Assembly: GCA_944376205.1 (NCBI GenBank)
Contig: CALWBV010000004.1
Location: 6,341-70,340, forward strand
Length of the DNA: 64,000 nucleotides
Reading direction: 5' to 3'
Source: an uncultured Christensenellaceae bacterium
GTDB lineage: Bacteria > Bacillota > Clostridia > Christensenellales > UBA3700
This document shows, in pieces, positions 1-64,000 of the stretch (positions are counted from its first letter, which is position 1; each line of letters starts with the position of its first letter). Position numbers and translations under genes: made by a program. The notes below the pieces were generated by a model, which worked only from the letters and a program-made list of their open reading frames with translations, was not told the DNA's origin and did no database searches.

Positions 1-2262
1 GGCGGAACATTTACGCATCCCGCTTTGGAAGAAATTCTCGTATTCGATCATTCTATGGACAACTGCGGTCCCCGTGACGCAAAGACTGTTCTCAAACATT
101 TTGAGAGAGTGCAGAAAAAATACAAGGACTACGAAGTGGTAGCGGGTACTCTCGACGATTTTGCAGAAAAGTTGTGGGAGATAAAAGACCAATTGCCCGT
201 GGTAAAAAGCGAAATCGGCGATACCTGGATACACGGTGCGAGCAGCGATCCCTATAAGTACGGCGCTTTGCGCATGCTCGAAGATATGCGCAACGAATGG
301 CTCAGGAAAAAGGCGATTTCTCCCGACAGCGAAGAGTACAGAGTGTTTACCGATAATCTTCTTTGCCTTGCAGAACATACTGCGGGAAGGGGTATTCTCA
401 ATGCTTTCAGAGATTATGACAATTATCTCAAGCCCGACTTTATGGAAGCACGTAAATGCGATGCGAAAATACCGAGATACGGTTTGTGCAGGTTGCCGTT
501 TATAAAAAAATATATGATAAAGCGCGGCGGCAGAGGAAGATATTCACGTATGATCAAATCGTGGAACGAACAGCGTGATTACATAACAAAGGCAATCGAA
601 GCTTTGCCCATGAAACTCTATGTCGAAGCTTTTACGAAACTCAAGGCGTTGCGTCCCGATTGCTGTTGTTTCCCTTCGGGCAAAGAAATATATACGGATA
701 ATGCCGTAAAGTGCGGCAAGTGGACAATCGAACTCAACAGATTCGGAGCGCCTAAAAATCTTAAGCTAGGCAATATCGATATTATTTCAGACAACGAGTG
801 CAGCCTTGTAGACTATAAGAGCATCGGTCCAGACGACTTCAAGTTTTGGCTCAAGAATTATCAGAGAGATCTCTACAAAACTTTTTCTTGGGCAATCCCT
901 GACTTTGCACGTCCCAAACTCAACCGTATCGCAAAGTTGTATCCGCAGGGAGCTTTCCCTTATCTCATGTCCGAAGCCGTATATGACAAGACCAAGGACT
1001 TCGAAAGGGTGACCGTAAGACTTGCGGGACAAAAGCAAATCATGCCTCAACTCGGTTTGCCGAGAAAGTTGACCGTGCAATATATTTTCTTTGAAAACTA
1101 TATGCAGCTTCGTCTGGAATGGACAGACAAAGACGTAAGCCGGCTGCCCGAGGAAATCTGGTTGCACATAGGAATATCGCCCGACAAGGAAAATATTTTC
1201 TATCACAAACTCGGACAAAAAATCAGTCCTTATTCAATAGTGCGCAACGGTTCTCGCAATCTCTCCGTAACGGAAGGCATTGACTTCGACGTCAACGGCA
1301 AAACGGTGACGATAAAACCCAGACAGGCTATCCCCGTATCGTTGGGCAAAGGCAAACTGTTGCATTTCGATAATGTTTTCGAAGACAGCAAGGACGGAAT
1401 ATCCTTCTTGTTGCAAAACAATATCTGGGGTACGAATTATCCTCTTTGGTATGAGGACAATGCTTCGATGTGGTTCGATATAGCGCTTAAGGAAGAATTC
1501 GACAAGGGATTCAAAAGTTACGAGCCTAAAATTCAGGTCAACGTAGTAAAAGCCAAAGCGCTTGAAAACATTGACGAGAAATATAATCTTACAGAAGAGG
1601 AAAAACTCCTGGCAAACAGAGAGGACAGAGAAAAGCTCAAAAAGTCGACTTTGTCCGATGACGCTTATGTAGCGGCAGACGTCTTTGACGAAAAAGAATT
1701 TGGCAAAGAGTCTCAACCGGTACAGGAAAAGCAAAAAGCGTCAAAATCCAAAACGACCAAGAAACCCGCTTATTCTGGGCTGGGAATGGCCAAGCCTATC
1801 AAGGACAGAGCAACCGTTCTCGACAACGACGATCTCATCGAGCCGACTGACGACGATGACGATGTTTCGACCGCTCCCAAACTCTCTTTGGGATTAAGAG
1901 GAACTTTCGGTGTCAATAACATAATAAGAGAGGAAAACGGCGGTTCAGACAAACCGAGAATTTCCATACAGCCGAGAGCAAGCGCAAGTATCAATTTGGG
2001 AAGTGAGCTCGATTTGGAAGATCCAAACATAGTCGAAAACGCTCCTTCAGAAAGCAAGGCGCAAGTTGCGGCAAGCAAAACTAAAGCAAAGAGCGCATCA
2101 AAAGCTCAATCTGCCAAAAAGACGGTAGCAGTCAAAGCAAAGAGTGCAGACGGAGCTTCTTCTCAAAAGACAGCTTCGTCAAAACCTAAGACAAAAAAGT
2201 CTTCGACAAGCGCCGCAAAAGAGACAAAGACGTCTTCGAAGACAACGTCAAAGAAAAAATAA
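1..2262 (+). CDS. DUF5054-like (GH38-fold) glycoside-hydrolase-family protein; 5' end lies outside the window; long disordered basic C-terminal tail
   Basis: Frame 1 is open from nt 1 (GGTFTHPALEEIL..), so the TTG at 25 in the ORF track is not the true start. The motifs LVFDHSMDNCGP, GDTWIHGASSDP and LAEHTAGR match my recollection of DUF5054 proteins. The last ~230 aa are low complexity (D/E-rich, then KAKSASKAQSAKK...KTSSKTTSKKK). A terminator follows. Confidence 0.6.
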   Translation, partial: GGTFTHPALEEILVFDHSMDNCGPRDAKTVLKHFERVQKKYKDYEVVAGTLDDFAEKLWEIKDQLPVVKSEIGDTWIHGASSDPYKYGALRMLEDMRNEWLRKKAISPDSEEYRVFTDNLLCLAEHTAGRGILNAFRDYDNYLKPDFMEARKCDAKIPRYGLCRLPFIKKYMIKRGGRGRYSRMIKSWNEQRDYITKAIEALPMKLYVEAFTKLKALRPDCCCFPSGKEIYTDNAVKCGKWTIELNRFGAPKNLKLGNIDIISDNECSLVDYKSIGPDDFKFWLKNYQRDLYKTFSWAIPDFARPKLNRIAKLYPQGAFPYLMSEAVYDKTKDFERVTVRLAGQKQIMPQLGLPRKLTVQYIFFENYMQLRLEWTDKDVSRLPEEIWLHIGISPDKENIFYHKLGQKISPYSIVRNGSRNLSVTEGIDFDVNGKTVTIKPRQAIPVSLGKGKLLHFDNVFEDSKDGISFLLQNNIWGTNYPLWYEDNASMWFDIALKEEFDKGFKSYEPKIQVNVVKAKALENIDEKYNLTEEEKLLANREDREKLKKSTLSDDAYVAADVFDEKEFGKESQPVQEKQKASKSKTTKKPAYSGLGMAKPIKDRATVLDNDDLIEPTDDDDDVSTAPKLSLGLRGTFGVNNIIREENGGSDKPRISIQPRASASINLGSELDLEDPNIVENAPSESKAQVAASKTKAKSASKAQSAKKTVAVKAKSADGASSQKTASSKPKTKKSSTSAAKETKTSSKTTSKKK

Positions 2263-2268
2263 GATTAA

Positions 2269-2292
2269 GCGGCAGATAAATTCTGCCGTTTT
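2269..2292 (+). terminator. Rho-independent terminator
   Basis: Hairpin gcggcaga-taaa-ttctgccg followed by tttt, directly after the stop at 2262. Confidence 0.7.
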
Positions 2293-2317
2293 GCAATAAA
2301 TAAGCAGAGGATTTTAT

Positions 2318-3265
2318 ATGAAAATAACCGTGCCGAAGGGATTTAAGATAGGACATGCCGAGGACGAGCACACGGGCGTAACGGTGATATTGTGCGAAAA
2401 AGGTTGCGTGGCGGGAGCGGACGTACGCGGCGGCGCACCCGGTACCCGAGAAACAGATTTATTGAGAAGCGAAAAAGCGGCGCAAAAAATTCATGCCGTG
2501 GTATTGACGGGCGGTTCGGCATTCGGCTTGGACAGCGCATCGGGAGTAATGCAGTATCTTAAAGAAAAGGGTTGCGGATTCAAAGTCGGTAAAAAGCGTG
2601 TCCCGATAGTTTCGGGAGCGGTAATATACGATTTGATATACGACGACTATTATTATCCCGACAAGGAGATGGGATATAAAGCTTGCAAAAATTCAGAGCA
2701 AGCGCCCTTGACATTCGGGCAGGTAGGAGTAGGCAAAGGCGCTACGGTAGGCAAGATAAGAGGTGTGAAATACGCATCGAAAAGCGGAGTGGGTGCGGCA
2801 ACCGTAAAGGTAGCAGGCGTCACGGTTACGGCAATCGTTGCGGTAAACGCTTTGGGTGACGTCGTGGACCCCGATACGAGAAAGGTGGTGGCAGGCTGTA
2901 AGTCAAAAAACGGTTTTGCAGAGACGGAAAAGAAGATATTGAACGGAGAATTTTTCAAATTGTTTTTCGGCAATACCACTATCGGCGCAATTTTTACCGA
3001 TGCAAAAATAGATAAGGTTACCGCCAACAAAATAGCATCCGTGGCACACAACGGACTTGCAAGGACCATATATCCCGTCCACACCGATTATGACGGAGAT
3101 ACTCTGTTTTGTATGGCACGCGGCAACAAGCCCGTCATAAACGTTGCGCTTTTGGAAATAGCCGCAGTCAAGGCGGTGGAACTTGCCGTACTTAATGCGG
3201 TCAAGGAAAGCGTTGATTACGAATTCGAATACGACGAGGAAGAATTTGCAGACGACGACAATTGA
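2318..3265 (+). CDS. P1-family (DmpA/S58-type) aminopeptidase
   Basis: N-terminus KGFKIGHAEDEHTGVTVIL..GADVRGGAPGTRETDLL and the later GNTTIGAIFTDA are typical of peptidase family S58/P1. SD gagga lies upstream of the ATG. Confidence 0.8.
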   Translation: MKITVPKGFKIGHAEDEHTGVTVILCEKGCVAGADVRGGAPGTRETDLLRSEKAAQKIHAVVLTGGSAFGLDSASGVMQYLKEKGCGFKVGKKRVPIVSGAVIYDLIYDDYYYPDKEMGYKACKNSEQAPLTFGQVGVGKGATVGKIRGVKYASKSGVGAATVKVAGVTVTAIVAVNALGDVVDPDTRKVVAGCKSKNGFAETEKKILNGEFFKLFFGNTTIGAIFTDAKIDKVTANKIASVAHNGLARTIYPVHTDYDGDTLFCMARGNKPVINVALLEIAAVKAVELAVLNAVKESVDYEFEYDEEEFADDDN

Positions 3266-3300
3266 CAAACCTTAAAGCAATACGTAAAACCATGAAAAAA

Positions 3301-3322
3301 GGCGGCAGTGCCGCCTTTTTTG
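3301..3322. terminator. Bidirectional rho-independent terminator between convergent genes
   Basis: ggcggcagtgccgcc hairpin flanked by an A-run (3295-3300) and a T-run (3316-3322). Confidence 0.8.
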
Positions 3323-3338
3323 TTTTGCTTTCAGTTAA

Positions 3339-3749
3339 TCAAAGTCCGAGTGCAAGCAACGACATAAACGTAGTGAATACGTAAGCGCTTGCAAGCACGA
3401 GCATAACGATAAACAAAGCTTTGGCTGTTTTTTCATAAGTTTGTTTTTTGCTGTTGATTACCGAAATTATGCTCAAGGTAAGCATGGGAATACTTGCGGC
3501 AATCATAAAGATTATGCTGAATATAGTGTAGTTTTCGCTTGTTTGTGAAGCGATGGCGATAAAAGATGCCAAACTTAACAAAACATCGGAGCCTATCCAT
3601 ATAAAGAAGGCTATCCACGCAAGTTTATGAGCAGGTAATTCACCCGTTTTGAGTTTCTTTGCAGGCATCTGTACGGGAGTATTACAGTTTTTGCATACGT
3701 CAGAGCCTTCTTCGATGGGCTGACCGCAATTTTGACAATACATAAGCAA
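3339..3749 (-). CDS. Zinc-ribbon membrane protein (hypothetical)
   Basis: N-terminal CQNCG..CKNC zinc-ribbon followed by 3-4 hydrophobic helices. The start could equally be the second Met (MYCQNCG). Confidence 0.6.
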   Translation of the reverse strand: MLMYCQNCGQPIEEGSDVCKNCNTPVQMPAKKLKTGELPAHKLAWIAFFIWIGSDVLLSLASFIAIASQTSENYTIFSIIFMIAASIPMLTLSIISVINSKKQTYEKTAKALFIVMLVLASAYVFTTFMSLLALGL

Positions 3750-3911
3750 TCTCCTTTGAATGTATTAATATTACCATTATATCATATAGCTGTTTTTTGT
3801 CAATATTCGCCATTCAGGGAGGAGACGGGGAAAATATACGCAAATTCAGTGATAGCATAAAGCACAACGTGAATAAAATTAAAATTGTATCTCAAAAAAT
3901 TTTGTAAAATT

Positions 3912-3940
3912 TTGGACAAATCAACATCGTTTGGTATATA
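3912..3940 (+). promoter_or_regulatory. Sigma-A type promoter for ddh
   Basis: -35 TTGGAC (3912-3917), 17-nt spacer, extended -10 TGgTATATA (3932-3940), ~35 nt upstream of the ATG at 3975. Confidence 0.55.
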
Positions 3941-3974
3941 ATGTAGAAAATTTATAAAAGGAAAGGTAACGAAT

Positions 3975-4958
3975 ATGATCAGAATAGGTATTTTGGGTTA
4001 CGGTAATCTCGGCAAGGGCGTGGAAAGCGCAGTCGCTCACAATGCAGATACCGTATTGACGACGATTTTTACAAGAAGAAATCCCGAGAGCATCAAACCT
4101 CTCACTGCAGGCGTTAAAGTCTGCAAAGCCGAAGATATCGCAAAATACAAAGACGAGATAGACGTACTTATATTGTGCGGAGGTTCGGCTACCGATTTGC
4201 CCGTACAGACTCCAGAAGTCGCAAAGTATTTCAACGTTATAGACAGCTTTGACACGCACGCCAATATCCCCGTGCATTTTGCAAACGTTGACAAAGCCGC
4301 AAAAGAAAACGGTAAACTCGCACTCATCAGTTGCGGATGGGATCCCGGTATGTTTTCCCTCAACAGAGTTTACGCAGAGAGCGTTTTGCCAGGCGGCGCA
4401 ACTTATACATTCTGGGGCAAGGGCGTAAGTCAGGGACACTCCGACGCTATAAGAAGAATCAAGGGAGTCGTTGACGCAAGACAATATACCGTACCCGTAG
4501 AGAGTGCGCTCGAGGCGGTAAGAAGCGGTAAAAATCCCCAGCTTACCACCAGAGAAAAACATACGAGAGAATGTTATGTGGTAGTCGAGGAAGGCGCCGA
4601 CAAGGCATCTATAGAAAAACAAATCAAGGAGATGCCCAACTATTTTGCGGATTACGATACCACAGTCAACTTTATTTCTCTTGAAGAGCTCAAGGAAAAG
4701 CACAACGGCATTCCTCACGGCGGATTTGTGATAAGAAGCGGCAAGACGGGAGCAAACGACGAATACAGCAACGTAATCGAATATTCGCTCAAACTCGATT
4801 CCAACCCTGCATTTACATCATCCGTACTCGTAGCTTACGCAAGAGCGGTTTACAAAATGAGCAAGGAAGGCAGGAAAGGTTGTATCACCGTGCTTGACGT
4901 GGCACCTGCATATCTTTCTCCCTTGTCAGGAGACGAGCTTAGAGCAAAGATGCTTTAA
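3975..4958 (+). CDS. ddh: meso-diaminopimelate D-dehydrogenase
   Basis: IGILGYGNLGKGVE, GWDPGMFSLNRVY, FWGKGVSQGHSDAIRRIKGV and MPHGGFVI line up along the full length with Corynebacterium Ddh as I remember it. 327 aa, good SD. Confidence 0.93.
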   Translation: MIRIGILGYGNLGKGVESAVAHNADTVLTTIFTRRNPESIKPLTAGVKVCKAEDIAKYKDEIDVLILCGGSATDLPVQTPEVAKYFNVIDSFDTHANIPVHFANVDKAAKENGKLALISCGWDPGMFSLNRVYAESVLPGGATYTFWGKGVSQGHSDAIRRIKGVVDARQYTVPVESALEAVRSGKNPQLTTREKHTRECYVVVEEGADKASIEKQIKEMPNYFADYDTTVNFISLEELKEKHNGIPHGGFVIRSGKTGANDEYSNVIEYSLKLDSNPAFTSSVLVAYARAVYKMSKEGRKGCITVLDVAPAYLSPLSGDELRAKML

Positions 4959-5002
4959 TCCGTAAAATTGTTTTATTACGCAATTCGGTTTTATGTGTAA
5001 AA

Positions 5003-5029
5003 ATCCGTGTATTCAGTACACGGATTTTT
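5003..5029. terminator. Bidirectional terminator
   Basis: atccgtgta-ttcag-tacacggat hairpin flanked by A-run and T-run, between ddh (+) and the XRE gene (-). Confidence 0.8.
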
Positions 5030-5067
5030 AATTATTCAAAAAGTATTGCGAGTGTGATTTTGGTTTT

Positions 5068-5277
5068 TCAATAGCTTTTTCTTCCTACCAGATAATCTAT
5101 GTCCACATCGAAATAATCGGCAAGTACCCAAAGACTACTTATACACGGTTCTTTTTTGCCCAGTAGCCATGCACTGATTGTATTTTGTTTCAATCCTATT
5201 TTTTGAGCCAACTGAACTTGATTTATGTTCTGTTCAGTCATAAGTTCTTTTATTCTTTGCGCAACTAATATTTGCAT
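5068..5277 (-). CDS. XRE-family helix-turn-helix regulator (69 aa)
   Basis: NINQVQLAQKIGLKQNTISAWLLGKKEP...LADYFDVDIDYLVG is a classic HTH_3 pattern. SD aaagagg. Divergent from the 5385 gene. Confidence 0.85.
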   Translation of the reverse strand: MQILVAQRIKELMTEQNINQVQLAQKIGLKQNTISAWLLGKKEPCISSLWVLADYFDVDIDYLVGRKSY

Positions 5278-5308
5278 TATATACCTCTTTTATTTGTATG
5301 TTGTATTG

Positions 5309-5337
5309 TTGACATTTTATCCCCAAGGGAGTATAAT
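5309..5337 (+). promoter_or_regulatory. Consensus sigma-A promoter for the 5385 gene
   Basis: -35 TTGACA (5309-5314), exactly 17 nt, -10 TATAAT (5332-5337). Confidence 0.7.
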
Positions 5338-5347
5338 ATTCACAAGT

Positions 5348-5363
5348 TAGCACCATGGTGCTA
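5348..5363. promoter_or_regulatory. Perfect 16-bp palindrome, candidate operator of the adjacent XRE regulator
   Basis: TAGCACCATGGTGCTA equals its own reverse complement. It lies between the -10 and the SD (aaggagga) of the 5385 gene. Confidence 0.55.
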
Positions 5364-5384
5364 TAAGGCATTAAGGAGGATATT

Positions 5385-6233
5385 ATGGCAGAGACAAATT
5401 TCAAACAGCAAGGACTCGAATTAATACGAGAGCATTTTGCAAATTATGTAAAACGTTATCAGGCGACACAACCCGGTATGGTAAAGACTTTACAGTATTT
5501 TATAGATTGGTTAAATACTGTTCAAGAAAAAGACATAACGGCTGACCAAAAGAAATTTTATATAAAGACGCATCAGTTTAATGCAAGGGTAAGAGGATTT
5601 AAGTCAAGTGGAGACGTGAGCTATGACAGAGAGTATGTAGTAGACTATACGGCATATTCCGTTAGCGATAAAAAACTTGCTGAATTTATAGGAGATTTTT
5701 TCTATGATGCCGATGCAGACAAAGATATCATATCAGGTAGAATTATTGAGATAGGACAGCAGGCAGCAGAATTTGAATATAGGCAACAATTTCGAGATAT
5801 GGGGTTTATTTATCGTGACAGTAAAATTAATTCGTACCAATCTTCATCTCCCGAAAGCGATTCGTATGTGTATTATACGTTGGCGTATCCATTCAAAGGA
5901 AAGATACTTAATTTTAACTTTGTTGAGTACAATGGCAAATGTTTTGTCAAGGATTATCCCAAGCGTACAGGCGGATGCTATGTTGCAACGTGTATCTATG
6001 GAAGTTACGATTGCCCCGAGGTATGGACATTAAGACGTTATAGAGACGAAGTATTGCAAAAAAGTCGTCTAGGAAGGTTGTTTATCAAATGTTACTATGC
6101 AATAAGTCCCAAAATCGTTAGCAAATACGGAAACAGTACCTTTTTTAGAAAGTTCTTTAAGAAGACTCTTGACGCAAAAGTAAAAAGACTGAACGAAAAG
6201 GGGATAGAAAACAAACCTTACCATGATGTTTAA
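5385..6233 (+). CDS. Hypothetical protein with a Cys-rich CFI-box-like C-terminal module
   Basis: Strong SD aaggagga. I do not recognise the N-terminal ~200 aa. The C-terminus GGCYVATCIYGSYDCPEVWTLRRYRDEVL..GRLFIKCYYAISPKIV resembles the recurrent C(F/Y)(I/V)ATAxYGS..LRxFRD..YYxxSP module. Hand-counted GC is ~30% on one 60-nt line. Confidence 0.75.
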   Translation: MAETNFKQQGLELIREHFANYVKRYQATQPGMVKTLQYFIDWLNTVQEKDITADQKKFYIKTHQFNARVRGFKSSGDVSYDREYVVDYTAYSVSDKKLAEFIGDFFYDADADKDIISGRIIEIGQQAAEFEYRQQFRDMGFIYRDSKINSYQSSSPESDSYVYYTLAYPFKGKILNFNFVEYNGKCFVKDYPKRTGGCYVATCIYGSYDCPEVWTLRRYRDEVLQKSRLGRLFIKCYYAISPKIVSKYGNSTFFRKFFKKTLDAKVKRLNEKGIENKPYHDV

Positions 6234-6244
6234 TAATTGATAAA

Positions 6245-6267
6245 ACACGGGCTAGCCCGTGTTTTTT
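6245..6267 (+). terminator. Rho-independent terminator
   Basis: acacgggc-ta-gcccgtgt hairpin followed by tttttt. Confidence 0.8.
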
Positions 6268-6372
6268 AGTTATTTGAGTGAATTTTATTTTTATTGAGAT
6301 ATCTCAAAATTTGATATCGCAGAAGAATAATGACAAACTATCAAAATTACGTAGCTAATGCGTTAAAAACAA

Positions 6373-7272
6373 TTACATCCGACATTGCATGTGACATTTT
6401 TTATTTTCGCTATAAGGTGTAGGAATCGGGTCGGGACAATTCAGCGGATAAGCGGGATGATGCGTAGACAGTATAGAAATAAAATTATCTTTTTCGCAAA
6501 AGTCCATCGACGTGATCAAATATCCCGCAACGTCCGCTTGCGATGACAGAGTAACTTTTTGCCATACGTTGAGACGGTATCTTTCGGCAGAATAAAGATA
6601 TGCCGGTTCGACAAAATTCAAAGGGGATACATCGGGTTGAGCGTCGCCGATAAATTCGCCGTTTGAGTTCCACAAATATTTTAAGTCGTCTCGGTTGGAC
6701 AAGTCGAAACTTATAAAGGGCTGTCCCGCTTTGAAAATTTTTGCAGTAAAGTTATCCGAGTATTCGGCGGTGAAGATATTGGCAAAGTCTTCAAAGTCGA
6801 AGAGAGTCTTTACTTTTCCCGTGCTCAAATCGAAAATATAATAATATCCGAATCCGCCGCTTCCTCCCGAAGCTGCCGCATAAAATATCTGGTCGTATCC
6901 TTTTCCAAGAAAATCGAGAGGCACTATATCTACGGTATAACCTGTATCGACGGGCGGAGAAAATACGATTTGAGGAGAAGTATGTGCTGTGAGCATGATA
7001 TTGGTAAAGTAAGGAGAGTCCGTATCGAACGGTCTTCCCGAAACGGTAACTTCGCAGGCTTCGCCGCATGGAGAAAGTTTGGCGGTAATTGTTTTTATTT
7101 CCTCGTAGGGATTATTGTCGGACGACGCTTTAGACGTTGTCGCAATTCCTTGTTCGCCATTCAAATCAAAGCCGTAAGCGTTGACAAAAAGACATAAAAC
7201 AAAAGTTATCGCAAAAACGGTAAAAATTAATTTTGCAAAAAATTTTCCGCTCGAACAAACAATTTTTTCCAT
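6373..7272 (-). CDS. Secreted or membrane-anchored hypothetical protein
   Basis: N-terminal hydrophobic anchor (AKLIFTVFAITFVLCLFVNAYG). No family recognised. Contains SGGSGGFGYYYIFD. Confidence 0.65.
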   Translation of the reverse strand: MEKIVCSSGKFFAKLIFTVFAITFVLCLFVNAYGFDLNGEQGIATTSKASSDNNPYEEIKTITAKLSPCGEACEVTVSGRPFDTDSPYFTNIMLTAHTSPQIVFSPPVDTGYTVDIVPLDFLGKGYDQIFYAAASGGSGGFGYYYIFDLSTGKVKTLFDFEDFANIFTAEYSDNFTAKIFKAGQPFISFDLSNRDDLKYLWNSNGEFIGDAQPDVSPLNFVEPAYLYSAERYRLNVWQKVTLSSQADVAGYLITSMDFCEKDNFISILSTHHPAYPLNCPDPIPTPYSENKKCHMQCRM

Positions 7273-7369
7273 AGCAACATTTTGTGTAAATTTCTTAAAA
7301 ATATGAGAGTTATAGTATTTCAGTCAGGCTTGTGTTGCCTTTGATGTGCTTTAACAAAAAAATTGTATA

Positions 7370-7398
7370 TTGCAAATATAAAAAATATATTGTATAAT
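7370..7398 (+). promoter_or_regulatory. Sigma-A promoter upstream of the giant helicase gene
   Basis: -35 TTGCAA (7370-7375), 17 nt, -10 TATAAT (7393-7398). This leaves a ~140-nt leader containing a ggacg-gtat-cgtcc hairpin. Confidence 0.55.
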
Positions 7399-7542
7399 AA
7401 AAAAGCAGATGGAGTAAGAGAAGTTTTTCCACGGACGGTATCGTCCTTCAAAAAAAGGTTAAACATGGGTCTCAACTATATCGTAAAGCCCGAGGGGTAA
7501 GCGGGCGATTTAATAAACAGTCTGAATAAGGAAAGGAGAGAA

Positions 7543-10500
7543 ATGGCAGAAGAATTCGTAGATCAGGAAAGTGAAGTGCAAGAGGAAGTAAAGACAGAAA
7601 AGCCTGCCGAAAAAAGTGCAGCGGAAAAACTCGCTGTCGAAAAGGTGCCTGTCGAAATTACTTTGGAATGCGCAGCTGTCGTCAACTATTATCAGGTTCA
7701 AAACGGCATCAGTCCTATCAAGAGACTTTATGTCAAAAACAGGAGCAACGACGACAAGGAAAATATCAGGGTCAGAGTTACGTCTCAACCCGATTTTATG
7801 TTGCCTTATGAGATAGAACAGGCAATACTTCCCCGCCGTACGAATGCAAAATTCGATTGTCAGTCAAAGCTGTCGCCGCTGTTTATGGTTGCGGTGGACA
7901 AGACGTTGCAGGGCATAATTACGGTTGAAGTATATTTCGGCGAAGACCTTGTGGCAAAACAGAGCAGCGAGGTGCAGATTTCCGCATTCAACGAATGTAA
8001 TTACGAAGGCAGCCCCGAAAGTCTTGCTACTTTTGTAAAGCGTACTCCGCAGGTCAATCAGCTAATGTCGCTCATTGAAGACAAACTCAAAAAGTGGAAT
8101 TTGCCTTCACAGAGCGGATATACCGCAAATACGAATAAAAACTATGTCCGCAATTATTTTGCGGCAGCATTCGGTGTACTCAACGATCAGCGTTTTGAAT
8201 ATTTCAAGTCTCACGAAAGCAAGAGCGAGATGATACAGACGCACAAGGATCTGCTCGAGGGAAAGATAGCCACGGCGACAGAACTTGCTTTGCTGTACGC
8301 ATCGCTCATAGAGGCAAACGGTCAGAACTGCGTTATTGCGCATATAGGCGACGAATGGTATGTGGGCGTATTCACTACAAACGAATGTCTGCCCCTTCTC
8401 GTAAGCGACGACGTGGATCTCATACTTCAGAAATCCGAAAAAGGCGTCAACGATTTTACGCTTGTATCCATGTCGGATACGGTCAGCGGAGTTTCGTTTG
8501 AAAAGGCGGAGAAAAACGCTTTGAACGCACTGCGCAAAGACCCTTCGGTAGACTTTATCGTCGATATCAAGAGAGCGAGAATAATGCACATCTATCCTTT
8601 GCCGGAGAGAGTCCTCGGCAAAGACGGATACGATCTTGTACAAAGCAAGGATTACATCACGTCGCTTGCGCCCAAACAGTTCAAGGAATACGGCGGCGAA
8701 GTCGGCGGCGAAAAAGAAATAAGCCGTGTTGCGCAATGGGAGAGAAGGCTCCTCGATATGGATATGCGCAACGCTTTGCTCAACTTCAAGGTATCCCGTT
8801 CGGCTGTAAAACTTCTTGTGCCTACTCTCGAAGATTTTGTTGCGGCAATGGGTGAAAACAAGTCTTTCGTCATTGACCCCAAGCCCAAGGACGGCGCTAC
8901 CAGTCTTGAAAAGATCACGGACGGATTTGAAAGAGGATCGTTCCTCAAACCGTTTGTCGATTATGTCGCATACGAATATAAAAACAAGCATTTGCTCACG
9001 GTTTACGATCAGAAATCTCATGAGGGCATAATGCTCCGCTTGTTCAGAAAAGAACAGTCCATACAGGAAGAAACGGGTACAAGCACGCTTTATTTGTCGG
9101 TAGGTTTCCTCAAATGGAAGGAAAACGATACCGCAGAGGAAAAGTATGCGCCTTTGCTTCTCTATCCCGTAAGCCTCAGTAAAAAAGGCGTTGCTTCTCC
9201 CGTATTCAATCTCGACGTGAACGTTGAAGACGTGAGACTCAACAGTACGCTTTTGGAGTTTTTGTATCAGGAATTCAATCTTGACATAAGAGGTCTTTCC
9301 TCCGTACAGCTCGACAGTCAGCAGAATATTCTCTCGGTAATTGCGAGAATCAAAAAAGAGACTGTCGGTTTCAAGGGCTGGGAGATTCTTCCCAACGTAT
9401 TTTTGGCTACGCTGTCTTTCGGCAATTACCAGTTGTGGTACGACGTAAAATATAAGTCCGATAAATTCAGACAGCATCCTATCGTCAACTCTCTTATCAA
9501 CAACAAGCTCGAGTTGCCCGAAGACGCATTCGATCTGTCAGACAGTTCGAGTGACGAAGCATACACGTCGGAAGACAGAATGTATCTGCCTATCTCCGCC
9601 GATTCGTCGCAGTATTCGGCAATTAAAGACAGCTTGAGCAAGAGTTTCGTTTTGCACGGACCTCCGGGCACGGGTAAATCGCAGACGATTACCAATATTA
9701 TCGCCAACAATATCGTCAGAGGAAAACGTGTATTGTTCGTTGCAGAAAAGATGGCGGCGTTGAGTGTCGTTCATCACAGATTGCAAAGTATCGGTCTCGG
9801 CGATTTCTGTCTCGAACTCCATTCCAACAAGACCAATAAAAATACGGTATTGAGTCAGATAGTCAACACGTTGTCTTTGGCAGAAAGCAAACTGCCCGAA
9901 CAAAACGAAGACGACAAGCTTCAGGACATCAATGACTGTATAGAAAAACTCGAGAGAGAACTCGAGGCTATGCACCGCAAGAGATATCTCGGTATTTCCC
10001 TCTATCAGGGTATAATGGGATATTTTGAAAATCAGGATTCTCCCGACTGTTTGCGTATCGACAGTATTTTCTATGAAAAACTTGTCGGTTCGACATTCAA
10101 TAAATACATAGATATTCTCACCGAACTCACCATGCGTGCAAAAGAGTGCGGTGATATCGAGAAATCGCCTTTCAGACACATAGGCGGATTCAATTACAGC
10201 GAAAAGTGGAGCGAAGAAGGTAATTCCATACTCGAGATCTATCTTATGGAACTCAAACATCTCCGTCAGTATGCACGTACGCTCATGCCTTTGTTCAATA
10301 TGCGTACCGTTGCTTTGACGACCGCAAAACTCAAAGCGCTGTACAGAATTTGCAAGGCTTTGCAACTCGACTATATACAAAACTATTTCAAGAGTTTGTC
10401 CAAGCAGCCCAGAGGTATCGTTCAGTCATATCTCGAGGCGGAGTCCAGAGTGGACACCATGCTCAACGAATATACCGCAAAATACGGCACTTATCCCGAG

Positions 10501-13260
10501 GGCATAACATCTGAAGAACTCATCGCCACCCTCAAGAGCGGTTCGATAAGCGGCAAGATAAAGAGAGTCATACCTACGGGTATCGACAAGAGAGACAGAT
10601 GGGCTTATGTCGAGTATCTCTCCAAGTGCGAACAAATCCGTTCGACACTCAAAAAGAGAGAAGAGGAACTTGCCAATATATTGCAGATTTCTCCTGACGA
10701 TTCGGCAAAAATCAAGCTGTGTACGACGGATATAGACCAACTCTACGAAAATGCTCAAAAACTCTATGCCGAACTCAACAACGAGGTCTTCGAAGACAGC
10801 TGTTTCAGACTCGTCAAGTTCGGTCCCAATGCGTTTACTCTCTATTATCAATACGCTTACGAAAGTTGCGCAAAGGCAGAGGGAGCTTTCTGCAAGATAT
10901 TCAGTACGAGAGGTTACAGCGGCGGCAACGACATCAACTCCAAGATCGAATATCTTACCAATATTCAAAAGAACTTCGACTTTATACCCAACTGGTGCAA
11001 GTATCAGGAAATCGTCGAAAAGTGTAAAGCGAGCGGTCTCGACTTTATTCTCGAACCTCTCAATGACGGCGAAATCTCCGCTATGGAAGTATTGAGCTGT
11101 TTCAAGAAGTGCGTATACTTCAATTTTGTCAGAAGCGAGTTGTTACTTGACGACGTACTATGTCAATTCTCCGGTCTTACTCTCGAGGAACTCGGCAATA
11201 AGTTCAAAGAACTCACCGAGGATTACGAGAGATGGACAAAGGGCGAACTCTATAACAAACTCGTTGCACGTATTCCCCGTCCCGACGAGGAGGGCGAGCA
11301 TAACCTCGAAAGAGTGGTGCTGATACGTGCGGAGAAGTCGAGTATGAAGGGCACTACGCTCCGAAACCTCTTTGCAAAAATACCCAACATACTTGCGGCA
11401 TGCTGTCCTTGTATGCTCATGAGTCCTACTTCCGTAACGCAGTTTTTGGATATAGACTCGGAGAATAAATTCGACCTCGTTATATTCGACGAAGCGTCCC
11501 AGCTTCCTACCTGTAAGGCTGTCGGATGTATCGCGAGAGGTAAAAACGTTATCGTCGTCGGCGACCCTCAACAGTTGCCTCCTACGACATTCTTCAACGT
11601 CGACTACAAGGACGACGAACATTACGAAGTCGAAGACCTCGACAGCATACTCGACGACTGTCTTGCACTCGGTATGCCCCAGAATCACCTCTTGTGGCAC
11701 TACCGTTCGTTGCACGAAAGTCTTATCGCTTTCTCCAATGCGATGTACTACGGAAATACGTTGCTCACATTCCCTTCGCCCAACGAGCTCAACAGCAAGG
11801 TATCGTTCAGATACGTTGACGGTATTTACGAGAGAGGCGGAGCAAAACACAACAAGAAAGAGGGCGACGAACTCGTCGAAGAAGTTATCAGACGTCTCAA
11901 AGACCCCAACGAGCGCAAATACAGTATCGGTATCGTTACGTTCAACATGGCTCAACAGGTCTATATCGAAAACGAACTTTCCAAGCGCCTGCACGAACAT
12001 AAACTCGATGCATACGCATACGACAGAGAAGAACCTATTTTCGTCAAGAACCTCGAAAACGTTCAGGGTGACGAAAGAGACCTTATCTTGTTCAGCGTAG
12101 GCTACGGTCCCGACAGAAACGGAAAACTCTCTTTGAACTTCGGTCCTATCAACCAGAACGGCGGTTACAAACGTCTTAACGTTGCCGTAACTAGAGCCCG
12201 TAACGAGATGATCGTATTCAGCGGTATCACGGGCAATATGATTGACCTCAATCGTACCAACAGTAAGGGCGTCGAGGGTCTCAAAGCCTTCCTCGAATAT
12301 GCAGAGAGAGGCAAAGACATGCTTGCTATAAGCAATATGGATATCGTAAGGCGCAGTGCAGGCATAAGCGAACTTCTCGGCAAAGAGCTTAAGGACAGAG
12401 GTATTCTTTGCGATTACAACGTCGGCGTAAGCGACTTCAAGATTGACGTTGCCGTAGTCGATCCCAAGAATAAGCATAAGTATATTCTCGCTATCCTTGC
12501 CGACAGCGAAAATTCCTGCAAGCTCAAGGGCGTAAGAGACAGAATCATGATGCAGACCAAGATTTTGAGAAAACTCGGCTGGAATACATATCAGTTGTGG
12601 ACTGTCAATTACTTCAACAACCCCAGACGTGAAATCCAGAAAATCAAGGACTATATCGCTACCCTTACTCAAAAGAAAGTGCTCAGCAAAAAGGCTATCA
12701 GAGATACGATTGCCAAGTACCGTGTGCCTTACAAGGCTTATCCCATCAAGCCTATGATGAGAGTAGGTACAGACTTCGTACTCGATATAGTCAACGAAGA
12801 AAAGATCAAGGAAAAGATAAGGGCTATCATCGAGAAAGAATCGCCTATCGAGTTCCACTATCTCATGGACAAATTGACGTTTATGTTCAATCTGCCCAAG
12901 AGCGCAAAGAAGGCAATATCGACATTGCAAGGTTACGTTGCAGAATTCGATACGTTCAAGAAAGAAGTCGCCGGCAAAGTCTTTTACGTAGATAAACCCG
13001 TAGATACTTTCCGTCCTTCCGACGCTAAAGTTAAGCGTGACATTGCTACAATTTATCCCGAAGAAATTCTTGCAGCAGTCAAGTGTGCGCTCGAAAGCAA
13101 TATAGGTCTCGACCGTGACGGCGTAATCAAAGAGGTAATAGCACTCTTTGCTTACGGTAAAAAGACCAAGACCATTACGGATTGGATCGACAAGACTATA
13201 GATATGGCTATTGACGATAGGCAGTTGATGGTGACGGTTGACGGCAAACTCTCTACATAA
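7543..13260 (+). CDS. DUF4011 / Upf1-like SF1 helicase / REase(MTES_1575)-like / DUF3320 giant protein (1905 aa)
   Basis: SD aaggaaaggagag. DUF4011-type segments: RRLLDMDMRNALLNFK, TLYLSVGFLKWKE..APLLLYPVSL. SF1 motifs: LHGPPGTGKSQTI, VIFDEASQL, VVGDPQQLPPT, WHYRS, VQGDERD, LNVAVTRAR. REase-like segment: DFKIDVAVVDP..YILAILADSE..LRKLGW. The C-terminal ~280 aa are DUF3320-like. Confidence 0.9.
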   Translation: MAEEFVDQESEVQEEVKTEKPAEKSAAEKLAVEKVPVEITLECAAVVNYYQVQNGISPIKRLYVKNRSNDDKENIRVRVTSQPDFMLPYEIEQAILPRRTNAKFDCQSKLSPLFMVAVDKTLQGIITVEVYFGEDLVAKQSSEVQISAFNECNYEGSPESLATFVKRTPQVNQLMSLIEDKLKKWNLPSQSGYTANTNKNYVRNYFAAAFGVLNDQRFEYFKSHESKSEMIQTHKDLLEGKIATATELALLYASLIEANGQNCVIAHIGDEWYVGVFTTNECLPLLVSDDVDLILQKSEKGVNDFTLVSMSDTVSGVSFEKAEKNALNALRKDPSVDFIVDIKRARIMHIYPLPERVLGKDGYDLVQSKDYITSLAPKQFKEYGGEVGGEKEISRVAQWERRLLDMDMRNALLNFKVSRSAVKLLVPTLEDFVAAMGENKSFVIDPKPKDGATSLEKITDGFERGSFLKPFVDYVAYEYKNKHLLTVYDQKSHEGIMLRLFRKEQSIQEETGTSTLYLSVGFLKWKENDTAEEKYAPLLLYPVSLSKKGVASPVFNLDVNVEDVRLNSTLLEFLYQEFNLDIRGLSSVQLDSQQNILSVIARIKKETVGFKGWEILPNVFLATLSFGNYQLWYDVKYKSDKFRQHPIVNSLINNKLELPEDAFDLSDSSSDEAYTSEDRMYLPISADSSQYSAIKDSLSKSFVLHGPPGTGKSQTITNIIANNIVRGKRVLFVAEKMAALSVVHHRLQSIGLGDFCLELHSNKTNKNTVLSQIVNTLSLAESKLPEQNEDDKLQDINDCIEKLERELEAMHRKRYLGISLYQGIMGYFENQDSPDCLRIDSIFYEKLVGSTFNKYIDILTELTMRAKECGDIEKSPFRHIGGFNYSEKWSEEGNSILEIYLMELKHLRQYARTLMPLFNMRTVALTTAKLKALYRICKALQLDYIQNYFKSLSKQPRGIVQSYLEAESRVDTMLNEYTAKYGTYPEGITSEELIATLKSGSISGKIKRVIPTGIDKRDRWAYVEYLSKCEQIRSTLKKREEELANILQISPDDSAKIKLCTTDIDQLYENAQKLYAELNNEVFEDSCFRLVKFGPNAFTLYYQYAYESCAKAEGAFCKIFSTRGYSGGNDINSKIEYLTNIQKNFDFIPNWCKYQEIVEKCKASGLDFILEPLNDGEISAMEVLSCFKKCVYFNFVRSELLLDDVLCQFSGLTLEELGNKFKELTEDYERWTKGELYNKLVARIPRPDEEGEHNLERVVLIRAEKSSMKGTTLRNLFAKIPNILAACCPCMLMSPTSVTQFLDIDSENKFDLVIFDEASQLPTCKAVGCIARGKNVIVVGDPQQLPPTTFFNVDYKDDEHYEVEDLDSILDDCLALGMPQNHLLWHYRSLHESLIAFSNAMYYGNTLLTFPSPNELNSKVSFRYVDGIYERGGAKHNKKEGDELVEEVIRRLKDPNERKYSIGIVTFNMAQQVYIENELSKRLHEHKLDAYAYDREEPIFVKNLENVQGDERDLILFSVGYGPDRNGKLSLNFGPINQNGGYKRLNVAVTRARNEMIVFSGITGNMIDLNRTNSKGVEGLKAFLEYAERGKDMLAISNMDIVRRSAGISELLGKELKDRGILCDYNVGVSDFKIDVAVVDPKNKHKYILAILADSENSCKLKGVRDRIMMQTKILRKLGWNTYQLWTVNYFNNPRREIQKIKDYIATLTQKKVLSKKAIRDTIAKYRVPYKAYPIKPMMRVGTDFVLDIVNEEKIKEKIRAIIEKESPIEFHYLMDKLTFMFNLPKSAKKAISTLQGYVAEFDTFKKEVAGKVFYVDKPVDTFRPSDAKVKRDIATIYPEEILAAVKCALESNIGLDRDGVIKEVIALFAYGKKTKTITDWIDKTIDMAIDDRQLMVTVDGKLST

Positions 13261-13287
13261 GTCCGCCCTTGTATATCAGCACATATC

Positions 13288-13364
13288 TGCGATTTTGTGC
13301 GAGCAGTTACGCTCGGTCACGTACGTCTAGTACGCTTCGCTCACGAACTCTCTTCAAAATCGCA
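13288..13364. repeat. REP/MITE-like palindromic element, copy 1 (77 nt)
   Basis: Bounded by the inverted termini TGCGATTTTG / CAAAATCGCA. The core is gcgagcagttacgctcggtcacgtacgtctagtacgcttcgctcacgaactctc. Confidence 0.7.
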
Positions 13365-13434
13365 CCTCTGCACTAATCTCCAAGGGCTTGGCAATTTTGA
13401 TAGAGCGAAGTCGGTTACAACAAGTGCGAGCCTT

Positions 13435-13510
13435 TGCGAATTTTTGCGAGCAGTTGCACTCGGTCACGTACGCCTAGTACGCTCCCTCGTGAACTCTCTT
13501 AAAATTCGCA
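13435..13510. repeat. REP/MITE-like palindromic element, copy 2 (76 nt)
   Basis: Same element 147 nt downstream (gcgagcagttgcactcggtcacgtacgcctagtacgctccctcgtgaactctc), roughly 85% identical by eye, with termini TGCGAATTTTTG / AAAATTCGCA. Confidence 0.7.
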
Positions 13511-13562
13511 AAATCACACCACTCTCTGCGGTCGCACAGAGTGAGTAATAAGACAAATAAAG

Positions 13563-13593
13563 CCACTCTCCGTGTTTGCGTGAGAGTGGTTTT
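13563..13593 (+). terminator. Rho-independent terminator
   Basis: ccactctc-(11 nt)-gagagtgg hairpin followed by tttt. Confidence 0.7.
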
Positions 13594-13608
13594 ATAATAG
13601 GTAAAAAT

Positions 13609-14043
13609 ATGAAAATAATTGAGTTTGAAGACAAATATCGCGACGATTTAATATTTATGATAATGGAAGCGAAAAATGCTATGGGACGAGTCCCCGGTCT
13701 CAATGAAGATTTGCTTGATATCACGGCAAATTATTTTGCCAAGGGCGATAAATTCTGGATTGCGGTTGATGATAATGATAGGGTTGTCGGAAGTATAGGC
13801 TTTAATATAGCTCGAAATAAAACACAAGCAGTATTGCATAGGTTGTTTGTCAAATATAATCTTAAAAGACAAGGTATAGGCACTGCATTACTTCAACTCG
13901 CTGAAAATTATTTAGTTTGTCATGGAGTAAATACCGTATTTGTAAATCTCGGAAAAGAGTGGTTTGAGTCAAGATATTTTTATGTAAAGAACAACTATAT
14001 AGAGTATAAAGCAGATAGAATGAAAAAAACTTTGAATATTTAA
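13609..14043 (+). CDS. GNAT-family N-acetyltransferase
   Basis: VGSIGF..LHRLFVKYNLKRQGIGTALLQLAENY is the GNAT motif A pattern (Q/RxxGxG/A). I chose the ATG at 13609 (MKIIEFEDKY) rather than the listed 13576, because 13576 lies inside the terminator. Confidence 0.75.
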   Translation: MKIIEFEDKYRDDLIFMIMEAKNAMGRVPGLNEDLLDITANYFAKGDKFWIAVDDNDRVVGSIGFNIARNKTQAVLHRLFVKYNLKRQGIGTALLQLAENYLVCHGVNTVFVNLGKEWFESRYFYVKNNYIEYKADRMKKTLNI

Positions 14044-14079
14044 GTTGTATAATGCAAAAACGGAAATTTCTACTTTTTA

Positions 14080-14301
14080 TTAAAAATCTTTATTGCCAAT
14101 CAAAAAGTCGACAGAGACATCAAAAATATTTGAAATTTTAATCAGCATATCGAGCGAACATTCCCTTTGTCCGTTTTCCCAATAGCCGACAAGCCTTACC
14201 GATATATGCAATTCGTCGGCAAGCGCCTGTCTTGTCATATTTCTTTCGTTACGTAATTCTTTGAGTCTTTCGCTGAATTTGTTTAACTTTTCGCTTTTCA
14301 T
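14080..14301 (-). CDS. XRE-family HTH regulator (73 aa)
   Basis: MTRQALADELHISVRLVGYWENGQRE..ISNIFDVSVDFLIG. Confidence 0.85.
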   Translation of the reverse strand: MKSEKLNKFSERLKELRNERNMTRQALADELHISVRLVGYWENGQRECSLDMLIKISNIFDVSVDFLIGNKDF

Positions 14302-14312
14302 ATTTTAATTAT

Positions 14313-14355
14313 TGAACATTTTGTTCAGAAATTGTTGACAAAGAACAATTTGTTC
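14313..14355. promoter_or_regulatory. Two GAACA..TGTTC palindromes upstream of the 14080 XRE gene (candidate auto-operators)
   Basis: tgaaca-ttt-tgttca (14313-14327) and gaacaa-t-ttgttc (14343-14355) share half-sites. Confidence 0.4.
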
Positions 14356-14466
14356 TGTATTATAAAATTATCGGCATAACACCTTCACTAATTTAAGCAT
14401 GCCGATAAAAAAATACCGACAAGTAATTGTCAGTATTTATTATATTGTACTTTTGTCGAAAATTTT

Positions 14467-14673
14467 TTAATCGCAATATCCTATCAGATAATCCACGCTT
14501 ACGTCAAAGTATTGAGCGATATCCATAAGTATACCGTAGTTGGGTTGGTTTCTTCCGATTTCCCAGGCAGAAACAGCAGACTTGCAGACGTTGACGGCGT
14601 TTGCAAGATCCTGTTGGGTCATATTGTTGATCGCTCTTAATTCTTTGAGTCTTTCGCTAAACTTTGTCTTCAT
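14467..14673 (-). CDS. XRE-family HTH regulator (68 aa), tandem paralogue
   Basis: MTQQDLANAVNVCKSAVSAWEIGRNQP..IAQYFDVSVDYLIG. Confidence 0.85.
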   Translation of the reverse strand: MKTKFSERLKELRAINNMTQQDLANAVNVCKSAVSAWEIGRNQPNYGILMDIAQYFDVSVDYLIGYCD

Positions 14674-14715
14674 AATTTCATTATGGGGATATAAAGGTTA
14701 ATCAAATAATTCTCA

Positions 14716-14749
14716 ACAAAAAATACCGACAAGTAAGTCGGTATTTTTT
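14716..14749. terminator. Bidirectional terminator downstream of the 14809 gene
   Basis: aataccgac-aagtaa-gtcggtatt hairpin flanked by A-run and T-run. A degenerate copy (aaaaaaataccgacaagtaattgtcagtatt) recurs at ~14408-14438. Confidence 0.65.
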
Positions 14750-14808
14750 ATGTTGGCGTAGACATTATGCAATACGGGATTTGCCGTGTTTTCTATAATA
14801 AACACATT

Positions 14809-15630
14809 TTATTTTGTACGGTAGCCGTTGTAGGAATAGAGAGGCAGTTTCTTTTGTATGCGTGAGAGAGTATAGGCTTGCAAAGCATTTTGGGGTGAAT
14901 AATTTTCTCTGTCCTTTTTATAGCCGAAAATACGTCGTTCGTTCATGTCGCTGTCGGGGACGTAGCCGAGAATATTGAAAAGCTTTCCGAATTTTACGAT
15001 ATTGCTGTCGTCACCCAGCACGGTTTGAAGATCGGGATTTACAAGCCAGGTTATTACCGTATAGCAACGGTATTTGTAGTCGGGATAATGTTTTTCAAAA
15101 AAGGCGTTTGCCTCTTGCAATGAGGAAAGGCACTTGTCTGTGTCGAGTTTTTCGCCTTGAGGGATATGCAGGGTAATGCATTTTTCTCCGAGTTTGTAGG
15201 GGCACTTTAAGACGTCTTTCAACTTTGCGTGAGGGAGAATCAAAAATCGTGAAAATTCGTATTGGAGTCTTCCAATGCGGAAAATCTTCATCGAGAGATG
15301 TTTCGCTATCCAGTGAATATTGACGAGACCTTCTTCGCCGTATTGTTCGAAGGCGTTGTCGCACCATATTTTTATATCGCTGAAAGTGTCTGTAAAGATT
15401 TTTTCGTTAATGCCTTTTTTTGCGTATGCTTGATATACGCTTGGCAGACAACTCAATGTCAGAGCTAATTTTTGAATGCCGTTTAGGTTGAGTGCAAAAT
15501 TACTCTTGCCTTTTAGCAAAAGCGGCATAAATTTGCGGCAAAAACTTTCGTTTTCGCTTGCCCATGCGAGGGCTTTTTCGCACAGCTTTTCGTCAAGCTG
15601 GATTTTTTTACAGATTTCTTTTACGGTCAT
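14809..15630 (-). CDS. Acyltransferase-domain protein (DUF5596 N-terminus plus GNAT-like C-terminus)
   Basis: RLQYEF..ITLHIPQGEKLD..SLQEANAFFEKHYPDY..CYTVITWLVNPDL..SNIVKFGKLF matches my memory of this family. Not verified. Confidence 0.55.
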   Translation of the reverse strand: MTVKEICKKIQLDEKLCEKALAWASENESFCRKFMPLLLKGKSNFALNLNGIQKLALTLSCLPSVYQAYAKKGINEKIFTDTFSDIKIWCDNAFEQYGEEGLVNIHWIAKHLSMKIFRIGRLQYEFSRFLILPHAKLKDVLKCPYKLGEKCITLHIPQGEKLDTDKCLSSLQEANAFFEKHYPDYKYRCYTVITWLVNPDLQTVLGDDSNIVKFGKLFNILGYVPDSDMNERRIFGYKKDRENYSPQNALQAYTLSRIQKKLPLYSYNGYRTK

Positions 15631-15853
15631 AAGCTTATTATAATGCAGTTTTTTAATTGAGTCAATACTCCTGTTTTACGATATTGTGCATAAAGTTTTT
15701 GTAAAAAATGCACTTTGCCGTTTGCGGATATTTGACAAAAATCTTTTAATTTTACGATTGTTGATATACTTAATATTGTCAAAAACGTTTATTTTGCGAG
15801 TAAATATGAGTATTTTTGACTTTTGTGTATCAGACAGTAAAAATCCGCCTGAC

Positions 15854-15882
15854 TTGACAAATTAACAAAAATATAGTAAAAT
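15854..15882 (+). promoter_or_regulatory. Sigma-A promoter for citrate synthase
   Basis: -35 TTGACA (15854-15859), 17 nt, -10 TAAAAT (15877-15882). Confidence 0.5.
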
Positions 15883-15989
15883 TAACCAGTAATTGCGTGT
15901 TGTGCGCTTCTGAATCAGGTCATTAAAAGTTTTTACGCTTTAATACGAATATTTTTTATTACCCTGAAATTAGGGAAAAAGGAGGATAT

Positions 15990-17342
15990 ATGTTTGATAA
16001 GAAAACAGTATTGGATAACTATGCTCAAAGCTGTCTTACTAGTTACCCCGTAGACAGTTCGCTTTATACGGAGTTCAACGTCAAAAGAGGACTTCGTGAT
16101 AAGTCGGGTAAGGGCGTAGTTGCAGGAATTACGGATATATCCAAAATCGTATCTTTCAAAGACGTTGACGGCAAACAGGTTGCTTGCGACGGTGAATTGT
16201 ATTACAGAGGTTACAGCATAAATTCGTTGGTTGACGGACTTATTAAGGACGACAGATTCGGATTTGAGGAGATAACTTATCTTTTGCTTTTCGGCAATCT
16301 TCCCGACAAGTCCCAACTCGAAGAATTTTGCGCAATGCTTACCGATATGAGAAAACTTCCCCGCAATTTTACCAAGGACGTAATTCTTAAGGCTCCCAGC
16401 AAAGATATGATGATGAGTTTGTCTAGAAGCGTATTGACGCTTGCTTCTTACGATAAGAAGTTTGACGATATAAGCGTGCGCAACGTAATCAAGCAAAGCC
16501 TTATGCTTATCAGCGTATTTCCTATGCTTGCGGTGTACGGATATCAGGCGTACAATCACTACATCTGCGACGACAGCCTATATATCCACCGTCCCGATCC
16601 CACGCTTTCGACAGCGCAAAACTTCTTAAGAATGTTGCGCCCCGATACCAAGTTCAGCGAACTCGAAGCGAAAGTTTTGGACCTTGCGCTCATACTTCAT
16701 ATGGAGCACGGCGGCGGCAACAATTCGACGTTTACCACAAGAGTTGTTACCTCGTCAGGTACGGATACGTATTCGGCTGTTTCGGCGGCGCTGGCTTCGC
16801 TCAAGGGACCCAAGCACGGCGGTGCCAACATCAAGGTCGTGCAGATGATGAAGAATATTCGGGAAAACGTCCGCAATCTCGAGGACGAAGACGAAATATA
16901 CGATTATCTCATCAAGATACTGCGCAAAGAAGCTTTTGACGGCAAAGGACTTATCTACGGTATGGGACATGCGGTATATTCTCTTTCCGATCCCAGAGCG
17001 CAGGTATTCAAAAAGTTTATACACGAACTTTCCAAGTCCAAGGGCAGAAGCAAACAGTATGCTTTCTATGAGAGAGTAGAGAGACTTGCCGCAAAGGCTA
17101 TTGCCAACGAACGAGCTATCTACAAGGGCGTAAGCGCCAACGTGGATTTCTACAGCGGATTCGTTTACAGCATGTTGGGCATTCCTACCGAACTTTATAC
17201 GCCTATGTTTGCCATTGCGAGAATAGTAGGTTGGTCGGCTCACCGTCTCGAGGAACTTATCAATGCGGACAAGATCATTCGTCCCGCATATATCGATATC
17301 GTCAAGATAAGAGATTATGAGGAACTCGACAAGAGAAAATAA
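15990..17342 (+). CDS. Citrate synthase
   Basis: LILHMEHGGGNNSTFTTRV, LKGPKHGGAN, GMGHAVY and VDFYSG are citrate synthase signatures. SD aaaaaggagga. Confidence 0.92.
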   Translation: MFDKKTVLDNYAQSCLTSYPVDSSLYTEFNVKRGLRDKSGKGVVAGITDISKIVSFKDVDGKQVACDGELYYRGYSINSLVDGLIKDDRFGFEEITYLLLFGNLPDKSQLEEFCAMLTDMRKLPRNFTKDVILKAPSKDMMMSLSRSVLTLASYDKKFDDISVRNVIKQSLMLISVFPMLAVYGYQAYNHYICDDSLYIHRPDPTLSTAQNFLRMLRPDTKFSELEAKVLDLALILHMEHGGGNNSTFTTRVVTSSGTDTYSAVSAALASLKGPKHGGANIKVVQMMKNIRENVRNLEDEDEIYDYLIKILRKEAFDGKGLIYGMGHAVYSLSDPRAQVFKKFIHELSKSKGRSKQYAFYERVERLAAKAIANERAIYKGVSANVDFYSGFVYSMLGIPTELYTPMFAIARIVGWSAHRLEELINADKIIRPAYIDIVKIRDYEELDKRK

Positions 17343-17422
17343 AACAACTGAAAATCCGGTGCAACATAGACGGAAAAACGTCTTATTACCATACAACTTT
17401 ATAGGTTAAAGCTTATTTATAA

Positions 17423-17449
17423 AGAGGATCGCAATGCGGTCCTCTTTTG
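17423..17449 (+). terminator. Rho-independent terminator
   Basis: agaggatcgc-aat-gcggtcctct (one G:U pair) followed by tttt. Confidence 0.7.
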
Positions 17450-17615
17450 TCGTTGTAAGCCGAGACGACGACTAATTTGAGTTTGAATAAGGTAATGACG
17501 AAAGACGGTATATTTCTTTTCGTTCACATTTGGCACGGATAGAATAAATGTCAAACCCCTTGCAATTAGATATCGCATAACGGCAAACTCATAGCGGAGA
17601 ATGAGAATATTGGTG

Positions 17616-17644
17616 TTGACACGTTATCGCATAAATATTATAAT
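17616..17644 (+). promoter_or_regulatory. Consensus sigma-A promoter
   Basis: -35 TTGACA (17616-17621), 17 nt, -10 TATAAT (17639-17644). Confidence 0.65.
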
Positions 17645-17704
17645 TATATTGTATATTTACGCTGCCTGTGTGGGATATCTGAATGCGGGCAAAGGAGAGT
17701 GCGA

Positions 17705-19195
17705 GTGAAAGCCAAAAAAGCCGTATTGATAGTTACCGCAATAGCGGTCATAGCGCTTATGGCTACGTTGATTGCGTCGGCTGCGGTGCTTGAAATAAAC
17801 GCCGACGATCCTGACTCATATCTCGGAGAAGATCTTACGCAAAAAGTTACCGAAATAACGTCGTCCACAAACGGCGCTCTTGCCAAATTTGCGGTCGATA
17901 AAAGCGTTAATACATATTGGCAGGGCGAACGCAGAGGAAGCTATGTACAGTTTTATTTTGCCGACGGAATTGAATTTAATACTGTTGTTTTAAGTGAAAC
18001 GGGCATGAGCGTCAGTGCTTTTGCTATTGAGATAAGCAATGACGGTACGCACTTTACAAGCGTATATACGCAGGACAGAATGCAAAGGAGCAGGCTTTGC
18101 GCACTCGAAAGGACAAAGGCAAAGTACGTGCGCATAACAATAAACGAGAGCGAAGCTTCACCCCGTATAAACAATATTTCCATTTACAATACTCAATCTG
18201 AAAACACGCAAGGTTTTTCTCTCGCTGCAAATGCGGATTTCAGAGAATACATGATAAAGACGGCTTTACTTAAGAAAGAAAATCCCCAGCCAGGCATTGA
18301 AGATATTGACCGAATTTTCGACAGCCAAAAATACGCTTTTTACGACAGAGTGACAATTGACGGAGCGATAGGCTTTGATCGGGACGGACGGCTTAAAGTA
18401 TATGCCGACAGCGTAGAAGACGATACAAAGCTTTTTGAAGAAACGCTCAATCTTTTCAAGAGCGTAACGGGAGAAAACGTTAAGTTTGTTTTGAAAATCA
18501 AGCCGACATACGATTTGTCGTCTTCGGCGGCATTGAGCGGTAATGTGCTTGACAAACTTTCAGACGAAATAAATTCATATGTTGAAAAGTACGGTTTTGC
18601 GGGCGTGGATATAGATTGTACGGATTACGATTCGAAAAGCGCCTGCAAGGAATATTGCAGGATAATCACTTCTTTGGCGCAAAGATTTGCCGACAGCGAC
18701 AAAAAGGTTTTCTTGACGGCAACTCAAGGACAGTTAAAATATCTTTCCGACGTGGCAGATACGGTTGACGGACTCAATCTCAAAGCATTCGGCAAGGTCG
18801 ATCAAAACGGCGACGGAGCGGCTTTTTATGCGTCATGCGTACAGGCTGTAGAGATGTGCGTCAAATATGATTTCGATCTTGGCAAAATAAATCTCGGCGC
18901 ACCGCTTTACGGATTTCAATCGGAAGGAATGCAAGAGACTTACGGCTTTGATGAGACCGTAGGCGATTATTATTTTTCTGACAACGTTTACGAATGCTTG
19001 CGGGACGGAGAAATTATTTCGGATGTGCGTTTCAACGGTCCGCAGCTTCTGTACGATAAGACATGTTATGCAATTTATAAAGGACTTGGCGGAATGACGC
19101 TTTACGATATAAACGACGACAGAACAGGCACGGGAGAAGACACTCTTTCCTATTTCGTCGCTAAAGCGCTTGCCGACGTGGGAGGCGGAGTATGA
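17705..19195 (+). CDS. Secreted F5/8 type C (discoidin) plus GH18-like TIM-barrel protein, catalytic motif degenerate
   Basis: Signal/anchor AVLIVTAIAVIALMATLIASAA. Discoidin pattern: VDKSVNTYWQG..AIEISNDGTHFTSVY..YVRITI. The GH18-type strand GFAGVDIDCTDYD has T where the DxxDxDxE glutamate is expected. I prefer the GTG at 17705 (7 nt after GGAG) over 17699. Confidence 0.65.
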   Translation: MKAKKAVLIVTAIAVIALMATLIASAAVLEINADDPDSYLGEDLTQKVTEITSSTNGALAKFAVDKSVNTYWQGERRGSYVQFYFADGIEFNTVVLSETGMSVSAFAIEISNDGTHFTSVYTQDRMQRSRLCALERTKAKYVRITINESEASPRINNISIYNTQSENTQGFSLAANADFREYMIKTALLKKENPQPGIEDIDRIFDSQKYAFYDRVTIDGAIGFDRDGRLKVYADSVEDDTKLFEETLNLFKSVTGENVKFVLKIKPTYDLSSSAALSGNVLDKLSDEINSYVEKYGFAGVDIDCTDYDSKSACKEYCRIITSLAQRFADSDKKVFLTATQGQLKYLSDVADTVDGLNLKAFGKVDQNGDGAAFYASCVQAVEMCVKYDFDLGKINLGAPLYGFQSEGMQETYGFDETVGDYYFSDNVYECLRDGEIISDVRFNGPQLLYDKTCYAIYKGLGGMTLYDINDDRTGTGEDTLSYFVAKALADVGGGV

Positions 19196-20871
19196 AAAAA
19201 CAGATGTTGAGACAACTTCGCAATCAGTTTGCGGTAGCGGTATGCGTATTGGCAATGTCCGTGCAGTTCATTCTTTTAGAAAATTATATAAACGCTGACG
19301 TCAGCAGGGAATTCGGCGAATTCAACAATAATTTCGTATGGCTTTACGCTTTGTTTTTCGCATTGGGCGGATTGATATGTTTTCTTTTGAGAATCAGAAG
19401 ACAGCGCAATGTTAAGCCCGAAGAAGAAATACCCGTTAAGGATCACACGGATTTTGCGCTTGCGTTGTGGGGAATTGCGCTCATAGTCGTGGCATTTCTT
19501 TCCGTAGGCTTTGTCAATGCGCTTTTGCCTTATGTCAAGATAGAAGACGTTACAGACGCTTTGCCCCTTGTCTATGCATTGATACTCTGTGCGAGTGCGC
19601 TTACGCATTACGGTCTGTTTACAAGGCTGTTTGCGAGAGTTAAGGAGGAGGGGGCGAGTTTGCTTGCGCCTATATGCAGCGGTATAGTAATATCGATGGT
19701 TGCTCTCATTGTCATTCCCAGGCAGATAAGCTATAAGGCGGCAATCGTGCTTTCGGGAGTTTTGTTGATACTCGGTGCAATCGTTTATGCAAAAAGAGAA
19801 GTCGCCGTGTCCAAAAAGTATGAAGTCAGACCTGTCGAGAGAACAAACGACACCAGCGGTGCGCTCACGTTTGTACTTTTGGGATTGATGACTTTCGGAA
19901 TAACGTTTTTGTTTGTCAATATCGATTTTTATGCGGACAAACTCCGCTTTGAGGATATGGAAGTCTATCTTCTCATAGGATTCTGCGCAGGCGGCGCATA
20001 CGTGGGTAATGCGTTTTTCAAAAAATTCGGCAGAGTTTCGGGACTTTTGTCCGTAATAGATTTTGCGGTATTGTCAATATGTCTGTTTACGATATGCTTT
20101 GTAAGGGAATACGTTGTCATAGCGGCACTTGTGCTTGTCGCTTCGATATGCTTTGCGGTCATAGTAAGAGATATTATCGGCAATATCAAAAATTGGGATA
20201 AGATGCGCCGCGAGGGCTACAAGTATCTTATTATAGTTGCGGGATTTCTCGTTCCGCTTATAATGGGCTATGCAGGCGGTACGGCGGCAACGGCAGGACA
20301 CGGTTATATGACCGATATATTCGCAAGCGTAGACGAGCGTATCGCAGAATATGCTTTGCGAGCCAGAGGTATTTTGCCCTATGCAGACGGAACTTTTGCG
20401 GAATATATAGGAATAGGAACGAGAGTGAGGTTGTCCGATATGAGGTTCGAATACATACCGTCGAGATTCTTGCCGCTTGTGCCTATGGCATGTATGCTTT
20501 TGGGATTTGTATTTTATATGATATCCCAGATATACAATATCCGCACGGGAGTAAACGACACTTCAAAGTCAAAAGTAAACGTGAGCACAAAATATTTTGA
20601 CGATTTTGTAAAAGCCGTACAGGAAGATGCGGCGGCAAACGAAACGACTGTCGATATAGCAGACAACGATACTGCACAGAATATGTCTGCTTCGCACACC
20701 GATTCAGAGGAGAGCAGAGACAATACAAAAATTGTTAATGCTGCCGACGGCGTTGTGTTTGAACAAATCGAAGACGAGGAAATCGTTGCGGACGAATTGC
20801 AAGACGGCCCACACGATGACTTTGACGAGTCCGACGGTTTGCAGGACGATTATGACGACGTAAATTCCTGA
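19192..20871 (+). CDS. Polytopic membrane protein with acidic C-terminal tail (hypothetical)
   Basis: The start overlaps the upstream stop (gtATGAaa). About 12 hydrophobic segments. The tail is rich in D/E (DEEIVADELQDGPHDDFDESDGLQDDYDD). Confidence 0.75.
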   Translation: MKKQMLRQLRNQFAVAVCVLAMSVQFILLENYINADVSREFGEFNNNFVWLYALFFALGGLICFLLRIRRQRNVKPEEEIPVKDHTDFALALWGIALIVVAFLSVGFVNALLPYVKIEDVTDALPLVYALILCASALTHYGLFTRLFARVKEEGASLLAPICSGIVISMVALIVIPRQISYKAAIVLSGVLLILGAIVYAKREVAVSKKYEVRPVERTNDTSGALTFVLLGLMTFGITFLFVNIDFYADKLRFEDMEVYLLIGFCAGGAYVGNAFFKKFGRVSGLLSVIDFAVLSICLFTICFVREYVVIAALVLVASICFAVIVRDIIGNIKNWDKMRREGYKYLIIVAGFLVPLIMGYAGGTAATAGHGYMTDIFASVDERIAEYALRARGILPYADGTFAEYIGIGTRVRLSDMRFEYIPSRFLPLVPMACMLLGFVFYMISQIYNIRTGVNDTSKSKVNVSTKYFDDFVKAVQEDAAANETTVDIADNDTAQNMSASHTDSEESRDNTKIVNAADGVVFEQIEDEEIVADELQDGPHDDFDESDGLQDDYDDVNS

Positions 20872-20881
20872 CGAGGTGAAG

Positions 20882-22273
20882 ATGTCAACGACTTGTATCA
20901 TTGAAATAAACGGCGAAAAAATAAATGCGCAAAGGGGAAACACTCTATCCGATGTTTTGAGAGACAACGGTTACAATTTTTCCATGCCTTGCGGAGGCAG
21001 GGGAATATGCCGTAAATGCAAGGTTTTGGCAGACGGTAAAGAAGTGCTTGCATGCAAGTACATCGTGACGGGAAATGTGAGTATAGAATTGCCAAACGTG
21101 CGACATAAAACATATACTTTCGGAGAGGGCGAAGTCAAAGGAAAAGTGCGTATTGCCGTAGATATAGGTACGACCACCGTTGCGGCGGCAGTCGTCGGCG
21201 AAAAAAATAAAGTATTAAGACAAACGTGTTTTGCCAATCCGCAGAGCGTTTACGGACTTGACGTGATCATGAGAATTTATTATTGCGGCAAAAAGGGAGT
21301 TGGTGCTTTGAGGAAAATATTACTTGACGAGCTCAAAGCACAGCTTGATTATCTTATACCTCATGATGCCGATGTCGTACGCATAGACTTTGCAGGCAAT
21401 ACGGTAATGTTGCATATTCTTTTGGGCGAAGACTGTACGCAAATGGGAGAAGCTCCTTACACTCCGTCTTTTCTTCAATCGAAATGTCTCGAAGCTAAAG
21501 AATTGGGACTTAATTACTCTTGCAAGGCATATACGCTTCCTTGCATAGCTTCTTTTGTGGGCGGAGATATCGTCGCAGGCTTGATTACGCTTCCTGCACC
21601 GCAAAAAGACAAATACTCGCTTTATATCGATATAGGCACCAATGCCGAGATCGTACTGTTTGACGATAAGTCTTATACGGCTACGGCAGCGGCGGCAGGA
21701 CCTTGCATGGAAGGTGCTAATATATCGTGCGGCATGAGCGCAGTTGAAGGCGCAATCACGCATTTCGAATATCCCGACAAAATAAAATATCTGGGAGATA
21801 AGCCTCAAGGAATTTGCGGCAGTGCGCTTATAGATATAGTCGGTCAACTGGTTAAAGCAGGTGTTATCGACAAAAGCGGCTACATGCAGGACGACTATAT
21901 CATTGCTGACGGAGTAATATTCAAACGTGAGGACGTAAGACAGTATCAGCTTGCAAAATCTGCCATTAGGGCAGGGGTAGATCAACTTTTGCAGTACAGG
22001 GGAATCAAGCCGTCAGACGTCTCGCAAGTTTATATCGCAGGAGGATTTTCCGCTCATATAGATATTGACAATGCTGTTGCAAGCGGACTTATCGACGCCG
22101 CATTCAAAGACGTCTGCCAAGCCGTAGGCAACCGCACGCTAGAAGGCTGTATGATTTATTGCGAAAAGAGCGACAAAGCCAAACAAATAGCAAATAATGC
22201 CGTTTATCTCGATTTGAACGAAAGCGAAGGCTTTTCGGATAAGTTCATCAAATACATGTCCTTCGGAATATAA
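20882..22273 (+). CDS. ASKHA/DUF4445 protein with N-terminal 2Fe-2S ferredoxin domain (RACo-like corrinoid activase family)
   Basis: CGGRGICRKCKV is plant-type ferredoxin-like. RIAVDIGTTTVAA and LYIDIGTNAEIV are ASKHA phosphate-binding motifs. I prefer the ATG at 20882 after gaggtg. Confidence 0.75.
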   Translation: MSTTCIIEINGEKINAQRGNTLSDVLRDNGYNFSMPCGGRGICRKCKVLADGKEVLACKYIVTGNVSIELPNVRHKTYTFGEGEVKGKVRIAVDIGTTTVAAAVVGEKNKVLRQTCFANPQSVYGLDVIMRIYYCGKKGVGALRKILLDELKAQLDYLIPHDADVVRIDFAGNTVMLHILLGEDCTQMGEAPYTPSFLQSKCLEAKELGLNYSCKAYTLPCIASFVGGDIVAGLITLPAPQKDKYSLYIDIGTNAEIVLFDDKSYTATAAAAGPCMEGANISCGMSAVEGAITHFEYPDKIKYLGDKPQGICGSALIDIVGQLVKAGVIDKSGYMQDDYIIADGVIFKREDVRQYQLAKSAIRAGVDQLLQYRGIKPSDVSQVYIAGGFSAHIDIDNAVASGLIDAAFKDVCQAVGNRTLEGCMIYCEKSDKAKQIANNAVYLDLNESEGFSDKFIKYMSFGI

Positions 22274-22336
22274 CAATTCTATGACAATATTGAGTAAAAT
22301 ACGATTTAATTGTTTTGTAAATAAGTTAAAAAGAAT

Positions 22337-22366
22337 AAAAGCTTTCCTCTCGGAAAGCTTTTTTCG
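22337..22366 (+). terminator. Rho-independent terminator (last native signal before the island)
   Basis: aaaagctttcc-tctc-ggaaagctttt followed by a T-run. Confidence 0.8.
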
Positions 22367-22379
22367 ATAGCTAATAAAA

Positions 22380-22496
22380 TTATAAAAATCTTGCAGGATT
22401 GTTAGTTCGCTCCAACAAATAATCTATCGATACGTCAAAATAATCGGCAATCCTTATGAGTGTATCATAATCGGCTGGCTTATTTAGATCATTCAC
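22380..22496 (-). pseudogene. Remnant of an XRE HTH gene (C-terminal half only)
   Basis: The minus strand translates to ..NDLNKPADYDTLIRIADYFDVSIDYLLERTNNPARFL*. The HTH helices 1-3 are missing. The frame overlaps the 3' end of the 22489 gene out of frame. Confidence 0.5.
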
Positions 22497-23259
22497 CTTT
22501 GAGTAAACTATAAAACGCATCGTTTGCTTCATTTTCTGCAAGAATATCGTCAGTCGTATGCAGTATGGCCAACTCTGCTGCCATGTGAAAGAATTGCATG
22601 CATACGCCGTGTCTGTTGCGTTGGATTTTCATCTGGACGTCGTAATCTTTTGCTTTGAAAGGTTTGACTTGAGCATTAATTCCGACTTCGGTAAATTTTT
22701 TGCACAGGTTTTCGCAAGCTTGTTCTCCGTAGTTTCCAAAGACACAAATAGTACCGCATTTTTTTAGTGCTTTAAGTATAAACTTTCTATAGTTATCGTA
22801 AATGTTATGATAATTTATCGCTACGGCGACATAGTATATCTTTTCGAGCACATCTTTGATTTCGGATTTTTCGGCAGTTATCGTGACGCAATATCCTTTT
22901 CCCAAGTCTTTTCTCAATTTATCTTGCAAGCGGTTACGTTTTTTAGCTTCGTCTTCTTCTTTCTTTTTCTTGGCATTTGCAGTTTTCTCTGCCTGGGCTT
23001 TTTCCTCTGCTTGTTTAGCTTTTACTTCAGGAGCTATACGAAATGTAAGACTGTATTTCGTACCTGAAATATTGCCGAGAAAACCTTCGTAGTATATCGG
23101 TTCCGAAACCTCATTTTCGAGTATGTATCCTCTGTTTTTCATTTCTTCTACAACACGGAGTTTCTTTTCTCCTATTTCGGAATTTTTTCCTTCTACTACT
23201 TTTGTGACATATTCTTTACCCATCTGCAATTCTTCTTTAAGTTCTCTGAACAATCCCAT
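22489..23259 (-). CDS. Hypothetical protein with central Lys/Glu-rich linker
   Basis: I prefer the second ATG (MGLFREL..), 7 nt after aaaggag. The middle region reads KAKQAEEKAQAEKTANAKKKKEEDEAKKRNR. No family recognised. Confidence 0.65.
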   Translation of the reverse strand: MGLFRELKEELQMGKEYVTKVVEGKNSEIGEKKLRVVEEMKNRGYILENEVSEPIYYEGFLGNISGTKYSLTFRIAPEVKAKQAEEKAQAEKTANAKKKKEEDEAKKRNRLQDKLRKDLGKGYCVTITAEKSEIKDVLEKIYYVAVAINYHNIYDNYRKFILKALKKCGTICVFGNYGEQACENLCKKFTEVGINAQVKPFKAKDYDVQMKIQRNRHGVCMQFFHMAAELAILHTTDDILAENEANDAFYSLLKGE

Positions 23260-23432
23260 TTTCATGCTCCTTTTTGTTTTTTTTCAAACAACAACTGTTT
23301 ATTATATTATAATTGTTATTCAATTATAAATCAACTGTTAATTTATCCGTACTTGCAATATTGTCTTTCCTGTATATAGGTCAATCAGTTTGAAAAATTA
23401 TAAAAGTTGATGTAATACTCAATAGTTTTATT

Positions 23433-23465
23433 TTTAGGGGCGGATAAATCCATACCGTCCCTAAA
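23433..23465. repeat. Hairpin (11-bp arms, 1 mismatch)
   Basis: tttaggggcgg-(11 nt)-ccgtccctaaa in an AT-rich spacer. Confidence 0.5.
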
Positions 23466-23531
23466 TTATTGTCGCTTTAGCATAAAAAAATATCCAAAAC
23501 TTTTGTCTCATGACTTATTTAATTTTTTAAA

Positions 23532-23611
23532 TTTGGCACCGTGACGTGTGCTTGTCATAGACAAGTGGCGTCGCTTCGCTCCGCCAGACAAGCACACGTC
23601 CTGGTGCCAAA
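23532..23611. repeat. 80-nt GC-rich structured palindromic element (25-bp inverted arms)
   Basis: tttggcaccgtgacgtgtgcttgtc ... gacaagcacacgtcctggtgccaaa matches 23/25. The inner region contains cttgtc-ata-gacaag and the cgcttcgctc core also present in the 13.3 kb elements. Confidence 0.7.
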
Positions 23612-23849
23612 GTAAAATATGGATTTGCAAATTTTAATTAAAAAAATAAATTAATGATAAATCGTTTGTTGTGAAGTATAAAGCATAGTATCTATAATAG
23701 TTTTGTATTAGATTATTTTAAATAATAAGCTTAGATAAGCGACTCTATAATTTTAATAGTTTGTATACATTAAATAATCATTGACTATTGCTTTTTTCAA
23801 TTTTAGGTTTTATAATATAATTGTTAATTATTTGAATTGAGGTATTACT

Positions 23850-25193
23850 ATGAAGAAATCATATATATTTTTTTGTTTGATTGTTATCTGTATTGTGATA
23901 ATGTCGCTATCAGCGTGTGAATTATTAAATAGCGACTTAAAAGATAATATTGTTTATGATGTAGATAATAGATACTTTGAGAAAGCAACATTTGAGCGAC
24001 ATACTTATACTAACGTTAATGTCAACAATAATCAGAGTACAGGTGCAAGATATGAATATATTATTGAGATATCCAGCAAATGTATAGTGTCTTTGTTTGA
24101 ATATGATATTATTTCCTACTTTTATGACTCGAATAATAATTTATTAAAAACATTTGAGAAACATGTGGAACAGGATATTAAGTCTAATGAAAGATTTAAG
24201 GTTGAGTGTGAAGTTAGTGCGCAAGTTTATAATAGTATAGACCATATTTCTACTACTTTAAAAGGGAAATCGTATCAAAATCCTGCGGATTCTCATAATG
24301 ATGCTCATACTATAACCAATCCTATTGAAACTATTTCTTTAAATATTGGGCATAAGGCGATAGTTGTTGGGGATTCATTGACATTAACTGCGACTGTCAC
24401 TCCGTCAAATACTGATGACTATGTAATATGGTCTAGTACCGACGAAAATATACTGACTGTCGACAGCGGTGTGGTAAAAGCTGTAGGAGTTGGTACGGCA
24501 GGAATTAAAGCAAAAGCTGAAAACGGAAAAGTAGAAGCTACGGTTTCTTTAAAGGTTATGCCTAAAAGCAATGGAATGGCAGACATAACTAAATGCAAAA
24601 CGGTAGCAGATTCTGCCATTTTAACTATAACCAACAAATGCTATAATACGGTTTTTGGAATCACGACAAAATCTGAAACGAAGACATTTACAGCTACTAT
24701 TTTTAAGCAAAGCGGTACGACATATTATTTTATTACAGGTTATGAAAATTTCAAAAAAATTGATGGCTATGATTATCAAGAGTGGACAGCCACTGATTGT
24801 AATGGAAAGGAATATAAATTAAATTCAATTCAGCATGAAAAAGATACGGTTCCTTTGGGCAATAATTATGCGATGGCAGTAGGTAGTATAAATGCCTACA
24901 ATCTTGGAGTATTGCCAATCGCATCGCGAGGATATTATTATAGCGACGAAAGGTTGTTTGTTAGAAATGGTACTACCTTTACGCAAACAAGTATGGGTAA
25001 AACGGTTGCAGCACAATCTCCTATAACATCTAATTTGAAATATAAAGAAAGCTTGTATGGTTCTACTGTTTTAGATAGTGAGTTCAATTTTGTTGGATTT
25101 GTTATACGCAAAGATGTTTTAACGGGTAATAGTGATTTTGTAGCTACTTGGGCAATGGAAAAGTTTATTAAGAGTTGCGGTATATCTATATAG
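23850..25193 (+). CDS. Lipoprotein with Big_2 (bacterial Ig-like) domain
   Basis: Lipobox MSLSAC. Big_2 pattern: VGDSLTLTATVTPSNTDDYVIWSSTDENILTVDSGVVKAVGVGTAGIKAKA. The C-terminal ~190 aa look vaguely like a trypsin fold, but I cannot find the His/Asp/Ser triad. Confidence 0.75.
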   Translation: MKKSYIFFCLIVICIVIMSLSACELLNSDLKDNIVYDVDNRYFEKATFERHTYTNVNVNNNQSTGARYEYIIEISSKCIVSLFEYDIISYFYDSNNNLLKTFEKHVEQDIKSNERFKVECEVSAQVYNSIDHISTTLKGKSYQNPADSHNDAHTITNPIETISLNIGHKAIVVGDSLTLTATVTPSNTDDYVIWSSTDENILTVDSGVVKAVGVGTAGIKAKAENGKVEATVSLKVMPKSNGMADITKCKTVADSAILTITNKCYNTVFGITTKSETKTFTATIFKQSGTTYYFITGYENFKKIDGYDYQEWTATDCNGKEYKLNSIQHEKDTVPLGNNYAMAVGSINAYNLGVLPIASRGYYYSDERLFVRNGTTFTQTSMGKTVAAQSPITSNLKYKESLYGSTVLDSEFNFVGFVIRKDVLTGNSDFVATWAMEKFIKSCGISI

Positions 25194-25382
25194 ATAGATT
25201 ATTTTAAGCGTGTTTATACTTAATTGATTAAACAATTAAAAACATCAATGGCAGTTTATTTTTAAATGGGAGGTAGTATTTATTTTATAATTTTGATGAT
25301 GCTCAATCGAGGATAAATATTCTTAGTTTATTTAAAATTTTATATTCTAAGATAATTGTAGTATCGTTTTTATTTGATAATA

Positions 25383-25391
25383 TGGTATAAT
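25383..25391 (+). promoter_or_regulatory. Extended -10 promoter element upstream of the Fic gene
   Basis: TGgTATAAT, ~40 nt upstream of the ATG at 25433. No good -35. Confidence 0.4.
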
Positions 25392-25432
25392 ATTGTAAAA
25401 CATTTTTCTAAGTTTAGTGTGCAGAGGATATT

Positions 25433-26335
25433 ATGGGTGAAAATAAACCACAGAAAGTTTCAATAAGGTTTTTTGGCGACTGGGAAATAAGAGCTGTTTG
25501 GAGTGATGAGAATTCGAAATGGTATTTTAGTGTATTGGATATTATAGGAGCAATACGAAAAGAAGCGTCTTATGAAAAATGTCGTAATTATTGGAAGTAT
25601 CTAAAGGCAAAACTCAAGAAAGAAAATAGTCAGTTGGTTAGTGCTACTACCCAACTGAAATTGACGGCAAAAGACGGCAAGAAATATATGTCGGATGCTC
25701 TTGACGACAAGGGCATACTTATGCTTATATCAGAGTTTCCCAGTAAGGTTGCTACATCTTTTATTCAGTGGTTTACAATGTCCGAAGAAACAATAGACGG
25801 CAAAAGTAAGAGCAAAGCATATAGTTTGTTTGACAGTTCTTTTATCAATAGTATCGAAGTGGGTACCGTAAAAGGACTACAACAAATACACGCTTACATA
25901 TTTGGCGGATTATATGACTTTGCAGGTCAAATTCGCAAACTGAATATTGCAAAAGGCGGATTTCAGTTTGCCATGGCAGCGTATTTGCAAGATTCATTAA
26001 AACAAGTCGAAGCAATGCCAGAAAATACTTTTGAAGAAATAGTAAGCAAATATATAGAGATGAATATATGCCATCCTTTTATGGAAGGCAATGGCCGAAG
26101 TACAAGAATCTGGCTGGATTTAATGCTAAAAAAGAATCTCAAAAAATGTATAGATTGGAGCAAGATAGATAAAAAACAATATCTTGAAGCAATGAAACAT
26201 AGCGTAGTCGACAGCACAATGTTAAGCGAATTGTTGAAGAACGCAATGACAGACGATATCAATAATCGAGAAGTCTCTATGAAAGGTATTGACTACTCAT
26301 ATTATTATGAGCAAGAAGATGATATTGCAGAGTAG
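25433..26335 (+). CDS. Bro-N-like DNA-binding domain fused to a Fic (AMPylase-type) domain
   Basis: N-terminus [75 protein letters not shown] is Bro-N/antirepressor-like. The Fic core [12 protein letters not shown] fits HxFx(D/E)GNGRxxR. The C-terminal SYYYEQ resembles the (S/T)xxxE(G/N) autoinhibitory motif. Confidence 0.85.
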
Positions 26336-26373
26336 AAGATTGATTTTTAGTATAACTATATGCTCTATTAAAA

Positions 26374-26403
26374 AGAGATGCAATAACAAAATGCATCTCT
26401 TTT
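26374..26403. terminator. Bidirectional terminator between convergent Fic and helicase genes
   Basis: agagatgca-(9 nt)-tgcatctct flanked by aaaa and tttt. Confidence 0.8.
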
Positions 26404-26407
26404 TAAT

Positions 26408-29302
26408 TTATTTTATCAAACTTAAAAAGCCTTGTTCAAAGCATGTAGGCATAGCAAAAGTTTTTTCGCCTATAGAAAAGGCAACTTTTATGTAGCTTCT
26501 GTTTTTATATATGCTAGTTATAGTGCCTTCACCAAATTTTTGGTGCAAAACTTTTGTGCCTACGTTTACAGCAGAAAGATCTATTTGAGGTTTTGGTTGT
26601 TCGGCAGGCTTTTGTATTGTCGTTGTAACAGGAGATGAGATGTTGTATTTTGAAGTAATTAAATCGGATTTTTCTTTTGTGTCGGGTTTGTTTTTTGATG
26701 TAGAAGTCAAATCATAGCTCTCATCTATAGCTGCTGCTATTTCGGCTTCCATAGTGGATTGTTGGTTATAGAATAGTTTTTCATATTCTTCTTTTCTGAT
26801 TACGGTATCCCAACCGCCGATTTCGTCTGAAACATGCTTTTCTATACCTGTATAAGATAGGCTGGAATCTTCATAACGCTTAAACTTGAATATGGCATCA
26901 TTCATAAGGCTTGCGTTGAATACGCCGATAGAACAGAGCAGTTCAAAGTCTTTGACATTCAAGCCCGTTACTTTCTTGAAAAGTCCCGGTTCAAGTTGGG
27001 TTATTACATCTTTTAGAGAGCGTTCGCGATAATCCGTCAAATACATAAATACAGGTACACGAGTAGCAAATTTGATAAGTTTTTCTTGGATTTGCTTACG
27101 CATTGATTTATATTCTTTCTCTTCTTCAGATAATTCTTTTTTCTCTTTGGGAGTAAGTTTTTCGCTTTCTTCTTTCTTAGCCTTTTTTACATGTTCTGAT
27201 TTATTGATAATAGTTTCGATATCCGAATTGAGCGAGCGAAAACCTTCGATACGCATAAGGGCATCGAGTGCTTCTTTGTTGTTCAAAAGTCTCGATAGAG
27301 TTTCGTTGTCAACATTGACTAGGAGAGCAGATTCCCATCTTTTTGCAAGCAATGTTGCACTTGTGCCTGCCATTGCAATATCGAGAATATCTTGAGCATT
27401 GATTTGCTTCATTGTGCTTCCGTCATATGCAAGCACGGGCAAAAAACTAATAAATTCTGCTACTTTCTTTTCGGGATTGCTTTCATCTACATTCAAACGG
27501 CATGAGTAGTCAGCAATTTGGCGAAGGGCTCTATCGAGAGCAAAGTCAAACACATAACATTCGTGCTTTATAATTTGTCTGTTGCCGTTATCGTCAATAG
27601 TTTCCCAAGGACTTTGTACACGGAAAGCTGCTTGAAAATATGTCTCGGGAGATTTAAGATTGCGAAGCATAAATATGCCTGTCCAAGGTCTTATTGTTAC
27701 GCCGGTCGTAAGTTTACCGCAAGATAGAGTAATAGTTTTTGTCTCCAGCGGATTGCCCATTGATGCTTGAACAGGGCGTAGGGCATCGAGTCCAACACCT
27801 GCGGATGTTCCTGCACAAACATTTATTTTATAATCGTGATAGAAAGCGTTTTGCTTTTGAGCAAGAAGATTTGCCATGGCATAACACGATGCCACATTGG
27901 GCAAAAACCAAAGTGTATGTGATAATACATTCAATAGTCTTGTGTCCGAATAAGGCATAGGCGGTCTTTTGTCCTGTCCTAATTTGAGGTCATCTATGCT
28001 TGAGGGCAAATATGAGCCTCTTATGAGGTCAAGCCATTTTTGCACTTCGTTTTCGTAGGCAAATCTCGCTTCTTTACCTTTGCCTTTTGCCGAGAAAAAT
28101 ACATTCAAGTCAAACTCGTCATATTCGCCTTGAAGAGCAATTTGTCTTATGCTGTCGGGAATACGATAAGTAAGCATAACCATTCGGGGCAATGCTAAAT
28201 AAGGGTTGTTTGAACCAATCCAATTTTCTTTTGCTCTTTGTTCGTCAGAATAGGTCCAATTATATATTTGGTCTTCGATAAATTCGCCGCTGTTTATAGC
28301 ACGGAAAGGTGTTCCTGACAAAAACAAATAATACGATGTCGATATCGGCAAAAATGTTTCGTTGTAAGCATTGTCGGCTTCTGTACGCTTATAGTCTTCA
28401 TAGTCAAAGTCGGCATTTTCTTCTTCGTCAGGGTTTTCAAAGAGTTTTTTTGCATTTTCTCGCCAAGCACCGAAATGATATTCGTCAAAGATAACCAAAT
28501 CCCAATTCGTGGTATGTATAAATTCATTCTTGGCTTTTATACCGCCGTTGTCATTAGTGCCTAATAAGTCTTGAAACGAACCGAATACTACAATAGGACG
28601 GCTCTTGTCTGCCAAAGCAAACTGTCTATCGATATTGATATTATTGTTGTGAGCGTCTTTGTTAGATATAAATTGCCAACCTTCAAAGTCTATATGAGAA
28701 ACCAAATCTTCACGCCAAGCAGATTCCACAGCAGGCTTGAACGTCAATACGAGTATTTTGTTAAGCCCCATTTTCTTTGCGAGTTCATAGGATGCAAAAG
28801 TTTTGCCAAACCTCATTTTTGCATTCCATAAAAATTTAGGGGATTTATTAGGTTCTTGTTGCTTGGCTGTATTATAAAAAGATATAGTTTTGTCGACAGC
28901 TCTTACTTGTTCGGGGCGCATTTTGAAAGTAGCCGTACGGTTTTCTTCAGAAATAATATCTTCTCTTAATTGCAGAATAGCAGACAAAACGTCTTTTGCA
29001 CCACAACAAAACCATTCATTTTTATCTATGCCTTCATTGAATTGCAAAAATCCCTTTTGTCGCAAAATCGCATGCACGTCATGGTCAGTAAAACAAGTAC
29101 CGTCAGCTCGCATAGCAGATTCTTTAAGTATAATTTTATAAGGGACACTGCTTGTATGTAGTTGTTCCTTGATACGAGTCTCGACATTTCGGTCTGTATA
29201 TCCTATTTTCAAATAACCTTTATGCGAAGCTACTCCCACAAGTTCATAAGCGTATATTGTGGGTGTAACTTGTGGTCTTTGCTTAAAAAATTCTTGTGTC
29301 AT
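26408..29302 (-). CDS. GIY-YIG/T5orf172-like nuclease plus SF2 (ResIII-type) helicase plus coiled-coil plus UvrD/PcrA-like Tudor C-terminus; putative restriction/effector subunit
   Basis: N-terminus: TIYAYEL..GYLKIGYTDRNVETRIKEQ..DVHAIL..NEWF. Helicase motifs: AKMRFGKTF (I), VIFDEYHFGAW (II), LSGTPF (III), QAAFRVQSP (VI). K/E-rich 690-730. C-terminus: GTKVLHQKFGEGTITSI..IKVAFSIGEKTF. The start is 4 nt after the MTase stop, and GGAG lies inside the upstream gene. Confidence 0.85.
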   Translation of the reverse strand: MTQEFFKQRPQVTPTIYAYELVGVASHKGYLKIGYTDRNVETRIKEQLHTSSVPYKIILKESAMRADGTCFTDHDVHAILRQKGFLQFNEGIDKNEWFCCGAKDVLSAILQLREDIISEENRTATFKMRPEQVRAVDKTISFYNTAKQQEPNKSPKFLWNAKMRFGKTFASYELAKKMGLNKILVLTFKPAVESAWREDLVSHIDFEGWQFISNKDAHNNNINIDRQFALADKSRPIVVFGSFQDLLGTNDNGGIKAKNEFIHTTNWDLVIFDEYHFGAWRENAKKLFENPDEEENADFDYEDYKRTEADNAYNETFLPISTSYYLFLSGTPFRAINSGEFIEDQIYNWTYSDEQRAKENWIGSNNPYLALPRMVMLTYRIPDSIRQIALQGEYDEFDLNVFFSAKGKGKEARFAYENEVQKWLDLIRGSYLPSSIDDLKLGQDKRPPMPYSDTRLLNVLSHTLWFLPNVASCYAMANLLAQKQNAFYHDYKINVCAGTSAGVGLDALRPVQASMGNPLETKTITLSCGKLTTGVTIRPWTGIFMLRNLKSPETYFQAAFRVQSPWETIDDNGNRQIIKHECYVFDFALDRALRQIADYSCRLNVDESNPEKKVAEFISFLPVLAYDGSTMKQINAQDILDIAMAGTSATLLAKRWESALLVNVDNETLSRLLNNKEALDALMRIEGFRSLNSDIETIINKSEHVKKAKKEESEKLTPKEKKELSEEEKEYKSMRKQIQEKLIKFATRVPVFMYLTDYRERSLKDVITQLEPGLFKKVTGLNVKDFELLCSIGVFNASLMNDAIFKFKRYEDSSLSYTGIEKHVSDEIGGWDTVIRKEEYEKLFYNQQSTMEAEIAAAIDESYDLTSTSKNKPDTKEKSDLITSKYNISSPVTTTIQKPAEQPKPQIDLSAVNVGTKVLHQKFGEGTITSIYKNRSYIKVAFSIGEKTFAMPTCFEQGFLSLIK

Positions 29303-29306
29303 AATT

Positions 29307-30833
29307 TTACTCCATAGGCTTAATTATTGATTCAATAAAATTTATCTCATCTTGTGATAGATTATATTTTGAATATAAATCTTCGTCCGACCAAGAGCGG
29401 GAAAAGTCTACCCAAGGTACAAATTGAAAATTAGAAATGGATAAATTCATACCTGTTAATGTTTGTAATATTAAAAATCTAACAAATTTAGTTTTTAAAT
29501 AATTAAATGTGTTTTCGGCATTCTCTTTTTTCCTGTCAGGACAAATTACTAAATATGATTGATTGCAAATTTCAGAAGGTTTTAATATTTCCATCCTACT
29601 CAGAACTCTATACATACCATTTTTATCGGGATTACCTGCGTGTTCACATGATAATTTGGAAATCATAGGTTTCCATAAATCAACTGTATCTGTATATTTT
29701 GTAATGTCGTCTCTTGAAACATAAGTCCATCCTTTGCTAGTTAACATGGGGCAATCATATTTTGATGTCTGTTTAGCATTACCTACATAGGTTGATAAAA
29801 AGCCATAAGGAGTTTGTGGACTACAACCGCCTTTATCATTAAGCTTTTTTTCGTTTTCAGCAAGTACCTTATGGATAATCGAAAGTGCCTCATTTCGTCT
29901 AATAAAGATGTCATACTCTGATAAATTTCTTATAGAAGTGCTTGATTTACCATTAGAAATATTAGTAAAAGAGCATTCGCCTTGATAATTTGAATCAAAT
30001 AAGAAATAACAAATGCCACCATTAACATCAACACCGGGAAAGCAATCTTTTGAATCAATAAAATCTACAATGTGGCTGATTTTTTTATTATTCAACATTA
30101 TTTTTCTAAACTCTTCCAAACCAACACCACCAGAAAACCATCTAGCTGGAATTATCATAGTTAAATATTTAGGATTTAGTTTGAACGCTTGCAATACAAA
30201 TTTCTGATAAATTGGAATAGCCCCTAATCCTTTTCCTGCTTCATTCAGGCTCATCTGATAAGGCGGATTACTTATTATAACGTCAAATTTCATATTGAAA
30301 ATCTCCTCTGGGGTATGGGTATGAATAAATTCATAAGCATGCGATTCTAAATCGACTGCACGGTCATATTGTTCTTTATTTGCACCACAAAAAATACATC
30401 TTCCGTCTTTCCATGTGTGTGCTATTTTTTTAAATCTCACATTTCCTTCGGCAGTATCAAATTTGCTTACAGAAAATTCACTGTTTGGATATTTGCTACA
30501 ATACACTCCACGGCGTGATAATAGGCTAGTCAACTCAGTAATAGCTATGCCATATAATTGATTGTGGAATATGTGGTCTATGCGTTGTTGCAAGTCAGGG
30601 AATTGAGGCTCTAATCCTTTTATCAAGCGTTTTGCTATCTCTCGCAAAAATACTCCTGTTTTGCAAGCAGGATCCAAAAATTTAGTATCGGGATTGCAAA
30701 ATAACTCTTGTGGCAGCAAGTCCAACATTTGATTTACAATTTCGGGTGGGGTAAATACTTCGTCATTGGATAAGTTAGCCAAACATGAAAGAACATCGGG
30801 GTTATAAACTTTATCAAAAATACTCTCAGCCAT
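29307..30833 (-). CDS. Eco57I/TaqI-like gamma-class N6-adenine DNA methyltransferase with C-terminal target-recognition half
   Basis: DEVFTPPEIVNQMLDLL (motif X), FLDPACKTGVFL (motif I), FDVIISNPPYQ (motif IV). I prefer the start MAESIF at 30833; its ATG lies inside the upstream stop (ATGGCTGA overlap). Confidence 0.88.
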   Translation of the reverse strand: MAESIFDKVYNPDVLSCLANLSNDEVFTPPEIVNQMLDLLPQELFCNPDTKFLDPACKTGVFLREIAKRLIKGLEPQFPDLQQRIDHIFHNQLYGIAITELTSLLSRRGVYCSKYPNSEFSVSKFDTAEGNVRFKKIAHTWKDGRCIFCGANKEQYDRAVDLESHAYEFIHTHTPEEIFNMKFDVIISNPPYQMSLNEAGKGLGAIPIYQKFVLQAFKLNPKYLTMIIPARWFSGGVGLEEFRKIMLNNKKISHIVDFIDSKDCFPGVDVNGGICYFLFDSNYQGECSFTNISNGKSSTSIRNLSEYDIFIRRNEALSIIHKVLAENEKKLNDKGGCSPQTPYGFLSTYVGNAKQTSKYDCPMLTSKGWTYVSRDDITKYTDTVDLWKPMISKLSCEHAGNPDKNGMYRVLSRMEILKPSEICNQSYLVICPDRKKENAENTFNYLKTKFVRFLILQTLTGMNLSISNFQFVPWVDFSRSWSDEDLYSKYNLSQDEINFIESIIKPME

Positions 30834-31494
30834 TTTCTTGCACTCTCCTATAATGCGATACATATTTTTTTAAGAAAACTCCTTCACTATCGGCATTATT
30901 ATCTAAAAATGAAGTTTGAGTTTTTGTATCATATTCGTCTTTTGCCAAAAGCTCAGCAAAAGTATAATCACTTCTTTGCAACATGCTGCCCGTAATAAAT
31001 GCCCATTCAGAAAATACTATAGGCTTGTCCGTATCTTTGCCGTTTTCGTCTACACAGCAAAGAGTCAAAGCATTTCCGCAAACAATATTTTTCTCTAATA
31101 TGAATTTGACAGCATCTCTTGTCTGGTCGTTGCAATCGTTTTTGCATACGCTTTTATAGGCTTTGTCCCAGATGTTAAATAATCTTTTTCGGCAAGCTAA
31201 TACATTGTCGATAAGAATATCTACGCCGTAAATACTCGATATTGCAAGAACAGCGTTTTTCTCATAATCGAGAGGACTTTTTTTGTATTTCTTCTTAACG
31301 ACATCTAGCTTTCTATTTAATATTTCGACAAGAAAATTACCATCACCGCAAGCCGGCTCCAAAAATCTACTGTCTATTCTCTCGGTTTCTTCTTTTACAA
31401 GGTCGCACATAGCTTTTACTTCTCGTTCATTTGTGAATACTTCGCCATATTCTTGTACTCGGTTTTTAGATTTTATTTGTTTGCTTAATGTCAT
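30826..31494 (-). CDS. Half-size MTase-fold protein lacking the (D/N/S)PP(Y/F/W) catalytic motif
   Basis: GEVFTNEREVKAMCDLV (motif X), FLEPACGDGNFL (motif I), IYGVDI, NIVCGNAL. Where NPPY is expected the sequence reads PIVFSEWAF. I prefer the start MTLSKQ at 31494 (ggag 6 nt upstream), not the listed 31617. Confidence 0.7.
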   Translation of the reverse strand: MTLSKQIKSKNRVQEYGEVFTNEREVKAMCDLVKEETERIDSRFLEPACGDGNFLVEILNRKLDVVKKKYKKSPLDYEKNAVLAISSIYGVDILIDNVLACRKRLFNIWDKAYKSVCKNDCNDQTRDAVKFILEKNIVCGNALTLCCVDENGKDTDKPIVFSEWAFITGSMLQRSDYTFAELLAKDEYDTKTQTSFLDNNADSEGVFLKKYVSHYRRVQENG

Positions 31495-31516
31495 AAATAG
31501 TCTCCGTATGTAAATA

Positions 31517-31545
31517 ATTATATGTGCATTGCACATATTTGTCAA
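31517..31545 (-). promoter_or_regulatory. Consensus sigma-A promoter of the MTase-like/MTase/nuclease-helicase operon
   Basis: The minus strand reads TTGACA-aatatgtgcaatgcaca(17)-TATAAT (plus-strand coordinates: -35 at 31540-31545, -10 at 31517-31522). Confidence 0.7.
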
Positions 31546-31564
31546 TGTGTACTGCACATATTTG
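31520..31564. promoter_or_regulatory. C-box-like operators: a perfect 9+1+9 palindrome plus a second imperfect site
   Basis: ATATGTGCA-T-TGCACATAT (31520-31538) is a perfect palindrome covering the spacer and -10 of the operon promoter. The second site aATGTGtActgCACATAT lies at 31545-31561. The 12-nt direct repeat TGCACATATTTG occurs at 31530 and 31553. Confidence 0.6.
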
Positions 31565-31571
31565 CTAAAAT
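31563..31571 (+). promoter_or_regulatory. Extended -10 element for the C-type regulator; predicts a leaderless mRNA
   Basis: TGcTAAAAT ends 7 nt before the ATG at 31579, and there is no SD upstream of that ATG. Confidence 0.45.
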
Positions 31572-31578
31572 TGACACG

Positions 31579-31791
31579 ATGGAATTTGGAAAGTATTTTA
31601 AAATGTATAGGAAACAAGCTGGATTAACACAGACTGAGGTAGCTGAAAAGCTACACATTAAGCAATCCAATATTAGTGATTGGGAAAAGAATATTTCAAG
31701 ACCTTGTTATGAATATCTAATAGAGCTTGCAAAAATATACGATGTAAGTCTATACGATTTGCTTGGGTTAGACGAGGCGACTTTTCGTTAA
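31579..31791 (+). CDS. XRE-family HTH regulator, candidate controller (C) protein of the R-M-like operon
   Basis: MEFGKYFKMYRKQAGLTQTEVAEKLHIKQSNISDWEKNISRP..LAKIYDVSLYDLLG. I prefer the ATG at 31579 because the listed 31522 start falls inside the operators. Confidence 0.8.
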   Translation: MEFGKYFKMYRKQAGLTQTEVAEKLHIKQSNISDWEKNISRPCYEYLIELAKIYDVSLYDLLGLDEATFR

Positions 31792-31879
31792 AAGAGATTT
31801 AGATAAAGAAATATTTAATCAAATTAAAAATTTATCTTGCAAAGAAAAAAAAGAATTTTTAGATCTATTAAAATTATAA
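31787..31879 (+). other. +1-frame continuation of the C-type gene (possible frameshifted C-terminal helix)
   Basis: Shifting +1 at cttttcgttaa gives VKRDLDKEIFNQIKNLSCKEKKEFLDLLKL*, which looks like the helical tail of longer XRE regulators. Confidence 0.3.
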
Positions 31880-32011
31880 ACACAGATGCAGTAAAGATAA
31901 CAGGGAAATGTTTAAGCGAATTTAAGGTTGCATAACTATAATGTAAAAATTTTTTTAATCAAGAATAGTTATTAAATAATTGTATTATCCCAAAATAATC
32001 TTTTGCAAAGA

Positions 32012-32047
32012 AAAAAAACGAACCTTGAATTTTCAGGGTTCGTTTTA
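32012..32047 (-). terminator. Terminator downstream of tRNA-Leu
   Basis: On the minus strand, acgaaccct-gaaaattca-aggttcgt is followed by tttttttt. Confidence 0.75.
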
Positions 32048-32055
32048 TTCCTGCT

Positions 32056-32142
32056 TGGTGCCGAAGGCGGGACTTGAACCCGCACGATGTCGCCATCACC
32101 GGATTTTGAGTCCGGCGCGTCTGCCAATTCCACCACTTCGGC
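32056..32142 (-). tRNA. tRNA-Leu (anticodon CAA), CCA encoded
   Basis: The reverse complement reads gccgaagtggtggaattggcagacgcgccggactCAAaatccggtgatggcgacatcgtgcgggttcaagtcccgccttcggcacca. The acceptor stem gccgaag/cttcggc pairs, the variable arm is long, and a T-loop ggttcaagtcc is present. 87 nt. Confidence 0.93.
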
Positions 32143-32166
32143 ATGCAAATCGTTAATTGCTTTATT

Positions 32167-32195
32167 ATATTAGCATACAATTTTGCGATTTGCAA
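32167..32195 (-). promoter_or_regulatory. Promoter of tRNA-Leu
   Basis: The minus strand reads TTGCAA-(17)-TAATAT, ending ~25 nt upstream of the mature 5' end. Confidence 0.5.
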
Positions 32196-32317
32196 TTGAT
32201 TTTTTATGAAATTAAGCAAAAATCATTAAAAAATTTGAAAAAAATTATAGATTTATCCTTTCGCTTGTAGTACAATATTATTATAACAAAAAGGTAAATA
32301 AGCATAGGGGGATAAGT

Positions 32318-32851
32318 ATGAATATTTGGCACGATTTGAGCAAGGACAGAGTTATGCCCGAGGATTTCATAAGTTGTATCGAGATACCAAAGGGCTGCAA
32401 AAACAAGTATGAAGTCGACAAGCAAACGGGAATGCTTATACTTGACAGAATACTTTATACTGCTACGCACTATCCAGCAAATTACGGTTTTATACCTCGT
32501 ACATACGCAGATGACGGCGACCCGTTGGACGTACTGGTTTTGTGCAGTGAGGAGATAGCGCCGCTTGCACTGGTGAGGTGTTATCCTATCGGGCAGATAG
32601 CCATGATAGACGAGGGCAGAGAGGATATCAAGATATTGGCGGTACCTTTCAAGGATCCCAACTGGAATTGCTATACGGACGTAAAGGAATTGCCTCCGCA
32701 CATCATCGAAGAGATAAAGCATTTTTTCGGGGTGTACAAACAGCTTGAAGGCAAGAAGATGGAAGTGTTGGAGCTGTCGGGAAGGGATACGGCTGTCGAG
32801 TCTGTAACTAAAGCAATCGAATTGTACGAAGAAGTATTTCTCAAAGATTGA
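32318..32851 (+). CDS. ppa: Family I inorganic pyrophosphatase
   Basis: IEIPKGCKNKYEVDK..LDRILYTATHYPANYGFIPRTYADDGDPLDVLVL is the family I PPase signature. Confidence 0.93.
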   Translation: MNIWHDLSKDRVMPEDFISCIEIPKGCKNKYEVDKQTGMLILDRILYTATHYPANYGFIPRTYADDGDPLDVLVLCSEEIAPLALVRCYPIGQIAMIDEGREDIKILAVPFKDPNWNCYTDVKELPPHIIEEIKHFFGVYKQLEGKKMEVLELSGRDTAVESVTKAIELYEEVFLKD

Positions 32852-32951
32852 CGTCGAGAGCGCATTGAAAAGGCGCTGTTTCGACGGAAACTGAATTTGT
32901 TGCCTTTTTGGCGACGTTTACACAAAAGATAAAATCATACGCTAAAGAAGA

Positions 32952-35099
32952 ATGAAGAGGTTGTTTAATTACAGGATAATACCCCTCGTATTGTTGGGTA
33001 TTATTCTTGCAATATGCGTTGTAACGTATTTTGATTTCGCCATGAGAATGGCGTGCATTGCGGGAGCGCTTATTCTTCTTTTGTGCGCAATATTCATAAA
33101 GCAGATGAAAAAGGCAAGGGGCAAACTCATAGCGGTGCTTCTTGCTTTTTGCATTATGACGGGGATAACGGCGCTTGATTTCAAGACGATTGACGACAGG
33201 CAGATTTATGCACGCGACGCTGTTATCGAAGGAAGAATAGATATTGCAAGCGAGAGTAATCCCGAGGGAGTGTTGGAGTCGCAGGGCAGGACGGAGATTT
33301 ATCTTGAAGATATCACCGTAAACGGAGTCGAATATTCGGGCAGGGCTCAAACTGTATTCATAGACGGTTCGCTTTTGTACGGTCTTAAGGTCGGAGACAG
33401 AATAAAATTCCGAGGTGACGTTTCGCCTTTGACGCCGGACGTCGATGACACTTACAGCATAGCCGATTATACGGACGGAATCTATTATTACATTTATGCT
33501 GCATGTTTTGACGAGGGCGAAGACTTGCTTTTCGAGTGTACGGGAAACGATGCGACTGTTGCCGATAAAATAAAGCTTAAAGTAAAGTCGGTTTTGTATA
33601 AAAACGTCAAGAGCGAAACGGCAGGATTTCTCTATGCGATGACTTTCGGGGACAAAGCCCAGCTTACGTATGAAATCAAAGACTCGTTTTCTTATACGGG
33701 AACGGCGCATATATTTGCGGTATCGGGTCTTCATATAGGTATAATCGCAGGGGCGGCGATGCTTATCTTGCGAAGACTCAAAATCAAAAACGATATTGCC
33801 GTATTTTGTATAATATCCGCACTGTTGCTGCCTTTTTGCGCACTGTGCGAATTTTCTCCGTCTACGGTGCGGGCAACGCTTATGATACTTATTTCGCTTG
33901 CTGCGAAAATAGCCATGATGAGAAGCGACGCCATGACTAATTTTTCGGCTGCTGGGTGCATATTGCTTGTTGCAAATCCGTTGTTTTTGTTCGATTTGGG
34001 ATTTTTGATGAGTTTTGCTGCGGTTTTCGGACTGATAACGCTTTCCAAACCGTTGACGAGGATTTTTATGAAAATAAAAACTCCCAAACCGTTGGCGAAT
34101 GCACTGGGAGCGTCGCTGTCGGTAAATATGGCTTTGATGCCTGTTATGCTTGTATATTTCGGCGGTCAGTCGCTGTTGTTTATAATAGCCAATCTCATAG
34201 TAATACCCTGTATAAGTCTGATTTTTCCGATATATCTTTTTGCGGTATTTCTTACGGCAATCGTCAGTTTTACAGGCTTTTTGCTTACGCTTGCAGGCGC
34301 ACCGTTTACGGTGTTGATATACATAATAAAGCAAATAGGCGGGATAAGTTTTCTGTCGGTAGATTTTGATATAAGCAGAATTTTCATAGCGGTAAATTTT
34401 GTTGTAATGCTAGTGCTTTCCGAGTATGTTTTTATTCCTCAAAAAGCCAAGAAAATCACGGCGGGAGTTTTGTTTGCCGCAATTTGTACGGGTATGGTAT
34501 TCAATCTCAATCTTCGCTCTGCCGACGAAACGTATATTTTCGGATTTACGGACAAATCCGGTTGTCAGTTGATGATTATCGACGATAAGACAAGAGGGAG
34601 CTATCTCATTGTCAACGGACAGACGGACTATACCGCACCCGGACTCGTCACGGATATGATGAGGGAAAAACATATAAGTCAAATTGACGGCGTGTTTGTC
34701 GTGGGAGATTGCGACGAAGAAAGTTTGAGCGATATCATGTATGCGGCAAAGAGTACGTGCATATACAGTTTTTCGTTGACGGATTATATGTATAGCGGTT
34801 ACGAAACCGACACCGTCGAAACGGGAAAAGACTATATGCTCGGGTTTTATTACAAGGGCTTAATGGAAATAATCATAGACGGCATCGAAATAAAAGTATT
34901 GGCGGACGGATATACTCTTTCACAGGCGGATAACGAATACGATATACTCGTCTGTTACGACAATGTAGGCATGCTGGACGAAGGTAAGTATGCAGTATGT
35001 CAGGAAGGGTATGTAAATTCACTGCAAAATTATATGTCTTCTACGTTTACAATCAGGATAAAAGATGATAAAATAAAGGCAAACGGTTTTTGGAGTTAG
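32952..35099 (+). CDS. comEC: ComEC/Rec2-family DNA internalisation channel protein
   Basis: Polytopic. Contains the competence-domain motif GTAHIFAVSGLHIGII. Followed by holA, as in many Firmicutes. Confidence 0.85.
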   Translation: MKRLFNYRIIPLVLLGIILAICVVTYFDFAMRMACIAGALILLLCAIFIKQMKKARGKLIAVLLAFCIMTGITALDFKTIDDRQIYARDAVIEGRIDIASESNPEGVLESQGRTEIYLEDITVNGVEYSGRAQTVFIDGSLLYGLKVGDRIKFRGDVSPLTPDVDDTYSIADYTDGIYYYIYAACFDEGEDLLFECTGNDATVADKIKLKVKSVLYKNVKSETAGFLYAMTFGDKAQLTYEIKDSFSYTGTAHIFAVSGLHIGIIAGAAMLILRRLKIKNDIAVFCIISALLLPFCALCEFSPSTVRATLMILISLAAKIAMMRSDAMTNFSAAGCILLVANPLFLFDLGFLMSFAAVFGLITLSKPLTRIFMKIKTPKPLANALGASLSVNMALMPVMLVYFGGQSLLFIIANLIVIPCISLIFPIYLFAVFLTAIVSFTGFLLTLAGAPFTVLIYIIKQIGGISFLSVDFDISRIFIAVNFVVMLVLSEYVFIPQKAKKITAGVLFAAICTGMVFNLNLRSADETYIFGFTDKSGCQLMIIDDKTRGSYLIVNGQTDYTAPGLVTDMMREKHISQIDGVFVVGDCDEESLSDIMYAAKSTCIYSFSLTDYMYSGYETDTVETGKDYMLGFYYKGLMEIIIDGIEIKVLADGYTLSQADNEYDILVCYDNVGMLDEGKYAVCQEGYVNSLQNYMSSTFTIRIKDDKIKANGFWS

Positions 35100-35100
35100 T

Positions 35101-36096
35101 ATGCAGGCACTTCAGCTCAAGCGCTCGTTCAAGGAAAACATAGCGGACATTTATTCTCTCGTCGGAAGCGACGAGGGGCTTGTTACGTACGCTTTGTCGA
35201 AGTTTTACGAGCTTATTCCCGAGGACGAGAGAGATTTTTGCATACAGACTTTTGAAGGCAACGAAAGCACCGTTGACGATATAATAGACGCACTTGCGTA
35301 CGGAAGCATGTTCGGCGGCAGAAGGCTTGTCATTGTCCGAGACGTAAATTTCAAACTGACGGTAAACGACACGCAAAAATGGCTTGACTATATCGCAAAC
35401 AGAAACGAAGACAATATACTTATCCTAGTAAACAGTCCTGCAATAGCAAAGGTGCTTGAATCTTATACGGTTGTCGTGGATTGCAGTACTATGGATCTGC
35501 CTGCTTGCGTAAATTACATACAGACCTTGCTCAAGTTTTACAAAGTGGCTTACGATATACCCGTTGCGTCTGCGATTGCCAACTCGTGTAACAGGGATTT
35601 TGCGAGAATGAACGGCGAAATCGAAAAACTCATACTTTATTGCGGACAGGAGATAAAAGCGGATATACGTATCGTTGACGAACTTGTTCCGCAGGATACG
35701 GAGACTAAAGTTTACGAGTTTATATCCGCCATGCAGGAGAAAGATTACGACAAGGCTATGGGTATAATCGGAGTTATGCGTGCCAAAGGCGAAAAGCCTG
35801 CGGGATTGCTGGCGCTTATCACGGCAAGTTACAAGAACATATTTGCGCTCATGACCAACGGCAACGACGACGAACTCTACACCAAAACACTCAACTTGAA
35901 AAGCGGAGCGATATATTCGATAAGAAAAAGGATAGAGGAATCAAAACGCAAGATTCCGGGATATCTTTACAAAATAAAAAACGCTTTATACTATCTTTAC
36001 AGTCTGGAGTACGAATTCAAAAGCGGAAAAATTTCGCCCGAAAACGCTCTCGACAGTGCGATAGTGTATCTAATGGGAAAGACAAATGCAGTATAA
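35101..36096 (+). CDS. holA: DNA polymerase III subunit delta
   Basis: YSLVGSDEGLV..FGGRRLVIVRD is a typical HolA N-terminal pattern. 331 aa, conserved position after comEC. Confidence 0.75.
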   Translation: MQALQLKRSFKENIADIYSLVGSDEGLVTYALSKFYELIPEDERDFCIQTFEGNESTVDDIIDALAYGSMFGGRRLVIVRDVNFKLTVNDTQKWLDYIANRNEDNILILVNSPAIAKVLESYTVVVDCSTMDLPACVNYIQTLLKFYKVAYDIPVASAIANSCNRDFARMNGEIEKLILYCGQEIKADIRIVDELVPQDTETKVYEFISAMQEKDYDKAMGIIGVMRAKGEKPAGLLALITASYKNIFALMTNGNDDELYTKTLNLKSGAIYSIRKRIEESKRKIPGYLYKIKNALYYLYSLEYEFKSGKISPENALDSAIVYLMGKTNAV

Positions 36097-36721
36097 TCAG
36101 AATCCAAACGTTTACTATATCCGTCCCAAGACTCCCAAGCTCAAAAACGACGCTTTGACGATAATTCTCAAAATCGTTTTGTTGGGCGGTATCTTCTTTT
36201 CGCTGATATTTACGGATATATTTTCTTTTAATTCAGTATTTCTTTACAAGATCAGCACGTCCACGTCAGACTATTTTTCTCAATTGACGGGCGGTGCCAA
36301 TATGCTCGACACGATGAACATGTTTGACGGAGGTATGCTTGTAGCGACTTACAAGGTGATAATGCCTCTCATAATGACGGCGATATTTTTCGGGCTTTAC
36401 ATTCTTTATGCAAAGATGTTTGCATATCTTCTCTTCAACCAGTTTCTCGTGCTGGGAGCGGAATTCGATATCAAGAAATTCAGAGTATGTCTTGACGGCA
36501 GTTTTATATTCCTTACGTTTGCAATAGGGTTCGGCGACTTGATGTTTTCGCTTTTCCCTACGGCTTATACGGTAGGTAAGATTCTCGTCAATATCTTTGC
36601 GGCAATCATTGCACTTACAATATTCTTTTTCAGTTATACACGCAAGATGGATAAAAAGTATTATCCTATCGTTTTGCATATAATGATGATACCGGCAATA
36701 AGTTTGCTGTTGTTTGTGTGA
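36086..36721 (+). CDS. Membrane protein (hypothetical)
   Basis: Five to six hydrophobic helices. Overlaps the holA stop by 11 nt. Confidence 0.6.
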   Translation: MQYNQNPNVYYIRPKTPKLKNDALTIILKIVLLGGIFFSLIFTDIFSFNSVFLYKISTSTSDYFSQLTGGANMLDTMNMFDGGMLVATYKVIMPLIMTAIFFGLYILYAKMFAYLLFNQFLVLGAEFDIKKFRVCLDGSFIFLTFAIGFGDLMFSLFPTAYTVGKILVNIFAAIIALTIFFFSYTRKMDKKYYPIVLHIMMIPAISLLLFV

Positions 36722-36728
36722 GGTGCTT

Positions 36729-38132
36729 ATGACGGTAAACAGAGTAATGAAAAGAACGGTTGCAACCATTGTGGCGATACTCGTTATAGCCGCTGTATTG
36801 ACGGTTTCGTTTTCGGCGTGTCAGACTCCTCAAAAGAACTTTGAAATCACCGACGTAAGCGGTGAATACGGTGCAAAAGTCTATGATTATATGAATGTGC
36901 TTGCTACGGATTATGCGGCGAGAACCATGGCTACCGAAGGCGAAAGAAAAGCCGCAGAATATATATCGTCTCTTATGCAGGGCTGGGGATATACGAGCGA
37001 TTACAGTTATGAAGGCATAACGGGACTCGACGGTTTCAAACTCGGCTTCACAAGATATGACGGCAGCAGCGTCAAAGATCAGTATGCTTACAACGTTATA
37101 TTCGAAAAGAAGGCTTCTGAGGAGCAGTCTTTAGGACGTATTCTTCTCGTAGGTCAATACGACAATCTCTATTCGGAAACCGACGGCGAAAACGAATGGC
37201 AGGCAGACGGCAGTTATGAGAGCGGCGGAGCAATAGCAGTCATGCTTACTCTTGCAGAAGCATTCAAAGATGCGGATTTGGATTACGACGTCACTTTTGC
37301 GTTTTTCACGGGCGGAAGTTACACATGGATGGGCGCTAAACATTTTGTAGACAATCAGAAACGTGCAGACTTTGACGACATGAGACTCGTGATAAATTTC
37401 TCCATGTTGTTCGGCGGCGATAATCTCTATCTTTATACGGGCGAAAAAGAGACGAGTTACGGCAATTTGCTTACTCAGGCAGGCAAAGGTTTGACTGATA
37501 TTCCCCTTGACAAGAACATTACCTTTGCCACGCTCGAAAGCGATGCGATATTCAACTACGTTCATATAGGAATGCTCGGTAACAACTATTATTTTATCAA
37601 TAAAGGAATTCCTACAGCCAATTTCCTTTCGCTCAATTGGTCTAAAAAAGACAACCCTATGATGACGGAGATGGCCGGCAAGACAAACATCTACCATACA
37701 AAGGACGATACCTTTGCAAATCTTGTTTCGAGAAAGGGCGAACAGGGAATAAAAGACATGGCAAACAACGTCGTGAATTCCACGCTCACGGTATTGGACG
37801 CAGGCAACGCCGAAGTATTGCAGAGTGCGCTTGCCAAGGCTTCTGACGAGGGAGTAAACCAAACGGCGCAAAGTGCAAAGACGTCGTCGCTTCTCAATAT
37901 AATTCTTAAGATAGTGCTTATAGCGGCGGTATTTGCGGCGGCAAGTGCGATAAAGCGTTATGTGCAGAAGCACAAGGACAGATATATCGTTGAGAGTGCA
38001 CCCGAAGAAGAACACACTCCCGAGCCTTTCAGCGACGAATTCAATCAAAGCCATAATAAAGAAGTCAATAAGGATAATTCGGTCGGCGGAGTAAAAGAAG
38101 ACGACGATTTTAAGGACGATCCTTTTATCTGA
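36729..38132 (+). CDS. M28-like peptidase-fold lipoprotein with C-terminal membrane anchor
   Basis: Lipobox VSFSAC. GERKAAEYISSLMQGWGY and SGGAIAVMLTLAEAF resemble M28 aminopeptidases, but I could not confirm the metal ligands. I prefer the ATG at 36729 after gaggtg. Confidence 0.55.
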   Translation: MTVNRVMKRTVATIVAILVIAAVLTVSFSACQTPQKNFEITDVSGEYGAKVYDYMNVLATDYAARTMATEGERKAAEYISSLMQGWGYTSDYSYEGITGLDGFKLGFTRYDGSSVKDQYAYNVIFEKKASEEQSLGRILLVGQYDNLYSETDGENEWQADGSYESGGAIAVMLTLAEAFKDADLDYDVTFAFFTGGSYTWMGAKHFVDNQKRADFDDMRLVINFSMLFGGDNLYLYTGEKETSYGNLLTQAGKGLTDIPLDKNITFATLESDAIFNYVHIGMLGNNYYFINKGIPTANFLSLNWSKKDNPMMTEMAGKTNIYHTKDDTFANLVSRKGEQGIKDMANNVVNSTLTVLDAGNAEVLQSALAKASDEGVNQTAQSAKTSSLLNIILKIVLIAAVFAAASAIKRYVQKHKDRYIVESAPEEEHTPEPFSDEFNQSHNKEVNKDNSVGGVKEDDDFKDDPFI

Positions 38133-38383
38133 TAAGTCGATATGAAACCGACGGGCGGCGATAAGCGCAAGTGATTTTCAAAGACAAAAACACAGCGTTG
38201 TTTTACAGCGGCAAAAGGCTGTCTGGCATCGGGCGCATACAGATGAATTTCAGTCAAAGGCAATGTCTGTTTATCGAAAAACGGATTTGCAAAAACACTT
38301 AAGCACAAATATGCGTCAAAACACTTTATTTTTTGTGCAAAATATAATATTATAAAAGCAGGAAAAGAAACAGGGAGGGCGGT

Positions 38384-39208
38384 ATGGACTCGATAGCTTG
38401 GGTACTCGTGGATATAGTCGTGGCACTTGTCGTTGCGATAGCCACGCTTACGTTTTTTGCGAGACGAAACAGCTACAGAATAGCGGTATTTACGGCTATT
38501 TATATGATAGTCTATATTGCCGTACTCATACTCAATCACAAGTCGGGCGGAACGATAGCTTTCGTAGCCCTCGAACTGATGAGATTCGTTACGATATTCT
38601 GGATAGTCACTACGGTTACCGTTTACCGTTCGGACCTCAAAATCTTCATGAGCAAGATTGCGAGAAAACAAAAAGTCAAATTCGGCACATACGGCGCTTA
38701 CAATACTACGGACGAGCAGCTGCTTATCGCTGCGACGGAGATAGTCAAGGCTTGTCAGAACATGGCAAAAAACGACGTCGGCGCACTCATTATCATAGCG
38801 CCTACGGAGATACCTCCTCACATACTCGATACGGGTACTACAATGGACGCTACCATATCCAGCGGACTTTTGGAGAGTATTTTCAGTACAAAGGGACCTC
38901 TGCACGACGGCGCAGTAGTCGTACTCGGCGACAGAATAATATCCGCAGGATGTTTTCTCCCCCTTTCGCAGGAAGTTACGCTTGCGAAGGATCTCGGCAC
39001 GAGACACAGAGCCGCAATAGGAATTACTGAAGAAAGCGACGTGTTTGCGATTGTTGTCAGCGAGGAGACGGGCATTATAAGCGTAGTGCAGTCGGGTACG
39101 ATAAAAAGGTATATGACTCCCGAAAAACTTCTTGAGGAAATAAAAGTTATCTACCGCATAAGTTTCCAGCCCGCAAAGAAAAAGAAAAAGAAGAAAAAAC
39201 TCATCTGA
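38384..39208 (+). CDS. cdaA: Diadenylate cyclase CdaA (c-di-AMP synthase)
   Basis: Three N-terminal TM helices followed by a DAC domain: GALIIIA.., HDGAVVV, LGTRHRAAIGITEESDVFAIVVSEETG. Ends in a poly-Lys tail (PAKKKKKKKKLI). Confidence 0.9.
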   Translation: MDSIAWVLVDIVVALVVAIATLTFFARRNSYRIAVFTAIYMIVYIAVLILNHKSGGTIAFVALELMRFVTIFWIVTTVTVYRSDLKIFMSKIARKQKVKFGTYGAYNTTDEQLLIAATEIVKACQNMAKNDVGALIIIAPTEIPPHILDTGTTMDATISSGLLESIFSTKGPLHDGAVVVLGDRIISAGCFLPLSQEVTLAKDLGTRHRAAIGITEESDVFAIVVSEETGIISVVQSGTIKRYMTPEKLLEEIKVIYRISFQPAKKKKKKKKLI

Positions 39209-39302
39209 TGCAAACCGACACAAAAATGTCAAACGCAAAAGTTTGGCATTTTTTATAGCACGGGTATATTTACCGAAGTTAAATTAAATCAAGGAAGGTA
39301 TT

Positions 39303-40544
39303 ATGAACACAGTCAGAATTCCCAAAATACTCTTGCCCAAAAAGAATATAGACAAAAGCAAATGGAGCGTAATAGCGTGCGATCAGTTTACGTCGCAGGC
39401 AGATTATTGGGAGGAGGTCGAACGTTTTGTGGGAGACAGTCCGTCCACGCTCAATCTTATCTATCCCGAGGTATATCTCGAGAGAGAGGATAAAGAAAAG
39501 AGAATTGCGGCTATCAACGCAAATATGTCCAAGTATCTCAAAAAGTGTATGTTCGAGGAATTCGAGGGATTTATACTCGTGGACAGAACCATGAACGACT
39601 CAAGACACAGACTCGGACTCATGATATCCGTCGATCTCGAGGATTACGAATATACGCAAAAAAACGATGCGCTCATCAAAGCCACCGAAAAGACCGTCGT
39701 CGACAGACTTCCTCCGAGAATAGAGATTCGCAAGGGCGCTTGTCTGGAGCTTCCTCACATAATGATGCTCATGGACGACAGAACGCAGAGAATAATCGAA
39801 AAACTTTACGAGAGCAGAGATTTTCTCGAAAAGGCTTATGATTTCGAACTCAATATGAACGGCGGCAGAGTGCAGGGATATAAGGTCACCAATTGCAATC
39901 AGATACTTGAAGATATAGCTTCGCTTCTCGACGAAGATACTCTTATAGAAAAATACGGTTCGTCAAAGCCTATACTTTTTGCGGTAGGAGACGGCAACCA
40001 TTCTCTTGCTACGGCAAAGGAATGCTGGAAAAACATCAAAAAGACTCTTACTCCCAAACAACGTGAAAATCATCCCGCAAGATATGCTTTATGCGAACTT
40101 GTCAACTTGCACGACAAATCGTTGGACTTTGAACCTATACACAGAGTTGTCTTCGGGGCAGGTAAGGAGTTTATTGACTTTATGCATGACAGACTTGCTG
40201 CGCTTGACGGTAAACAACAGGTCAAAGTCGTATTCGAACAGACTATATATTATTGGAACGTTTCCGACAATCCCAGCGACGCAATTGCGGATATTCAATC
40301 TCTTATGGACGAATATGCGCTTACTCATAAAGATATGGTGATTGATTACATACACGGCGACGAACATCTTCTCAAAGTTGCAGACGATAATCACGGAATT
40401 GCCGTATTTATGCCAAAATTGGAAAAAGACGGATTGTTCGATTATGTCGTGCGACGCGGAGCATTGCCGAGAAAATCTTTCTCTATGGGACACGCCGAGG
40501 ACAAGAGATATTATCTCGAATGCCGCAAGATAATAAAAGATTAA
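39303..40544 (+). CDS. DUF1015-family protein
   Basis: The N-terminus KWSVIACDQFTSQ..YW and the later AVGDGNHSLATAK match my memory of DUF1015. Confidence 0.7.
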   Translation: MNTVRIPKILLPKKNIDKSKWSVIACDQFTSQADYWEEVERFVGDSPSTLNLIYPEVYLEREDKEKRIAAINANMSKYLKKCMFEEFEGFILVDRTMNDSRHRLGLMISVDLEDYEYTQKNDALIKATEKTVVDRLPPRIEIRKGACLELPHIMMLMDDRTQRIIEKLYESRDFLEKAYDFELNMNGGRVQGYKVTNCNQILEDIASLLDEDTLIEKYGSSKPILFAVGDGNHSLATAKECWKNIKKTLTPKQRENHPARYALCELVNLHDKSLDFEPIHRVVFGAGKEFIDFMHDRLAALDGKQQVKVVFEQTIYYWNVSDNPSDAIADIQSLMDEYALTHKDMVIDYIHGDEHLLKVADDNHGIAVFMPKLEKDGLFDYVVRRGALPRKSFSMGHAEDKRYYLECRKIIKD

Positions 40545-40552
40545 ACGCAATA

Positions 40553-40588
40553 AAACCGCCCTTGCTAATGCAAAAAGGCGGTTTATTT
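40553..40588 (+). terminator. Rho-independent terminator
   Basis: aaaccgcc-(16 nt)-ggcggttt followed by a T-rich stretch. Confidence 0.65.
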
Positions 40589-40683
40589 ACAATAAAAAGT
40601 GATTTTGTCAATTGATTTTGCTTGCCAAACGGCAAGTTGCATTGTAAAATATTGAGTATAAACAAAATAAAAGGAAGTACATT

Positions 40684-42003
40684 ATGTCAGTTACCGTAGT
40701 GAAATTCGGCGGCACTTCAATGGCAGACGCAAAGTCTATCAATCAGGTTGCCGAAATAGTAAGACAAGACAAAAAACGCAGATACGTGGTCGTATCGGCT
40801 CCCGGCAAACGTTTTTCGCAGGATCACAAGATTACGGATATGCTTTACGCTTGCTATCACGATTTGCAGATCAACGGAGAATGCAAAGCTACTTTCGAGA
40901 AGATAAGAGAAAGATTTAAGGGTATAGTCGAAGACCTTGCGCTTGACCTTGACATAGACGCTTATCTCGATCAGGTCGAAAGCGACATGCTCAAATACCA
41001 TTCTGCAGAATTTTGCGCTTCGAGAGGCGAATATCTTTCGGCTATCATCACGGCGGCTAAACTCGGCTACACTTTTGTCGATGCAAAAGAAATAATGGTA
41101 TTCAACGAGAACGGAGATTTCGAACCCGAGATTACCAACGAAAAGGTCAAGAGTGTACTTTCAAAAATCGATAAAGCGGTTATCCCCGGTTTCTACGGCG
41201 GTGACGAAACAGGACTCGTACATACTTTCAGCAGAGGCGGAAGCGATGTATCCGGTGCCGTTATTGCACGTGCAGTAGGCGCAGCGCTTTACGAAAACTG
41301 GACGGATGTCAACGGCTTTATGACGGCAGACCCCCGTATCGTAAGTAATCCTAAACCTATCGAAAAGCTTTCTTACAGAGAACTTCGCGAGCTTGCTTAT
41401 ATGGGTGCCAACGTACTTCACCCCGAATCTATCTTTCCTGTAAGAGTAGGTAATATTCCTATCAATATCCGCAATACTTTCTGTCCCGAGGCAAAGGGTA
41501 CTATGATAGTTCCCGAACTCGAAGAAAAGGATATGGCAAACAGAGTTATCACGGGTATTGCCGGTAAGAAAGGTTACAGCATCGTTTATATCGAAAAGTC
41601 GATGATGAACAGTGAACTCGGCTTTGTTCGCAAGGTGCTTGCCGTACTCGAATATTACAATATATCTTTCGAACATCTTCCTACGGGAATCGATACGATG
41701 AGTATCGTAATTGCCGACAGCGAACTTGCAGGCAAAGAGGACGTCGTTATCGAGAGAATAAAGAAAGTCGTCAACCCCGATCACATCGAGATAAAGAGCA
41801 ACATCTCTCTTATCGCTACCGTAGGTCACGGTATGTCATACAAGCCCGGCACGGCTTCTGTGTTGTGCGGTGCGCTTGCAAAGGAGAATATCAACATTCG
41901 CATGATCGATCAGGGTTCGAGCGAAATGAACATTATCGTAGGTATTTCTACCAGCGATTACGAAAAAGCTATCAATGCCATCTACAACGCTTTTCAGAAA
42001 TAA
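40684..42003 (+). CDS. Aspartate kinase
   Basis: VVKFGGTSMAD, VVVSAPGK, SRGGSDVSGA and C-terminal ACT-like repeats. Confidence 0.9.
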   Translation: MSVTVVKFGGTSMADAKSINQVAEIVRQDKKRRYVVVSAPGKRFSQDHKITDMLYACYHDLQINGECKATFEKIRERFKGIVEDLALDLDIDAYLDQVESDMLKYHSAEFCASRGEYLSAIITAAKLGYTFVDAKEIMVFNENGDFEPEITNEKVKSVLSKIDKAVIPGFYGGDETGLVHTFSRGGSDVSGAVIARAVGAALYENWTDVNGFMTADPRIVSNPKPIEKLSYRELRELAYMGANVLHPESIFPVRVGNIPINIRNTFCPEAKGTMIVPELEEKDMANRVITGIAGKKGYSIVYIEKSMMNSELGFVRKVLAVLEYYNISFEHLPTGIDTMSIVIADSELAGKEDVVIERIKKVVNPDHIEIKSNISLIATVGHGMSYKPGTASVLCGALAKENINIRMIDQGSSEMNIIVGISTSDYEKAINAIYNAFQK

Positions 42004-42050
42004 TCGCATACAAAATCAGATTTTCAAATAAAAGATACAATACGAATACA

Positions 42051-42080
42051 AAAACCGCCTTTTGATAAAGGCGGTTTTTC
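42051..42080. terminator. Bidirectional terminator
   Basis: aaaaccgcc-ttttgataa-ggcggtttt. Confidence 0.8.
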
Positions 42081-42095
42081 TTATGTCGTCATTAA

Positions 42096-42680
42096 TCATT
42101 CAGTCGTGTTTTCACTTGCGGAACTTATAAAAAAACGTGCGCTGTTGGCGTATTGTTTATGTATCAGTTCCGCCATTTGATGCGGTGTTTCTTTGCAGTC
42201 TTTTTCCAGCCACCTTGCACACATCGCTTTTAGTCCCGCTCCGAAAAATATCAACTGATAATCGAGTTCGCTTTCGTTGTAATAAAACTGTTTGTCTTTT
42301 GCAAGATTGAGCATAGGAACTCTGAATTTTTTATACATGTCCCTTTCGACAAAGCTTTCTGCGTTGAACTTCAAATATGCTTTATAAAATGCCTTGTTTT
42401 TCTTTATGAATTCAAACAGCTCTTCAAAAGCGTCGAGCTTGAAGTTGTCTTTTGTCTTAAGAATTTCGCTCATATCTTTAGACAATGCCTGTTCGGTGCG
42501 TATAAGTAAATCGTTTATGTCTGTGTAGTGCGAATAAAACGAGCTTCTGTTGATGTCGGCTTCGGAGCAAATATCTTTGACGGAAATACCGTCAAAACTC
42601 TTGAAGCGCAACAGCTTAAAAAGAGCGTTTCTTATTTTTTCGTCGGTAGATGCGTATCTGATATTATTGGCGATATTCAT
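42096..42680 (-). CDS. TetR/AcrR-family transcriptional regulator
   Basis: The N-terminal HTH FDGISVKDICSEADINRSSFYSHYTDINDL is the TetR_N pattern. Confidence 0.85.
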   Translation of the reverse strand: MNIANNIRYASTDEKIRNALFKLLRFKSFDGISVKDICSEADINRSSFYSHYTDINDLLIRTEQALSKDMSEILKTKDNFKLDAFEELFEFIKKNKAFYKAYLKFNAESFVERDMYKKFRVPMLNLAKDKQFYYNESELDYQLIFFGAGLKAMCARWLEKDCKETPHQMAELIHKQYANSARFFISSASENTTE

Positions 42681-42828
42681 AAAAAACTCCTTTATCGCAA
42701 CGTTTTGAAGCCTTTTGTCGGCTTCAGTCGCACTACGATTATACTATAATTTGAGTGAGGATACAAGAGGTGTATTAAAAAAACACGTGTCCCGTTAATA
42801 AATTTTACATTAAAAGGAGAACAAAACT

Positions 42829-43356
42829 ATGGCACAGACAAACGAACAGGTAATCACATACGATTACAAAACTATCAAAGTAAAGAGAGATATGGAAAAC
42901 GTGGTATGCGACAGCTATCAGGTATTGGGATGGGAGTTGACTTCCACAAGCGTTGCAGAGGGTGCGCCTACATGCGTAAATCTTGCATTCAGACGAAACA
43001 GAAAGATTGAGAATAAGGCTCAACTTCTCAAAATGCAGGAAAGAATAGACAATTCGATTTCTAATATCGAATTGTTGCAAAAAAGCAAAAAAAGCGCAGG
43101 TTGGGCGCAGGGTATTACTCTCGGCATAATAGGAACGCTTGTTATGGGCGGCGGCATGAGTCTTGTGATGACATTGGGCGGCAGCGTGGGAATATCGTTG
43201 GGAATTATACTCGGCGTTGCAGGAATAGGCATTATCATATTGAGTCATTTCTTGCGTAAATATCTCCACAGAAAGACATCGCTCAAACTCAATCCGATTA
43301 TCGATACCGAATTCGATAAACTTGCAGAACATTGCGAAAAATGCGCAGAATGCTAA
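42829..43356 (+). CDS. Small membrane protein (hypothetical), divergent from TetR
   Basis: Soluble N-terminal domain (YDYKTIKV..YQVLGWEL) followed by two Gly-rich TM helices. SD aaaaggag. Confidence 0.65.
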   Translation: MAQTNEQVITYDYKTIKVKRDMENVVCDSYQVLGWELTSTSVAEGAPTCVNLAFRRNRKIENKAQLLKMQERIDNSISNIELLQKSKKSAGWAQGITLGIIGTLVMGGGMSLVMTLGGSVGISLGIILGVAGIGIIILSHFLRKYLHRKTSLKLNPIIDTEFDKLAEHCEKCAEC

Positions 43357-43464
43357 AAGAAAAAACTCGGGCTTTATGCAATCGTATAAGGCTCGGGTAA
43401 ACGTGTGTTGCGAAGAAAAAAGCATGCAATATTTGATAAAAACGTGGTAATTCAAAGGTGAAAC

Positions 43465-44163
43465 ATGAAACTCAAAGAAAGAATGCGAATTTTTGCCAAG
43501 GATAAACAATTGCGTATCCGAACTTATGCGCTGTTCGGCATGATATATAATATTGTGTGGTCTGTCGCAAAGCTTTTGATAGGCATTGTCAGCGGAGCTT
43601 TTTTCTTTGCAATAAGCGGTATTCATACTCTTTTTACAGGTATAATCAAAAGCGTGTTTTTCAAAAATTACCGCAAAGCAGACGGAGTCAGAGAAGTTAA
43701 GGCAAGCCGTGCGATGGGAATACTGACCATGATATCCGCTGTGGCATTTACGGCATATATGGCAAGACTTTTTTTCGTATCCGACAACAGCTCTTACGGC
43801 GAGATAACCTCCATTGTAATAGCGGCATTTGCATTCGGTGAATTGGGCATGAGTATAGGCGGCTTTGTCAAGTCCCGTAAAAAAGAAGATCTTATGTTGT
43901 CGGCACTTAAAGGCAGTAAAATGGCAAGCGGATTTTATGCGATAGTGCTTACGCAGACGGCTATACTTTCCGCCAAAGGCAACACGGGAGTCGGACCTTT
44001 TAACGCTTTGTCGGGAGTAATATTCGGATTTTGCGCTTTTGTAGTAGGAGCAGGCGTCCTTATATATACTTATACTGCTGACGGAATCGTCAAAGCGGTA
44101 AACGCTCCCGATGACAAAGACGAATCATGCGCCGAAGATAATTTGACGCAAAAAGCGGATTAA
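43465..44163 (+). CDS. Polytopic membrane protein (hypothetical)
   Basis: Six hydrophobic segments. SD aaaggtg. Confidence 0.6.
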   Translation: MKLKERMRIFAKDKQLRIRTYALFGMIYNIVWSVAKLLIGIVSGAFFFAISGIHTLFTGIIKSVFFKNYRKADGVREVKASRAMGILTMISAVAFTAYMARLFFVSDNSSYGEITSIVIAAFAFGELGMSIGGFVKSRKKEDLMLSALKGSKMASGFYAIVLTQTAILSAKGNTGVGPFNALSGVIFGFCAFVVGAGVLIYTYTADGIVKAVNAPDDKDESCAEDNLTQKAD

Positions 44164-44378
44164 ATCCAAAGGATTATCGGTGACGAAAGCGCAAAGCGCT
44201 TTGAAGAAATCGGAAATTCGACAAGCCGATAAATAAAGTCGGCTGTCGGTAGTGCCGTAAAGCCGTCAAAAGCCTTGTAACGGGTCTTTTTGCGAGTGGC
44301 GATAAGTTTTACGTTGTTTTACCTTATTGCCGTCAGAACGGCTGTTTTGCGCCCGAATAGGCGTATTATATATAAAAA

Positions 44379-44403
44379 ATACCTGCGTAAAAGCAGGTAT
44401 TTT
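44379..44403. terminator. Bidirectional terminator
   Basis: atacctgc-gtaaaa-gcaggtat flanked by A-run and T-run. Confidence 0.8.
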
Positions 44404-44478
44404 GTTTTGTATGTGAATTCAGATGTTTATATCCTTTTGAGCACCGTATTAATGACGGTATCAAACGGTTTTGTTTTT

Positions 44479-47169
44479 TTATGCTCTGTCGAGTTTGAAG
44501 CTTACCGTTACGCTCTTACCCTTTTCGAGTTTAAGAGTTTTGCTTTCCGAAGACAATCCGCAGGTAAGAGTGATTTCGCAATCTTTTTCGGGATTGATAG
44601 TTACTTTTGCCGTCTTGTCGGCAAGATTCCATTCGAGCGACGTCATGACAGCCTGTATCTTGAGGCGCAGACCCTTGATGCTTCCTTTGTCAAAACCGCT
44701 TGTAGGCACGCAAGGCAAAATTTCCACGGCTTTTTCGTCAGAGTAAACGAGCGCTTCGTTTATCATACCGAGATATCCTATCGCAAAGTCTGTGCAGTAG
44801 CAACTTCCTCTGTTGGTATCGTGGTTGGTCATAAGCGAATCGTAGTAAATGTTTTCCGCCATAAGTCCGAGCATGGCTTGAGTAGCGGCTTCTCTGTCAC
44901 CCAATCTGTCGGCTATAAGAGTGCGGTGTACAAGCGCATGGCTTGCGTCGTTTTCGCTTGCACGGTTTTCGATAGCTTTGATTGCCGCCTGTTTGAGCTG
45001 GTCGTCGTATTTAGTGTAGTTGAGCGGCCATACGCAGTAGAGGTGGCTCAAGTGTCTGTGCAAGTTGTTTTCCTTCAATTGCGTAGCTGCCCATTCCTTA
45101 AGCGCTCCCGTTTCGTCGAAAAGGAAAGGAGGGAGGCTGTCTCTCAAATCTTCCCATTCGCTTACGTCGGCATTAGGGTCGAGGTCGAGCATAATGTCTA
45201 TCAGCATGTTGAGGTCGTCAGTACATGCGGCAATATCTATCGCACAGTTTGCGGCGGTAGGATTTTGTCTGTCGGGGGCATTGTCGTAAATAGGATAGTT
45301 TTCAGGCGAATAAGAAGGAATAATACAATATGTTTCGCCTTCGCCCAAGGAAGTTTTGCCTTCCTGATAACGGATATATCCGTCTGCGTCGGTATAGTAT
45401 TCGGGAGTAAGGAGTTGTTTCCAGTAGTTAGCCGCCTTGGTTAGAAGGGGAAGCATTATATCTTCTTTGAGATTGAGATATCCTCTTTCCTCGAATGCTG
45501 CGATCTGACTGTCCGAAAGATCCGTTTCGGTAGTCGATAGTACGGACTTGAGTTTGTCAAGATCGAATTCCTCGCTGACGGGTATCTGCAAATCGCCGTA
45601 ACAAAGGAGCGTTTCGTAGAGGGGTTGGAGCATCCAGCTTGTACCTGCGTTCCAATATCTAAACGGATAAGGATAGCAGCTTTCTGTGAATATCGCTCTG
45701 TCGCCGTCCGTATTTACGGGCGCCTGCAATGCGTCGGTATAACCGTGTGTAGCGTAGGCGTTATCTTCCCAATCGGGAGCCTGGCGGAGAATAAAGTTGA
45801 CGTATCCGACAGGCGCAGAAATTATATTGGAACTGTTCATCGACGAGGTCTGCAAATTGACGTTGGCGTCCATTGTGTATTTGGAACCCCAGCCTGCATT
45901 CCATTCGCCCGTCCACATGCCGTAAAGACGGCTTGTAGAATATCCTGCGCAACAGAGATATGCGTATCTGCCAGAATAATAAGTTTTTTCAGCCAGATTC
46001 GAGGAGATTTGTTCGTCCTTGATACGTTGAGTTTTGAGCAGGCTTTCGTTGGGAATATTCTGCTGTGCGTAAAGAGAAAAGTCAACGGCGTTGTACATAG
46101 GAGTAAAAATATCCGTGTGAGCTTTGAGCGCTTTTGCGTGATCGAACTTGCCGTTTGATGTGTATTTGCTTGCGACTTGCGCAGTTTCGTTGTAAAGCGT
46201 ATCCACGAGTTCGTAGGATTCTTTTGTCTTAAACGAATCTATATCTCCCATATCGAAAGTACGGTCGGAAGCGGTGATGACATACACGTTGTCGGCGTCG
46301 GTAATTTTTATTGCGGGGTTGGAGTCTCCTACATACTCTTTGTCGGTTACTTTGTTAAGTTGAGTCAATTCTTTGCTGCCGCCCTCGCATACGATATAGC
46401 ATACGGTAGCATAGCCGCCCTTTTTGAGTTCGCTGTTTTCGTAATCGGGATAGTGCGCTACAAAAGCCAGATAATCGCCGTTGTCGCCGGCAAGTTTTTT
46501 GTATTGAAGATCGACTTCGTTTCCGTCGCCGTAGTTGGTCATTACGGAAATATTGTCAATGGAAAGCGTAAGGTTGAGTTTGCTTCCCGTTGAGGACGAA
46601 GATATTTTGGTGATGCTTACGTTGTCGGCTTGCGAGGTAAAACTCGTTCGCTGCCACGAACCTTTTGAGTCGGTATATTTTACGCCGACTTCTGCGGTTT
46701 CGTAATCGGTATAACGCAAATAGTCGGTGGTTTTGTCTTCTTTTTGAGAGATACGGAGAATACCGCCAGCATGATACATATATACGTCGTCGTAGCTTTG
46801 GTTATCGACGATATCTTTACCGTTTATGATATTTTGTCTTACAGTTTCGAGATCGGCAAAAGATACGGGATTTTCACGCTCATTTTTGTTTGGCAAAATG
46901 AAGTGTATGTTTTGATATATCAGAGTGTCTTCATAAGGTGCGCCGTTGGTGATGAAACCTTGCAGTCCGTTGCCCGAAACCATGCCTTGGCGCCATGCGT
47001 TGGAACCGTTTGTAGAGTCTTGTTTATACTCCTCGTATTTTTCCGAATAAGACATCTTTGCCTTGAAGAAATTGTCTTCGGGAGTGTCTTTGCAGGCAAC
47101 AAGAGAAAATACAAGACCTGCGATAAGAGCCATAACGGCTATAATGCAAAAGATTCTCAATTTTTTCAT
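44479..47169 (-). CDS. GH95-like glycoside hydrolase lipoprotein
   Basis: Lipobox FSLVAC. The N-terminal WRQGMVSGNGLQGF resembles the GH95/Glyco_hyd_65N_2 pattern, and HRHLSHLYCVWP is a GH95-type barrel motif. I prefer the start MKKLRIF at 47169. Confidence 0.6.
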   Translation of the reverse strand: MKKLRIFCIIAVMALIAGLVFSLVACKDTPEDNFFKAKMSYSEKYEEYKQDSTNGSNAWRQGMVSGNGLQGFITNGAPYEDTLIYQNIHFILPNKNERENPVSFADLETVRQNIINGKDIVDNQSYDDVYMYHAGGILRISQKEDKTTDYLRYTDYETAEVGVKYTDSKGSWQRTSFTSQADNVSITKISSSSTGSKLNLTLSIDNISVMTNYGDGNEVDLQYKKLAGDNGDYLAFVAHYPDYENSELKKGGYATVCYIVCEGGSKELTQLNKVTDKEYVGDSNPAIKITDADNVYVITASDRTFDMGDIDSFKTKESYELVDTLYNETAQVASKYTSNGKFDHAKALKAHTDIFTPMYNAVDFSLYAQQNIPNESLLKTQRIKDEQISSNLAEKTYYSGRYAYLCCAGYSTSRLYGMWTGEWNAGWGSKYTMDANVNLQTSSMNSSNIISAPVGYVNFILRQAPDWEDNAYATHGYTDALQAPVNTDGDRAIFTESCYPYPFRYWNAGTSWMLQPLYETLLCYGDLQIPVSEEFDLDKLKSVLSTTETDLSDSQIAAFEERGYLNLKEDIMLPLLTKAANYWKQLLTPEYYTDADGYIRYQEGKTSLGEGETYCIIPSYSPENYPIYDNAPDRQNPTAANCAIDIAACTDDLNMLIDIMLDLDPNADVSEWEDLRDSLPPFLFDETGALKEWAATQLKENNLHRHLSHLYCVWPLNYTKYDDQLKQAAIKAIENRASENDASHALVHRTLIADRLGDREAATQAMLGLMAENIYYDSLMTNHDTNRGSCYCTDFAIGYLGMINEALVYSDEKAVEILPCVPTSGFDKGSIKGLRLKIQAVMTSLEWNLADKTAKVTINPEKDCEITLTCGLSSESKTLKLEKGKSVTVSFKLDRA

Positions 47170-47270
47170 AACTTCCCTCATTATTTTTAATTTATCAAAA
47201 AAAGTTTAACATAAATCAAATACAAGGTCAACAATGTGACCGAAATTATCTTTTGCGTGCAAAAAGAGAA

Positions 47271-47293
47271 AAGGCGGTTTTGTCAACCGCCTT
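47271..47293 (-). terminator. Terminator after the FtsX fragment
   Basis: aaggcggtt-ttgtc-aaccgcctt, followed on the minus strand by ttttctcttttt. Confidence 0.7.
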
Positions 47294-47316
47294 TATATTT
47301 TGCAATAAGTATCGGA

Positions 47317-47991
47317 TCAAAGCGAACGTATGCTTTCCACGGGTTTTTTCTTTGCGTTTGAATAAACGGGGAAGAATGTAGATATAAAAGCCGATACGAT
47401 TGCTATCGCAACAATCATTATTACGGAGAGTATTCCGAAGTTGAATATCGATACCGTAATACCCGAGTCTTTAGAAAGGGAATTGTTGATAAGTCCTGCG
47501 AATACTCCCGTAAATATTATTGACAGGATTATGCATATTGCCGCAATGATAAATGCTTCGCAGAAGAATATCTTGAATACGTCCGTACCCCTTGCGCCTA
47601 CGGCTCGCAGTATGCCTATTTCCTTTTTCTTTGCAGATATCGACGCCGTGATGAAATTAAACAACAACAGCATGGAGAATATTGCAAGTACTATACCTAC
47701 CCAAAGAAATACTTTAGAGAGAAGTTCTACCAGCATATTGTAATACGACAATTCGTCGAGCATACCCGTAGTCGCTTCGTATTTGACGCCTTGCGAATCG
47801 TAAGAATTGTTATAAGTCAGGATATCTTTTATCTTCGAAGCGCTGCCGTCAGTGGATACGAATGCACGGGAGAACATAGCGTCCGAATAGTTTTGGGGAG
47901 AGAACGAGGTTGTGCTTTGCGAAAACATTCCTCTTGCGATGCAGAAGCTTTTATATGTCTGTATGACATCGTCCGATACGTATGCATACAT
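47317..47991 (-). pseudogene. 3' fragment of an FtsX/MacB-type ABC transporter permease
   Basis: Only the last FtsX module is present (ISAKKKEIGILRAVGARGTDVFKIFFCEAF... three TM helices). There is no N-terminal TM/periplasmic half and no ATPase gene nearby. The listed N-terminal extension (48147-47992) is AT-rich nonsense-like sequence. Confidence 0.6.
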
Positions 47992-48301
47992 TGACTTGGC
48001 ATGAAAATAGACACGGGTAAAGTATTTTTTTTGATGATAATTAAAAAATTCAATAAGGTAATGTATCTCTGATTTGTATAAATGCAATGACAATATAATA
48101 ATAAACAATTGACATATCATTAGCAAAATAATAAAATTTATATACACTATTCACAATAGTCAATATTTTTAAATTATTTATCGAAATCTAATCACAATAA
48201 AAGTCTCGTTCAAGAAAATGAGGATATTTTTCTAAAAATTAGTTTTTAATTATACGACAGACAAATGTCGGTTTTGCCGACAAATATACGGAGGGGTTAA
48301 A

Positions 48302-49225
48302 ATGAACGAAGAAGAAAAAAATAAATCACGATACGCAACCCTTAAAGCATTGATATTTTGCGATATTCTGTCATTGATTTTTATTACGTTGTTTTCAAGC
48401 GAATATATCTTTGACAGCGGCAGTAAATCATTGCAGACGGCATATATTGTATTATGTGCAATTGCAATTTTTCTTTTTGCGGTAGGTATTATAGTTAGCT
48501 TTTCCAAGTCAAATTTTCCTTTCCCTTTGGTATCGATAATCTTTAATACGGTTTCTACTATAATTATAGTTTCGATAGCGCTGTCGATAATTAAGAAGTC
48601 GGGAAATTCAGATATGTTCGAACCTATCTGGGGTATCATATTTATTCCATTTTCAATGGGGTTGTTTTTGTTTTGGCTTCAAGAAAGTATTTTCGGTATG
48701 AAATGGTCTTTTTCGCAAAAGATAATAAGCGCATTGGCATTAGCGGCAGGATGTCTGATATGTATCTATTTGATAAGAGAAGATGATTTCTCGGCCGTAT
48801 CTTTAGGTATATTGATGCTGGCTTTTATATATTCATTACCTTATGTAGCGGGTAGCGTTGCAATTGTCTATTTCATCTCGGGTGTCATATGGCTTAAAAA
48901 TGAAATATCTTCATACAGACAGCTTTTAGAAGAAGGCACGGAAACGCTCGATAAAACAGAAATTTTCACGTCATTCAGTTTGCTTTCGCTAACAATTGCT
49001 TTGAGTGCAATATGCCTTATAATGCTTTTGGCAATTTTAGGAATAAATATTAAACACTGGCGTGAAGAAAAAAAGATAAAAAGATTCGAAGAAGCAAATA
49101 AAAAATTGGAAGAAAGCAGAAAAGAATTAAGAAAGACGCTGGATTCTCTGAATGAGCTTATTGACGGTGACGAAAATTCTCAAAGCGACGATACGTACGG
49201 CGAAGACGAATTGTCAAAAAATTGA
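48302..49225 (+). CDS. Polytopic membrane protein with C-terminal coiled-coil/acidic tail (hypothetical)
   Basis: SD ggagggg. About 8 TM helices, then REEKKIKRFEEANKKLEESRKELRKTLDSLNELIDGDENSQSDD. AT-rich. Confidence 0.65.
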   Translation: MNEEEKNKSRYATLKALIFCDILSLIFITLFSSEYIFDSGSKSLQTAYIVLCAIAIFLFAVGIIVSFSKSNFPFPLVSIIFNTVSTIIIVSIALSIIKKSGNSDMFEPIWGIIFIPFSMGLFLFWLQESIFGMKWSFSQKIISALALAAGCLICIYLIREDDFSAVSLGILMLAFIYSLPYVAGSVAIVYFISGVIWLKNEISSYRQLLEEGTETLDKTEIFTSFSLLSLTIALSAICLIMLLAILGINIKHWREEKKIKRFEEANKKLEESRKELRKTLDSLNELIDGDENSQSDDTYGEDELSKN

Positions 49226-49282
49226 TTTTTACAGATAAAATGCGGTAATGTTAGATGTGCTGTGGAATATAAGGAGGATATT

Positions 49283-49435
49283 ATGGATAAAAAACGTATA
49301 GATAATGATGAACAAAAGCGTGACGAACAACTCGAAAAGAAAAAACAAGAGCTGATAGATTTTGTAAATAACGAGTTGGACAGACTTCATAAAGAATTGT
49401 TTGATGACGATAAAAACCCCGATTCTGAAAGTTGA
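49283..49435 (+). CDS. Small charged helical protein (50 aa), not in the ORF track
   Basis: Strong SD aaggagga, then 4 nt, then ATG. Translation: MDKKRIDNDEQKRDEQLEKKKQELIDFVNNELDRLHKELFDDDKNPDSES*. I prefer it to the hydrophobic 70-aa antisense ORF 49229-49441. Confidence 0.55.
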   Translation: MDKKRIDNDEQKRDEQLEKKKQELIDFVNNELDRLHKELFDDDKNPDSES

Positions 49436-49524
49436 CGGCACATTGTCAACGGGTTTGCAATCACGATTTTAGAATGGAATTTAGCTGTTAAATTGTTTAT
49501 TTGCTATAAAAATCAACTAAAAAA

Positions 49525-49549
49525 ATCCCCGATTTCGTCGGGGATTTTT
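49525..49549. terminator. Bidirectional terminator
   Basis: atccccga-tttcg-tcggggat flanked by aaaaa and ttttt. Confidence 0.85.
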
Positions 49550-49572
49550 AGCGTTATTTGCATTTTTTCGAT

Positions 49573-50376
49573 TTATATTTTTACCGCAACGGGTTTATGA
49601 TTCAGGTACTTAAAAAGGTATCTAAATCCCAATTCTTTTGCCGCATGACATGCCTTGTCATAGTTGGCGCAAAGACGGCTTGTTCGGTGTGCGTCGGACC
49701 CGAAAGTCAAAAGTTCGCCGCCGAGCTCCTTATAGCGTGCCAAAATTTCCGTAGACGGTAAAAAGTCAAGACCCGTACCTTCGCTGTGCGTATTGAGTTC
49801 TAGCGCTTTGCCTTTTGCGATTATAGCTTTGAGAATATCGTCGATGATGTCGGAAAAATCCTTGTAATCGAGCGAAATGTCGCTGTAAGTGGATTTTCTG
49901 ATGACATAACCGATATGGCCTATGCTGTCGTAATGATAGGGGGCGTCTACACTGTCTCTTACGGCTTTAAGATAGGCGTAGTATGCCTGATATTTGGTGC
50001 GTTTTTCGAAGTATGACGGCATATAGCAGTCTTCATACTCTATGGTGTGTACGGAGTTGATGATTATGTCCGTATCGTATTTTTTGAGGTTTTCGAGGTA
50101 AATTCCGTCGGCTTCTGCCATATAACCGCATTCTATTCCCACTCCGACTTGGATTTTATCCTTGTATTTTTCTTTAAGCGAAGACATGACCTTAAAGTGA
50201 TTGTCGAGATCGATTTGCGGTATATACGAAAATTCGGGTAAAAGCGTCAGTTCGCCGTCGTAATGGTCGGTAACCGCTATATATTCGAGACCTTTTTGAA
50301 TAGCGAATTTGATAAGTTCTTCGGGATCTTGCTGACTGTCATGCGAATGCATGCAATGCGTATGAGTATCAAACAT
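49573..50376 (-). CDS. PHP-family histidinol-phosphatase (HisJ-like)
   Basis: MFDTHTHCMHSHDS..YIAVTDHYD..NSVH..GSDAH are PHP metal-binding motifs. I prefer the start at 50376 after ggagaaat. Confidence 0.75.
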   Translation of the reverse strand: MFDTHTHCMHSHDSQQDPEELIKFAIQKGLEYIAVTDHYDGELTLLPEFSYIPQIDLDNHFKVMSSLKEKYKDKIQVGVGIECGYMAEADGIYLENLKKYDTDIIINSVHTIEYEDCYMPSYFEKRTKYQAYYAYLKAVRDSVDAPYHYDSIGHIGYVIRKSTYSDISLDYKDFSDIIDDILKAIIAKGKALELNTHSEGTGLDFLPSTEILARYKELGGELLTFGSDAHRTSRLCANYDKACHAAKELGFRYLFKYLNHKPVAVKI

Positions 50377-50500
50377 TTTTATTTCTCCTGCAAGCAATAT
50401 AATACTCCAATCAAGAGTATTATGTCAAACGCAGTACATTGACAAAATCACTGCGTTAATGGTAAAATATATAAAATTTTATCTTTAAGAGGACGAATTT

Positions 50501-51178
50501 ATGTCATCGCATTTGGGCAATAGCTGGGACGAAAAGCTGGAGAGTGAATTTTCCAAGGATTATTTTGAAGACATAAGAAAGTTTTTGCGCAAAGAATACA
50601 GCCAATATCACGTATATCCGCCTATGAAAGAGATACTTTCGGCATTTGAGTACACGCCTTACGAAAAAGTCAAAGTCGTTATACTCGGTCAGGATCCCTA
50701 TCACGGATACGGACAAGCCAACGGACTTTGTTTTTCGGTGCGCAAGGGCGTGAAATGTCCGCCTTCGCTTGTCAATATTTACAAGGCGCTAGAATATGAC
50801 CTCGGCATACCCGTGAGCGACTGCGGAGATTTGACGGGTTGGGCAAAAGAGGGCGTGCTTCTTCTCAATACTTCTCTTACGGTCAGAGAGGGCTGTCCGC
50901 AAAGTCATTCCAAGATAGGCTGGGAAAGATTTACCGACGCAGTTATAAAAATGGTCAGCGACTCGCCCTACCCTACCGTATTCATGCTTTGGGGCAATCC
51001 CGCAAAAGCCAAAGAAAAGCTTATAGATACGTCAAGACATCTCGTATTAAAGAGCGTGCATCCCTCTCCGCTGTCTTTTTACAACGGTTTTTTGGAGTGC
51101 AGACATTTTTCAAAAGCCAACGAATTTTTGAAGGCGCATGCGAGAGGAGAAATAGACTGGTCAAGACGCGGCGAATAA
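50501..51178 (+). CDS. ung: Uracil-DNA glycosylase (family 1)
   Basis: VVILGQDPYHGYGQANGLCFSV, LLLNTSLTV and HPSPLS are UNG signatures. Confidence 0.92.
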   Translation: MSSHLGNSWDEKLESEFSKDYFEDIRKFLRKEYSQYHVYPPMKEILSAFEYTPYEKVKVVILGQDPYHGYGQANGLCFSVRKGVKCPPSLVNIYKALEYDLGIPVSDCGDLTGWAKEGVLLLNTSLTVREGCPQSHSKIGWERFTDAVIKMVSDSPYPTVFMLWGNPAKAKEKLIDTSRHLVLKSVHPSPLSFYNGFLECRHFSKANEFLKAHARGEIDWSRRGE

Positions 51179-51356
51179 AAGCCGTGTTTTTGTTTTGCGT
51201 ATAAAAGTCGGCTTTTTTGAAGCAAATTAAAAAAATATTTACATATGCACAGTTAAAAGTCGTAAAAAAAGTTGAGAATTTTATTGCAATATATTTTTCG
51301 TTATATTATAATTATACTTGCTATTATATAAATTACCTGCGATATAGGAGTTTAGT

Positions 51357-52880
51357 ATGAATAAATTGTTCAAGATTATTATCCTTTGTCTCGTGGTTTG
51401 TATGCTTGTGGGCGTGTTCGCCGCATGCGAAAACACCAAATACGGACCTATCGGCACAACCGAGGACAAAGACAAAGAGGTCGTCAACAACGGCGGTCTT
51501 ATAGTCCAACAGGGCAAATACGTCTATTACGTCAACGGTATGGACGCTACTTCCAATATTACCAAGCCCGAGGATAACTATTTCGGCAAGGCTTCCGTAA
51601 AAGGCAGCATCATGAAGAGCGAAATAGCTGAAGACGGTACTATCAAGAGTACTGACGTAGTAGTTCCCAAGATGATGTATACTTCCGCTACCAACGGCGG
51701 TATCTATGTGTACGGAGAATGGATATATTATCTCTCCCCTTCCACAAAGACTGACAACCAAAGCAACGTGCTCGTAGATCAGCTTGTTGCGGCACGTACC
51801 AAGATAGACGGCACGAAAACACAGGAAATCGCAGAATTCAGTGCGACTGATACCAAGTATGTGTTTACCGCCAACGGTCTCGTTTATTATGAAGGATCAG
51901 AACTCAAGAAAGTCGGATACAATTCTTCTGACATAGACAAGAAAGCGACGGTTCTTGCAAGCGAAGTAGCTTCTGTTTTGTTTACAGAGAAAAGCACGAC
52001 AGTATTCTTCACCAAGAACAGCGAGAACGACGCACGTCAGAATAACAATATCTTTGCCGTAGTTGACGGCGCAGTCAAGGAAATCGTTATCGACAGCACT
52101 TACGAGGGCAGCGACAGCGATCTTTCCAAGCAATATGTATTTACGCTTTTGTCTTATGACGCAAAAGAAAACGTGCTTTATTACAGCAAATCCGACAGTT
52201 CGAATAATTCTGCAAAGATAAGCGGAACATACGGTTACAAGTTTGGCGAGGACTTTGCTTTCGATACCACGAAAGAAAAGATGTTTGCTACCACTTCCCT
52301 CTCCACTTTCGTAAGTCTCGGTTTTGACAAGGGACTTCTCGATATGTCGGCAGCGGCTCTCAAACTCTATAAACCTCTCGCAAACGGCGCTTATGTAAAC
52401 GATACCGAAGTTTATGCTACCCTTTCCGCAACGGGCGCAAAGGTAATCAGCATAGACGACAACTATATGTATTATGTAATCTCCAATATTCTTTACAGAA
52501 TACAGTATGCCGATAAGAATGCGATCGCAGACATGATAAGCGACGATAAGATCAATACGTCATGGCTCAATATTTCCGTAATCGACGGACATTTGTACTA
52601 TATCGACGGAACATACAGCTATATGTTCAGAATGGATCTTGACAGCTACAATCCCGTAAACAATGCAGAAAACGACGGCAAAATTTCAGGTGAAATCGTA
52701 AGCGGTACCAGAAGAGCTGCCGTAAGCAAAGACGAGGATGGTGAAATCCATATCACCTATGTATCTGACGACGCTAACGAAGAGGGTGTAAGATACTATC
52801 AGCTACCCAAGTATATGACCGAGAGCGACGTAAAACTCTACGCATCTGCTCTCTATGACGCTGACGAGGACGCTGAATAA
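51357..52880 (+). CDS. Beta-propeller-like (DUF5050-type) lipoprotein
   Basis: Lipobox VFAAC. Recurrent YYxxG-type blades: YVYYVNG, WIYYLSP, LVYYEGS, VLYYSKS, YMYYVIS, HLYYIDG. Confidence 0.55.
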   Translation: MNKLFKIIILCLVVCMLVGVFAACENTKYGPIGTTEDKDKEVVNNGGLIVQQGKYVYYVNGMDATSNITKPEDNYFGKASVKGSIMKSEIAEDGTIKSTDVVVPKMMYTSATNGGIYVYGEWIYYLSPSTKTDNQSNVLVDQLVAARTKIDGTKTQEIAEFSATDTKYVFTANGLVYYEGSELKKVGYNSSDIDKKATVLASEVASVLFTEKSTTVFFTKNSENDARQNNNIFAVVDGAVKEIVIDSTYEGSDSDLSKQYVFTLLSYDAKENVLYYSKSDSSNNSAKISGTYGYKFGEDFAFDTTKEKMFATTSLSTFVSLGFDKGLLDMSAAALKLYKPLANGAYVNDTEVYATLSATGAKVISIDDNYMYYVISNILYRIQYADKNAIADMISDDKINTSWLNISVIDGHLYYIDGTYSYMFRMDLDSYNPVNNAENDGKISGEIVSGTRRAAVSKDEDGEIHITYVSDDANEEGVRYYQLPKYMTESDVKLYASALYDADEDAE

Positions 52881-52907
52881 TAAGTAAAATGCCATATGTA
52901 ATAAAAA

Positions 52908-52930
52908 GGAGCGGTTTCCGCTCCTTTTTT
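52908..52930 (+). terminator. Rho-independent terminator
   Basis: ggagcgg-ttt-ccgctcc followed by tttttt. Confidence 0.85.
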
Positions 52931-53271
52931 ATGTGCTTAAAATGCGGCAAATAAAGTTTGATAAATCGATGCTTTTAACCGATAAATTCTTGGGTCGTAT
53001 AAAATTTATAATACAATCTATATGAAAGACAATTTGAGAATTATCGTGGGATTTTAATACTCTCGGTCGGCATGATGTTTAGATTGACATATTTATAAAA
53101 AGGGCTCCCCTTTTCCCTTTTCTCTTTTGCCCTTTTGTGATTGGGAATGGCAAAGTAAACAGTCGGGAGAGACAATTAGATTTGACGAAACTAAAAGTGT
53201 ATGCAAACTTAACAGGTCGTCAGATGTTTATTGTCAGAAGGTTTTATGGTTATCGGGGAAAGACAAAAAAA

Positions 53272-53295
53272 ACGGCGGATATTTCCGCCGTTTTG
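53272..53295. terminator. Terminator of the SIS gene (bidirectional shape)
   Basis: acggcgga-tatt-tccgccgt flanked by aaaaaaaa and tttt. Confidence 0.8.
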
Positions 53296-53312
53296 CTTTT
53301 GAATTTATAATA

Positions 53313-54344
53313 TTACATCGTTATTGTAACTTTGTTGAGGTTTCTGGGGGTGTCGACGTTGAGACCCTTTGCAAGACCTATATTGAGAGCCAGGAGGCTG
53401 ATTGCCGTGCCGTAAAGTACGGGAGCTTCGACGGTGTTTGCCTTGGGCATAACGATTTTATCGGTAGCAAGTTCGAGAATTTCGGGTACGTCGCTGAATA
53501 CCGTGAGATTTGCGCCGAGTCCTTTAGCTCTTTTTGTCATGTCAATAAATTCCTGTTTGCATTCGCAGTCGGGAGCGAGAAGAATAACGTTGGCTTTGTC
53601 GTCAAGCAACGAAAGAGGACCGTGCATAAAGTTTGCCGAAGAGTACGAGCGGTTGAATAGATAGCAGCATTCTGTAAGTTTGAGTGCGCATTCGTCGCCC
53701 GTGCCGAGCATAGTGCCTCTCGAAAGAATGATGAAGTTGTTTTTGGTGTAAAGTTTTTTTGCGACTTTTTCGATCTCGGGGTTGAGATTGAGAATTTCCT
53801 GTATTCTGTCGGCAAGTTTGTTCATATCGCAATTGAGATTGCCTCCGAGCGCTTCGGTGAGCATATAGAGTGCGAAGAGTTCGCCGATATATGTCTTTGT
53901 AGCGGCTACGCTCTTTTCTTCTTCAACGTCCATAAAGAGGTGGAAATCAGCATTCTTTGCGATAGGGCTTTGAGCGTTGTTGGTTACGGCAACGGTGAGT
54001 GCGCCGTTTTTCATTGCCTTATCCATAACTGCGATTGTATCCTTGGACATACCGCTTTGGGAGATAACGACCATACATGTATTTTTCATGTCTACGTTGC
54101 AGTCGTATACAGTCGTAAGAGAGGGATGATACTTCCCTACCTTTATACCCGTTTTGAGGGGGCATACAAAGGAGAAAACGGTAGCGGCATTGTCGGAAGT
54201 ACCTCTTGCCATGGTTACGATATTGGTGATGTTTCTTTGCTTAAAAGCCTTTGCTATGTCGGCAAGTACGGGAGTACAAGCGGCGATAGTGCGTTTCATC
54301 ATCGAAGGTTCGCTGAAAATTTCTTGTTGCATCAATGTGGTCAT
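53313..54344 (-). CDS. Tandem SIS-domain sugar-phosphate isomerase/deglycase (GlmS C-terminal-like)
   Basis: MQQEIFSEP.., VTMARGTSDNAA and VVISQSGMSKDT are SIS motifs. 343 aa. SD aagaggtg. Confidence 0.75.
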   Translation of the reverse strand: MTTLMQQEIFSEPSMMKRTIAACTPVLADIAKAFKQRNITNIVTMARGTSDNAATVFSFVCPLKTGIKVGKYHPSLTTVYDCNVDMKNTCMVVISQSGMSKDTIAVMDKAMKNGALTVAVTNNAQSPIAKNADFHLFMDVEEEKSVAATKTYIGELFALYMLTEALGGNLNCDMNKLADRIQEILNLNPEIEKVAKKLYTKNNFIILSRGTMLGTGDECALKLTECCYLFNRSYSSANFMHGPLSLLDDKANVILLAPDCECKQEFIDMTKRAKGLGANLTVFSDVPEILELATDKIVMPKANTVEAPVLYGTAISLLALNIGLAKGLNVDTPRNLNKVTITM

Positions 54345-54437
54345 ATTTCACCTCTTAAAAGTTATTTGCATTTAGATTATAGCATAAAAAGCTGTTCTTA
54401 ATCAATAGTATTTGGTTTTTGATTGATTTATGCTCAT

Positions 54438-55712
54438 TCAATGGAGAAGCGTATTGACGAATTGTTCTGCCATACGTCCGGATTTAGCGCCGTTGCGCAT
54501 AGCCCAGGTAAGCGCTTGTTTGTCGAGTTGTTCGACGTCCGTCGTAATTCCTGCCCTCTTTGCGAGTTCGTGTACGATATTGAGGAATTGTTGTTGGTCG
54601 GGCGAGGGATAATATACGCTCAAACCGAAACGTGCGACGAGAGAGAGTTTTTCGTTTTTGGTATCCGACTTGTGCAGTTCGTCGTCTGCGCTTCTGTCAT
54701 TGCCGTCGCTGTAATTTTCTTTGATAATGTGTCTTCTGTTGGAAGTGGCGTATATAAGTACGTTGTCGGGTTTGACTTCGAGACCGCCGTCGATAATGGC
54801 TTTGAAGTATTTGTATTCTACTTCGAAGTCGTCGAAAGAAAGATCGTCGAGATAGAGGATATATTTATAGTTTCTCGAAGATATCTGACTTATGATGTCG
54901 CTGATAAACATAAATTGATGTTTATAGATTTCTATTACACGAAGACCTTTGTCGTAGTATTCGTTGATAAGAGCCTTTATCGTTGAGGACTTACCCGTGC
55001 CCATATCGCCGTAAAGGAGGGCGTTGTTGGCTTTTTTGCCTGCAAGGAAAGCTTCGGTATTCTGCACTACTTTTTGTTTTTGCAGTTCATATCCTACAAG
55101 GTCGCTCAAACGCTTGTTGTCCATGCTCGTTATCGGCAAAAGCTGTGAGGTGTGGTGCGTGATTTTCTTTTGGGGAAGAGAGTCTTTTGCGACTACTCTG
55201 AAAGCTTTGTTGAGTCCCAATTCTCCCACGCCGTAAACTCTGTAGAAATCCGTTACGCAATCGAGAAAAGACTGCGTCGAGTTGCATTTTTCGAGATTTT
55301 TGCAAAATTCTGCGATAAGGTTAGCATAGGGCTTTGCAGATTGCGTCAAAGTGCTTTTGAATTTTGCCAGATAAATGTCCGTATCCGCAATAGGCTTTAT
55401 ATACGAAAGATTGTAGTTGAAAATTTCCATAAGGTTGCGGCAATCGTCGTAAGCAATCTGTTTGAGAGTACCGTCTATCGTGTCTCTGCGCTCGTATGCG
55501 AGAGAAAAGGCGTTGACGTCGCTTGCTATAAAATACGCAATGTAGTAATGCCAGCAATTGCCCTGTACGGCATGCGTATTGGCAAAATCGAGAAGATCGC
55601 CGAGCGTATTGTTCAGATTGACGGAAGGGTCGTTTTGAGACAATCGTACGAACCTTTCGAGAATGGTATTTGATATATCGTAAAGTTTAAGTTTTGACGT
55701 AAGATTTATCAT
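54438..55712 (-). CDS. DUF815-type AAA ATPase
   Basis: NNALLYGDMGTGKSSTIKAL (Walker A), YILYLDDLSF (Walker B). I prefer the start MINLTSK at 55712 after gagga; the listed 55745 remains possible. Confidence 0.7.
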   Translation of the reverse strand: MINLTSKLKLYDISNTILERFVRLSQNDPSVNLNNTLGDLLDFANTHAVQGNCWHYYIAYFIASDVNAFSLAYERRDTIDGTLKQIAYDDCRNLMEIFNYNLSYIKPIADTDIYLAKFKSTLTQSAKPYANLIAEFCKNLEKCNSTQSFLDCVTDFYRVYGVGELGLNKAFRVVAKDSLPQKKITHHTSQLLPITSMDNKRLSDLVGYELQKQKVVQNTEAFLAGKKANNALLYGDMGTGKSSTIKALINEYYDKGLRVIEIYKHQFMFISDIISQISSRNYKYILYLDDLSFDDFEVEYKYFKAIIDGGLEVKPDNVLIYATSNRRHIIKENYSDGNDRSADDELHKSDTKNEKLSLVARFGLSVYYPSPDQQQFLNIVHELAKRAGITTDVEQLDKQALTWAMRNGAKSGRMAEQFVNTLLH

Positions 55713-56083
55713 TATTTTTTCCTCGGGCATTATTATATCATACATTAATTATAAATGTAAACGCATATGGAGGCACATATTTGCGATTTTGCAAAAGCCT
55801 GCACGTCGGTAAAACAGATATATTTGTTTAATAATCAAATAGAAATTTTTTAATCGTATTGTTTGAGTATTGGATATAAGCGCCTTAACTAAATATATAT
55901 AATAATATTATTTTAATAATTTATACAATTTACATAAGGCCTAAATTGTATAAATTAAAATGTCTTTCATGCGTGTGCGCGCTGTGCGACTTTAGACGGC
56001 TCCCATTGGAAAATTTTGTGTGTTGTGCTTAAAAAAGTTAGATGTTAAAATGAAATCACAAAAGATAAAAGGAGGTCGTTAAT

Positions 56084-56959
56084 ATGAAAAGACTTACAAA
56101 AGCAAGTATGACATTGATATTGTGTACTCTGATTTGCGCCTTTAGTTTTGCGGCGTGTGCAACTCCTTTAGAGACGGAAAAAGATTGGGTGGTCGATTGG
56201 GATAAATTCCAACCTTCCACGGGACTCCCCTTGCCTGACGGCGGCGACGATTCGGACAACGAGGAGGATAATTCGCAGGATTCGGATGAAGAAGAATCTC
56301 AACCCGAAGTGCCTGTCGTGAACTACTCTTACATGATAAAAAGCAACGTATCCTCTCTCAATATCCGCTCTGCGCCTAATACGGGAGCTGCAGTCGTAGG
56401 AAAGATGGACAAAGGAGACATGTTGAGATTCGAAGGCGAATCAAACGGTTGGTACAAAACTGTTTACAAACAAAAGACGGCATACGTATATGCAGGTAAC
56501 AGTTATGCGTACATAGTCAAGATGGTTCAATCGAATGTCAAGGTAGAAAGCGTAATTGCAATAGGAGAAACCTTGATGGGATATCCTTACGTATGGGGAA
56601 GCCAGCGCTATCATTGGGGCAACGGTAAACTCAATACAAACTTTGTTCAGGGACAATATGACTGTTCGGCGCTTATGCAATACATCTATTATCACGGAGC
56701 AAACATAAATCTCGATCTTACTACCCGTACGCAGGTATTGCAAGGCAGGGAGGTTGCTGACGGAGATCTTCAAAGAGGCGATCTGATGTTCTTTACCAAC
56801 TCGTCAAGATATAATCTGACCGGAGTGGAAAGAATAGGACACGTAGCGCTGTATCTCGGAGATAACTATATATTGCATACTGCCAGCGACTTTGCGGTAA
56901 TTGAGGAAATCAGCAGTACGAGATGGAAATATTTCATAGTTGCAAAAAGATTTGTATAG
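56084..56959 (+). CDS. SH3b plus NlpC/P60 (C40) cell-wall peptidase lipoprotein
   Basis: Lipobox SFAAC. Acidic linker. SH3b: LNIRSAPNTGAAVVGKMDKGDML..NGWYK. C40: YVWGS..YDCSALMQYIY..GHVALYLG (Cys/His). Confidence 0.85.
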   Translation: MKRLTKASMTLILCTLICAFSFAACATPLETEKDWVVDWDKFQPSTGLPLPDGGDDSDNEEDNSQDSDEEESQPEVPVVNYSYMIKSNVSSLNIRSAPNTGAAVVGKMDKGDMLRFEGESNGWYKTVYKQKTAYVYAGNSYAYIVKMVQSNVKVESVIAIGETLMGYPYVWGSQRYHWGNGKLNTNFVQGQYDCSALMQYIYYHGANINLDLTTRTQVLQGREVADGDLQRGDLMFFTNSSRYNLTGVERIGHVALYLGDNYILHTASDFAVIEEISSTRWKYFIVAKRFV

Positions 56960-57024
56960 AAGTCAAAAGGCGCAATCGTATGGAAGTGCCTTGCGATAAA
57001 CAAATTTAGCTATCCATAACTTTT

Positions 57025-57069
57025 TCGCCGTCGGTGACAAACAATACGTCTGCGGGCGGCGATTTTTTT
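57025..57069 (+). terminator. Rho-independent terminator
   Basis: tcgccg-(26 nt)-cggcga followed by ttttttt. Confidence 0.55.
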
Positions 57070-57795
57070 GTTAAGAAAAAATTTTTGTTCGTTAAGCCTT
57101 GACAATTAATAAAAAATTCGAAATAAAAACGTATGATATAAGCAAAGACAATACGATCCAAACTTAAAAAATCTTAAGACGAAACAAATTGATTTTAAGA
57201 AAAAATGAGCATATTTTTGCTGTGATAATTGAGTGATATTGCGAGTTTCTTCATATAAAAAATATGGACAAAACGGTTATATTTTTTATCTTGCTAGCGA
57301 TTCGGATTTTTAGAAAAACCGTCAAAAAGGAAATTTTGCTGCGAGTAAATCTTGAGGAGGAGAAAGCGTTGATTGTTTGTGTGTGAAGGCGCTTGTCGTC
57401 AAGGCTTATCAAATGACATACAAGCATTTTAGACGATAATTTTTTCGACGTTGAAGAATAGGCAAAACAATTCGATAATCGGGGGAAAATAGCGGGCTAC
57501 AGAAAAAATTATTTGCATTGAAAATTTCGGGATTTTTCATAATGTCTTTGCCAATTTTTCTATACACAAATCTCGGAAACTATAACGCTTATTATAATAA
57601 AAATAAGATGATATGATTTTATCTCAAAAGACGGTTTGATTTTATTAGGTCAGCATATATAAAAGATAGGTTTTCCGATATTACAAAAATATGTACGATT
57701 TGTGTATCATATACGGGATGTGAAAAAAATCGGAAATGCTTGTCGTGAAGTTTAAGGGGGACATAACTTACTTATATTCTCTTGCGATTTTATTA

Positions 57796-57824
57796 TTGCT
57801 AAAAGGATATAATCGTGTTATAAT
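57796..57824 (+). promoter_or_regulatory. Promoter of the two-component operon
   Basis: -35 TTGCTA (57796-57801), 17 nt, extended -10 TGtTATAAT (57816-57824). Confidence 0.55.
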
Positions 57825-57874
57825 GTTTAAGAAATAAATTCATCGTCGACTTGTTGTCGGCGGCGGAGGGCTGT

Positions 57875-58549
57875 ATGAAATTTTTAGTTATCGAAGACAA
57901 TATCAATCTTAATCAGAGTATAAGAGACTGTTTGAGCAAGCTGGGTACAAGCGACGCTGCATACGACGGACTCGAAGGTTTGTCTATGGCGGAGTCCAAT
58001 ACCTACGATCTTATAATTCTCGATTTGTTGTTACCCAAGAAAAACGGATTTGAAGTTTTGCAGGAGTTGAGAAAGAAAAGCACTTGTCCGGTAATCATAC
58101 TTACCGCCTTAAGCAGTACGGATAAGAAGATCGAGGGACTCAAACTCGGTGCCGACGACTATTTGCCCAAGCCTTTTGACAGAGACGAATTGGTTGCGAG
58201 AGCGGAAGCCGTACTTCGCAGATACAATAACAATTTTCATACAAAATACACTTACGATAATATCGAACTCGATTTTGCAAACAAGATGTTCAAGGTCAAC
58301 GGCGAATACGTCAAACTCGCCGGCAAAAAGTACGATATAGTCGAATATCTTATTCGCAACCGCAATATCATCATACCTAAAGAACAGCTTTTCAACAGAA
58401 TCTGGGGTTTTGACAGCGATACGGTAATTACCGTAATAGAAGTTTACGTCTCCAATTTAAGAAAGATACTCGAGAAGTACGGTTGTAAAGACTATCTTAA
58501 GACAATAAAGAATATCGGATACATGTGGAGAGAAAAAGTTGAAGATTGA
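57875..58549 (+). CDS. OmpR/PhoB-family response regulator
   Basis: MKFLVIEDN..DLIILDLLLPKKNG..KLGADDYLPKPF is a receiver domain, followed by a winged-helix C-terminus (TIKNIGYMW). I prefer the ATG at 57875 after ggaggg. Confidence 0.9.
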   Translation: MKFLVIEDNINLNQSIRDCLSKLGTSDAAYDGLEGLSMAESNTYDLIILDLLLPKKNGFEVLQELRKKSTCPVIILTALSSTDKKIEGLKLGADDYLPKPFDRDELVARAEAVLRRYNNNFHTKYTYDNIELDFANKMFKVNGEYVKLAGKKYDIVEYLIRNRNIIIPKEQLFNRIWGFDSDTVITVIEVYVSNLRKILEKYGCKDYLKTIKNIGYMWREKVED

Positions 58550-59798
58550 GGACAACAGCAGAAAATCTCCTATGGAAAAAAATACTATGTTTACTATCTT
58601 AAACATAGTAATTCCTTTTGTGATTTTTTTGTTATCGACGATACTCATTATTCAAATTTGGAAAATTAAACTAATGAGCGACCTTACTGTCAGAACAAAG
58701 ACGTACGGCCGCGAATTTGCCACAACGAAAATACTTACCCGCAGCGAGGCGGCGACTCTTACCGATACATGGTACGTCATTTATTATGACAGCGAAGGAA
58801 ACAGGCTTGACGATAAAGGATTGGGAAGCGTACCGGTAGAAGGAATGCCGGAGAAGTATGTAGATGTAACGGAAGAAGTGTACGATTTGAAAGAACAGAG
58901 CTATCTTGCTTTTTCTATGCCTGTCGTAAAGGAAAATGACGCCGGGGCGGCATATCTTATGATATTCAGGAATATAAAGAGTGAAAACGCTATTTTTGAA
59001 GAAGGTACGGCAATTTCCATTACGATAATGTTGGCGGCAATGGCGCTTGTTATAGTTTTTGCGGCGATAATGGGTAAATTCCAAATAAAGCCCTATAAGA
59101 AACTTGTCGCCAGCAGCAACAGAATGATTTACGATATTTCGCACGAACTCAATACTCCGCTAGCCGTTATAAAAACCAATGTTGACAATATACTTGCTCA
59201 TTCGGACAAAACGATAGAGGACAGTTCGGACAAGCTCATGGTTATTCTCGATGAAGCGACCAGAATGAAGAGAATGGTCAGAGATCTTCTCGAATTGTCT
59301 CGTTCGGACAACAACAGAGTTGTTGTGAATAAGACATATTGTAATGTGTCGCAGCTTTTGCAGGACCTTGTAGAGCCTTTCGAGCTCATGTGTGAAATGG
59401 ACGATAAAACTTTCGTATCGGATATTACGCCCAATATAATGGCGACCACCGATGCCGATAAGATACGTCAGGCGGTCATGATATTGCTTGATAATGCCGT
59501 AAAATACACGCGCAAAGGCGATGCAGTGATAATACAGGTGCGTCATACGTCTACAAAAGTGCGCATAAGCGTAGCGGATACAGGCAAAGGCGTGAGCGAT
59601 GAGGATCTTGAAAAGATATTTGAGAGATTTTATCGTGCGGACAATTCCCGTACGCAATCTACAGGCGGAAGCGGACTCGGATTGTCCATAGTAAAGTCAA
59701 TAGCGCAAACGTTGAGATGGAATGTGCATGCAAGCCATAATTATCCTCACGGATTCAGAGTGGATATCGAAATGGATAAGATCGACGACGGAGTGTAA
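58539..59798 (+). CDS. Sensor histidine kinase (two TM helices, HisKA plus HATPase_c)
   Basis: H-box ISHELNTPLAVI, N-box LLDNAVKYT, G-boxes DTGKGV and GGSGLGLSIV. The TTG start overlaps the RR stop, and GGAGAG lies 6 nt upstream. Confidence 0.88.
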   Translation: MKIEDNSRKSPMEKNTMFTILNIVIPFVIFLLSTILIIQIWKIKLMSDLTVRTKTYGREFATTKILTRSEAATLTDTWYVIYYDSEGNRLDDKGLGSVPVEGMPEKYVDVTEEVYDLKEQSYLAFSMPVVKENDAGAAYLMIFRNIKSENAIFEEGTAISITIMLAAMALVIVFAAIMGKFQIKPYKKLVASSNRMIYDISHELNTPLAVIKTNVDNILAHSDKTIEDSSDKLMVILDEATRMKRMVRDLLELSRSDNNRVVVNKTYCNVSQLLQDLVEPFELMCEMDDKTFVSDITPNIMATTDADKIRQAVMILLDNAVKYTRKGDAVIIQVRHTSTKVRISVADTGKGVSDEDLEKIFERFYRADNSRTQSTGGSGLGLSIVKSIAQTLRWNVHASHNYPHGFRVDIEMDKIDDGV

Positions 59799-59848
59799 AT
59801 TCAACTTTTATCGTCGGATTTGACAAATAATGGAGATTAAAATAAAAG

Positions 59849-59876
59849 GCTTCGGGAGTGTTTCCGAGGCTTTTTT
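59849..59876 (+). terminator. Rho-independent terminator
   Basis: gcttcgg-gagtgttt-ccgaggc (one G:U pair) followed by tttttt. Confidence 0.7.
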
Positions 59877-60768
59877 GAAGAATAACCACGGATTGAGATG
59901 TGACGCCGTATTGAGGTTGTTTTCGGATATCATGCGTATAGAGAAGCAAAGTAAAATATTGCGGTCAATACGCTAAAAGAAGCGTAAACAGAGAGATTGT
60001 GACAGAATGTCTGAGAAGTAAAGATGCGCATGTCTGTGCCTGCGAGTGCGAAAGGTATATTGTTATCATAGATAGAACATATCCATATATCCTTTTTCCA
60101 ATGTGCTCATATCTGTATGCGATAGGTTATGCCAACTTTATTATAGGAGAAGAATGGCGCATTCGTGTAAAATAATAACTTAAAGTGTTATATCAATGAC
60201 AATTGCAACGGGGAAATCGCAAGAATAATTGCTAGGTTCGCTTGTTTAATTGTCATCAAAATCAGTCCTATTTTGTCCATATAAATCCAAAATTATGCAT
60301 CTTTCAAAAATAAAAAACGACGCAAATTTTAAGTAATGTTTATGTTGTTGAATTCAAATTCTAATGTCAATTATCGTAGCAAGAGAGTTTGAACAGGTGT
60401 TTTTATTAATATAAGTTATCAAAATTCGGTCAATATTACAACCTTAAGTAATCAGGTGCAGAAATTCATAATTTGACAAAATTTGAAAAATTAAAACAAA
60501 ATTTACGTCAAATTTTAAGCTTTATTTAAGATTTGCAAATGTAAAGTTTTTGTAAAATATTAAATAACTATTACTTGTGCAAGTTATCTTGAAAGATCAA
60601 TTTTTGTGCTAATGTGTCAATTTTTTAGTCGTTTTGGTATTACATCTTTGACTTGTGTCGTGCAAAATAGTTTATATATAATTTGCGATGGAAATTTTTA
60701 AGTTTTCTTTAAGGTACTATTCCTAAAATGAGTGTGCACTATAAATTACTAATATAGGAGAGGAATTT

Positions 60769-63700
60769 ATGAGAAAATCTAAACTTATAGTTTTACTGGT
60801 TTTAGTGATGCTTTTCGTTTTCATTCTCTCTGCCGCTATGGTTGCGTGCGACGTTAACGACGGCGAGGACAACGATGAAAACGAAACTTCCGGCGAACCT
60901 ACAAAGCCGCCTATCCCCCCTAATCCTCCGTCAGGAGAAACGGATGTCGATGACGACCTATATCTTACTCCGAGAGAAGCTCTTACAAAGATTCTCGACG
61001 GTATAGGCGCTCCTGAAAATGCCTTGAATCTCGATTTCCAGGTCAAAGTGGATATGCCCGACACGCAAGAAATTCTTACGATTGCGGTATTGGCTAATAT
61101 CTACAGTGAGGTCCGCAACGAGATTTTGGTAGGCTTTTACATGCAGGGCAAAGACGAACCGGACGAGAACAGAGAGCTTAAGTATGCGCTTTACATCGTC
61201 AACGGCAAGGCTTACATCGACCTCGGCAAGGATGAAAACGGTCAGCAAAGAGCGCTTTTGTATCTTGCTGATTTCAACATGAATTACATAATGGCGATGC
61301 TCGAGAAAGCTCCTGAACTTTTGGGAGATCTCGTTCCGATGCTTGAACAGTTGCTTAAGGACAACAATATCAACATTACTTTCGACGGAATTCTCGAAAT
61401 GCTTATTCCTATGTTGTTCCTTGCACCTGAACTTACCGCAAATGAAGACACCGGTGCTCTCGAAAATATACATATGGAGATTACCTTGAGAGACTTCATC
61501 GGTAATATTACAAGCGTTCTCGGAATTTTCGGTGCTACGGCATTGCCTGTCGATATCAATACTTTCCTTCAGTATTTGCTTAATGACGTAATTCCCGATG
61601 CAAAATTCTACCTCGATGCAGATCTCGATCCCGACGGTAAAATAACCGATCTCGAATTGAGTTCGATAGAGGGTTCGCAGACAAATAAAGTGCAGTTCGA
61701 CATGACAATAAGCGAGACTGCAGGCGAAGTTCCTATTCCCGAAATCGAAGAATTGGAAATCAGCGAATTCAGTCTTACCAACATCAATTTTGCAATTGAT
61801 TTCACTCTCGGTACCAGAGAAAATACCGACGGTACAAAGACGCAGCTTGACGTAGGAAAGATCATCAACGGTTTCATGGGACAAAACATTCTTCCTCTCG
61901 ACGTACTTTTGCTTGAAGGCGGTACGGGACTCAGAATGAAGTTTGCTCTCGACCTCGATCTCAACTATGAAAATGCTCCCGAAGATAACAATAAGATAGC
62001 CATCGAACTCTTCCTCATAGACCAATACGGCAACTATCAGGAGTTCGTCAACGACGATCCTAACGGTCAGCCCGAACCTCAAATGGGAATTTACTATACG
62101 GACGGTTCGTTCTATCTCAATCTCGACAATTTGCTTCCCAACTATATGAAGGGAGTCAATGTTAAGATCGATGCAGGTTTGACCGATCTTATCGATGCTC
62201 TCGTAACGCTTATTACCGACGCTATCGACGGTGTATTCGGTATCAGCTACGACGATATCAAGAACAGCGGAATGCAGATCGAAGACAACGGCAAAATTTC
62301 CACGACTTCGGATGCGGACGTTCTTGCATTGTTGTCCAGCGCTGCGGCAAACGGAACTCAGGTTCTTGCTCTTAACGGCGGTGTAGAAAGCGAAACTATG
62401 TATATTTCTGCCGGCGTACAAGGCTTTATCGCAGCTCTTGCCGAATTGCTCAAGTTGCCTGAAAATATAAAGGTTGACGAAGATTCCGATTCTATTCTCG
62501 TTATTGTAAATAACGATTTCCTCGCTTCTTTGAACAGCCTTATGGCAACCAATGAAAATCCTCAACCTATAAAATTCGCTTTCCCCGATTATATGGGCGA
62601 TATTGTTTTGTCCGTAAATCTTTCCGATATCGGTCTTGAAAGCGTCGCAGTAGACGCATCGATCCTTGATGAAGGCGGCGCTCCCGCATTCGACGTCGGT
62701 GTGAAGATCTGGGATTTCCTTATCGGTACGGCTAAAGAAAATCTCGACGTTTATATTTCTGACAGAGTAGACGTAGATAATACGAGTTATCTCACATCTC
62801 TCAACGGCGTAATCGACAAAGTTCTCGGCGGAATTACCATGAGCAGCAGATTTACGATGTCCTTTAACAAGGGCGTATACGATCTTGCTCCTTTCATAGC
62901 AGGCTTCGGCGTATCGCAGTTGGCGAATACCGAATTGCTCTGGACGTTTACCGAAGACTTTATGCTCGATGCACAACTCAATGTTCAGATCGCGCTCAAT
63001 AAAGAAGACGCATACAACAGTCAGCTCGTAGTAGAGCTCAAGACTCTCAACGGTATCAAGGTAGGCGATACGGAAGTTATAGCTCCTAATACCGTAATGA
63101 TAGGTATATACGGCTATCACAACCAAATCTTTATAGATTTGTCTAACCTTAAGGTAGCTAGTATTACTTTGCCTAAATTAAGTTTTACTCTCAATTTCTC
63201 CGATCTTGTATATACATTGTTGGGTGACACTCTCAACGACTTGCTTGCAGGCGCCGGATTTACCGAAGGCGATTTGCCTTTCGAATTCGACCTTGTTGAA
63301 CTTCTCGGTCTCAATAAGGGCAGCGGAGACGGCTCCGAAAGCACTGTTTCTACCACAGCTTATACGGCTGACGGTAGCGAAAGCGGTGCTACCGACGACG
63401 GTTCGCTTGCAATTCCCGAAGAAGAACTGAATGCAATTCTCTTCGGTCTCAACTGTGACGAAATTTACGCTACGGTATCTATCGCAGCTATCATGACTAT
63501 TTTGTCGCAGACGCAGACAGAACTCGGTAAGACGATTGCCGAAGCACTCGAACTCATGGAACTCGATCTCTCCTTGAGAATGGGCAGAAAAGACGGATTC
63601 GAATTTAATTTTGCCGGCGAACTTATTCCTATGCAGGACGAAAACGGCAATGCTGTTTACTATTACAGCAAGGACGATCCCAACGTACTCCTTCCCAGCA

Positions 63701-64000
63701 GAGACGAAAACGGTGAGAAGATTTACTACGAAGAGGGTGAGTATTCCAGAAAAGTCTACAACTACGGCAGCGATATGAAATTGTCGTTTGTCGCAGGTGA
63801 CGAGGAGAATCCTATTATAGTAGGCGACCTCGGCTCTGCGAAATTCGATATGGAAGAGAAGATCAAAGAATTCTCCGAATATCAATCCGATTTGGTACAG
63901 GCAATAGTCAATACCGTAGGTAAAGCAACAATAAGAGCAAAGGTTGATCTCGCTACACTTAATAATGAGATGAATCTTACTAATATTATCAATAATATAC
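60769..64000 (+). CDS. Giant lipoprotein (>1077 aa), 3' end outside the window; absent from the supplied ORF track
   Basis: SD ataggagagg, then 5 nt, then ATG at 60769. I translated the frame codon by codon to nt 64000 and found no stop. Signal peptide MRKSKLIVLLVLVMLFVFILSAAMVAC, then an acidic/Pro linker (DVNDGEDNDENETSGEPTKPPIPPNPPSGE). Codon usage is host-like. No domain recognised. Confidence 0.85.
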   Translation, partial: MRKSKLIVLLVLVMLFVFILSAAMVACDVNDGEDNDENETSGEPTKPPIPPNPPSGETDVDDDLYLTPREALTKILDGIGAPENALNLDFQVKVDMPDTQEILTIAVLANIYSEVRNEILVGFYMQGKDEPDENRELKYALYIVNGKAYIDLGKDENGQQRALLYLADFNMNYIMAMLEKAPELLGDLVPMLEQLLKDNNINITFDGILEMLIPMLFLAPELTANEDTGALENIHMEITLRDFIGNITSVLGIFGATALPVDINTFLQYLLNDVIPDAKFYLDADLDPDGKITDLELSSIEGSQTNKVQFDMTISETAGEVPIPEIEELEISEFSLTNINFAIDFTLGTRENTDGTKTQLDVGKIINGFMGQNILPLDVLLLEGGTGLRMKFALDLDLNYENAPEDNNKIAIELFLIDQYGNYQEFVNDDPNGQPEPQMGIYYTDGSFYLNLDNLLPNYMKGVNVKIDAGLTDLIDALVTLITDAIDGVFGISYDDIKNSGMQIEDNGKISTTSDADVLALLSSAAANGTQVLALNGGVESETMYISAGVQGFIAALAELLKLPENIKVDEDSDSILVIVNNDFLASLNSLMATNENPQPIKFAFPDYMGDIVLSVNLSDIGLESVAVDASILDEGGAPAFDVGVKIWDFLIGTAKENLDVYISDRVDVDNTSYLTSLNGVIDKVLGGITMSSRFTMSFNKGVYDLAPFIAGFGVSQLANTELLWTFTEDFMLDAQLNVQIALNKEDAYNSQLVVELKTLNGIKVGDTEVIAPNTVMIGIYGYHNQIFIDLSNLKVASITLPKLSFTLNFSDLVYTLLGDTLNDLLAGAGFTEGDLPFEFDLVELLGLNKGSGDGSESTVSTTAYTADGSESGATDDGSLAIPEEELNAILFGLNCDEIYATVSIAAIMTILSQTQTELGKTIAEALELMELDLSLRMGRKDGFEFNFAGELIPMQDENGNAVYYYSKDDPNVLLPSRDENGEKIYYEEGEYSRKVYNYGSDMKLSFVAGDEENPIIVGDLGSAKFDMEEKIKEFSEYQSDLVQAIVNTVGKATIRAKVDLATLNNEMNLTNIINNI

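Follow-up and report, generated by a model that had tools for sequence, protein, structure and literature searches.

Gene organization of the operon

The DNA analyzed here, a window of 64,000 nucleotides, carries on its minus strand three intact and closely spaced ORFs with translations of 222, 508, and 964 amino acids, here called G1, G2, and G3 in their order within the operon (Table 1). The stop codon of G1 overlaps the start of G2 by 8 nucleotides (30826-30833; tcagccat on the plus strand, ATGGCTGA on the coding strand), through which G1 is translationally coupled to G2, and a gap of 4 nucleotides separates the end of G2 (29307) from the start of G3 (29302). A small regulator gene of the XRE type diverges from the operon. 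A preliminary description of the locus had listed the same three packed genes with an 8-nt overlap, a 4-nt gap, and a divergent XRE gene; our ORFs and coordinates agree with it, and every motif that it quoted is present in the translations. The operon lies in a small, horizontally acquired island of low GC content, with a tRNA gene and a Fic gene (PDC-S04) beside it.

TABLE 1 Features of the three-gene operon and its control region, by position in the window
Feature	Position	Strand	Comment
G3 ORF	26408-29302	-	964 aa
G3 Tudor-like beta-barrel tail, aa 906-964 + stop codon	26408-26587	-	Relative of the UvrD/PcrA C-terminal domain
G3 helical C-terminal domain, aa 591-842	26777-27532	-	Conserved; holds a K/E-rich coiled coil
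G3 SF2 helicase-like ATPase motor, aa 126-590	27533-28927	-	Pfam ResIII
G3 T5orf172 domain, aa 13-113	28964-29266	-	Predicted GIY-YIG superfamily nuclease
G2 ORF	29307-30833	-	508 aa, begins MAESIF
G2 conserved C-terminal tail, aa 481-508 + stop codon	29307-29393	-	Defined by homologue identity
G2 hypervariable segment, aa 281-480	29394-29993	-	Presumed target-recognition domain (TRD)
G2 N-terminal part, aa 1-280	29994-30833	-	Gamma-class N6-adenine DNA methyltransferase domain
G1 ORF	30826-31494	-	222 aa, begins MTLSKQ; methyltransferase-like
Control region	31517-31564		Promoter and two repeats
XRE/HTH_3 regulator	31579-31791	+	70 aa; divergent; Pfam HTH_3, E = 1.3e-15

Domain composition of the three proteins

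Pfam searches with G3 detected T5orf172 (E = 1.3e-7; 32.5 bits, cut-off 20), MUG113 (27.9; cut-off 22.3), and ResIII (E = 8.5e-7). Among 31 homologues with 30 to 86% identity, residues Y17, K32, G34, and E96 of the N-terminal domain never vary, R43 comes close to that (at least 90%), and the AlphaFold model of the domain has a beta-beta-alpha-beta-alpha-alpha arrangement (pLDDT ~83 to 92). With Pfam matches above cut-off and conserved Tyr, Arg, and Glu, the N-terminus falls into the T5orf172 branch of the GIY-YIG superfamily and is predicted to be a DNA nuclease, the precedent for cleavage coming only from other T5orf172 proteins. One such protein is Odn of phage ICP1, for which nuclease activity has been documented (PMC8263062).

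The motor part of G3 holds a Q motif (RPEQ), Walker A (MRFGKT), DEYH, LSGTP, and QAAFRVQS, and Q132, K162, G166, K167, D273, E274, H276, G330, T331, Q557, F560, and R561 are invariant in the same 31 homologues. Foldseek matches of the model include the Snf2, Chd1, and ISWI remodellers, LlaBIII (4xqk, E = 6e-10), HsdR of EcoR124I, and ZorD, a likeness that, going by the model, SF2 translocases share in general. The preliminary description had read G3 as a GIY-YIG-like nuclease joined at its C-terminal side to a helicase, and this reading is supported. The mostly helical domain behind the motor has no Pfam match and is conserved family-wide in the homologue alignment, for example in a RIPxFMYLTDxRE block. 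In fused relatives of G3 and G2, the methylase comes after the region matching this domain, which may therefore be where G3 contacts the methylase or is coupled to it.

G2 shows the motif order of gamma-class methylases, X, I, and IV followed by a C-terminal variable region. Motif I reads FLDPACKTGVF and motif IV ISNPPY, with N189, P190, P191, and Y192 invariant in the homologue alignment, and the Pfam Eco57I domain is matched with an E value of 1.8e-37. By profile, the nearest solved relatives are BREX PglX/BrxX and M.BseCI, all of them weak. The N-terminal part has a median identity of 66% to 68 homologues, compared to 28% for residues 281 to 480 and 64% for the last 28 residues. We presume that residues 281 to 480 form the TRD, since hypervariability is what diversification of restriction-modification (R-M) specificity predicts; the segment is included in a match of residues 181 to 507 to the PADLOC model MTase_II (PDLC03375). 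The earlier reading of G2 as a full Eco57I/TaqI-like methyltransferase with a TRD-like half is supported.

G1 retains motif X (GEVFT) and motif I (EPACGDGNF) and has PIVFSEW at the position of NPPY. Its sole Pfam match is sub-threshold and covers positions 18 to 120 of 259 of MmeI_Mtase, the N-terminal half, and hhalign aligns only residues 16 to 72 of G1 with residues 23 to 80 of G2 (probability, 97.7%). Across 21 homologues, down to 20% identity, G17, E18, V19, T21, E46, P47, G50, G52, N136, and W164 are invariant. The predicted structure is unusable (pLDDT 50), and the fold and SAM binding of G1 are therefore predicted from its motifs. In 60 of 61 loci G1 precedes G2-G3, and going by its sequence it appears to be a small but obligate component with the SAM-binding motifs and no NPPY. 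The preliminary description had likewise noted motifs X and I without NPPY, and the protein proves to be conserved in this form.

Distribution, gene order, and fusions

A check on co-occurrence, suggested in the preliminary description, found the trio far outside its source genome. Where a locus includes enough upstream sequence, the genes usually lie on one strand in the order G1-G2-G3, as in 60 of 61 loci from GTDB and 56 of 66 from IMG/VR. The trio is spread over many phyla, plasmids, and phages, including Rhizobium and Legionella plasmids (30 to 55% identity) and the complete phage genome NatCom_35866. The family comprises more than 1,100 clusters at 50% identity (E < 1e-30), with at least 598 matches in GTDB species genomes, at least 119 IMG/VR viral contigs, and 81 plasmid records, of which Enterococcus accounts for 32; the Enterococcus plasmid pDY28 carries a family member together with the resistance gene optrA. 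Some relatives have other defense-type genes inserted between G2 and G3.

Plasmids of Pediococcus, Enterococcus, and Lactococcus encode single proteins of 1417 to 1456 amino acids that join a G3-like half to a G2-like half, in the order nuclease, helicase, MTase, TRD. A REBASE-derived PADLOC model labeled Type IIG, REase_MTase_IIG (PDLC03626), is matched by G3 over positions 151 to 801 and by G2 over positions 863 to 1359. The fusions (a Rosetta stone argument) and the single HMM that covers both halves speak for the R-M reading given below.

Comparison with known restriction-modification systems

Which known system does this operon resemble most? With the Type ISP enzymes LlaGI and LlaBIII it shares both modules and module order, i.e., an N-terminal nuclease, an SF2 motor, a linker domain, a gamma-class N6-adenine methylase, and a C-terminal TRD, an order that the fused relatives reproduce in one chain; LlaBIII is also among the structural neighbors of G3. 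There are differences as well. The Type ISP nuclease is an N-terminal Mrr-type PD-(D/E)xK domain, whereas G3 has T5orf172/GIY-YIG; a Type ISP enzyme is one polypeptide, whereas methylase and nuclease-motor are split here, with the methylase gene first; and Type ISP lacks an equivalent of G1, the extra conserved subunit resembling a dead methylase. Searches of the PDB, which includes LlaBIII (4xqk), with phmmer and profiles found no sequence homology to LlaGI or LlaBIII for G3, G2, or the fused protein of L. lactis, so that the likeness is one of fold only; nor did G3 or G2 match other solved R-M enzymes significantly in sequence. Overall, the operon likely encodes a three-subunit ATP-dependent R-M system in which the Type ISP modules are spread over separate polypeptides. 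The preliminary description had proposed an ATP-dependent restriction or defense module, which the domains, intact motifs, conserved gene order, fusions, hypervariable TRD, motor-like fold, and defense context (the low-GC island here, defense-type genes between G2 and G3 in relatives) support, along with the nuclease precedent of T5orf172 and the DnmA-YeeB-YeeC clusters described below. Its verdict of an unplaced architecture is overstated, given that the fused relatives follow the Type ISP order and that PDLC03626 covers both G3 and G2.

The claim of an undescribed system was also overstated. Papers from NEB and Bristol, Morgan et al. 2009 (PMC2731913) and Sisakova et al. 2013 (PMC3553950), already pointed out relatives of MmeI and of Type ISP enzymes with helicase subunits and GIY-YIG nucleases and proposed a role in ATP-dependent R-M; the DnmA-YeeB-YeeC cluster, too, has the same set of domains. 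No biochemically or genetically characterized member of the family was found in the literature searched, and the trio is therefore not assigned to an already characterized subtype.

Type III systems (Mod plus Res, e.g., EcoP15I) likewise pair a site-recognizing methylase with an SF2 ATPase-nuclease, share ResIII, and have the methylase gene first. In Type III, Res begins with its SF2 ATPase and carries a PD-(D/E)xK nuclease at the C-terminus, while the dimeric Mod belongs to the beta class of methylases and has its TRD internally. Here, by contrast, the nuclease is an N-terminal GIY-YIG domain, the C-terminus of G3 consists of the helical domain and a Tudor tail, and G2 is a gamma-class methylase with a C-terminal TRD.

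Could the operon instead work like a Type IIG/IIL enzyme, cutting at a fixed short distance, with the helicase as an ATP-gated switch or a Type III-like sliding trigger and no processive translocation? The partial matches of G2 and G3 to PDLC03626 and the Eco57I/MmeI kind of methylase, the only features shared with this class, point that way, and Pfam calls the motor ResIII. To our knowledge, however, the characterized members of Type IIG/IIL, among them MmeI and Eco57I, are single chains without an ATPase domain, so the PADLOC label is one that fused nuclease-methylase proteins receive by default. Every SF2 motor motif is invariant here, and the closest folds are double-stranded DNA translocases, including LlaBIII and HsdR, making this alternative improbable.

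A similar gene content is found in DnmA(YeeA)-YeeB-YeeC, also a conserved three-gene operon with an MmeI/Eco57I-type m6A methylase with TRD, an SF2 helicase, and a T5orf172 nuclease. Comparing YeeB and YeeC by description, nuclease and helicase are separate proteins there, whereas T5orf172 is fused to the helicase N-terminus here; DnmA is large, MmeI-like, and without nuclease, whereas G2 is short; and the third gene here is a dead-methylase paralogue. DnmA-YeeB-YeeC clusters have been proposed to be ATP-dependent R-M systems with single-strand modification (PMC2731913; PMC9973331), and, in the account cited in PMC9973331, deletion of dnmA or yeeB makes Vibrio crassostreae more phage sensitive. 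In Bacillus subtilis, the related cluster showed neither restriction nor anti-phage activity (PMC9973331), which speaks against the R-M reading. This precedent raises the question of whether G2 is an orphan epigenetic regulator whose partners G1 and G3 no longer restrict, as has been proposed for the B. subtilis cluster, or whether the operon blocks replication in a BREX-like manner without cutting, as its weak best solved relatives, BREX PglX/BrxX, might suggest. Such a role seems quite unlikely in view of three intact genes, nuclease, ATPase, and methylase motifs that are invariant in more than 30 diverse homologues within a family of >1,100 clusters, a hypervariable TRD, wide horizontal spread on plasmids and phages, and no PglZ, BrxC, or DUF499 genes in the operon or the flank scanned. 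MANTIS/Gao_RL and BREX, which are methylation-based systems as well, likewise combine a hemimethylating PglX-like m6A methylase with a small enigmatic co-factor and a helicase-nuclease effector (preprint 10.64898/2026.09.23.753747). Pfam and PADLOC searches of the operon and the flank at 22489-26335 revealed none of the MANTIS/BREX components DUF499/BrxC AAA+, DUF3870, PLD nuclease, or PglZ; related loci were examined for the G1-G2-G3 genes and passengers between G2 and G3. The only matches to BREX models in PADLOC are weak ones of the methylase regions of G1 and G2 to PglX.

As a rival explanation, it is very unlikely that the operon serves mobile elements above all as a selfish module for addiction or superinfection exclusion, kept since its loss kills the host or since competing phages are excluded and not for host defense. 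The 81 plasmid records, at least 119 IMG/VR contigs, one complete phage genome, and the small horizontally acquired island fit such a role. Most R-M systems behave in this way; the explanation is compatible with an R-M mechanism and accounts for persistence rather than mode of action.

Proposed mechanism of the three-subunit system

In the proposed ATP-dependent R-M system, G2 would read a short recognition site through its single C-terminal TRD and place m6A on host DNA, probably at an asymmetric sequence of which one strand is methylated. G3, an SF2 motor for double-stranded DNA, may dock onto G2 through its conserved helical C-terminal domain. When G2 meets an unmethylated site, ATP hydrolysis would let G3 move or communicate along the DNA, and its nuclease would cut. 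In Type ISP enzymes, ATP drives translocation in one direction, and cleavage follows when two enzymes collide head-to-head. G1, which is paralogous to the SAM-binding half of the methylase and has no catalytic motif, may act as a noncatalytic partner of G2-G3, either as a SAM-binding regulatory subunit or as an assembly subunit. A more specific version is speculative, though conceivable: G1 would be an obligate dead pseudomethyltransferase that binds SAM or reads methylation of the target adenine with the invariant E-W pair that it has instead of NPPY, and so licenses the GIY-YIG motor-nuclease. If that is true, the trio would be a distinct three-subunit class of ATP-dependent R-M beyond a split Type ISP. 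The role of G1 is the most interesting part of the system, and a conserved dead-methylase partner, to which the textbook R-M types offer no parallel, poses a concrete question that can be tested.

In gut Clostridia, Bacteroidota, and lactic acid bacteria, members of the family probably help to limit the transfer of phages and plasmids, and their specificities represent a pool of unmapped m6A motifs. The Type ISP plan in the form of several polypeptides, and with another nuclease fold, is also relevant to the evolution of Type I, ISP, IIG, and III enzymes by domain shuffling.

Lineage-specific additions

After a disordered linker (residues 843 to 905), G3 ends in the Tudor-like tail, modeled as five strands with pLDDT of ~90 to 95. 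Its match to the Pfam PcrA/UvrD Tudor domain is sub-threshold (18.1; cut-off 23.9), PF21196 is matched by 10 of 20 tails, and a profile of 20 tails matches the C-terminal Tudor structures of UvrD/PcrA (6yi2 and 7egs) with E values of ~1e-4. Among close relatives, the tail occurs at roughly three of every four loci (61 of 82), and it is absent in the more divergent aligned representatives of the G3 family. The Tudor domain named in the preliminary description is confirmed but is not a constant family feature; it is a lineage-specific add-on. UvrD and PcrA are tethered to RNA polymerase, and in the Tudor-tailed lineage the effector might be tethered in the same way.

The operon promoter is a perfect sigma-70 promoter on the minus strand (TTGACA, 17 nt, TATAAT, from 31545 down to 31517). 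Two 20-nt repeats, at 31522-41 and 31545-64, overlap it, and each holds a dyad of the TGTGCA-N-TGCACA type. By binding to these two palindromic operators over the promoter, the XRE protein would act as a repressor that sets the expression level of the operon in this lineage. A small HTH protein with paired palindromic candidate operators at a promoter is also found in C-protein-controlled R-M systems, where the controller is constant and co-transcribed upstream of the nuclease gene, whereas here it is divergent and sporadic. An XRE homologue was detected in only 5 of 80 related genomic loci and in 1 viral locus, and with a gene that is not co-transcribed, C-type control, put forward in the preliminary description, is not a property of the system; as a controller of the operon, the XRE regulator is accessory and lineage-specific. 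The repeat pair is also conserved beside the XRE homologue in loci L009 and L026.

A conserved three-gene operon

The arrangement first described from the sequence, three packed genes on the minus strand of the window with a divergent XRE regulator gene upstream, is borne out by intact open reading frames, gene spacing and domain matches. The three genes encode a methyltransferase-like protein (G1), an N6-adenine methylase (G2) and a nuclease-helicase (G3). The plus strand reads tcagccat at 30826 to 30833, so the G1 stop codon overlaps the G2 start as ATGGCTGA, and G2 and G3 are spaced by 4 nt. The domains proposed for G3 (T5orf172 and ResIII) and G2 (Eco57I) were all matched in Pfam. G3 matches T5orf172 (E 1.3e-7) and MUG113, both above cut-off, ResIII (E 8.5e-7) and, sub-threshold, the PcrA/UvrD Tudor domain; G2 matches Eco57I (E 1.8e-37); G1 has a single match, also sub-threshold, which covers the front half of the MmeI methylase domain.

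Features of the operon and the surrounding island (window positions)
Feature	Position	Strand	Description
Low-GC island	22300-32050		9.7 kb, GC 0.33 (flanks 0.43)
Small HTH-like ORF	22380-22541		in island
K/E-rich ORF	22489-23265		258 aa, in island
Big_2 lipoprotein-like ORF	23850-25193		in island
Bro-N + Fic protein	25433-26335	+	300 aa, directly 3' of G3; PADLOC candidate defence family PDC-S04
G3	26408-29302	-	intact ORF, 964 aa
G2	29307-30833	-	intact ORF, 508 aa from MAESIF
G1	30826-31494	-	intact ORF, 222 aa from MTLSKQ
Operon promoter	31545 down to 31517	-	TTGACA, 17 nt, TATAAT
XRE/HTH_3 ORF	31579-31791	+ (divergent)	70 aa; Pfam HTH_3 E 1.3e-15
tRNA-Leu(CAA)	32056-32142		island border

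The G3 family is very large. All 8,000 candidates scored in a word-indexed search were significant, an exhaustive search of 50%-identity representatives gave 4,458 matches (1,145 below 1e-30), and a scan of one genome per species in GTDB yielded at least 598 G3 loci. Among the matches listed, these loci fall in Bacillota, Bacteroidota, Fibrobacterota, Spirochaetota, Chloroflexota, Pseudomonadota, Myxococcota and other phyla, often at 60 to 80% identity, and this combination of wide range and high identity points to horizontal spread of the family.

G1, G2 and G3 form a conserved unit. In the co-occurrence survey proposed by the preliminary description, the trio recurs outside this genome: of the 61 fetched genomic loci that extend at least 2.4 kb upstream of G3, 60 have G1 and G2 homologues there with unchanged strand and order, and both are kept in 56 of 66 IMG/VR loci with enough upstream sequence. 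The trio is also annotated on the Rhizobium phaseoli plasmid pRphaN671a (as N-6 DNA methylase, Eco57I-domain methylase and GIY-YIG nuclease family protein) and is present on a Legionella adelaidensis plasmid, at only ~30% identity, as well as on the complete phage NatCom_35866. A solitary G3 homologue (57% identity) on the Corynebacterium crudilactis plasmid pCRULAC2 adjoins aph resistance genes and transposases; neither G1 nor G2 was detected near it, and it is probably the leftover of a system after transposon rearrangement.

The junction between G2 and G3 is a hotspot where other defence genes insert. A variable passenger gene separates the two homologues in ~15 related loci (including L009, L014, L018, L026, L053, L070, L080 and L083), encoding HEPN_Apea, AAA_21 with DUF4276, Abi_2, DUF1016/YhcG, an IS200 transposase, DUF2971 or toxin-antitoxin-like pairs. 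Such variable insertions are the usual behaviour of defence loci.

Anatomy of the nuclease-helicase G3

Across 31 aligned homologues with 30 to 86% identity, Y17, K32, G34 and E96 of the T5orf172 domain are invariant and R43 is nearly so; Y17, R43 and E96 match the Tyr, Arg and Glu residues of the GIY-YIG active site. The T5orf172 domain belongs to the GIY-YIG superfamily and has a nuclease function documented for Odn of phage ICP1 (PMC8263062). In the Walker A motif of the same alignment, K162, G166 and K167 are invariant and T168 nearly invariant, and further conserved SF2 positions are Q132, D273/E274/H276 (DEYH), G330/T331 with a nearly invariant S329, and Q557/F560/R561.

The AlphaFold model of G3 (mean pLDDT 76.8) has an N-terminal beta-beta-alpha-beta-alpha-alpha domain and two RecA-like lobes, followed by a helical C-terminal domain (aa 591 to 842), a disordered linker and a confident five-stranded barrel (aa 906 to 964). 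PDB sequence and profile searches with G3 returned nothing significant. Foldseek against the PDB matched the Snf2, Chd1, ISWI and INO80 remodellers, HsdR of EcoR124I, ZorD, RIG-I-like proteins and the Type ISP enzyme LlaBIII (4xqk, E 6e-10 over 875 aligned columns). The modelled fold is that of a generic SF2 double-strand nucleic-acid motor and not a specific family match. The tail is related to the C-terminal Tudor domain of UvrD/PcrA: a profile built from 20 tails matches structures 6yi2 and 7egs (E ~1e-4), and 10 of the 20 match PF21196. This tail is found in only 61 of 82 loci and is absent from the more divergent representatives of the 31-homologue alignment, and is thus a lineage-specific addition.

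G2 and its fusion to G3 in relatives

G2 carries motifs X, I (FLDPACKTGVF) and IV (an invariant NPPY) in gamma-class order. Among solved structures, a profile search places BREX PglX/BrxX and M.BseCI nearest to it, though all these matches are weak. Median identity among 68 homologues is 66% over aa 1 to 280, 28% over aa 281 to 480 and 64% in the last 28 residues, the pattern expected where a catalytic domain is conserved and the target-recognition domain (TRD) behind it is hypervariable. This combination is the signature of diversifying restriction-modification (R-M) specificity.

In plasmid-borne relatives from Enterococcus faecium and E. faecalis (32 records), Pediococcus, Lactiplantibacillus, Lactococcus and others, a single protein of 1,417 to 1,456 aa begins with a G3-like part and ends with a G2-like part; PGAP labels it 'Eco57I restriction-modification methylase domain-containing protein'. 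Such fused forms are common on plasmids of lactic acid bacteria and enterococci, with examples on E. faecium pDY28-optrA, Pediococcus pRS5 and L. lactis pCV56A, and the modules run in the order nuclease, motor, methylase, TRD. In the L. lactis version, a different N-terminal stretch of ~290 aa, with a weak DUF4145 match, takes the place of a recognisable T5orf172 domain. PADLOC model PDLC03626 ('REase_MTase_IIG', REBASE-derived, 1,359 positions) is matched by G3 over positions 151 to 801 and by G2 over 863 to 1359. The fusion of the two halves in relatives is strong evidence that G2 and G3 work as one enzyme. In Enterococcus and Lactococcus a small G1-like gene is retained upstream of the fused gene, and thus G1 goes with the motor-methylase core. 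One plasmid with a fused relative also carries optrA and erm(A).

G1, a methylase-like protein without a catalytic motif

G1 is a paralogue of the SAM-binding start of the methylase alone. Its aa 16 to 72 align with aa 23 to 80 of G2 (hhalign, 97.7% probability), and in HsdM, M.BseCI and MmeI its PDB profile matches are confined to the region of motifs X and I. In 21 homologues with identities down to 20%, the invariant or nearly invariant positions are GEVFT (motif X), EPxxGxG (motif I), DN..C, N136/G140/A142/L143 ('NIxCGNAL') and P158/F161/E163/W164 ('PIxFxEW'), and no (D/N)PP(Y/F) motif is present in G1. G1 is thus conserved and not degraded; it probably binds SAM, yet it cannot methylate. 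The AlphaFold model of G1, built on a shallow alignment of sequences at least 72% identical, reached a pLDDT of 50 and was left out of the fold search. A split methylase made of G1 and G2 is rejected, as G2 alone has motifs X, I and IV and G1 duplicates the first two instead of complementing them. This conserved dead-methylase subunit is the part of the system that deserves experiment.

Proposed mechanism and relation to known systems

These features can be assembled into an ATP-dependent R-M enzyme built from subunits G1, G2 and G3. G2 would recognize and methylate the site; G3 would dock via its C-terminal helical domain and, with ATP, move or signal along unmethylated DNA, which the T5orf172 nuclease would cut; G1 would be a partner without catalytic activity that serves as a SAM-dependent regulator or in assembly. 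By analogy with the MmeI, Type ISP, Type III, BREX and MANTIS enzymes, which have a single TRD, methylation would likely affect one strand of an asymmetric site.

The Type ISP enzymes LlaGI and LlaBIII are closest to the trio in plan but differ in nuclease family, subunit structure and the lack of an extra G1. When G3, G2, G1 and the L. lactis fusion were searched against the PDB by sequence and profile, no R-M enzyme reached a significant E-value, and no sequence homology to LlaGI/LlaBIII is detectable; therefore, no sequence homology can be claimed to enzymes of Types ISP, I or III. Closest in domain inventory is DnmA-YeeB-YeeC, which Morgan et al. (2009, PMC2731913) predicted to act as an R-M system that pairs a helicase with GIY-YIG and uses single-strand modification; it was inactive in B. 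subtilis (PMC9973331), and an effect on phage sensitivity in Vibrio crassostreae is reported as cited there. Type III, Type IIG, BREX and MANTIS each fail on defining features as identities of the trio, MANTIS/Gao_RL being rejected because DUF499, DUF3870 and a PLD nuclease are absent from the operon and the flanking genes scanned (22489 to 26335).

The preliminary description had called the module unplaced and undescribed, which is overstated. In the PADLOC check it proposed, G3 and G2 match the REBASE-derived model and no named non-R-M system: NCBIfam and PADLOC gave no match to BREX, DISARM, MADS, Hma, Gao_RL, Zorya or others beyond weak motif-I matches. Helicase plus GIY-YIG relatives had been noticed in 2009 and again in 2013, when Sisakova et al. 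(PMC3553950) mentioned that Type ISP and IIL enzymes have relatives that use helicase subunits and GIY-YIG nucleases. Literature searches found no publication that treats or characterises the trio, nor does it appear in the 2006 GIY-YIG survey. Overall, the finding is real and coherent, and the trio represents a branch of the ATP-dependent R-M systems that had been noticed before but is uncharacterised.

Control region

Between G1 and the XRE gene, a gap of 84 nt contains a perfect sigma-70 promoter for the operon, overlapped by two 20-nt direct repeats, each with a TGTGCA-N-TGCACA-type dyad; the repeat pair is conserved next to the XRE homologues of two related loci, L009 and L026. Together, repeats and promoter look like a C-protein-style operator, from which the arrangement differs in that the XRE gene is divergent and restricted to one sub-lineage. 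With a homologue detected in only 5 of 80 genomic loci surveyed, XRE is rejected as a core component, and the earlier emphasis on C-protein control was overstated. In the region 31563 to 31581, the XRE start codon (31579) lies ~7 nt past TGCTAAAAT, an extended -10-like element, and the regulator may be translated from a leaderless mRNA, as are several R-M C-proteins.

Genomic island and neighbouring genes

The operon lies within a low-GC island bordered by a RACo-like gene on one side and tRNA-Leu(CAA) on the other. No integrase was found in the island, nor were att repeats of the tRNA-Leu 3' end detected at its border. The neighbouring Bro-N/Fic protein matches PDC-S04 nearly end to end (E 3e-152) and an NCBIfam NmFic-type adenylyltransferase model above cut-off. 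A likely second defence gene elsewhere in the window (7543 to 13260, plus strand) encodes a 1,905-aa protein that has DUF4011, AAA_11/AAA_12 (SF1 helicase) and REase_MTES_1575 domains. This protein matches PDC-S37, a PADLOC candidate, at E 3e-292 and Hhe in part.
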